Part shown: positions 1 to 25,155 of the stretch, one piece after another
Position numbering within the stretch: the first letter of the stretch is position 1
Layout: each line of letters begins with the position of its first letter
Assembly: GCA_048939245.1 (NCBI GenBank)
Contig: JBHLPR010000032.1
Location: 1 to 25,155 of the forward strand
DNA from: Promethearchaeota archaeon
Lineage (GTDB): Archaea; Asgardarchaeota; Hermodarchaeia; Hermodarchaeales; Hermodarchaeaceae
Reading direction: 5' to 3'
Length of the DNA stretch: 25,155 bases
Program-made: the position numbers and the translations under genes
Notes under the pieces: generated by a model
What the model was told of the DNA's origin: nothing
The model's input: the letters and a program-made list of their open reading frames with translations, nothing else
Databases searched by the model: none

Positions 1-1
1 G

Positions 2-1555
2 CCCACAGGGCTTTCTGGTTGGTATAATATTTCCCTTCCAAGTGATATCTTTGCCGTTGGTGTATACCAATTAACACTGAGTTGTGATCACGAAGGTTAT
101 CAATATACAATGACTTCAATCGGGTTAAATATCCAACCTTGTCAAACATCTTTGATAATTGATGAAATCACCACGGAATTAGAAGAAACTGGAATCATCA
201 TTCCACTAAATGGAACCGCTTGGGATGTCCCACGCGGAGACATCCTACGAATCTATTTTAATTTCACAGACACAGACGGTCGGGTGATTCTGAATGCAAC
301 CGGGTCCTATTCATGGCAATTGGGTAGTGGGGTACTTCAATTTAGGAATGGTCTCTATGTCGCCCAAATAAATCTCACCGATGTAACTCCTGGGCTCTAT
401 AGCCTTACCATTTCGCTAACACGTCAAAATTTCGAAACTGCTACTGCTCCATACTTACAGCTAAATGTGATTCACGTACCCACAGAAATCACTGGATTAT
501 CAGACACGATTACCATCTTTACTGGTGAAGCATTCAGTCTTCATGTAACATTTACAGATACCTACCATAACGTCATCATCACCGATGCCACCCTATATGT
601 CTCCATACCTAGTCTTGGATTAGATTTGCGACCAATGGTGAACAACGGAGATGGGACCTATTCTTTAGCTGGACTATCCGCTCTTGTTGAAGGAACATCT
701 TCTATTATTATCGAATCCTCTGCCGCACCGAAATACGCACACACACAAAGTACTGCCACGCTTATTGTGAGCCTCAGTCCAGTCACAAGAACAGCCATCC
801 AAGCTGGTGCACTTCTTGGAGTTATACTAGTTATCTCCCTACTTATCTGGTTGGCTTACGTAAGGGTTTACTCAATTCCATGGATTGTACGAAAAATGCG
901 GAAAATGAGTAAATCAATTGACCATGGTCAAATGCCCTCTCTTTCAAAGAACGAAATTAATCGGATTCCGAATCGCGACACTCAACTAGTTACAATGATG
1001 TCACCCTCTTATGAAGCTTCAAGTTTAACAATTCAACCCTATGTACTTCCCACAGCTGAACTCCCTACTGAAAGAAGATCTGAAGATGATGCCATATTAC
1101 TTGAATTGGAACAATTGGAGGGTTTAGGTGAGAATCAAAAAGAACAGCTGTTTGAACAAATGAAAAAGATTCCAGCCAAAGACCGGGTGTGGTTCATGGA
1201 GGACATGAAACGGCAAATGGCGGAAGGTCGGTTTGATTATCTAAAAACAGGGGATGCTGAAGTTGAAGAAGAAGCACCTGCTGAAGAGAGACCTGAGAAA
1301 CCTGGGTTGAGCCCTGTAGAACAAGCAACACTAGTTGCGGTACTGAGGGAAGGGCTCGAACAATTCACGGTAATAAGTGATGGAGATAAAGATGCCCTTG
1401 TCCAACAACTGATTATCATGACGCCCAAAGAACGGGAAGCGACAATTAAGAAATTAATGGCTCGGATGAAAGGTTTACAGCTTGAAGAACCTGAGCCTAA
1501 ACCAAAACTAAAGAAGCGAAAGAAGAAAGCCGATTTTGACACTAGTGATTCATAA
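2..1555 (+). CDS. C-terminal part of a large membrane-anchored surface protein (Ig-like beta-sandwich repeats, single TM helix, acidic helical cytoplasmic tail); 5'-truncated by the window edge
   Basis: The frame of the 110..1555 ORF is open back to base 2 (PTGLSGWYNISLPSDIFAVGVYQLTLSCDHEGYQYT-M). It has Thr-rich beta repeats with GxYxLT and NGDGTYSL motifs, a hydrophobic segment AGALLGVILVISLLIWLAYV followed by RKMRK (positive-inside), a charged tail and a TAA stop at 1553-1555. Confidence 0.8.
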   Translation, partial: PTGLSGWYNISLPSDIFAVGVYQLTLSCDHEGYQYTMTSIGLNIQPCQTSLIIDEITTELEETGIIIPLNGTAWDVPRGDILRIYFNFTDTDGRVILNATGSYSWQLGSGVLQFRNGLYVAQINLTDVTPGLYSLTISLTRQNFETATAPYLQLNVIHVPTEITGLSDTITIFTGEAFSLHVTFTDTYHNVIITDATLYVSIPSLGLDLRPMVNNGDGTYSLAGLSALVEGTSSIIIESSAAPKYAHTQSTATLIVSLSPVTRTAIQAGALLGVILVISLLIWLAYVRVYSIPWIVRKMRKMSKSIDHGQMPSLSKNEINRIPNRDTQLVTMMSPSYEASSLTIQPYVLPTAELPTERRSEDDAILLELEQLEGLGENQKEQLFEQMKKIPAKDRVWFMEDMKRQMAEGRFDYLKTGDAEVEEEAPAEERPEKPGLSPVEQATLVAVLREGLEQFTVISDGDKDALVQQLIIMTPKEREATIKKLMARMKGLQLEEPEPKPKLKKRKKKADFDTSDS

Positions 1556-1652
1556 TATCAACTTTCACTTGCTCTAAGTTTATCATACAATTCTTATGGA
1601 ACTGGCAAGACTTTTAATTTCTAAGTGTGCTAGGTGATTTTCAATCGAGGCG

Positions 1653-2033
1653 ATGGTTATGAAACAAATAGGAGAAGGTCTTATCACTCTCCAGAAATCA
1701 GCGCAGGGAACTCTTCGAATTATTTCTTCGATAGAAGATGTACTCAAATTGCTTAAAGACCTTAAAGCGGAGGAGGCATCGAATTCAGTTACTGAAACGT
1801 TGGTTCTCGTTGAGGATGCTGGCACAACAACCTTAGCTCCAATTCTTTCTCGTCTAAAGGGGGTGGTCTGTACTTCAGGAGCTTTAGGATCTCACCTTGC
1901 CATTGTAACCCGTGAATTTGGAATCCCCGCTCTCATGGGCACAAAAATAGATTATGCTGGCAAACTTGAATTGCAACAAGTCAAAATTGAGCCACGTGAT
2001 ACACCAAATGGTGTTCTACTTATTGATGAATAA
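1653..2033 (+). CDS. Stand-alone PEP-utilising enzyme mobile (phospho-histidine swivel) domain protein
   Basis: GVVCTSGALGSHLAIVTREFGIPALMG matches the swivel-domain signature (GGxTSHxAIxARExGIPxxxG). The His codon is at 1893-1895. An SD-like GAGGCG lies upstream, so the start may be ATG 1659. Confidence 0.85.
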   Translation: MVMKQIGEGLITLQKSAQGTLRIISSIEDVLKLLKDLKAEEASNSVTETLVLVEDAGTTTLAPILSRLKGVVCTSGALGSHLAIVTREFGIPALMGTKIDYAGKLELQQVKIEPRDTPNGVLLIDE

Positions 2034-2052
2034 TACCGATGCTTGCGGGAGA

Positions 2053-3060
2053 ATGAAGATGCCACCGTTTCCACCGAGAAAATTCGTTCCCTCGAATCTC
2101 CAGATTGAATTTCTTGATCGTGTGCCAACTAATCAACCAGAACTCTTCGGTGGAAAAGCTGTGAACCTGGCACGGCTTCACCAAATGGGAATTTCAATAC
2201 CCAAAGGATTTGCCCTCTCTACTCAGTGTTTTATTCAATTTCAGTCATCCTATCAAGATTTGGAATCCTATAAAACTCTCCATACTAAACTGACAGATTT
2301 TGAAACGCTTCTTCATTCTTCAGAGGAATTTCAAAACCAAGCAAAAGAATTTGAATTACCTGAGAGCGTCGCTAAAGAAATTATTACTAAATTCGAACAA
2401 CTCGAAAAAACCCATGAAGATGTCCATGCAGGCTATGCTGTTCGTTCCTCTGCTACAACCGAAGATGTCAATGAATTTTCCTTTGCAGGTCAAGCTGACA
2501 GCTTTCTTTGCGTAAAGGATCTCTCCGGTATCCTAGAAGCTGTAAAACGCACTTGGCTTTCTCTTAACTCAGCTAGAGCACTCATCTATTTGAAGAGCAA
2601 AAGCATCAACCCCCATCACGTGTATATGGGCGTGATTGTCCAAGAGATGGTGCTGGGTGAAGTATCAGGGACTATGTTCACCACGAACGTTGTCAATAAC
2701 AATCCTGATCAACTTATCATCGACTCTACCTGGGGGTTGGGCGAAAGCGTTGTTGCTGGTAAGGTAATCCCCGATTCATTTTTTCTCCAAAAAGCTCCGT
2801 TGAAAATCCTCAAGCGACACCTTGGTGAGAAAGCCCTCTATAGTGCTCCACATCCCGCTGATCGACCTGAATGTACCTTATTTTTAGAAACACCTCAAGA
2901 AAAACGGGAAATATTCTCGATTGCTGACGAAAAACTCTACGAGCTCGCACGGTTAGGTCTTCAAATCGAAACGGCAATGAATCTACCTCAAGACATCGAA
3001 TGGACATTAAAAGAGGATTCATTTATCATCCTTCAGACCCGACCAATAACCACATTCTAG
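2053..3060 (+). CDS. Stand-alone PEP/pyruvate-binding (PPDK_N, ATP-grasp) domain protein of the PEP synthase/dikinase family
   Basis: Motifs GGKAVNLARL, IPKGFAL, YAVRSSATTED..SFAGQ, VIVQEMV, SGTMFT, WGLGESVV, PQDIEW and ILQTRPITT. The protein ends exactly at the end of the ATP-grasp domain. Start moved from 1954 (which overlaps the upstream gene) to ATG 2053/2059 after GGGAG. Confidence 0.9.
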   Translation: MKMPPFPPRKFVPSNLQIEFLDRVPTNQPELFGGKAVNLARLHQMGISIPKGFALSTQCFIQFQSSYQDLESYKTLHTKLTDFETLLHSSEEFQNQAKEFELPESVAKEIITKFEQLEKTHEDVHAGYAVRSSATTEDVNEFSFAGQADSFLCVKDLSGILEAVKRTWLSLNSARALIYLKSKSINPHHVYMGVIVQEMVLGEVSGTMFTTNVVNNNPDQLIIDSTWGLGESVVAGKVIPDSFFLQKAPLKILKRHLGEKALYSAPHPADRPECTLFLETPQEKREIFSIADEKLYELARLGLQIETAMNLPQDIEWTLKEDSFIILQTRPITTF

Positions 3061-3242
3061 GCCTCTTTGTCATATTCTTCTCATTCAGCAGCTCTCAACA
3101 CTCTTCGAAACTTTCCGGTTTTCAACGAAGGAGATATATGGCATCTTTGAAAGAGTTATTTCAGGCTTGATTGAAGCTTGGGGAACGAAAGGTCAGCCAA
3201 GTCATATTCCCTTCCCCGACAAATTCGTAAAAGGTGATCTTA

Positions 3243-6200
3243 ATGCCTCCCGACGAGCAACCCGTACAAAAGACTCAGGATTCAGCGATTTTAGAACTGA
3301 TAGCAGAAGAATCCCCCCTAGGCATCATCGTTATCCAAGATGATCGGGTTCTCTTTGCAAATAAGGAACTTGCCCAACTCATTGGTTTTAGTCTGTCAAA
3401 TCTTCACAGGATGACGACGAATGATTTTATGCAATTTATTGCCGATGCTGATAAACTCGGAGCAAGCCAAAGGTTGAATTCAGCTGTTGGAGGTGAAATT
3501 AAGACAAAATTCTATGATGTTCGTGTAAAAGACAAGAAGGGAATGGAAAGGTGGCTTCAAATACTACCACGTGGAATCAAAATTCAGGATAAACCCGCAA
3601 TCCTTGCTATGGTCGCTGATATTACCAAACAAAAACATATTGCTCAGGCTCATCAGGACTTGGTTAACCATTCACTCCAAGGTCTTATCATCATCCAAGA
3701 TATGCACGTAGTCTTTTCTAATCAGGCATTTGCTGATATCAGTGGATATACAATTGAAGAACTCCTAAACCTTACTCCGGAAGAAGTCAAAGCTCGAGTG
3801 CACACCGATTATCAAAAACGGGTATGGGGTCGGATGCAAGATCGCCTTAAAGGCAAATCTGTTCCCTCTCATTATCAATTCAAAGCAATTCGCAAAGATG
3901 GATCTGAGCGTTGGTTAGAGATGTTTGTCACTGTAATTGAATATGAAGGGAAACCAGCAGTTCAAGCAACATTCCTAGATATCACCGAAAAACAAGAGGC
4001 TGATATTAAGCTTCAAGAATCCGAAGCCCGCTATCGCGGACTCTTTGATGAAATACCCGTTGGCCTTTATCGAACCAGCGCAGCAGGCGATATTGTCGAC
4101 GCAAATCCTGCAATTGTAAGATTACTTGGTGCAGAAGATAAAGAAACACTTCTAGAAATGAATGCGTCAGACTTTTATGTAGATCGTCATGAACGTGAAC
4201 GTTTTAAAGAAAAATTAGGCAAAGAAGGAATTGTTACAGGTCATGAGGTACAATTCAAACGTTTAGATGACAGAATTATTTGGGTCCGTGATACTTTCCG
4301 TGCAATTCGTGATGAAAAAGGGGTAATTCAATATTATGAAGGATCCTTAGAGGATACCACTGAACGGGTGAAGGCGGAAGAAGCCCTCAAAGAACGAGAG
4401 CGCCGATATCGTGCTCTATTTGAACGCACCAACGATGCTGTGTTTATTATTTCACTTGATTTGAAGCATCTGGATGTTAATCAGCGTGCTGCTGAATTAT
4501 TAGGCTATACCTTGGACGAGATGGTTGGGATGCCGGTTGAGCAGGTTGTTGGACAAGGTGAATATGAGGACAGTAGACGCGTCTTGAAATCGTTATTAGC
4601 AGGTGATCATGTTCCAGTCTATGAACGTATTTTCAGGAAAAAAACCGGAGAAGAATTTCCAGTAGAAATCAATGCTGCACTCGTTACCGATAATGAAGGC
4701 ATTCCAGTTCATATTCAAAGTGTAGCTCGAGATATTTCTGAAAGAAAACAAGCGGAACTTGCTTTGAAAGAAAGTGAAGAAAAATACCGAACGTTAGTGG
4801 AAACGTCCCCTGATGCTATAACAGTTACAGACTTAGAAGGCAAAGTCATCATGGTGAATCGTCAAGCTCTTCAACTGTACGGTGTTGGCAGTGAAAAGGA
4901 ATTGATTGGCGTTAATGCGTTTGAACTAATTTCTCCCGATGATGTTCCAATTGCTATGAAGAACATGCAAAAAACACTAGAGAAAGGGACCTCTGGAACT
5001 TTAGAGTATAACTTACTTCGACGAGATGGCACACCTTACCCAGCTGAACTTAATGCGACTCTCATGAAAGATACCGATGGGAACCCCACAGCATTCATCG
5101 GAGTCATTCGCGATATTAGTGAGCGAAAGGAAGCTGAAGCCCGATATCGTCAACTTTTTGATAGCGTTCCAGTTGGGCTTTTTAGAACAACACCGGATGG
5201 AACCATTCTTGATTCCAATCCCGCTCTAATTGAAATGTTGGGATTTGATGATAAAGAATCCCTTCTTAAACGGAAAGCATCCAGTTTCTATGTGGACCCT
5301 GCTGGCCGAAAACAATGGGAAACTGCCGTTGCCCGAGAAGATGTCGTTACTGGAGTTCTAGCTGAATTTCAAAGGGTGGATGAGGAAAGAATTTGGGTTG
5401 AATTAACCGCACGGGCAATTCGTGATAAAGAAGGGAAAGTGGTCTATTATGAAGGGACATTAGAGGATATCACTAATCGTAAAAGAAGTGAAGATGCAGT
5501 TCGAGAATCTGAAGCAAAATATCGGGCACTAATCGAACAATCTTTTCAAGGTATTATAATCATCCAAGATAATCAGATTGTGTTTGCGAATCCGCAAATG
5601 GAAGAAATTGTGGACATAACTCCAGAAGAACTTCTTAAGATGCCTCCCAACGCGTTTTGGGAACGAATTCACCCTGAAGATATTCAATGGATTCAAGACC
5701 GCTTTCGAGACCGCTTCGCTGGAAAGGAAGTACCAGATCGTTACGAAATTCGAGTACTTTCACCAGATGGTCGAATCCAGTGGATTGAAATTTGGGTCAA
5801 AATGATTGACTACCAAGGCGAAGCCGCAATACAGGTGACTTTATCCGATGTAACAGAGCGGAAACGAGCAGAGATGCTTATTCGCGAATCTGAGGAGAAG
5901 TATCGAACGCTTGTTGAGCAATCGCTCTTTGGAATAGTAATTTCTCGTGGTCCTCCACTTCGGATGTTCTTCGTTAATGAAGCATTCGCTGAAATGATCG
6001 GTTATACTGTCGAAGAAATTCTAGCCATGTCTCCGAGCAAAGTAAAAGAACTAATCCATCCGTCTGATCAGGATTTGGTTATTGGACGCGCTGAGGAACG
6101 ATTAGCTGGCAAAGCCGTTCCTGAAAAATATGAATACCGCATGGTGAAAAAAGATGGATCCATACTTTGGGTGGAAATCTTCGCGCATCGCATTGAATAT

Positions 6201-6674
6201 CAGGGAGAACCTGCGGTGCAAGCCGCCTACATCGATATCACTGAACGCAAGGAAGCTGAAGCCGCATTACAAGAATCTGAAGAACGGTTCCGGGCATTAG
6301 TAGAAGATCTTTCCGATTGGGTTTGGGAAATGGATCTCACCGGGAAATTCGTCTACACGAATAATGCCGTTGAGGATATAATCGGATTTTCTGCAGGACA
6401 AGTCTTGGGATGCACACCATGTGACTTTTTACGCCCTGATGATATCAGTCGGGCACAGGACACATGGAAAGAGCTCAAGGAAAGACGACGCCCTATCCGT
6501 ACAATTGTTATCCAGATGGTTCATCGGGATGAATCTGATGTAATCCTTGAAGCACGCGGTCGACCCATTTTCAACGAATCTGGTGAACTCCTAGGATTTC
6601 GGGGTGTCTGCCGAGATATCACTGACCGCATTAAAATGCTAGAACAACTACGCGAACTCGATGATCGACTTTAG
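3243..6674 (+). CDS. Soluble multi-PAS protein (9 tandem PAS/PAC domains) with no recognisable output domain
   Basis: Nine units end in DITKQK/DITEKQ/DTTERV/DISERK/DISERK/DITNRK/DVTERK/DITERK/DITDRI, most joined by ESExxYRxL linkers. No TM helix and no HisKA/HATPase/REC/GGDEF after the last PAS. SD GGTGA at 3233-3237 favours ATG 3243. Confidence 0.9.
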   Translation: MPPDEQPVQKTQDSAILELIAEESPLGIIVIQDDRVLFANKELAQLIGFSLSNLHRMTTNDFMQFIADADKLGASQRLNSAVGGEIKTKFYDVRVKDKKGMERWLQILPRGIKIQDKPAILAMVADITKQKHIAQAHQDLVNHSLQGLIIIQDMHVVFSNQAFADISGYTIEELLNLTPEEVKARVHTDYQKRVWGRMQDRLKGKSVPSHYQFKAIRKDGSERWLEMFVTVIEYEGKPAVQATFLDITEKQEADIKLQESEARYRGLFDEIPVGLYRTSAAGDIVDANPAIVRLLGAEDKETLLEMNASDFYVDRHERERFKEKLGKEGIVTGHEVQFKRLDDRIIWVRDTFRAIRDEKGVIQYYEGSLEDTTERVKAEEALKERERRYRALFERTNDAVFIISLDLKHLDVNQRAAELLGYTLDEMVGMPVEQVVGQGEYEDSRRVLKSLLAGDHVPVYERIFRKKTGEEFPVEINAALVTDNEGIPVHIQSVARDISERKQAELALKESEEKYRTLVETSPDAITVTDLEGKVIMVNRQALQLYGVGSEKELIGVNAFELISPDDVPIAMKNMQKTLEKGTSGTLEYNLLRRDGTPYPAELNATLMKDTDGNPTAFIGVIRDISERKEAEARYRQLFDSVPVGLFRTTPDGTILDSNPALIEMLGFDDKESLLKRKASSFYVDPAGRKQWETAVAREDVVTGVLAEFQRVDEERIWVELTARAIRDKEGKVVYYEGTLEDITNRKRSEDAVRESEAKYRALIEQSFQGIIIIQDNQIVFANPQMEEIVDITPEELLKMPPNAFWERIHPEDIQWIQDRFRDRFAGKEVPDRYEIRVLSPDGRIQWIEIWVKMIDYQGEAAIQVTLSDVTERKRAEMLIRESEEKYRTLVEQSLFGIVISRGPPLRMFFVNEAFAEMIGYTVEEILAMSPSKVKELIHPSDQDLVIGRAEERLAGKAVPEKYEYRMVKKDGSILWVEIFAHRIEYQGEPAVQAAYIDITERKEAEAALQESEERFRALVEDLSDWVWEMDLTGKFVYTNNAVEDIIGFSAGQVLGCTPCDFLRPDDISRAQDTWKELKERRRPIRTIVIQMVHRDESDVILEARGRPIFNESGELLGFRGVCRDITDRIKMLEQLRELDDRL

Positions 6675-6746
6675 CTTCAAAGCTGGTCGCACTAGAATCC
6701 TTAAATGCAACATCCAGGCATCCTATCTCCCAAGAGATGTGATGCT

Positions 6747-7916
6747 ATGATTGGAGATCTTAGCACCAACAAAGCAAACACCTTCCTTCACCGAGCTAGC
6801 GCCGCTAGCACATACCTTCTCTCCCAACGAACCGCCCTTGAATCCAAACTTTTCCCCGTTACAGCATATAATAGTGTAGCCTGTGCTCAAATCTATCGCG
6901 ATTACCAGTATAATATCTTCACAGAACTCGCCAAACATGTCTCTCCAGAGGAGATTGGTCAACGCTGTCGAACCTTGGCCGCTTATCCAAACGTCTTAGG
7001 CGTTTGGGCATTTATTGGTCTCTGGGGACTCGGACGCATGCAAGACCTCTATGATGCTGGTGGAGCAGAACATGAACAACCCGAACGCCGGAAACAAGCC
7101 AGATTTATGATTGATTTCTGGTATCGCATGGCCACCAGCTATTATGATAGCGACAAACCCCTTGCTGCTGAAAATAATGATACGGCCTGTGTGCTTCCTG
7201 AGAATATTCTCGAAATGGTCAAACAAGAGCTCCAACCATTAGATAACGACCAGCGGATGCAACTCAAACGTACCATGGCGCAGCTTTACCTTGCTGAGTT
7301 TCTCTCATATTGTGAGTGTCGAGCTAGTATCCATGAAATGGGACCATACCCTTTTAGTAAAAACGAGTATCTCATCTTCCGAGAATTCTCACCTCTCTAT
7401 GATGGTTCCCGGCTTATCTGGGACTGGCACGATACGAAAGCAACATCTCCGGTCCCCAATCTATCCGTTGCCTTAGTCGTGAAGGATATGGACGAACTCG
7501 TCTTTACTGATTTTGCTACGCTCTTTCCAAAACCAGAAGATTACTCTGACCATATCACCCAATTTGCGCTCTTCACCCGTTTCGACGACAAAATCGAAAC
7601 TACTCCCTTTTCAGTTCTCAACGATCTAGAGCAGTTTGCTACCGATGTCCAAACCGAACTTTACCTCGAATTCGCTGAATGGGATGATGTTAAACGACTC
7701 AAAGCTGGCTCATCAGTCTTCCTAAAATGGTTCTACATCTTCACTGACATGGGCAACATCACTGATAAAATCACCATGGGTTTAGACGAAGACAAGGTTG
7801 GTGATTATATCCAACTCATGCTCAAATCTATGGGGCATCCTGCGTGGGCTCGACTCTTTCGCAGCACAGCCGAATGTGAAAAAGATCCCACCTTCTACGA
7901 ACTTCTCGACGAATAG
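6747..7916 (+). CDS. Uncharacterised protein, candidate substrate-binding subunit of the split PEP-dikinase
   Basis: Long ORF (389 aa from ATG 6747; 403 aa from 6705). Motifs RTALESKLFPVTAY, DFWYR, GPYP and TDFATLFPKPEDY resemble a hypothetical family I recall next to stand-alone PEP-mobile domains in Actinobacteria (recollection, unverified). Confidence 0.6.
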   Translation: MIGDLSTNKANTFLHRASAASTYLLSQRTALESKLFPVTAYNSVACAQIYRDYQYNIFTELAKHVSPEEIGQRCRTLAAYPNVLGVWAFIGLWGLGRMQDLYDAGGAEHEQPERRKQARFMIDFWYRMATSYYDSDKPLAAENNDTACVLPENILEMVKQELQPLDNDQRMQLKRTMAQLYLAEFLSYCECRASIHEMGPYPFSKNEYLIFREFSPLYDGSRLIWDWHDTKATSPVPNLSVALVVKDMDELVFTDFATLFPKPEDYSDHITQFALFTRFDDKIETTPFSVLNDLEQFATDVQTELYLEFAEWDDVKRLKAGSSVFLKWFYIFTDMGNITDKITMGLDEDKVGDYIQLMLKSMGHPAWARLFRSTAECEKDPTFYELLDE

Positions 7917-7928
7917 GTGCACTCCATC

Positions 7929-8831
7929 ATGTCAAGTGAAGTCTCCAAATCCGACGAACAGTTCCATGAACCTACCAACGATCCAGACTGGAAGGAATCC
8001 TACTACTTCCAATTATACAACCCTGAAACTAAATTGGCCGCTTTCTTCTACATCTCCGCTTATCCTAACATTCCCAAACGCGATTATCTCGTTGCTTTCC
8101 TTCATGATGGTCAAACCGATATCTATCTTAATACACTTCCAACCTCCGGAAAACTTGACAAATTGGAAGATGGGAAACTCCGATTCGAGCTCATCAAACC
8201 CCATGACCAATGGAAAATCCATTTCGACGATGGAAAAAGGTTTACAAATCTCAAATTTACCGGACGCTTCGAGTCCTTCGCCTATGATCCCAAACAAGCA
8301 TACAAGAAGGGTATTCTAGAACAAGAGCACTACGAACAAGGCTGTTTCGTCAATGGAACGATTAGATTAGCTGATGGCACCGAACACCAACTCAGCTGTT
8401 TTGGACATCGAGACCACTCCTGGGGACTTCGTGATTATGCCGCCATCGATGAATGGAACTGGATTGCTGTTCAATTTTCTTGGTGCACTATCAACCTCCT
8501 CAAACTGCATATTGGCAAAAAACATGAAACAGCGGGTTTCCTGTCAAGCCTTATCGGTAACCAACACCTCACTGATATCACATTCACAACCCATTTCGAA
8601 TCGGATGGTCTAACCCCTCAAGGTTTCACCGTCCAGTTCACAGACGAAGGAAAGAAACAATGGCACCTCGAATCAACGAAACTCCAAACCATGGTCTACC
8701 CACCACGACAAGCTAAGGCTGGATATGAAACCCATATCTATGAAATAGTCTCACAATTCACCCTTAAAGGCGATCCCAGTTTTGGATATGGAATATCAGA
8801 GTACCTAATTAGCCGAAAAACATCGAAATAA
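7929..8831 (+). CDS. AttH/CrtC/tocopherol-cyclase-like double beta-barrel protein (DUF7064/DUF7065-like)
   Basis: Motifs HEP..DPDWKESYYF, EHYEQ, G(T)I and GHRDHSWGLRDY...WNW; beta-rich sequence. SD AGGTG at 7915-7919 precedes ATG 7929. Confidence 0.65.
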   Translation: MSSEVSKSDEQFHEPTNDPDWKESYYFQLYNPETKLAAFFYISAYPNIPKRDYLVAFLHDGQTDIYLNTLPTSGKLDKLEDGKLRFELIKPHDQWKIHFDDGKRFTNLKFTGRFESFAYDPKQAYKKGILEQEHYEQGCFVNGTIRLADGTEHQLSCFGHRDHSWGLRDYAAIDEWNWIAVQFSWCTINLLKLHIGKKHETAGFLSSLIGNQHLTDITFTTHFESDGLTPQGFTVQFTDEGKKQWHLESTKLQTMVYPPRQAKAGYETHIYEIVSQFTLKGDPSFGYGISEYLISRKTSK

Positions 8832-8846
8832 CCGGATGCCCTCTCT

Positions 8847-9296
8847 ATGCTTAATTTTAGCTACCTAATCCCTGGGGTTCTCGCTGGTTCCAGCCTACCT
8901 CGTGGACGCAAAGACCTTGAGCACCTCGTTACTGAAGGCATCAAAGTACTTGTCACCGCTATGGAAGATACTCTTAATACGGCGCTCGTTGAAGAAGTGG
9001 GGCTTGAATACCATTACTTTCCGATCCTTCCTTATGGCACACCATCACTAAAACAAATCAACGAATTCGTCGACTTAGTCAATACGAATCGTGCGAAGAA
9101 TCGACCGATCGCAATTCATTGTTACATGGGTTGGGGTAGAACTGGAACTTTACTTGCCGCATATCTGATTAGTGAAGGCATGGGGACGGATGAGGCTATT
9201 GCAGAAGTACGCGATAAGCGTCCTGGGTCTATTGAAACTTTTGGACAAGAGCAAATTCTTCACATGTTTGAGCAAAGCTTGGTCCATCGAAAATAA
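8847..9296 (+). CDS. Dual-specificity protein phosphatase family (Cys-based PTP fold)
   Basis: Active-site loop IHCYMGWGRTGT (HCxxGxGRT), N-terminal LAGSSLP and C-terminal AIAEVRDKRPGSIETFGQ. Confidence 0.92.
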   Translation: MLNFSYLIPGVLAGSSLPRGRKDLEHLVTEGIKVLVTAMEDTLNTALVEEVGLEYHYFPILPYGTPSLKQINEFVDLVNTNRAKNRPIAIHCYMGWGRTGTLLAAYLISEGMGTDEAIAEVRDKRPGSIETFGQEQILHMFEQSLVHRK

Positions 9297-9311
9297 CGAG
9301 GCTCCTCTGAT

Positions 9312-10310
9312 TCAATGCTGATGACTATGCCCATTTGGGTCTGTCGATGGAACGAAACATGCCTGTTCATAATAAGGCTCAACAGCAAGACATTCGACCT
9401 GAATCGTAGTATGTTCAATCCCGTGTTCTTCACAAAGAAACTTATTCACTGAATCGATAAGGTTTCGAGTAGCACTTACTGAGCAATCCTCCGATATATT
9501 CAGATGCATGGACAAACAATAAATTCCTGAGGTAAGTTCCCAAAGATGTACATCATGAACATGATGAATTTCTGGGAAACGAACTTTGATTTCTTTCTCG
9601 AGTTCATCAATATCATAGCCCTGAGGTGCTGACTGAAGGAGAATTGCTGTCGTTGTGCGTATGAGTTGAATTCCCCACATAAGGATGATTATCGCGATGA
9701 AGAAGCTTACAATCGGATCAATGAATACCCAGCCTGTGAACAAAATAAGGAGCGCAGCAATGATTACTCCGATTGAGGAGAAAGTATCACTGATTACATG
9801 AAGGAAGGCACCCTTGACATTATGATCCCCTTGACTGCTTCCTTGAAGTAGAACCATCGTTGCGAGATTCACAAGAAATCCCAGGATAGCAACAAGAAGG
9901 AGTTCCAGAGCTGCCACTGGTACCGGGTTAATCAAACGTTGGATGGCTTCAAGGAGAATAAAAATACTGACTATGATAACAAAAATGGCGTTAAACAAAC
10001 CTCCAAGGATTTCAACCCGGTAATAACCAAAGGTATACCGTCGAGGTGCTGAACGAGTAGCGATAATGATCGCTGCTAATGCAATTAGGAGAGCAAGAAA
10101 GTGGGAAAGCATGTGCCCAGCATCACTAATTATGGCAAGGCTTCCGGTGAGTATACCGCCGATTAACTCAACCCCCATCATAGAACCCGTTAAAAAGAGT
10201 CCCAGTAGAAGCCGCTGTCTAGCGATTCTCCGATATACGCGGGAATCACCTTCTCGGTGTTCAAAATGATGTCCATGTCCAGGCGGGGGTCGCATCTCTT
10301 CAGTTTCCAT
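9312..10310 (-). CDS. Cation diffusion facilitator (CDF) metal efflux transporter
   Basis: SLAIISDAGHMLSH, YTFGYYRVEILG, NVKGAFLHVISD, VHDVHLWEL and GIEHTTIQVE; about six TM segments; His-rich N- and C-termini. Start taken at METEEM (10310). Confidence 0.92.
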   Translation of the reverse strand: METEEMRPPPGHGHHFEHREGDSRVYRRIARQRLLLGLFLTGSMMGVELIGGILTGSLAIISDAGHMLSHFLALLIALAAIIIATRSAPRRYTFGYYRVEILGGLFNAIFVIIVSIFILLEAIQRLINPVPVAALELLLVAILGFLVNLATMVLLQGSSQGDHNVKGAFLHVISDTFSSIGVIIAALLILFTGWVFIDPIVSFFIAIIILMWGIQLIRTTTAILLQSAPQGYDIDELEKEIKVRFPEIHHVHDVHLWELTSGIYCLSMHLNISEDCSVSATRNLIDSVNKFLCEEHGIEHTTIQVECLAVEPYYEQACFVPSTDPNGHSHQH

Positions 10311-10422
10311 AATACTACACAGTATCTTTCGTGAAGAATGCAAAAGGTGTCTTTTTACCATTCCTCATTAACTGTTCATCTACTCGGTACTTTGAATCAG
10401 AGATGAGAAAATGAAAGAATTG

Positions 10423-11835
10423 TTAATCTTCCTTCCACTTCCCTTCGCCGATATACTGGCTAATACCACTGGAATCCTTTGGTCCCACTTTAACAGTCCA
10501 CTTACTTGCCTCTTCCGTTTCACCACTAAGGCGGGCTGCCATACCCGGACTGATTAGAATACGATGTTTTACTTTATTCTCGATTCCCGATTCTTTGATG
10601 GCTTCAGCAACCCCATCGGCTGTTAATTTCCGTCCTGCAACAGCGGATTGAATGCTGAGCCCCTCTGTATCCACTACCAGAAGATAGGCATCAATTCCTG
10701 CCTGTTTAATGTCACTTTCCACTGTGAAATAGGTCAGAGCAAAATTCGATGTATACATTACAGGTGAGTCCTCGTTTGGCGAACCGAATTCGCGCAATCC
10801 CGCTTCAACGGCAACTGGTTTCACTGGATCCGTATAGAGGTTGGTTCGAAGAAATGTGAGCGGTAATGTAACCCACATGTCTAAGCTGTGTAGCACCAGG
10901 ATGTCAGCATAGCGGATGATTGTAGATGCACCTGCAAGGGTTTCTTGCCATTTGGCCAGTTCTTCTGCTTCGCCTTCTTTATGATCTCCCCAGACTGAGA
11001 TGGGCGAGGCTAATAATGGAAAACCAACTCCTTCATCGCCTTCGCGTGTTGCGGCTCGACGAAGCATGGTGAAATCGTCAACAGTAGCGCCAAGTGCGGC
11101 TCCAAATTCATTCCCCGGATCGAGAACCACGTCGATACCCATTTGACTCAAGGTCGTAGCCAGGGATTTGAGTGTATCTAACTCGCCTGGAGCATAAACT
11201 ACTAACGGGCATTGGTGGGTCAACGCCACGTCAGAGAGTACCTGCCAGGTGTCTTTCGTTGCGGCATACAGTAATGGACGTTTGCCTTGAAGGGCTTCGG
11301 CACCTGCAGCTAAGACTTGGGGGTTAAGTGAACAGAGCATAATTGGCCAATGGGTCAACTCGCCTAGCCGTTTTGCTGCGCTTGCGAATTTTTTTGGGTC
11401 GCCCGATACAGAGCGTAAGGCAATGCCGTCGAGTGTAAGCTCCATACCTATGTACCTATATGTCCATTCTTCGATAGCTTTCACGCGTTTCTTCATTTCT
11501 TCAGCAGATGCAGTATCTGCTACATCCACAAAGAATGCAGTAGGGTGCAGATATCGAAGGTCATGGCGGTACAGAACTAGCTCTCCCCCAATCAAGACCT
11601 TCTTCTCCCCCATACCAATTTGAACCTCTCTTACTGGAGGTCGCATGAGTTCTTCGAGTTTTTCGCGCTTGTTAGCATATTGTCTTTCCCGATACAATGG
11701 GGTACACGCTTTGATGCCGATTGTGTATTCTGCGGCCTTGGTGGCAAAGGCCATACAATTTGCTTCACCGCATTCACCACAATTAGTCTGGGGGAGCAGC
11801 GGATAGATATCCATTGGTCCTGCACGTTTCGCCAT
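10423..11835 (-). CDS. cdhE: Acetyl-CoA decarbonylase/synthase complex gamma subunit (corrinoid Fe-S protein large subunit)
   Basis: N-terminal 4Fe-4S motif LPQTNCGECGEANCMAFA..C (C-x2-C-x4-C-x16-C), IGGELVLYRH, LYTDPVKP, SNFALTYFTVESD, DTEGLSIQSAVAGRKL and VKVGPKDSS. SD GAGGTG upstream. Confidence 0.95.
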   Translation of the reverse strand: MAKRAGPMDIYPLLPQTNCGECGEANCMAFATKAAEYTIGIKACTPLYRERQYANKREKLEELMRPPVREVQIGMGEKKVLIGGELVLYRHDLRYLHPTAFFVDVADTASAEEMKKRVKAIEEWTYRYIGMELTLDGIALRSVSGDPKKFASAAKRLGELTHWPIMLCSLNPQVLAAGAEALQGKRPLLYAATKDTWQVLSDVALTHQCPLVVYAPGELDTLKSLATTLSQMGIDVVLDPGNEFGAALGATVDDFTMLRRAATREGDEGVGFPLLASPISVWGDHKEGEAEELAKWQETLAGASTIIRYADILVLHSLDMWVTLPLTFLRTNLYTDPVKPVAVEAGLREFGSPNEDSPVMYTSNFALTYFTVESDIKQAGIDAYLLVVDTEGLSIQSAVAGRKLTADGVAEAIKESGIENKVKHRILISPGMAARLSGETEEASKWTVKVGPKDSSGISQYIGEGKWKED

Positions 11836-11990
11836 AAGAACACCTCATGTATTCTAAGTAGGCATCAGATATGCCGAGTTTAGATAATTAGCTTTTTTGC
11901 ATCAGTCAGTACAAATGTACTTCTAGCTGTTGATACTTCCCACAACAGCCATATTCTAGATGAAATAGACCGCATTCCCCGCCAATTTTT

Positions 11991-12015
11991 TTACAGATCT
12001 ATAAAGCATCTGTAA
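11991..12015. repeat. Perfect 8-bp inverted repeat TTACAGAT-N9-ATCTGTAA in the intergenic region upstream of cdhE
   Basis: Read directly from the sequence (11991-11998 / 12008-12015); function unknown. Confidence 0.6.
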
Positions 12016-12160
12016 CCGCCGAATAGCGAGGGAAGCTCGTAATCATTCTCATTGATTGAAGTGAAACAATTCAAGATATTCTGCGTTTTGATAAATAGGT
12101 ACAAAACTACTATAGTATTTGAGCCTATGTTGTTTATTATCAGATTTTGAAGATTATTTT

Positions 12161-12844
12161 TTAATCCGCTATTGCCAAAACTACTATGTATTCTATAGGT
12201 AGAAAAAATAAGACGTGTATAAAGGAGAAAGTAGTGAGACAAACAAAGATTCGTAGAAATAATTGTGCTTGAGAGAGAGTCCCCTTAAACGCATTGAATC
12301 CGAAACTACCGAGTATGGATATGACCAGATTTATGGCGAATCGGAATGCTAATGAGATAAGAAGCCATTGCTGCATTATCGGCTGGTTACTCATAAACTG
12401 CTCATAAAGCTGAAATTCTTCTGGTCCAGGTAGGGTGATATGAGGGTGAAAGGGAATCGTAAGAGCTTCTATCGCGACGATGATCATTCCGCCCATGAAC
12501 GCGTATCCCAAGGGGGAAGCGATTTTCTTCCATGACGGCAAGTCGTATGCTACTTTAAACAACTGGCTGATCAACGACCAACCCCCCAGTAAAAGGAATA
12601 ATCCGATAATCGTTCTCTCGAGAATGGTCCTGTTAAGCATAATTTGAATCCACACTCCATATCGGCCAAGCAAGGTAAAATAGGTCGTCGAACTAACCAC
12701 AAACACTATGGCATTCACGAGGTAGAAGCTAATTATTGCAGCAACTGCTCCGATTAGATCTAAATGTTCAGCAATCTCTTGAAAGATATTGCGGGGTCGT
12801 AGAAGAGCCCCAACCATTCGCAAAGGTATTTTCTTTTTCTCCAA
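12161..12844 (-). CDS. YIP1-like multi-pass membrane protein
   Basis: N-terminal GALLRPRNIFQEIAE pattern typical of YIP1 families, then about 5 TM segments and a LGYA motif. Start moved to TTG 12844 (GGGGG upstream) because a TATA box lies inside the longer ORF call. Confidence 0.55.
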   Translation of the reverse strand: MEKKKIPLRMVGALLRPRNIFQEIAEHLDLIGAVAAIISFYLVNAIVFVVSSTTYFTLLGRYGVWIQIMLNRTILERTIIGLFLLLGGWSLISQLFKVAYDLPSWKKIASPLGYAFMGGMIIVAIEALTIPFHPHITLPGPEEFQLYEQFMSNQPIMQQWLLISLAFRFAINLVISILGSFGFNAFKGTLSQAQLFLRIFVCLTTFSFIHVLFFLPIEYIVVLAIAD

Positions 12845-12873
12845 TAAAATTCCCCCGTGTTCTTTTTGCCTAG

Positions 12874-12890
12874 CGTTATATATAAAACTT
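12874..12890 (-). promoter_or_regulatory. Putative archaeal TATA-box promoter of the YIP1-like gene
   Basis: The minus strand reads AAGTTTTATATATAACG about 35 nt upstream of the proposed TTG start. Confidence 0.5.
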
Positions 12891-13087
12891 ACTGAATTTA
12901 CGTTTAATACAGTGAATTTATTATTCGCACAAGCCATTTAGGAATATTCACTGATCGATAAACAACTATTAGTCCTCAATATCTGATAGCTATCACTCGA
13001 ATTTGAAATTTTTTTGCAAATGTAATAGAATTTGCTTTTGCACTCTTTCATAGTGAAATGAAAAAAGACGAATTTTTAGTAGACTTT

Positions 13088-13855
13088 CTACTGTATGAAC
13101 TGCTCTTGAATGATACGTTCTTCGAGTGAATGCCCTTCATCGAATAGGACCTTAACAAATTGAGACCGATCTTCTTGCACATGAACCGAAATGGGGTATT
13201 TCACTTCATCAAAGTCCGCTGAAACGGAGACCGGTCGATTTTTCGGATTTAATATTTCGAAATCCACTTTCGCCGTTTGGGGGAGTAAAGCCCCGTTCCA
13301 ACGTCGGGGACGGAAGGGATTAAGGGGAGTCAACGCCAAAACATTCGATCCAATGGGGATAATTGGGCCTCGAGCTGAGAGATTATACGCTGTACTACCA
13401 GCAGGCGTAGCGACAAGAATACCATCGCAAATGAGATTTTCTAGCCGAACCTTGCCATTAATTGAAATGCGGATATGCGCAGATTGTTGGGCTTGTCGTA
13501 TAATCGCAACTTCATTAAATCCAATCGCTTCGTATTTTTTCTTATCTGCTGTCTGAGCCGTCATTCTTAATGGATAGATTTGCTCTTCCTTCGCCACTTG
13601 AATTCGAGCAAGAAGCCCTTCTTCTTGGTATTTGTTCAACAGGAACCCGATGGTTCCCCGATTCATGCCATAGATTCGGACATCTTGATTGACAAATTTA
13701 TGGAAACAGCGAAGCATGAACCCATCACCCCCAAGTGCAACAACGATTTCAGCTTCTTTCACTGGAACGAAATCATATCGCGTTTTCAATACTTTATACG
13801 CCTCGAGGGCTCGGGGCGTGTCAGAATGAATGCAAGCAATCTGCTGCGAGGACAT
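13088..13855 (-). CDS. nadK: NAD kinase
   Basis: VALGGDGFML, YGMNRGTIGFL, NEV, CDGILVATPAGSTAYNLSARGP and LALTP. Probable start MSSQQ at 13855. Confidence 0.95.
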   Translation of the reverse strand: MSSQQIACIHSDTPRALEAYKVLKTRYDFVPVKEAEIVVALGGDGFMLRCFHKFVNQDVRIYGMNRGTIGFLLNKYQEEGLLARIQVAKEEQIYPLRMTAQTADKKKYEAIGFNEVAIIRQAQQSAHIRISINGKVRLENLICDGILVATPAGSTAYNLSARGPIIPIGSNVLALTPLNPFRPRRWNGALLPQTAKVDFEILNPKNRPVSVSADFDEVKYPISVHVQEDRSQFVKVLFDEGHSLEERIIQEQFIQ

Positions 13856-14001
13856 CGTGATTCCCAATATTGTCTGTAGTTTGAAGATAATAGACTTGCC
13901 AACCATAAAGGTTGCTCATGAATGGCAATAGAGAGATAACATAAAATCTTTGAGTTCTCACAGAATTATACAACTCCTAGTAAAATCCTGACGTGAAATG
14001 T

Positions 14002-15156
14002 ATGGTGCCAGAAATCACGCAAAGTCAAGTAAATGGTTTCAGGATGGAGAGGCATTTCTTAACACAGCGGGGTTCACGATCAGATATCACGTCTGTAGTG
14101 GAAAGAGTGTGTGGAATCCAGGCTCAGATGCCAGCTGCAGCCAATCTTCAACTTTGGGCTAGAATCCATAATCTCAAGAATGAGGATGTGAATAAAGAGC
14201 TTTGGACTAAGAAAACACTACTTCGGACTTGGTGTATGCGCGGGACCGCTCATTACCTTACCTTGAAAGACTTTCCTGCTTTTCTAAAAGCAATTATTAT
14301 GCCACGTATCCCACGACATAAAGAGTGGCTCACAAAACGCGGATTGAAAGAATTCGGTGAAATCGCAAAAATCGACCCCTTTCAACACGACTTCGAAGCC
14401 ATTCTCACTACTATCTCAAAAGCCCTAGCCGCTGGTCCCGCAACACGAGAGGAAGTAGCAACGGTTGTTGCTGACGAGATTGGCCCGGAAGCTCGCCGAT
14501 GGGTGGATACAGGATACTATATTGTCACCAAGCTCCTCGCCTATGAAGGTACGGTTTGCTTTGGTCCTGACTTGAATGGCAAAGCAACATTAGTCTTAAC
14601 AAGTCAATGGCTTCCCAAACAACCTACGATAAATCAGCAAGAAGCTGAAGACACAATTCTTATGAAATACTTTCAATGCTATGGACCTGCGACCCCGCAA
14701 GATTTCTCAGCTTGGTCCGGTCTCAAGATGCAAACGATCAATCCAATCTGGGCGCGAAACCTCTCGCAATTCGCTGAAGTTGCTCTCGATAAAAAATCAC
14801 TCTGGATTTTGAAAGAGGACTATGAGGCACTACTTAACACTCAAACTGATTCACGACCTCTTCGACTTCTCCCACATTTTGATGTTTTTTTGCTTGGTCA
14901 CAAAGATAAGTATCACATCGTCGATGAAGCTCATTACAAGCAGGTGTTTAGGAAAGCAGCTTGGATTTCCCCTGTCCTGCTCTATGAGGGACGAGCTATT
15001 GGAACATGGAAACAGAAGCGCACTAGCAACAAAATCAATGTCGTAGTAGAACCTTTTGAGTCACTCACGAAATCACAAATCGAAAACATTGAGGCTGAGG
15101 CTCTACGATTAGGAGAATATTTTGATCTAATAGCTGAAGTGAAGGGAATTTCATGA
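14002..15156 (+). CDS. AlkZ-family (HTH_42 winged-helix) DNA glycosylase
   Basis: Catalytic QxQ motif (CGIQAQ), RTWCMRGTAH, YGPATPQDFSAWSGL, RLLPHFDVFLLGHKD and GRAIGTWK. Confidence 0.88.
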   Translation: MVPEITQSQVNGFRMERHFLTQRGSRSDITSVVERVCGIQAQMPAAANLQLWARIHNLKNEDVNKELWTKKTLLRTWCMRGTAHYLTLKDFPAFLKAIIMPRIPRHKEWLTKRGLKEFGEIAKIDPFQHDFEAILTTISKALAAGPATREEVATVVADEIGPEARRWVDTGYYIVTKLLAYEGTVCFGPDLNGKATLVLTSQWLPKQPTINQQEAEDTILMKYFQCYGPATPQDFSAWSGLKMQTINPIWARNLSQFAEVALDKKSLWILKEDYEALLNTQTDSRPLRLLPHFDVFLLGHKDKYHIVDEAHYKQVFRKAAWISPVLLYEGRAIGTWKQKRTSNKINVVVEPFESLTKSQIENIEAEALRLGEYFDLIAEVKGIS

Positions 15157-15551
15157 AACCTTTTGATGAGTTCAGTTATCGGATTCGAGTTCGCCGTGGT
15201 GAATTATGGGAAAGAAAAGCCTACCTTGACTTCTTCATGAAGACATAGTGTCTTTTACCGATGATTGAATGGCATGCTCGCGTCACTCACGATCAAGACT
15301 ACGACACTTGGTTCGGTGGACGCTTCCTTGAACGATGCTTGGATCTCCGCATTATTACCGAACTCCGGAGTGCTTTTACACATTATGAAGAAGAGGATGT
15401 TTGGTACGCTCTTAGTATTACTATGCAACTTTTTCGTTGGATCGCCAAAGAAGTCTCAGAGAAATTAGATTACAGTTATCCTAAAGACGCTGATCAGTTC
15501 GCTAGCCGATGGGTTGATGCAGCCTATTGGGATCGGGAGCTGAATGATTAG
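15153..15551 (+). pseudogene. Truncated aminoglycoside 6-adenylyltransferase (AadK/ANT(6)-like) C-terminal domain with an in-frame TAG
   Basis: In-frame translation MKPFDEFSYRIRVRRGELWERKAYLDFFMKT*CLLPMIEWHAR...YDTWFGGRFLE...LFRWIAKEVSEKLDYSYP. The family motifs RRGELW and MIEWH flank the TAG at 15246-15248. The N-terminal nucleotidyltransferase domain is absent. Confidence 0.75.
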
Positions 15552-16591
15552 AAGCGTCGTGGCTTCTTCGGATAGGCTTGGAAAGGGGTTCTGGGTTCTA
15601 AACTTAACCAGTCGGTTTTCTGATCCAATCGTGATAGGGACCGGAGTAAATCAAATGTCACCCAGCGTGATACTTCAGGGTGCTGTTGATATTCCCAAAG
15701 GCCATAAGGTCCTTGTAAATCCTTGACAAACTTCACGATATCTGCAATACGGGCATCTTCGAGATTTGCTTCAATCCGCCAAGACAAATCCAATATCTGC
15801 CCTACATCATATCTCTTGAAATATGTGAAGCCACCACGTGGCGGTTCCGCTCCCACAATTCGTGCTACTTCAAAGCCAAGTGTATGAGCTTGTCGTTGTT
15901 CTTGAGCAAGGAGTTTATCTAACCCCCGCTGTGCTGATTCACTAGTCCGACGGGTTGGATGTAAGGCCAATGCACTCACGGCTGCAGTGGTGTTAGTTCG
16001 ACACCCGAATTTTGAATGGGGGAGTCGTCGATAACCCGCTGAAAAAATGAATTCTTCTTTATGACGCCCCGATGGCCACCCTCCATCTGGAAGCTCCTCG
16101 CGAAGCAGCCATTCATACGCTGCTTCAGCCCGCCTATCTGTTGCATAGCCAGCCCAAGCTAAACCTAATAATGGCAAAGCTGTTTGGAGCGGCATGGCAT
16201 GGTATTTAACATCAGCTGCCTTTCCTCCATCTAGAACAGCGCCTTGGGTAATCAATGGAAAGGCACCATCAGCTTCTTGCTGAGCAAAGAGATATTCAGC
16301 CCCCTTCATTACCGAGGGTGATTCGGGACCTAATCCAAAATAGCCCAATCCCATGAGTGCTTGAGCCGTCATTCGGATTCGACCCAGGATAGCCCCTCCC
16401 CCTTCTCCACTTCTGAATGACCCATCCTTTTCCTGCAATGCAAGAAACTTCTCAACCATAGGATCTGCGGATTGGAGCTTTTTCAGTTCTTGGATTTCCT
16501 CATCGGAATCAGGGCGGTTTAAGAGGTCGCGTAGTACTAGCAGGCGAAGACTTGGCGATGGATCAGCAAGTAGTAACGGAATCCATGTCAT
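15548..16591 (-). CDS. Prenyltransferase/squalene-oxidase repeat (alpha/alpha toroid) protein
   Basis: QW-like repeats LQEKDGSF, QQEADGAF, ELPDGGW and LQGPYGLW; C-terminal SRWVT. No DxDD cyclase motif. ATGA overlap with the UvrA-like gene. Confidence 0.7.
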   Translation of the reverse strand: MTWIPLLLADPSPSLRLLVLRDLLNRPDSDEEIQELKKLQSADPMVEKFLALQEKDGSFRSGEGGGAILGRIRMTAQALMGLGYFGLGPESPSVMKGAEYLFAQQEADGAFPLITQGAVLDGGKAADVKYHAMPLQTALPLLGLAWAGYATDRRAEAAYEWLLREELPDGGWPSGRHKEEFIFSAGYRRLPHSKFGCRTNTTAAVSALALHPTRRTSESAQRGLDKLLAQEQRQAHTLGFEVARIVGAEPPRGGFTYFKRYDVGQILDLSWRIEANLEDARIADIVKFVKDLQGPYGLWEYQQHPEVSRWVTFDLLRSLSRLDQKTDWLSLEPRTPFQAYPKKPRRF

Positions 16592-19500
16592 GGGTTTCCC
16601 TCCAGAACTTCCCTAAGATAGGGGGCTGTTGGTGTATTGGTTGTAGCGATGGCTTCAGGGGTTCCTGTGGCGATGATTTGACCTCCATTAGGACCTCCTA
16701 CTGGGCCAAGCTCAATTAGCCAATCGCATGATGCGAGGATGTAGGGGTGATGTTCTACCACAATCACCGTGTGTCCGCTATCAACTAATTTTTGGAGCAC
16801 TGTGATAAGTTGTGCAATATCTTCCATGTGGAGTCCCACAGAGGGTTCGTCTAAAATATAGAGCGTAGGTTTCTTTGTCTTTTTGAGAAGCTCTTTGGCG
16901 ATTTTCAATCGTTGGACTTCTCCACCGGACAAGGTGTAACTGCGTTGATTCCATACAAGATATCCTAATCCTACTTCCCGAGTTATTTCAAGGGGCTCTG
17001 CTAGGCGTGGTTCATCCTTAAAGAGTTCAGAAACTTCGTTTAAGGTCATCTGGTTGAGTTCAGGCAATGTTACACCATTAACCCGGACTTCCCATGTTTC
17101 AGGGCGATACCCGCTTCCTTTACAGGTTTCACATTCAATCAACTCGTTGGGGAGAAAACCCATATCGATTCGAAGAACCCCACGTCCCTTACAAGCTGAA
17201 CACGGTTTCGTTAATTCTTTTTTCTCTAATCCCAAGGCTTCTGCATCATCACTTTCAACAAAAAGCTTGTACATAGGTGAGAGAAGATTCAAATAACTCG
17301 CGGGGCTTTTTATTCCTCTTCGTGACTGGTCTACCATCAAGGTCCGGTGCGGATTGCCAGATATTGTATCATATTCTCCAGGTTCGAGGGGTTCTCGAGC
17401 AAAGGACGAAGAATGCAATTGCTTGATTAGAGCACGACCAATAGTATCGATTAGTAGGGTGCTTTTCCCCGATCCAGATACTCCACAGACGCCTGTAAAG
17501 GTTCTGAGGGGAAATCGTACTTCTTCTCCTTGCAGGTTGTTTTCACGTGCACCGGTAACAACCATCCATGATTTTGGTGGGCGTCGATTCTGGGAGTCCA
17601 TCCAGGCTAGCAGTCCACGCTGCTTACAAGGCTTGTTACCTCTCTTGGTCTGTAACCATTTGCCGGTTAGTGTTTTTGCCGTGATAAGTTCTGCAGGCGT
17701 GCCTTCAGCGACAACCTTTCCTCCGAAGGCACCTGCCTTTGGTCCTAAATCAATAATGTGGTCTGCTGCCCGAATTAGTTGGAGGTCATGTTCAACCATG
17801 ATGACGGTGTTGCCCTGATTACATATTTCATGTAACGCTTCAAGGAGTGCTTCTAATTCTGAAGGGTGCATTCCTCTTGATGGTTCATCAATGAGAATTG
17901 TCAAGGATGTTAATCCACTACCTAATAGACTTGCGAGCTGAATCCGTTGCGCTTCTCCGGCTGATAATGTGCCGATGGGACGATTCAAATGAAGGTAGCC
18001 GATGCCAACTTGACGTAAAAATCGTAACCGACGACGAATGAGCTCTATACTGGTCTCAACCAACGGGATATCAGCAGGAGGTGCTGGTATTTGGCTGATG
18101 AGGGTCTCCAATTCGGCCAGTGGCATCTCACTCATTTCGTAGATATTCTTATTCTGCAACGTCACAGTGAGAAATTCAGGACGAAGACCTGCTCCTTGAC
18201 ATTCGGGGCAAATGACTTCTTTAGTGTAGGTTCCATGGACATCCCAATTATAGATCCAGCTTTCCTTTTGATAGAATCCCTTCCACGTCCACTTGGTCTG
18301 TCGTTGCTTTCCTTTCAGCTTGCCCGTGGATTTACTAGTATAGGTAAATTTGTAGGTTTTCCCATCGCCATAGAAAAAGACTTCTTGGGCTTTTTTCGAC
18401 ATTTTATTCCAGGGGGTTTTGAACGGATCAAAGCCGTAGCCTTTACCCAACTCGGGAATAATCGGCTGGTCTTTACACAAGTAGGTTTTTGGCCAGTATC
18501 CTGGCGACCACATTGCCCCTGCACATAATGGTTTATCGGGGTTCACAATGAGCTTTTCAGGTTGGGGCAGTCGTAGAATACCTAATCCGTTACATTTCTT
18601 ACACGAACTCAGCCAATGCGAAGAGGAAAAATATTGAGGCTTTGCGATGGGGGCGGTATTAGCACAGTTGGGGCAGACCCATTGGTCTTCACGTTGCATT
18701 TGAGCCTCACATTTCAAACAAGTTCGCTGACCTAGCGCCGCCAGAACGTTTGCTAAATGGAAACTGAGCTCGGTCAGTGTTCCCACGATATTCCGGCGAG
18801 TAAATTGAGGGATATGGCTCCAAAGGTGCGCCCGGTGTGTCGCTACTGTCAATGTTACGCCCAAACCCTTAATCGAATCCACTACCGCCTCGGGTCCCTC
18901 TCGGATGCCCTGGCGTTCAAACATCGACAGAGTCTCTAAATAGCGACGCCGTGCCTCGGTCTGCAAAACATCTTGCACTAAGCTAGATTTCCCTGAACCC
19001 GACACACCCGTAACCACAGTTAAGGTGCCCTTTGGAATATCGACATCGATACCTTTCAAGTTATTAGCTCGAGCATTACGCACTGCAATTACTGAGGTTG
19101 TTGGCGACATTATCTTGGTCGCTTTTCGTGGTTGCACCGCTTCTTCATTTTTTAATGCTCGGCCAGTGAGGGAATGCTTGTTCTCTAATAGGTTGGTTGG
19201 AGGTCCCTCATACAGGACCATTCCACCTCGTGGTCCCGCACCTGGACCAAGATCGATTACCCAATCTGCTGCACGAATCAAATCGGTATTATGCTCCACA
19301 ACAACGATGGTTGCTCCATGGCGTACCAATCGATCCAGTACGATAAGTAATCCATCAAGATCTTGGGGATGAAGTCCCGTTGATGGTTCATCCAACACGA
19401 TAAGCTGGTTGTTCAATCGGTTTCGACCCAAGAACTTGGTCAGTTTGACTCGTTGCGCCTCTCCACCTGACAGGGTTGGTGACGGTTGTCCCAATTCCAA

Positions 19501-21519
19501 ATAGCCTAATCCTACATCATTGAGCGCATCGAGAATCCGTTGCGCGGATTCACGTTTTGTTGAAGAGAGATGACGAGGTGAAGTGAGTTTTTCTCCCACT
19601 TCACTAATCGGCAGCTTGTAGAAATCTGCGATTGATAGTTGTTCACCATCAAATTCCACTTGCTTCGAGAGAACTTCTGGGTTAAACCGTTGTCCTTCAC
19701 ATTCTTCACAAGGAATCCAAATGGATGGGAGGTATTGCATTTTCACCTCTGTGGCCCCGATTCCCTTACAAGCAGAACAAGCGCCTTCGGGGCGATTAAA
19801 GGAGAAATGGGATTTTGTTAATCCTGTGGCTTCCGCAAAGAGGTCACGGATAATATCTGCTAACTTAGTATATGTCGCTGGATTAGACCGTGGATTCCGA
19901 CCGATAGGGCTTTGATCCACCAAGATTGGTTTAATCCAGGGTCCCTCAATGGCATTACAGCCAATTGGTTTCTTCTGTGAAAGTGAAGGGACTAAAACAT
20001 GTTCAACGAAGGTACTTTTGCCTGAACCTGAGACACCAGAAATAACGGTTAATCTGCCAAGAGGAATTTTCGCATCAAGGTGCTTTAGGTTGTGTTGATA
20101 CGCTTTCTTTACCCAAATAAATTCAGCAGGTGCAGGACGTGGCTTGGGTGTCATTACCCTCCTCTGGAGGCTGAAGTATTGGCCAGTCGCAGTATCTGCA
20201 AGCCATAAATTCGCAGGAGAGCCTGTGAAAACAATTTTGCCTCCTTCTTTACCTGCACCTGGGCCCAAATCAATGGCATGATTCGCGGCCGCAGCTGCTA
20301 CCCGTTCATGTTCTACAAAAATCACAGGTCCTGGCAATTCTCGAAAGGCGGGAAGAAGACGAGCAATGTCTGCTGGATGCTGACCAATCGTCGGTTCATC
20401 TAACACATGGAGGATGTCTTCCAATCGGCTGGCTAAGGATATGGAAAGTCTCACTCGTTGAGATTCTCCTCGGGAAAGCGTGGGTGATGCTCGATTCAAC
20501 AATAGATACCCTAGTCCTACACGTTTCAAGGCGTCTAGCCGACGTTGAATCTCGGAGTGCAATCGCTTTGCGGTCGAGGGAAGGGTAACTTGCTTGAATA
20601 ATGCACTACTCTCCTCCACAGAGAGCTCCAAGAGCTCAGGTAAACGGAATCCTTCCCAACGTACCGAAGCTGCTTGGGGATGCATTCCTGTATTGTCACA
20701 GCGTGTACATCCTTTCCCTTTGCAGTAGGGACAGGGTTGATTGAAATGTGTTGGACGTAACTCTCGAAAACCCGCACCACAGACACTGCAAATCTGGGTT
20801 GTAGCTAATGTGGTGCTAGATTCGGGATTTTGAGTACAGAGGGCTCCAGCCCCTAAAGCGGTTGCCTGTTGGGCTAGCTTTCTGATTTGATTTGTCGATG
20901 ACGAGCTATCAATCAGCCCTATTCTGAGCTCAATCGAGTGTGGTTCGCTTGGGGACAAGGTGGCTCCTTCCCATTCCTTCCCATCGACAATAATCTGTGA
21001 GTTGTCAAATTCTTGGCTAAGTGTTGATAGTAAGGTTTGATGGCTACCTTTTACTTTCCGGAGGAGGGGGGCAAATAATTGATGCGGTGCCTGTTTAGCA
21101 AGAGAAGCTAATCGTTCAACAAGGTCATCATCGGTGAATCTACTTAGGGGCTCATTACATTGGAGGCAATAGCGAACACCGTAGTTGGCGAAAAGTAATC
21201 GGAAAAAGGGGTGTAGCCCCGAGGCAGTAGCAAGTGTGGATCTTGGGTTTCGATTTAGCAAGTTTTGCCCGACGGCTATTGTGGGGCCTAAACCTGTTAT
21301 CGTTTCAACATTTGCTGGGGCTAACCGTTGACCGCCCCGACCGTACAAGAAGATTTCTAAAAAGCGTCGATTCGCTTCATGGTATAAGGTATCAAAGACG
21401 AGTGATGTCTTTCCAGACCCAGAAACACCAGTAACTACGGTAAGACCATCACCTAACTGAACATCAATATTTTTGAGATTATGTTCCCTTGCGCCTTTGA
21501 TATGAATGTCCATGGGCAT
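16588..21519 (-). CDS. uvrA: Double-length UvrA-like ABC ATPase (two fused UvrA units, four nucleotide-binding modules)
   Basis: Four Walker A motifs (GVSGSGKTS/KST/KSS/KST), four signatures (LSRGESQR, LSGGEAQR, LSAGEAQR, LSGGEVQR), four Walker B motifs (DEPT/DEPS) and multiple CxxC zinc ligands; begins GAREHNLKNID. Confidence 0.9.
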   Translation of the reverse strand: MPMDIHIKGAREHNLKNIDVQLGDGLTVVTGVSGSGKTSLVFDTLYHEANRRFLEIFLYGRGGQRLAPANVETITGLGPTIAVGQNLLNRNPRSTLATASGLHPFFRLLFANYGVRYCLQCNEPLSRFTDDDLVERLASLAKQAPHQLFAPLLRKVKGSHQTLLSTLSQEFDNSQIIVDGKEWEGATLSPSEPHSIELRIGLIDSSSSTNQIRKLAQQATALGAGALCTQNPESSTTLATTQICSVCGAGFRELRPTHFNQPCPYCKGKGCTRCDNTGMHPQAASVRWEGFRLPELLELSVEESSALFKQVTLPSTAKRLHSEIQRRLDALKRVGLGYLLLNRASPTLSRGESQRVRLSISLASRLEDILHVLDEPTIGQHPADIARLLPAFRELPGPVIFVEHERVAAAAANHAIDLGPGAGKEGGKIVFTGSPANLWLADTATGQYFSLQRRVMTPKPRPAPAEFIWVKKAYQHNLKHLDAKIPLGRLTVISGVSGSGKSTFVEHVLVPSLSQKKPIGCNAIEGPWIKPILVDQSPIGRNPRSNPATYTKLADIIRDLFAEATGLTKSHFSFNRPEGACSACKGIGATEVKMQYLPSIWIPCEECEGQRFNPEVLSKQVEFDGEQLSIADFYKLPISEVGEKLTSPRHLSSTKRESAQRILDALNDVGLGYLELGQPSPTLSGGEAQRVKLTKFLGRNRLNNQLIVLDEPSTGLHPQDLDGLLIVLDRLVRHGATIVVVEHNTDLIRAADWVIDLGPGAGPRGGMVLYEGPPTNLLENKHSLTGRALKNEEAVQPRKATKIMSPTTSVIAVRNARANNLKGIDVDIPKGTLTVVTGVSGSGKSSLVQDVLQTEARRRYLETLSMFERQGIREGPEAVVDSIKGLGVTLTVATHRAHLWSHIPQFTRRNIVGTLTELSFHLANVLAALGQRTCLKCEAQMQREDQWVCPNCANTAPIAKPQYFSSSHWLSSCKKCNGLGILRLPQPEKLIVNPDKPLCAGAMWSPGYWPKTYLCKDQPIIPELGKGYGFDPFKTPWNKMSKKAQEVFFYGDGKTYKFTYTSKSTGKLKGKQRQTKWTWKGFYQKESWIYNWDVHGTYTKEVICPECQGAGLRPEFLTVTLQNKNIYEMSEMPLAELETLISQIPAPPADIPLVETSIELIRRRLRFLRQVGIGYLHLNRPIGTLSAGEAQRIQLASLLGSGLTSLTILIDEPSRGMHPSELEALLEALHEICNQGNTVIMVEHDLQLIRAADHIIDLGPKAGAFGGKVVAEGTPAELITAKTLTGKWLQTKRGNKPCKQRGLLAWMDSQNRRPPKSWMVVTGARENNLQGEEVRFPLRTFTGVCGVSGSGKSTLLIDTIGRALIKQLHSSSFAREPLEPGEYDTISGNPHRTLMVDQSRRGIKSPASYLNLLSPMYKLFVESDDAEALGLEKKELTKPCSACKGRGVLRIDMGFLPNELIECETCKGSGYRPETWEVRVNGVTLPELNQMTLNEVSELFKDEPRLAEPLEITREVGLGYLVWNQRSYTLSGGEVQRLKIAKELLKKTKKPTLYILDEPSVGLHMEDIAQLITVLQKLVDSGHTVIVVEHHPYILASCDWLIELGPVGGPNGGQIIATGTPEAIATTNTPTAPYLREVLEGNP

Positions 21520-21670
21520 TCCCTTATCCTGCGGCTATGACAATTGCTCAGTTTCGAAGTGACATAATAATTACATTAAACGTATAAACCTAGAGAGACC
21601 TTACAAAAAGTAATCGCCAAAAGTATCCAACTCCAAATTAATATCCAACACTCTGAGTGGAAGGAAATAC

Positions 21671-22171
21671 ATGGCTTCATCTGGAAACTCTGAAATTAAG
21701 AAATTATTACTCATGGGCAGTAAAGCCTACGAAAACCGGAAATTACCGAATGAAATAACCCAACGCATCGACTCGGCAATACATCAAGGAATGATTATCA
21801 TCGTGGGAGAAGCGCAAGGGGCCCCACGACTATACCAAGATTACCTCCATGAACAGGGCTATGACAATGTGGTTGTGGGTCACGCACGGAGCCTGCGATA
21901 TAACGCTGGAAACTGGACCGCTATTCAATACGGGGATAACCTCAAAGAACGGGAAAAGAACATGATTGCGGATTGTGATGAAGCCATTGTAATCTGGATG
22001 AACAAGAGTGGTGTTATCGCTCAGAATCTCGAACGGCTTAAAGTTTTAGGGAAACCCACCTTTCTCTATGAATGTTATAGCCACACGCCAGAAGTTCATG
22101 TAGGTCCGTTAGATCCCAACCGTGTCTATGATCAACATCTTTACTGGAAATTTTCAAAACAGAACTCTTAG
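21671..22171 (+). CDS. SLOG-superfamily-like (YspA/DUF2493-related) putative nucleotide-binding protein
   Basis: The pattern LLMGSK...IIVGEAQGA...YL...YDNV...RYNAGNW...REKNMIADCDEAIVIWMNKS...GKP fits the SLOG Rossmannoid layout. Confidence 0.55.
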   Translation: MASSGNSEIKKLLLMGSKAYENRKLPNEITQRIDSAIHQGMIIIVGEAQGAPRLYQDYLHEQGYDNVVVGHARSLRYNAGNWTAIQYGDNLKEREKNMIADCDEAIVIWMNKSGVIAQNLERLKVLGKPTFLYECYSHTPEVHVGPLDPNRVYDQHLYWKFSKQNS

Positions 22172-22295
22172 ACTCAATTAGATTGATTCAGCTCCTCCTT
22201 CTCGTTAAGAGAAACTTAGCCAAAATGCGAATGAGTTACGGCTGAGTCTATACTTTAAATAAGAACTTCGTGACGACGCTTTTGGGGATATCATT

Positions 22296-22742
22296 ATGTC
22301 TGAACATCTCTATATTCCAGTTGACCAACTCGATCCTGGATTCCAACAACTTGTTCCAGAAGGGGCAACCATTCTCTACACAACTCGTGCAGAAGTCTTG
22401 AAACGAGGTATGGGTGCCCACAAAAAATCTGGCTACGTAGTCGTCACTGACCAAGGCATTGCATTCCATGCTGCAAAAACCGGTCTCTTTGATGTATCCT
22501 TTGTTTCCATGGCTGCTGGTGCACTCGCAGGGTTCATCCCTTGGGCGAATATCGACAAATTCGGTAATTACAAGGACAAAATCCAAGTCAAACACACCCT
22601 ACCCGACAATCCAAAGAAGAAGCTAGAATGGTTCTTCAAATGCGAACGATGCAAAGATCACGGCGAAGAGAAGAAAGACTTCGAGGGCCGCAAGAAGGGC
22701 TTCGGTCCTTTCGTTGAAAGTCTCTACAAACAGAACAAATAA
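22296..22742 (+). CDS. Hypothetical protein, possible PH-like fold
   Basis: 148-aa ORF with a protein-like composition; GYVVVTDQGIAFH...IPWANID...C-terminal helix recalls bPH/GRAM domains. Followed by a terminator-like hairpin. Confidence 0.55.
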   Translation: MSEHLYIPVDQLDPGFQQLVPEGATILYTTRAEVLKRGMGAHKKSGYVVVTDQGIAFHAAKTGLFDVSFVSMAAGALAGFIPWANIDKFGNYKDKIQVKHTLPDNPKKKLEWFFKCERCKDHGEEKKDFEGRKKGFGPFVESLYKQNK

Positions 22743-22755
22743 CCACATTCACTCT

Positions 22756-22794
22756 AGAAGGAGGACGCAATCTTCCTTCTCTTATCTATTTTTT
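22756..22794 (+). terminator. Hairpin plus T-tract between convergent genes
   Basis: AGAAGGAGGA-cgcaa-TCTTCCTTCT (10 bp with one G-U), followed by CTTATCTATTTTTT. Confidence 0.55.
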
Positions 22795-22837
22795 ATATGT
22801 TTATTGTGAGCCATTTTCATTAGAAGCATTTTCTCTA

Positions 22838-23281
22838 CTACTTGGGCTTCCGTTTAATCGCAAGAAGCTGCTTCAAATCCTCAAACAGTGACGAATCGGA
22901 TACACGTATCCACAACCACTTCCCATCATGCAACTTCTCTGTGTTCTTGAACACCTTTAAAATGGAAGGCTGGAACTCGGATTGACTGGTCAAGAATTTA
23001 TCAATCTCTTTTTTTCCATATACAATTAAGAAACTGAAACTCTGTTTTTCGGGAAACAGGGACACAATTGTTCGTTTACTCTTCCGATACCGAACAAGCC
23101 ACCCGTATTTGTCTCCATAGTACAAGATTTCTTTTTTGAGCTCATAATTTGTGTCGAGATACTCAACAAGTTGGTTCCATGCCTTTATCGCTTCAGAATC
23201 TGCAATGAAGGATGTAATATCTGATTCCGTTGGTTTTTGTGTTCTATTGAACATTCGTTTTTGAGACTCGTTTTCTGTCAT
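22838..23281 (-). CDS. DUF3788 family protein
   Basis: Motifs YGWLVRYRKSKRTIVSLFP, FLIVYGKKE, HDGKWLWIRV and LLAIKRKP are characteristic of DUF3788. Confidence 0.8.
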   Translation of the reverse strand: MTENESQKRMFNRTQKPTESDITSFIADSEAIKAWNQLVEYLDTNYELKKEILYYGDKYGWLVRYRKSKRTIVSLFPEKQSFSFLIVYGKKEIDKFLTSQSEFQPSILKVFKNTEKLHDGKWLWIRVSDSSLFEDLKQLLAIKRKPK

Positions 23282-23434
23282 AAATTTCCCTTAACACTTC
23301 TGAGTATGGGTATATTGTGGTAACTCACTTTTCACCAGATATTAAAACACACATGGTTGGTGAATATAAATCGCCTATCATTTGGCTTAAGTAATAGGTT
23401 AGGCACCATTCCTATAATTGCTGAAGGTGAGTGA

Positions 23435-24175
23435 ATGCCTGATAACGTTCATGAAACACCAGATCTCTTTGGCTTGCTTCTCAAACGGCAACTCGAATCC
23501 ACAGAACCAATGTATCATTCCATCGAACGGAACGATGGGTATATCGACTGCGCGAATACGCAGAGGTATTTTAGGGAATGGAAAGACTGGTCAACAAACG
23601 AGCAGACTATTCTTGAACACGCTAAATCACCGGTCCTTGATATCGGCTGTGGTGCAGGTCGCCACGCGCTTTATCTCCAAAACCAAGGATTAGATGTCGT
23701 TGGATTAGACTTCTCCGAAGGCGCCGTTTACGTGTGTAAAAAGCGTGGATTGAAAAGAATTATTCTAGGATCTGCATGCGACTTACCTCCATTTAAGCAG
23801 CCGTTTAGCACTTTTTTGCTGCTTTTCAACAATTTCGGTATTTGTGGTGATCCCGCCAATACCATCACGTTACTTCAAAATCTATATCGCATTGGTACAC
23901 CCACTGCTCGAATACTCTTGTCCTATGCCGATGTATCAAGTACAACCAATCCTTTCCACCTTGCCTTTCATAAGCGCAATCTCGCTGAAGGACGCCGCAA
24001 AGGGCAAATTACCATTCGCTTCCGATACCAAGGATACATCGGATCTTGGTTCACCATCTGGCTTCCAACCTATCAGGAATTTCAAGAAACTGTGCAAGAA
24101 ACGGGTTGGAAAATTCAAATAGACCTTGAAGAAGAGGGGCTCCACCACGTCATGCTTACCAAATCGAAATCTTAA
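23435..24175 (+). CDS. Class I SAM-dependent methyltransferase
   Basis: Motif I VLDIGCGAGRHALYLQ, VVGLDFS and LLLFNNFGICG. SD AGGTGA upstream. Confidence 0.9.
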   Translation: MPDNVHETPDLFGLLLKRQLESTEPMYHSIERNDGYIDCANTQRYFREWKDWSTNEQTILEHAKSPVLDIGCGAGRHALYLQNQGLDVVGLDFSEGAVYVCKKRGLKRIILGSACDLPPFKQPFSTFLLLFNNFGICGDPANTITLLQNLYRIGTPTARILLSYADVSSTTNPFHLAFHKRNLAEGRRKGQITIRFRYQGYIGSWFTIWLPTYQEFQETVQETGWKIQIDLEEEGLHHVMLTKSKS

Positions 24176-24200
24176 CTAACTGAAAAGGAGAAACCTGAGA

Positions 24201-25155
24201 ATGGTGGTTATCGAAGAATATTCTCATTTTGGAGCAACAGAAAAAGTAGCCGGTGCTCTACGTAATATCCTAGACCACTACGGTGTTGTTGCTCCCCATA
24301 ACGGAGAGGCATATACTGAAGCCCTGCTTATGGGAATTGGAGGAGGGTTAGGTGCCGAATATGCTACCTGGGCGTTCAAAGGAATAGACCCTTCCCGTCC
24401 ACGAAAAAGCAAACTATATCTCCGGTTTCATCATAACAAGAACTACATCGAGAAAAAAGAAGAGGCATACTTACAAAAACTCGCTAAACGAATTAATGCA
24501 CCATTGACGGTTCACGAGACGACGAATCGTGAACGTGCTGCCAACTTTCTCTCGGAATCAGTCCAAGCAGGAAAACCCGCACTGGTCCAGTTATCCATAT
24601 GGCAGGGACTCCACTCGCGCAAAGCTGTATATGACCGTTACCACGATAATCCAGACTTTTTCCCTCCACTCCTATACGACGAATTCGTCTCGTTTCTCCC
24701 TTACTATTCACTTCCCTACCCATGGATTTCAGGACACCTTGCTACCGTATATGGAATCGAGATAGACAAAGAACGCGTACATATATCGGACTTTAGCAAC
24801 CAACCTCTCACCATCAGCACTCAACAACTAATCGAATCTCGGAATATCATCAAAGGTTGGAAAAACGCAGCATACACCATTGAACCCCCCATTACAAAAC
24901 CAAATTTAGAAAAAGCCATACGCTCTGGAATCAAAGATTGTGTAGATAGTTTACTTCATGAACGAAGTGTCGTCTCTGGTGCTCACATTCGCACTGAAGC
25001 CTGGCAAGCAATAGCAAACAACATCGGTGACTTTAAAAGTAAACGCGGATGGCTCACTCTTTTCAATCAACCCTGGCAGCTTTTCGATACCCTCACACGC
25101 CTCCATGCACAAATCGCCTTCCACAATAGCGATGGCGGTGCTCTCCGTTCCTCCT
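24201..25155 (+). CDS. BtrH N-terminal (papain/C39-like) plus DUF4872-like protein, 3'-truncated; absent from the supplied ORF track
   Basis: Open frame from ATG 24201 (AAGGAG upstream) to the window end: MVVIEEYSHFGATEKVAGALRNILDHYGVVAPHNGEAYTEALLMGIGGGLG...LPYY...GHLATVYGIE...ISD...LEKAIRSGIKDC...DGGALR. Confidence 0.75.
   Translation, partial: MVVIEEYSHFGATEKVAGALRNILDHYGVVAPHNGEAYTEALLMGIGGGLGAEYATWAFKGIDPSRPRKSKLYLRFHHNKNYIEKKEEAYLQKLAKRINAPLTVHETTNRERAANFLSESVQAGKPALVQLSIWQGLHSRKAVYDRYHDNPDFFPPLLYDEFVSFLPYYSLPYPWISGHLATVYGIEIDKERVHISDFSNQPLTISTQQLIESRNIIKGWKNAAYTIEPPITKPNLEKAIRSGIKDCVDSLLHERSVVSGAHIRTEAWQAIANNIGDFKSKRGWLTLFNQPWQLFDTLTRLHAQIAFHNSDGGALRSS

Follow-up and report, generated by a model that had tools for sequence, protein, structure and literature searches.

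What does a phosphohistidine swivel phosphorylate when it is encoded beside an ATP-grasp partner in a gene cluster that lacks a pyruvate-binding domain? The question is raised by a group of genes in the window, the whole 25,155-nucleotide stretch of Asgard archaeal DNA analyzed here. A first-pass annotation had proposed that these genes encode a split, PEP-synthase-like dikinase in which a 389-aa orphan protein is the acceptor subunit, followed by an AttH-like barrel that would eliminate the phospho-intermediate and by a Cys phosphatase. The five genes that it named were all found in the window, all on the + strand, together with an intervening gene that it had left out:

1653..2033, +, stand-alone phospho-histidine His-swivel protein of 126 aa (PF00391, E 7e-10), with a GSH motif and the catalytic His81 at codon 1893-1895
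2053..3060, +, stand-alone PPDK_N ATP-grasp protein of 335 aa (PF01326, E 7e-77), the likely ATP-dependent charger of His81
3243..6674, +, nine-PAS protein of 1143 aa, with 8-9 PAS domains and no output domain
6747..7916, +, orphan protein of 389 aa, from an unnamed family; proposed acceptor-site subunit and swivel-docking catalytic partner
7917..8831, +, DUF7065/DUF7064 beta-barrel protein of 304 aa, a relative of 25-phosphosteroid lyase (25-PSL) and a proposed phosphate-eliminating C-O lyase
8847..9296, +, DUSP23-like Cys phosphatase of 149 aa (CX5R, with C92 and R98)

The swivel and ATP-grasp genes lie side by side as described, the second beginning 19 nt past the stop codon of the first. 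The orphan, barrel, and phosphatase genes nearly abut on the same strand (gaps of 0 nt between orphan and barrel and 15 nt between barrel and phosphatase), and the swivel and ATP-grasp genes are located ~3.7 kb upstream of them, with the 1143-aa PAS gene in between.

The swivel scored 38.7 bits against PF00391 (cut-off, 23.1), with His81 in a G-x-x-S/T-H motif; His81, C73, G76, R87, and E88 are invariant across 47 orthologues. The ATP-grasp scored 259 bits against PF01326 (cut-off, 27) and matched the models of PEP synthase, RPH, and PigC over their N-terminal parts. Its start is best set at ATG 2053 (335 aa), and its orthologues are 333-340 aa long. No PEP/pyruvate TIM barrel (PF02896) was present in the window, in agreement with the first-pass annotation, and no stand-alone PF02896 barrel was found elsewhere in the 88%-complete genome, whose sole copy lies within a full-length 911-aa PPDK on contig C41. 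The swivel in the window is the only stand-alone swivel of the genome.

The start of the orphan at ATG 6747 was confirmed by homologues of 388-390 aa, and its family comprises 650 clusters at 50% identity. The protein had no match in Pfam or NCBIfam, and a sequence-profile search of the PDB gave nothing usable (best E, 1). Its AF2 model (pLDDT 92.9) was compared with the PDB by Foldseek (best E, 0.12, a missing match that does not prove a new fold), with 48,161 chains by VIA-align (best Z, 2.9), and by shape with the ESM Atlas (TM ≤0.27); a protein atlas searched by features returned no match. RPH and PigC/RedH were not matched in the fold searches. The orphan was also considered as a counterpart of the central substrate-binding domain of RPH, which lies between ATP-grasp and swivel; its model had no PDB match (Foldseek E 0.12, Z 2.9), which is no proof that the folds differ.

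Co-folding predicted that the swivel docks on this protein. The pair scored ipSAE values of 0.84, 0.84, and 0.82, compared with 0.00 for the best control; the runs had at least 88% of contacts in common, and the partner pLDDT was 91. Among solved complexes, 58 of 80 attained the score mark applied; among mismatched pairs, 2 of 110 did. Since no related complex has been solved, memorization of a known structure is an unlikely source of the predicted docking. In the predicted complex, His81 is within the interface, on an invariant Arg/Asp/Glu patch of the orphan (docking patch residues R28, E32, S33, R175, R192, D265, Q302, and Y306), and half of the orphan's interface residues (16 of 32) are invariant or almost invariant, compared with an expected 4.3 (p 1.4e-7). 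The two domains are also joined covalently in nature: in five cluster representatives (P0061, P0109, P0125, P0155, and P0200), a swivel is fused to the N terminus of the orphan. Some long forms carry C-terminal extensions (P0056, P0074, and P0155), which were tested as fused lyases and are not lyases. Those of P0056 and P0155 match a separate 195-aa protein, P0203 (P0074 was left out of this comparison), whose gene lies upstream of the module in some Acidimicrobiia and is missing from Asgard loci. A 191-aa gene between lyase and swivel in Frey loci was considered as a P0203 relative and rejected; it encodes an unrelated, repeated membrane protein.

Swivel, orphan, and lyase form a core module found in more than 200 archaeal and actinobacterial species, with 202 species hits in all, and our literature search found no paper on it. 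We surveyed 80 loci from distinct species of Asgard lineages and Acidimicrobiia. In the order swivel, orphan, lyase, a stand-alone swivel was kept at 76 of the 80 loci and the lyase at 75; the four loci lacking a linked swivel are on contigs that are cut off. Median gaps between the matched domains were 26 and 53 nt, and stop/start codons overlap among module genes in Acidimicrobiia. The swivel directly adjoins the orphan in Frey/Jord, Loki, Atabey, and Acidimicrobiia loci. Two paralogous clades of the module occur in Asgard archaea, in which orphan and lyase duplicate together and the swivel stays single. The Asgard module is often near B12-radical-SAM genes, and an H+-pyrophosphatase gene adjoins the module in two unrelated settings.

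The layout of the window could also be read as two unrelated neighboring units, with the swivel, ATP-grasp, and PAS proteins forming a signaling or regulatory phosphorelay and the orphan, lyase, and phosphatase genes a separate operon. The 3.4-kb PAS gene, with gaps of 183 nt and 72 nt to its flanking genes, does part the two groups; it is also present in loci L002 and L027, always following the ATP-grasp gene in the Hermod clade; and at locus L026 the groups are separated by a further 5 kb that holds unrelated genes. Outside the Hermod clade, however, the swivel adjoins or is fused to the orphan, and at locus L037 the swivel, ATP-grasp, orphan, and lyase genes form an uninterrupted series that lacks the PAS gene. 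Within the window itself, co-folding places the swivel on the orphan, and the genome encodes no other stand-alone swivel. We consider two separate units distinctly improbable. The PAS protein was also rejected as a core part of the system: at L037 the 137 nt between the end of the ATP-grasp gene and the orphan are too few to hold it, and in every non-Hermod lineage swivel and orphan are direct neighbors. It is a lineage-specific insert with a possible regulatory role.

Linkage to dikinase parts, the lack of a stand-alone pyruvate barrel, and a predicted swivel-orphan complex with His81 in its interface together support the overall interpretation given in the first-pass annotation. The barrel protein adds a candidate chemistry. 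It contains DUF7065 and DUF7064 (Pfam) and the motif HRDHSWGLR, and its score against the NCBIfam model Rv3169_fam (70.9 bits) was below the cut-off of 150. By sequence, it matched 25-PSL (PDB 9FZN) at E 1.1e-5 when searched alone (P0002, residues 14-174) and at E 7.9e-21 when the profile included a close homologue from locus L028. The R-D-x-S-W-G-x-R motif is invariant and aligns with 25-PSL. The best Foldseek match to its AF2 model (pLDDT 92.1) was 9G4C (TMq 0.77, E 6e-16), a 25-PSL structure with bound phosphate and product, and the top five matches were all 25-PSL chains (TMq 0.74-0.77, E ~1e-15). AttH and Diels-Alderases ranked behind; the likeness to AttH noted earlier holds at the fold level, and the fold is also found in hydratases and Diels-Alderases. 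With its kinase partner 25-HSK, 25-PSL is established to dehydrate a tertiary alcohol at the expense of ATP (PMC8449060, PMC11061730). The earlier suggestion that the barrel eliminates a phospho-intermediate thereby gains a precedent that it had not named, and by homology and modeled fold we propose that the barrel is a phosphate-eliminating C-O lyase.

The bacterial neighborhoods of the module point to hydrophobic or branched substrates. They encode P450, ADH, ALDH, APH kinases, an SCP2-like protein, ECH, HMGL-like proteins, and biotin carboxylase, as well as a close 25-PSL homologue (E 1e-34). A module acting on proteins or peptides might be envisaged instead, with Ser/Thr residues phosphorylated and then beta-eliminated as by class III/IV lanthipeptide synthetases and the DUSP-type enzyme serving as a protein phosphatase. 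The kinase-plus-lyase logic is common to LanKC/LanL enzymes (PMC10604976), and the phosphatase does come from a protein-phosphatase family. We give this reading very little credence: small hydrophobic molecules are the ligands of all the relatives of the lyase (25-PSL, AttH, kievitone hydratase, and Diels-Alderases), no gene for a precursor peptide, cyclase, or protease is conserved near the module, and the bacterial contexts (P450, ADH, ALDH, and ECH) are catabolic.

The phosphatase belongs to PF22784, PF00782, and related families, matched DUSP23 (PDB 4ERC) at E 1e-25, and has the catalytic loop HCYMGWGR at residues 91-98 (HCX5R). Its gene directly follows the lyase gene in loci L026, L027, L031-L033, L035, L036, and L038 and is clade-specific; at the bacterial locus L028, the gene after the swivel-orphan fusion belongs to another PTP family, Y_phosphatase3.

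Whether the orphan receives the phosphoryl group or donates it depends in part on the ATP-grasp. The swivel and ATP-grasp gene pair of the window also occurs in L002, L027, L031-L033, L036-L038, and L048. A dedicated PPDK_N near the module is confined to three independent settings, namely, the Hermod clade, the Atabeyarchaeia locus L048, and the bacterial locus L028, where a PPDK_N-swivel protein adjoins the swivel-orphan fusion. Most lineages that bear the module lack a dedicated ATP-grasp (e.g., Acidimicrobiia, Frey, Jord, and Loki), and no stand-alone PPDK_N was found in genomes G003, G005, or G007. The one PPDK_N of G003, a complete Freyarchaeia chromosome, lies within an 823-aa PEP synthase. 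Genomes G001 and G006 have a PPDK_N of 419-453 aa; that of G001 looks like a separate system, since it carries a fused cNMP-binding domain and adjoins its own swivel protein. Where a dedicated ATP-grasp is missing, the swivel is charged either by a housekeeping enzyme or by the orphan, which would then be the donor site.

In the latter case, the orphan would be a new donor domain, using ATP, PEP, PPi, or another compound to charge the swivel, and the barrel would be both acceptor and elimination site; the triad would then be self-sufficient and the Hermod ATP-grasp a later addition. About 90% of loci have the triad without a nearby PPDK_N, the complete Frey genome has full-length PEP synthase only, the docking site is Arg-rich like nucleotide and PEP sites, and the neighboring H+-pyrophosphatase genes would fit as well. 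The orphan has no nucleotide-binding motif, however, and no fold match to a kinase, ATP-grasp, or PEP barrel; any PPDK_N that accompanies the module is paired with the swivel, so that a donor role of the orphan would be superfluous; and co-duplication of orphan and lyase around a single swivel is expected of substrate-specific parts. A donor role for the orphan is, in our judgment, unlikely. We place it on the acceptor side because the genome has two orphan-lyase pairs (in the window and on contig C70) versus one swivel and one stand-alone ATP-grasp, because a dedicated PPDK_N joins the module in three independent settings, and because the four genes of L037 are contiguous without the PAS gene. 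The bacterial clusters complicate this assignment. APH kinases are present at L028 and in the cluster of P0056, and kinases of this type, the family of 25-HSK, accompany swivel-orphan fusions in bacterial clusters. These kinases could supply the substrate of the lyase, and the swivel-orphan pair would then have another role.

With the orphan as acceptor, we favor, with modest confidence, a dikinase-driven "activate and eliminate" system that dehydrates a hindered, probably isoprenoid-like alcohol. The PPDK_N ATP-grasp would use ATP to form phospho-His81 on the free swivel, with a stoichiometry, by family precedent, of ATP to AMP plus Pi or PPi. The orphan, substituting for a pyruvate TIM barrel or a rifampin-binding domain, would receive the phospho-swivel at its conserved Arg/Glu/Asp patch. 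There the phosphoryl group would pass to a hydroxyl of low reactivity on a hydrophobic substrate, for which an isoprenoid- or steroid-like alcohol, tertiary or hindered, is the most likely candidate. The 25-PSL-like barrel would then eliminate phosphate to leave an alkene. The DUSP-like phosphatase probably serves to remove dead-end phosphoesters or to reset the phospho-carrier, and the PAS protein would be a clade-specific add-on.

Phosphorylation followed by elimination is a rare route to dehydrate unreactive alcohols. The route is known in the anaerobic degradation of sterols, in which the kinase reaction is fully reversible owing to the high energy of the tertiary phosphoester, which matches that of ATP (PMC8449060). 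A dikinase, by spending two anhydride bonds, would make the phosphorylation step irreversible. A broader proposal, which we put forward tentatively and hold less firmly, is that the 389-aa family is an unrecognized swivel partner with a new fold and a further class of acceptor domain, and that it forms with the 25-PSL-like lyase an ancient, widespread dikinase-driven dehydratase with which Asgard archaea and Acidimicrobiia would strip isoprenoid lipids or sterol-like compounds of tertiary hydroxyls, with no need for oxygen. If so, these 650 clusters would represent a new enzyme family and fold, the PEP-utilizing enzyme superfamily would gain a new acceptor module, and a conserved Asgard gene set would acquire a function that may bear on archaeal isoprenoid lipid remodeling or on anaerobic terpenoid or sterol breakdown.

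Several known systems share parts of this design. PEP synthase and PPDK have the same ATP-grasp and swivel families and the catalytic His motif, whereas the system in the window lacks the PEP/pyruvate TIM barrel and has its parts in separate genes. In RPH and PigC/RedH, an ATP-grasp and a swivel are likewise retargeted to a non-pyruvate acceptor by a different third domain, and the ATP-grasp of the window matched their models at E 3e-63 and E 3e-58 (RPH and PigC, respectively); these enzymes, however, are single polypeptides of ~865-880 aa, and no elimination step follows. The multi-subunit, PEP-synthase-like phenylphosphate synthase of Thauera aromatica is also a split dikinase: a separate subunit, homologous to the PEP synthase N terminus, binds ATP, and the enzyme phosphorylates a poor nucleophile through phospho-His, converting ATP to AMP and Pi. 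Its His domain is part of a larger PEP synthase-related subunit, whereas the swivel of the window is a free 126-aa protein whose partner resembles no dikinase domain. The closest parallel in chemistry is the 25-HSK/25-PSL pair of Sterolibacterium denitrificans (PDB 9FZN, 9G2I, and 9G4C), a two-step ATP-dependent dehydration in which a tertiary hydroxyl is phosphorylated and the phosphate is then eliminated (PMC8449060). The lyases are related in sequence and fold and share the RDxSWGxR motif, with 304 aa in the window versus 362 aa in 25-PSL and 17-18% identity in the structural alignment. The kinases differ: 25-HSK is a single APH-type enzyme that converts ATP to ADP, and no lyase candidate gene was reported near it (PMC8449060), whereas no APH domain was found among nine scanned genes of the window (positions 110-11835), which has instead a swivel, an ATP-grasp, and a protein of no recognizable fold, tightly linked to the lyase.

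Six plus-strand genes lie across positions 1653-9296 of the window:

1653-2033, plus strand: stand-alone PEP-utilizer swivel, 126 aa (PF00391), catalytic motif G-S-H81
2053-3060, plus strand: stand-alone PPDK_N ATP-grasp, 335 aa (PF01326, E 7e-77), start ATG at 2053
3243-6674, plus strand: PAS protein, 1143 aa, eight or nine PAS domains, no output domain
6747-7916, plus strand: orphan, 389 aa, no Pfam or NCBIfam match
7917-8831, plus strand: DUF7065/DUF7064 protein (the barrel, or lyase), 304 aa
8847-9296, plus strand: DUSP23-like phosphatase, 149 aa, HCX5R loop intact

The ATG of the ATP-grasp gene stands 19 nt past the swivel stop, and the spacing is 0 nt between orphan and barrel and 15 nt between barrel and phosphatase. 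All genes listed in the first-pass annotation were described correctly; the PAS gene in the middle, a clade-specific insert, went unmentioned in that finding. A 481-aa ORF without Pfam or NCBIfam match (110-1555, plus strand) lies just 5' of the swivel gene, whose upstream neighbor varies among related loci and is PfkB in the Hermod-clade locus L002.

Homologs of the orphan were found in Asgard lineages (Hermod, Thor, Frey, Jord, Loki, and Atabey; 33-96% identity) and in Acidimicrobiia (24-30% identity), and when 1.84 billion cluster representatives were searched with a profile, 650 clusters reached E 1e-3 or better. Linkage was scanned in 80 loci from distinct species using HMMs built for this analysis. 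A swivel gene adjoined the orphan in 76 of them, the contigs of the remaining four being cut off, and a DUF7065/DUF7064 gene followed the orphan in 75. The usual order was swivel, orphan, barrel (hereafter the module), with median gaps between matched domains of 26 and 53 nt, and stop/start overlaps between module genes occurred in Acidimicrobiia. In five cluster representatives, the swivel is naturally fused to the N-terminal side of the orphan domain. Orphan homologs are thus linked to dikinase parts, a linkage whose absence the first-pass annotation had named as evidence against its reading.

A maximum-likelihood tree (midpoint root only, Acidimicrobiia rows thinned to one in three, duplicate loci omitted) split bacterial from Asgard sequences with support of 100/99. 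Asgard clade A held the Hermod sequences, including that of the window, and one Frey/Jord copy; clade B held the second Frey/Jord copy, Loki, Atabey, and a further copy from the genome of the window, indicating that the duplication is old within Asgard archaea. A 195-aa protein with a winged-helix-like N-terminus and a SYHxxWMxLHEDLL motif (P0203; L007:7018-7605, minus strand) has counterparts encoded divergently upstream of the module at 12 of 61 Actinomycetota/Acidimicrobiia genome loci and at L006-L008. In other bacteria it is fused to the orphan C-terminus (P0155:552-794 and P0056:398-728), and it was absent from Asgard loci.

The window swivel and orphan were co-folded with a separate alignment for each, in three runs and with three controls. 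The ipSAE was 0.84, 0.84, and 0.82, versus 0.00 in all three controls, with at least 88% of contacts in common between runs and a partner pLDDT of 91. In calibration, 58 of 80 solved complexes and 2 of 110 mismatched pairs reached the mark, a rough guide here because our own alignments were used. Since no relative of the orphan has been solved, the score is unlikely to reflect a known complex reproduced by the network. The swivel side of the predicted interface includes His81, as anticipated, and the DAGTT loop. On the orphan side, invariant or nearly invariant positions make up 16 of the 32 interface residues (expected 4.3, p 1.4e-7), including R28, E32, S33, R175, R192, D265, Q302, and Y306. 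The prediction supports, but does not prove, binding of the swivel to the orphan.

The AlphaFold model of the orphan is confident (pLDDT 92.9, pTM 0.92), with a helical bundle at the N-terminus, an antiparallel sheet in the middle, and helices at the C-terminus. Searches with Foldseek against the PDB, in the ESM Atlas, and against 48,161 representative chains with VIA-align (best Z 2.9) gave no fold match, be it to an ATP-grasp, a PEP barrel, rifampin phosphotransferase, or any other structure. The fold may be new, an absent match not being proof.

The barrel is related to 25-phosphosteroid lyase (25-PSL) of Sterolibacterium denitrificans. Its sequence alone matched PDB 9FZN (25-PSL) at E 1.1e-5 across the conserved H-x-R-D-x-S-W-G-x-R motif, and a profile of module-linked barrel homologs, one close bacterial homolog among them, did so at E 7.9e-21. 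The five best Foldseek matches of the barrel model (pLDDT 92.1) were all 25-PSL chains (TMq 0.74-0.77), ahead of fungal Diels-Alderases, AttH, and kievitone hydratase; the earlier description as an AttH/CrtC-like barrel was therefore right at the level of fold. In Sterolibacterium, 25-hydroxysteroid kinase (25-HSK) and 25-PSL dehydrate a tertiary alcohol via phosphorylation and then elimination; with a tertiary phosphoester that matches ATP in energy content, the kinase reaction runs freely in both directions (PMC8449060, PMC11061730). The nearest characterized relative of the barrel thus performs exactly the elimination of a phospho-intermediate that had been suggested for it, and such a role is predicted here from sequence and model.

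Bacterial neighbors of the module include P450, alcohol and aldehyde dehydrogenases, an SCP2-like protein, enoyl-CoA hydratases, HMGL-like proteins, and biotin carboxylase, and a close 25-PSL homolog (E 1e-34) occurs in a bacterial context. These contexts point to a hydrophobic or branched substrate. The gene content of bacterial cluster L028:1-13211 resembles a pathway for lipid or sterol side chains: besides a PPDK_N-swivel protein, a swivel-orphan fusion, and the close 25-PSL homolog (E 1e-34), it codes for ferredoxin, P450, ALDH, ADH, two APH kinases, and a PTP phosphatase. B12-radical-SAM genes recur in Asgard contexts, possibly tying the module to isoprenoid lipid modification. Up to five copies of these B12-binding radical-SAM genes flank it in Frey, Jord, and Atabey archaea:

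L004:4652-6250 and 11238-18078: B12-binding radical-SAM genes
L010:1687-3294 and 7799-9406: B12-binding radical-SAM genes
L048:48-1667: B12-binding radical-SAM gene

A membrane H+-pyrophosphatase gene adjoins the module at L002:11507-13576 (Asgard) and in an unrelated bacterial locus (L029:9842-12151; L030:4911-7220), which could hint at PPi as product or donor, or be chance. An Acidimicrobiia genome carries another split dikinase-like pair (L021:1063-3686, minus strand), a 455-aa protein with a C-terminal swivel and then a 419-aa PPDK_N fused to a cyclic-nucleotide-binding domain.

A DUSP23-like phosphatase gene directly after the lyase is conserved in the Hermod clade only. One bacterial cluster encodes a different PTP family behind its swivel-orphan fusion, making a functional link of the phosphatase to the module plausible. 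Residues 61-63 of the window phosphatase (9027-9035) read ILP where human DUSP23 aligns IPD, the Asp of which is the general acid. The window enzyme may thus lack a general acid, a loss that might fit a substrate with a good leaving group.

The window belongs to an Asgard (Hermodarchaeota-like) assembly that is 88% complete and encodes no stand-alone PEP/pyruvate barrel, a feature that the first-pass annotation had named as evidence against its reading; the sole PF02896 domain is part of an ordinary PPDK of 911 aa encoded on a different contig. Stand-alone copies of swivel and ATP-grasp occur in the window only. At the end of another contig lies a divergent second orphan-lyase pair, of clade B (L019:728-1888 and L019:1-816, both minus strand), with no swivel gene near it and a 207-aa ORF without family upstream.

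In the proposed mechanism, the ATP-grasp and ATP would charge His81 of the swivel, the phospho-swivel would dock onto the orphan, the phosphoryl group would be handed to a hindered hydroxyl, and the lyase would eliminate phosphate. From established dikinase chemistry, we infer that dikinase stoichiometry would turn an unfavorable phosphorylation irreversible. Three observations favor the orphan as the acceptor site of phosphoryl transfer. First, the genome has two orphan-lyase pairs, one in each Asgard clade, but a single swivel and a single free ATP-grasp. Second, the module has its own PPDK_N three times independently: in the Hermod clade, in Atabeyarchaeia, and in a bacterial cluster where a PPDK_N-swivel protein adjoins a swivel-orphan fusion. 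Third, at L037, a locus without the PAS gene, the swivel, ATP-grasp, orphan, and lyase genes follow one another directly. In about 90% of loci, no ATP-grasp gene lies close to the module, and the complete Freyarchaeia chromosome has PPDK_N inside PEP synthase only. At such loci either a housekeeping enzyme would charge the swivel or the orphan would itself be the donor site that does so, a role that these absences favor and that we consider unlikely. APH-type kinases, the family of 25-HSK, are also encoded in bacterial clusters with swivel-orphan fusions, so that the roles may be divided differently. The original interpretation as an activate-and-eliminate system draws support from the linkage, the co-fold, and the 25-PSL kinship, with the PPDK_N settings among the points that favor the orphan as acceptor subunit.

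The module shares its split-dikinase logic with phenylphosphate synthase and its kinase-lyase dehydration logic with 25-HSK and 25-PSL. Each logic is already known, and the module would combine them via an uncharacterized family without a recognizable fold.

What the first reader, a model, noticed from the sequence alone, without database searches (positions are those of the whole stretch)
6747..7916. Orphan 389-aa protein with enzyme-like motifs, a possible new acceptor-binding fold
Seen: a mostly helical-looking soluble protein with RTALESKLFPVTAY, IDFWYR, FLSYCECRASIHEMGPYP and TDFATLFPKPEDY. It matches no named domain I can recognise. I recall similar hypothetical proteins beside stand-alone swivel domains in Actinobacteria (unverified). 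If so, the module spans archaea and bacteria. The CECR..IHE segment could supply catalytic or metal ligands (inference).
Basis: inference. Interest (0 to 1): 0.7.

Follow-up and report, generated by a model that had tools for sequence, protein, structure and literature searches.

The report
New-fold partner of phosphohistidine swivel carrier
This Asgard-archaeal gene encodes a member of an unnamed protein family with no recognisable fold that is almost always encoded next to (or fused to) a free phosphohistidine carrier domain and a phosphate-eliminating lyase, so it is probably the missing substrate-handling part of a new kind of ATP-driven dehydrating enzyme system.

Summary
The ORF and all quoted motifs are real (6747-7916, 389 aa). 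It has no Pfam, NCBIfam or PDB sequence match. A confident AlphaFold model (pLDDT 92.5) finds no structural relative (best Z 4.8). The family has about 650 clusters at 50% identity, in Asgard archaea and Acidimicrobiia.

Gene context is decisive. In bacteria 63 of 63 loci have a stand-alone PEP-utilizers swivel gene abutting upstream, and 57 of 62 have a DUF7065/7064 gene downstream. Five representatives are swivel-target fusions. Three differently arranged Asgard loci add a stand-alone PPDK_N ATP-grasp.

A complex model docks the swivel's catalytic His on the target's conserved patch (0.61 vs control 0.00). The translationally coupled downstream gene is a homologue of 25-phosphosteroid lyase.

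Best reading: the target is the swivel-docking acceptor subunit of a split dikinase-type kinase that feeds a phosphoester lyase, that is, a new ATP-dependent dehydratase.

Open points: the substrate is unknown, and so is the phosphoryl donor where no PPDK_N is linked. The Cys/His ligand idea fails, but E190 and R192 are invariant.

First-stage readers flagged the same module in other genomes, without follow-up.

The parts
6747..7916 (+). Target: 389-aa member of an unnamed family, the proposed swivel-docking (acceptor) subunit. Conserved core: R28, S33, R97, R127, E/D190, R192, G199-P200-Y201, P263, Y306, G321.
   Evidence: Translation. Homologues. Conservation. AF2 model pLDDT 92.5. No fold match. 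Docking model with the swivel.
1653..2033 (+). Stand-alone phosphohistidine swivel carrier (PEP-utilizers mobile domain, 126 aa) with invariant Ser80-His81. It is the only stand-alone swivel found in this genome.
   Evidence: Pfam PF00391 E 7e-10. Invariant S-H in alignment A2. Genome census.
1954..3060 (+). Stand-alone ATP-grasp nucleotide-binding domain (PPDK_N), overlapping the swivel gene. It is the presumed ATP-dependent charger of the swivel.
   Evidence: Pfam PF01326 E 7e-77. NCBIfam PEP-synthase/RPH N-terminal matches only. The only stand-alone PPDK_N in the genome.
3234..6674 (+). Multi-PAS protein (1146 aa, no output domain) lying between the charger genes and the target. It is lineage-specific and absent in L017, where swivel-PPDK_N-target-lyase are contiguous. 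It may be a regulator and is not a core part.
   Evidence: Pfam PAS, 8 stretches. Presence and absence across loci.
7917..8831 (+). DUF7065/DUF7064 (Rv3169-family) protein, a homologue of 25-phosphosteroid lyase. Its start codon directly follows the target's stop. It keeps the G-x-R165-D166-H-S-W-G motif.
   Evidence: Pfam and NCBIfam. AF2 pLDDT 90.5. Foldseek 9g4c/9fzn E 4e-16, TM 0.78. Profile against PDB sequences, E 7.9e-10. Conservation.
8847..9296 (+). Small Cys-based dual-specificity/PTP-type phosphatase (149 aa). It follows the lyase in the Hermod/Thor lineage only, in 6 of 14 Asgard loci.
   Evidence: Pfam PTP-SAK E 6e-21 and DSPc. Census.

Best explanation
The 389-aa protein belongs to an unnamed family with an apparently new fold. 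Its conserved face is the docking and catalytic site for a free phosphohistidine 'swivel' carrier. In this Hermodarchaeota-like genome the stand-alone ATP-grasp (PPDK_N, 1954-3060) is proposed to load phosphate from ATP onto His81 of the stand-alone swivel (1653-2033). The swivel then docks on the target. There the invariant acid/arginine residues (E190, R192, with R28, S33, R97 and R127) would help pass the phosphoryl group to a hydroxyl of a bound small molecule. The phosphoester would then be taken by the translationally coupled 25-phosphosteroid-lyase homologue (7917-8831), which eliminates phosphate to give an alkene. Together this makes a split, dikinase-type 'ATP-dependent dehydratase'. 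In it, swivel plus target replaces the APH-type kinase of the known 25-HSK/25-PSL pair. Shown here: the family, its conservation, the gene linkage, the fusions, and the homology of the lyase partner. Supported in silico only: swivel-target binding through the His face. Inferred: the direction of phosphoryl flow, the acceptor role, and the substrate. The substrate may be a tertiary, isoprenoid-type alcohol, judged from the chemistry of this lyase/hydratase fold.
For: (1) Linkage. Among 80 species-level loci, 63 of 63 bacterial loci with upstream sequence have a swivel gene abutting the target (gap -18 to +137 bp). 57 of 62 bacterial and 13 of 13 Asgard loci have the DUF7065/64 gene directly downstream.

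(2) Fusions. Five independent representatives (P0058, P0106, P0122, P0152, P0197) are N-terminal swivel plus target fusions. The gene after P0058 is again a DUF7065 homologue.

(3) PPDK_N, swivel, target and lyase co-occur in three different arrangements:
- Hermod L017, contiguous;
- Atabey L023, divergent;
- Loki second locus L124/L125, with a target paralogue at hhalign E 2e-61.

(4) The window's genome has exactly one stand-alone swivel and one stand-alone PPDK_N, both in this window. It has two target-lyase pairs.

(5) The swivels keep an invariant Ser-His.

(6) Complex model: score 0.61, best of 3 controls 0.00.
- The mark was reached by 58 of 80 solved complexes and 2 of 110 mismatched pairs. 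These counts hold only roughly, because my own alignments were used.
- The runs agree in at least 90% of contacts, and partner pLDDT is at least 87.
- The interface contains swivel His81 and target residues 32-36, 174-190, 260-267 and 299-310.
- 11 of 26 interface residues are conserved, against 3.1 expected (p = 5e-5).

(7) The partner is homologous to 25-phosphosteroid lyase by fold (E 4e-16, TM 0.78) and by sequence (E 7.9e-10, shared G-x-R-D-x-S-W-G-V-R).

(8) The known lyase works after a separate kinase (PMC8449060, PMC7411048). In Actinomycetota, 3 of 7 other DUF7065 genes have an APH kinase gene adjacent. A kinase slot beside this lyase is therefore usual.
Against: No biochemical data exist. 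0 of 66 bacterial loci have PPDK_N within 10 kb. The Freya locus L002 and the first Loki loci (L020-L022, L024) also lack it. In the complete Acidimicrobiia chromosome G001, every PPDK_N lies in a long frame with its own swivel. In the Freya chromosome G005, the only PPDK_N lies next to a swivel in a PpsA-like frame. In both, the donor for the stand-alone swivel is unexplained. The conserved site is rich in Arg and acidic residues. That would suit a phosphoryl donor such as PPi, PEP or a nucleotide as well as an acceptor. In this window a 3.4-kb PAS gene separates the charger genes from the target. In relative L006 the gap is 8.6 kb. The lyase assignment rests on about 18% identity. The docking is a prediction only.
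Confidence: 0.5

Rival explanations
1. Donor-site model. The target is a new phosphoryl-donor station. It binds PPi, PEP or a nucleotide and charges the swivel histidine. The swivel then delivers the phosphoryl group to a substrate held in the DUF7065/64 protein, which both accepts and eliminates it. Swivel, target and lyase would then be self-sufficient without an ATP-grasp.
For: The three-gene operon without PPDK_N is the commonest form: 0 of 66 bacterial loci have PPDK_N within 10 kb. Complete genomes G001 and G005 have no orphan ATP-grasp. A swivel needs two stations, and target and lyase are the only two conserved partners there. The invariant residues are Arg/acid-rich. An H+-pyrophosphatase gene lies within about 5 kb in 18 of 66 bacterial loci. 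Independently, one lies next to the target in Asgard L004/L005.
Against: In Hermod, Atabey and the Loki second locus, a canonical ATP-grasp donor is linked to the same family. A second donor there would be redundant. No swivel-lyase fusion was seen among the forms scanned. 25-PSL itself takes a ready-made phosphoester (PMC8449060). No nucleotide- or PEP-binding fold was recognised.
Confidence: 0.2
2. The target is a kinase-type subunit of a phosphorelay whose product is not handed to the neighbouring lyase. One example would be enol-phosphate formation before carboxylation, as in PEP synthase or acetone-carboxylase logic. The lyase adjacency would then reflect a shared pathway rather than consecutive steps.
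For: A distant clade (P0049, P0053) sits in clusters with biotin carboxylase, BCCP, HMGL-like/PYC_OADA carboxyltransferase, enoyl-CoA hydratase, APH and acyl-CoA synthetase. No DUF7065 gene was called there. All polar invariant residues are kept in that clade.
Against: In the window's own clade and in the bacterial main clade the lyase gene is coupled at 0-57 bp in most loci. The second paralogue in the same genome is also followed by a DUF7065 gene.
Confidence: 0.1
3. The target is not catalytic. It would be a scaffold, chaperone or regulator that binds the swivel (for example sequestering or gating it) or stabilises the lyase.
For: No recognisable catalytic fold was found. The cluster carries regulatory-looking companions, a PAS protein and a small phosphatase.
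Against: A set of invariant charged residues (R97, E/D190, R192, with R28 and S33) holds across about 113 diverse members. These residues are enriched at the predicted His-bearing interface. Recurrent fusion to the swivel is typical of catalytic partners.
Confidence: 0.1

Closest known systems
Rifampin phosphotransferase (RPH), with relatives PigC/RedH and PRK05849-type enzymes
   Same: The logic is the same. A PPDK_N ATP-grasp charges a swivel histidine, which phosphorylates a hydroxyl of a non-pyruvate substrate held by a third, non-TIM-barrel domain. The window's PPDK_N scores against the RPH and PigC N-terminal regions.
   Different: Here the three parts are separate genes. The third part shows no sequence or fold similarity to the RPH-type central domain. 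In most lineages no ATP-grasp is linked. The product is apparently passed to a lyase.
25-hydroxysteroid kinase / 25-phosphosteroid lyase (ATP-dependent dehydratase of anaerobic cholesterol degradation, Sterolibacterium denitrificans)
   Same: Both use kinase-then-phosphate-elimination logic. The downstream gene is a fold and sequence homologue of 25-PSL and shares the R-D-x-S-W-G motif (PMC8449060, PMC7411048).
   Different: 25-HSK is a one-piece APH-type kinase that uses ATP to ADP through a ternary complex (PMC8449060). Here the kinase slot is filled by a phosphohistidine carrier plus the new-family protein. The hosts are Asgard archaea and Acidimicrobiia, and nothing points to a steroid substrate.
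Phenylphosphate synthase (split PEP-synthase-like enzyme of anaerobic phenol metabolism)
   Same: It is a multi-subunit dikinase-type enzyme in which the ATP-grasp is a separate polypeptide and a non-pyruvate hydroxyl is phosphorylated (from established knowledge, not tested here).
   Different: Its histidine-bearing subunit is a large PEP-synthase-like protein, not a 115-130-aa free swivel. No relation to the target family was detected in the PDB or Pfam searches.
PTS Enzyme I / HPr phosphorelay
   Same: A small free phosphohistidine carrier may serve more than one acceptor. This genome has one swivel for two target-lyase pairs. L125 has one swivel followed by two target paralogues.
   Different: The carrier here is the PEP-utilizers swivel fold, not HPr. 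No PEP-binding TIM barrel or sugar permease is involved.
AttH / CrtC carotenoid 1,2-hydratase / kievitone hydratase fold family
   Same: The partner protein shares this two-barrel fold (ranks 7-8). The characterised members interconvert tertiary alcohols (or their phosphates) and alkenes on isoprenoid ends.
   Different: This concerns the neighbour, not the target. It serves only as a hint to the substrate class.

Membership tests
Any named Pfam / NCBIfam family (for the target) | Match to a curated profile above its cut-off | tested here: not met
   No family at E <= 0.01 in Pfam or NCBIfam. Scanning all 39 alignment members at E <= 1 gave only chance-level hits, the best being bpX6 at 0.034 in 7 members.
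PEP-utilising dikinase-type phosphotransfer systems (PPDK / PEP synthase / RPH) | ATP-grasp PPDK_N nucleotide-binding domain in the system | tested here: met
   window:1954-3060 matches PF01326 at E 7e-77. It is linked to the family in Hermod, Atabey and the Loki second locus. It is NOT linked in bacteria, the Freya locus or the first Loki loci.
PEP-utilising dikinase-type phosphotransfer systems (PPDK / PEP synthase / RPH) | Swivel domain with the catalytic histidine | tested here: met
   window:1653-2033 matches PF00391. Ser80-His81 is invariant in 12 stand-alone and fused swivels.
PEP-utilising dikinase-type phosphotransfer systems (PPDK / PEP synthase / RPH) | Third station is the PEP/pyruvate-binding TIM barrel (PEP-utilizers_C) | tested here: not met
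   No PEP-utilizers_C match was found in the target or in any window ORF scanned. The model is a helical part plus a 7-stranded sheet, not a TIM barrel.
PEP-utilising dikinase-type phosphotransfer systems (PPDK / PEP synthase / RPH) | Swivel histidine face docks on the third component | tested here: met
   In silico only. Complex score 0.61, best of 3 controls 0.00. The mark was reached by 58 of 80 solved complexes and 2 of 110 mismatched pairs (rough here, own alignments). His81 lies in the interface. Natural swivel-target fusions exist.
Rifampin-phosphotransferase-type substrate-binding domain | Sequence or fold homology of the target to the central domain between ATP-grasp and swivel | tested here: inconclusive
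   No RPH chain appears among the Foldseek or VIA-align matches, best Z 4.8. hhalign against the central region of a PRK05849-type enzyme gave probability 0.1%. Domain-wise fold searches were not possible.
25-HSK / 25-PSL ATP-dependent dehydratase | Lyase component homologous to 25-phosphosteroid lyase | tested here: met
   The neighbour 7917-8831 matches 9g4c/9fzn/9g2i by Foldseek at E 4e-16, TM 0.78. The profile against PDB sequences gives E 7.9e-10, with a shared R-D-x-S-W-G-V-R.
25-HSK / 25-PSL ATP-dependent dehydratase | Kinase component is an APH-type phosphotransferase (25-HSK) | tested here: not met
   The target has no APH (PF01636) match, and no APH gene was found in the window. 25-HSK is described as a 40-kDa phosphotransferase-family protein (PMC8449060).
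25-HSK / 25-PSL ATP-dependent dehydratase | Phosphoester intermediate formed from an alcohol and eliminated to an alkene | not testable with these tools
   This needs enzyme assays.

The most novel reading that the evidence does not exclude
The family is a structurally new class of phosphoryl-acceptor enzyme served by a free phosphohistidine carrier protein. The arrangement would be a small relay, reminiscent of the PTS. One ATP-grasp/swivel 'charger' (or, in bacteria, a still unknown donor, possibly PPi-linked) feeds several paralogous target-lyase pairs. These pairs would dehydrate otherwise inert, probably tertiary isoprenoid-type, alcohols in Asgard archaea and Acidimicrobiia.
Probability: 0.3. 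Interest if true: 0.85.

Novelty: new variant of a known kind. Interest (0 to 1): 0.7.

Why it matters
If the reading holds, it has four consequences.

- It defines a new protein family and probably a new fold, with about 650 sequence clusters. This would be the third station of PPDK/PEP-synthase-type phosphohistidine enzymes, alongside the TIM barrel and the RPH-type domain.

- It would extend 'ATP-dependent dehydration through a phosphoester', so far known from anaerobic sterol degradation, to Asgard archaea and to abundant Acidimicrobiia such as Microthrix. The kinase module would be non-homologous.

- It gives a first functional handle on the DUF7065/DUF7064 (Rv3169) family.

- It raises a concrete open question: what charges a free swivel domain in genomes with no spare ATP-grasp?

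All parts are small soluble proteins, so the hypothesis can be tested directly in vitro.

Tried and rejected
- Cys/His metal site in CECR..IHE: rejected. C189, C191 and H196 are not conserved.
- ORF 110-1555 (481 aa) as a paralogue or the real acceptor: no similarity to the family (probability 4.7%). It is conserved only in the three closest relatives.
- C-terminal extensions of the long forms (P0053, P0071, P0122) as fused DUF7065/64: no similarity.
- Small neighbours of 191-207 aa in Freya, Acidimicrobiia and contig C70 as a shared fourth component: unrelated to each other.
- Fold matches for the target: none found with Foldseek PDB (no hit at E <= 1e-3), VIA-align wide (best Z 4.8, CagD, 92 residues, rmsd 4.6) or VIA second look (best Z 4.7). 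The PDB sequence profile gave nothing below E = 1.
- RPH-type central domain homology: not detected.
- Fusions of 682 aa or more (single query) or 876 aa or more (alignment query), for example with PPDK_N: none found. The tool itself calls this weak evidence.
- Literature on DUF7065, DUF7064 or Rv3169 function: nothing functional. The paper on the 25-PSL structures is not in the library.
- Generic neighbour clustering in bacteria gave only housekeeping synteny, such as malate/lactate dehydrogenase, FGGY kinase and FAD oxidase.

Full report
OBSERVATION

A longer frame begins at 6705. The homologues all start at the MIGD methionine, so 6747 is the supported start. The next gene starts at 7917, directly after the stop. 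The protein has no Pfam or NCBIfam match. Scanning all 39 aligned relatives at E <= 1 also gave nothing meaningful.

THE FAMILY

A first search found 49 relatives:
- 49-96% identical proteins from Hermod-, Thor- and Freyarchaeota;
- about 27-30% identical 375-aa proteins from Acidimicrobiia.

A profile search of 1.84 billion cluster representatives found 649 clusters at E <= 1e-3, of which 199 are at <= 1e-30. A scan of species-representative genomes gave 153 loci. The 80 kept come from Asgard archaea (Hermod, Thor, Freya, Loki, Atabey), Acidimicrobiia/Microthrixaceae and one Burkholderiales MAG.

A quick maximum-likelihood tree puts the Asgard sequences, in three paralogue clades, and the bacterial sequences on opposite sides of a long, well-supported branch. 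The tree is unrooted and the careful search did not finish. The split looks old, with no sign of recent transfer.

Conservation across 113 near-full-length members:
- R192 is kept in 100%.
- Position 190 is always Glu or Asp.
- R97, G199-P200-Y201, P263 and G321 are kept in at least 95%.
- N11, R28, S33, L35, G71, G96, R127, A178, F185, L186, W227, P235 and Y306 are kept in 85-95%.
- The two cysteines and the histidine of 'CECR..IHE' are not conserved.

FOLD

With the 39-sequence alignment, AlphaFold2 gives a confident model: pLDDT 92.5, pTM 0.92. It has an N-terminal helical part, a seven-stranded sheet at 195-285 and C-terminal helices.
- Foldseek against the PDB finds nothing at E <= 1e-3.
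- An exhaustive VIA-align search of 48,161 chains gives a best Z of 4.8, aligned over 92 residues.
- A second look gives 4.7.

These values lie below what the tool reports as typical for models without relatives. No known fold was found for the whole model. I could not fold and search the sub-domains separately, so novelty of each part is not proven.

GENE CONTEXT

I built HMMs from session sequences and scanned all 80 loci.

- Bacteria:
  - 63 of 63 loci with upstream sequence have a stand-alone PEP-utilizers swivel gene abutting the target (gap -18 to +137 bp).
  - 57 of 62 have a DUF7065/7064 gene downstream.
  - 0 of 66 have a PPDK_N ATP-grasp within 10 kb.
- Asgard archaea:
  - 13 of 13 loci have the DUF7065/64 gene 0-21 bp downstream.
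  - A swivel is present in 12 of 14 loci. The two exceptions are 4.3-kb contigs.

The swivel and ATP-grasp appear in several arrangements:
- Hermod: swivel-PPDK_N further upstream. They are contiguous with target-lyase in L017 and separated by a PAS gene elsewhere.
- Atabey: PPDK_N-swivel divergent from target-lyase (L023).
- Loki, first locus: a swivel alone, divergent, 161 bp upstream.
- Loki, second locus:
  - L124 (G156): a DUF7064/65 gene, a 455-aa target paralogue (hhalign E 2e-61) and a second swivel, divergent from a stand-alone PPDK_N.
  - L125 (G157): PPDK_N divergent from swivel-target-target.

The four components therefore co-occur in three independent arrangements.

The window's own genome (88% complete) has one full-length PpsA/PPDK, exactly one stand-alone swivel and one stand-alone PPDK_N, both in this window. 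It also has a second target paralogue on contig C70, again followed by a DUF7065 gene.

FUSIONS

Five representatives (516-794 aa) carry an N-terminal swivel fused to the target domain. The gene after one of them, P0058, is a DUF7065-type homologue. Long forms carry a C-terminal helical extension that is not DUF7065/64. No fusion of 876 aa or more, for example with PPDK_N, was found, which is weak evidence only.

THE SWIVEL IS A LIVE CARRIER AND IS PREDICTED TO DOCK ON THE TARGET

All stand-alone and fused swivels keep an invariant Ser-His and the R-E-[FY]-x-[IV]-P motif. The controlled complex prediction gave these results:
- The score was 0.61, and the best of 3 controls was 0.00.
- The mark was reached by 58 of 80 solved complexes and 2 of 110 mismatched pairs. 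These counts hold only roughly, because my own alignments were used.
- The runs agree in at least 90% of contacts, and partner pLDDT is at least 87.
- The interface includes swivel His81 and target residues 27, 32-36, 174-190, 260-267 and 299-310.

11 of the 26 target interface residues are invariant or at least 90% conserved, against 3.1 expected (hypergeometric p = 5e-5). No homologue of the target is in the PDB, so a pass 'from memory' is unlikely. It remains a prediction.

THE DOWNSTREAM PARTNER

The DUF7065/7064 (Rv3169-family) protein folds confidently (pLDDT 90.5). Its best structural matches are the 25-phosphosteroid lyase entries 9g4c, 9fzn and 9g2i (Foldseek E 4e-16, TM 0.78). After these come AttH, kievitone hydratase and fungal pericyclases of the same fold.

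A profile of 30 partner sequences also hits 25-PSL by sequence (E 7.9e-10) and shares the motif G-x-R-D-x-S-W-G-V-R. The product-complex entry has Asn in place of that Asp, which suggests the depositors regard it as catalytic (my inference). The Asp is D166, conserved in at least 90% of the window's partner family.

In Sterolibacterium denitrificans, 25-PSL removes phosphate from a tertiary phosphoester made by a separate APH-type kinase, 25-HSK. Together they form an 'ATP-dependent dehydratase' (PMC8449060, PMC7411048, PMC11061730).

In a sample of 151 Actinomycetota genomes, 25 have DUF7065 matches. One of these is the unpublished genome G087, and no claim here rests on it. In five of those genomes, 3 of 7 DUF7065 genes have an APH gene directly adjacent, against about 1% expected by chance. 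A kinase gene beside this lyase family is common. In our module that slot is filled by swivel plus target.

MECHANISM

Best-supported reading: PPDK_N charges the free swivel from ATP. The swivel docks on the target, where E/D190, R192, R28, S33, R97 and R127 surround the transfer. A hydroxyl of a bound small molecule is phosphorylated. The coupled lyase then eliminates phosphate to give an alkene.

The fold family of the lyase (CrtC, kievitone hydratase, 25-PSL) works on tertiary alcohol/alkene ends of isoprenoids. That makes such a substrate a reasonable but unproven guess.

The main difficulty is the donor. Bacteria, the Freya locus and the first Loki loci lack a linked ATP-grasp. In the complete Acidimicrobiia chromosome G001, every PPDK_N lies in a long frame with its own swivel. 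In the Freya chromosome G005, the only PPDK_N lies next to a swivel in a PpsA-like frame. So either charging occurs in trans, or the target is itself a donor station (PPi, PEP or nucleotide) and the lyase protein is the acceptor.

An H+-pyrophosphatase gene lies within about 5 kb in 18 of 66 bacterial loci. Independently, one lies next to the target in Asgard L004/L005. This hints at a link to PPi.

My odds are about 0.5 for the acceptor model, 0.2 for the donor model, 0.1 for a kinase role uncoupled from the lyase and 0.1 for a non-catalytic role.

COMPARISON AND NOVELTY

The system works like RPH, PigC or phenylphosphate synthase (ATP-grasp, swivel, non-pyruvate acceptor) joined to the 25-HSK/25-PSL logic. 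The target is not a detectable member of any of their families. I class it as a new variant of a known kind: an uncharacterised, apparently new-fold third component of phosphohistidine-swivel enzymes.

First-stage readers of this scan flagged the same module in other Hermod-like genomes and on this window. None had been followed up, and their notes are not independent evidence.

Noticed in passing
L004:11507-13576; L122:9842-12151; 18 of 66 bacterial loci L025-L090: An H+-translocating pyrophosphatase gene lies within about 5 kb of the module in many Acidimicrobiia loci. Independently, one lies directly beside the target in an Asgard locus that lacks the lyase gene. This may link the system to PPi, as by-product or as donor.
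   Followed up: partly
P0049 and P0053 contexts (no DNA held): A distant clade of the family has a 330-aa C-terminal extension and a 229-aa swivel gene upstream. It sits in clusters with biotin carboxylase, BCCP, two HMGL-like/PYC_OADA carboxyltransferases, enoyl-CoA hydratases, an APH kinase and an acyl-CoA synthetase. This looks like a phosphorylation-plus-carboxylation pathway, with no lyase called.
   Followed up: partly
window 110-1555 (+): A 481-aa ORF with no family match lies directly upstream of the swivel gene. It is conserved (70-82% identity) at the same place only in the three closest Hermod relatives (L011, L013, L018). It is unrelated to the target family.
   Followed up: partly
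window 3234-6674 (+): A 1146-aa protein made only of PAS domains, with no output domain, sits between PPDK_N and the target. It is present in most Hermod/Thor relatives but absent in L017, where the four core genes are contiguous.
   Followed up: partly
G003 and G004 (Acidimicrobiales genomes of L063 and L045): These genomes carry 11-16 PEP-utilizers swivel matches. Most lie in frames of about 580 aa without PPDK_N. This is an expanded set of swivel-containing proteins of unknown architecture.
   Followed up: no
G001:C1:1381680-1383874 and 1361644-1363373; G013:C5:24570-25963: Other DUF7065 (25-PSL-like) genes in Actinomycetota sit directly beside APH-type kinase genes. This suggests that kinase-plus-lyase 'ATP-dependent dehydratase' pairs are widespread. 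The M. tuberculosis pair Rv3168 (APH-like) and Rv3169 may be one; the Rv3168 assignment is from memory and was not checked.
   Followed up: partly
window 15261-15551 (+): A 96-aa ORF matches only the C-terminal part (profile positions 192-276 of 279) of streptomycin adenylyltransferase. Relative L006 has AlkZ-like, APH and a full 308-aa adenylyltransferase at the corresponding place. The window seems to have lost the APH gene and the N-terminal part.
   Followed up: no
L124:9597-13995 (Loki second locus): Next to the PPDK_N/swivel/target/lyase set lie two acetoacetate-decarboxylase-family genes and a GlcD/GlcF-like FAD/Fe-S oxidase pair. A FAD_binding_4 oxidase also recurs about 6 kb from the bacterial operons (15 loci). 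This may be a metabolic hint, or it may be chance.
   Followed up: no
window 9312-10361 (-); L001:1379-2317; L008:5787-6716: A CDF cation-efflux transporter gene lies next to the module in this window and a few kb upstream in two Acidimicrobiia loci. This is probably coincidence.
   Followed up: no
window 15548-21519 (-): A 1643-aa double UvrA-like ABC protein overlaps by 4 bases (16588-16591) with a downstream prenyltransferase/squalene-hopene-cyclase-repeat protein. It is already the subject of separate first-reader notes.
   Followed up: no
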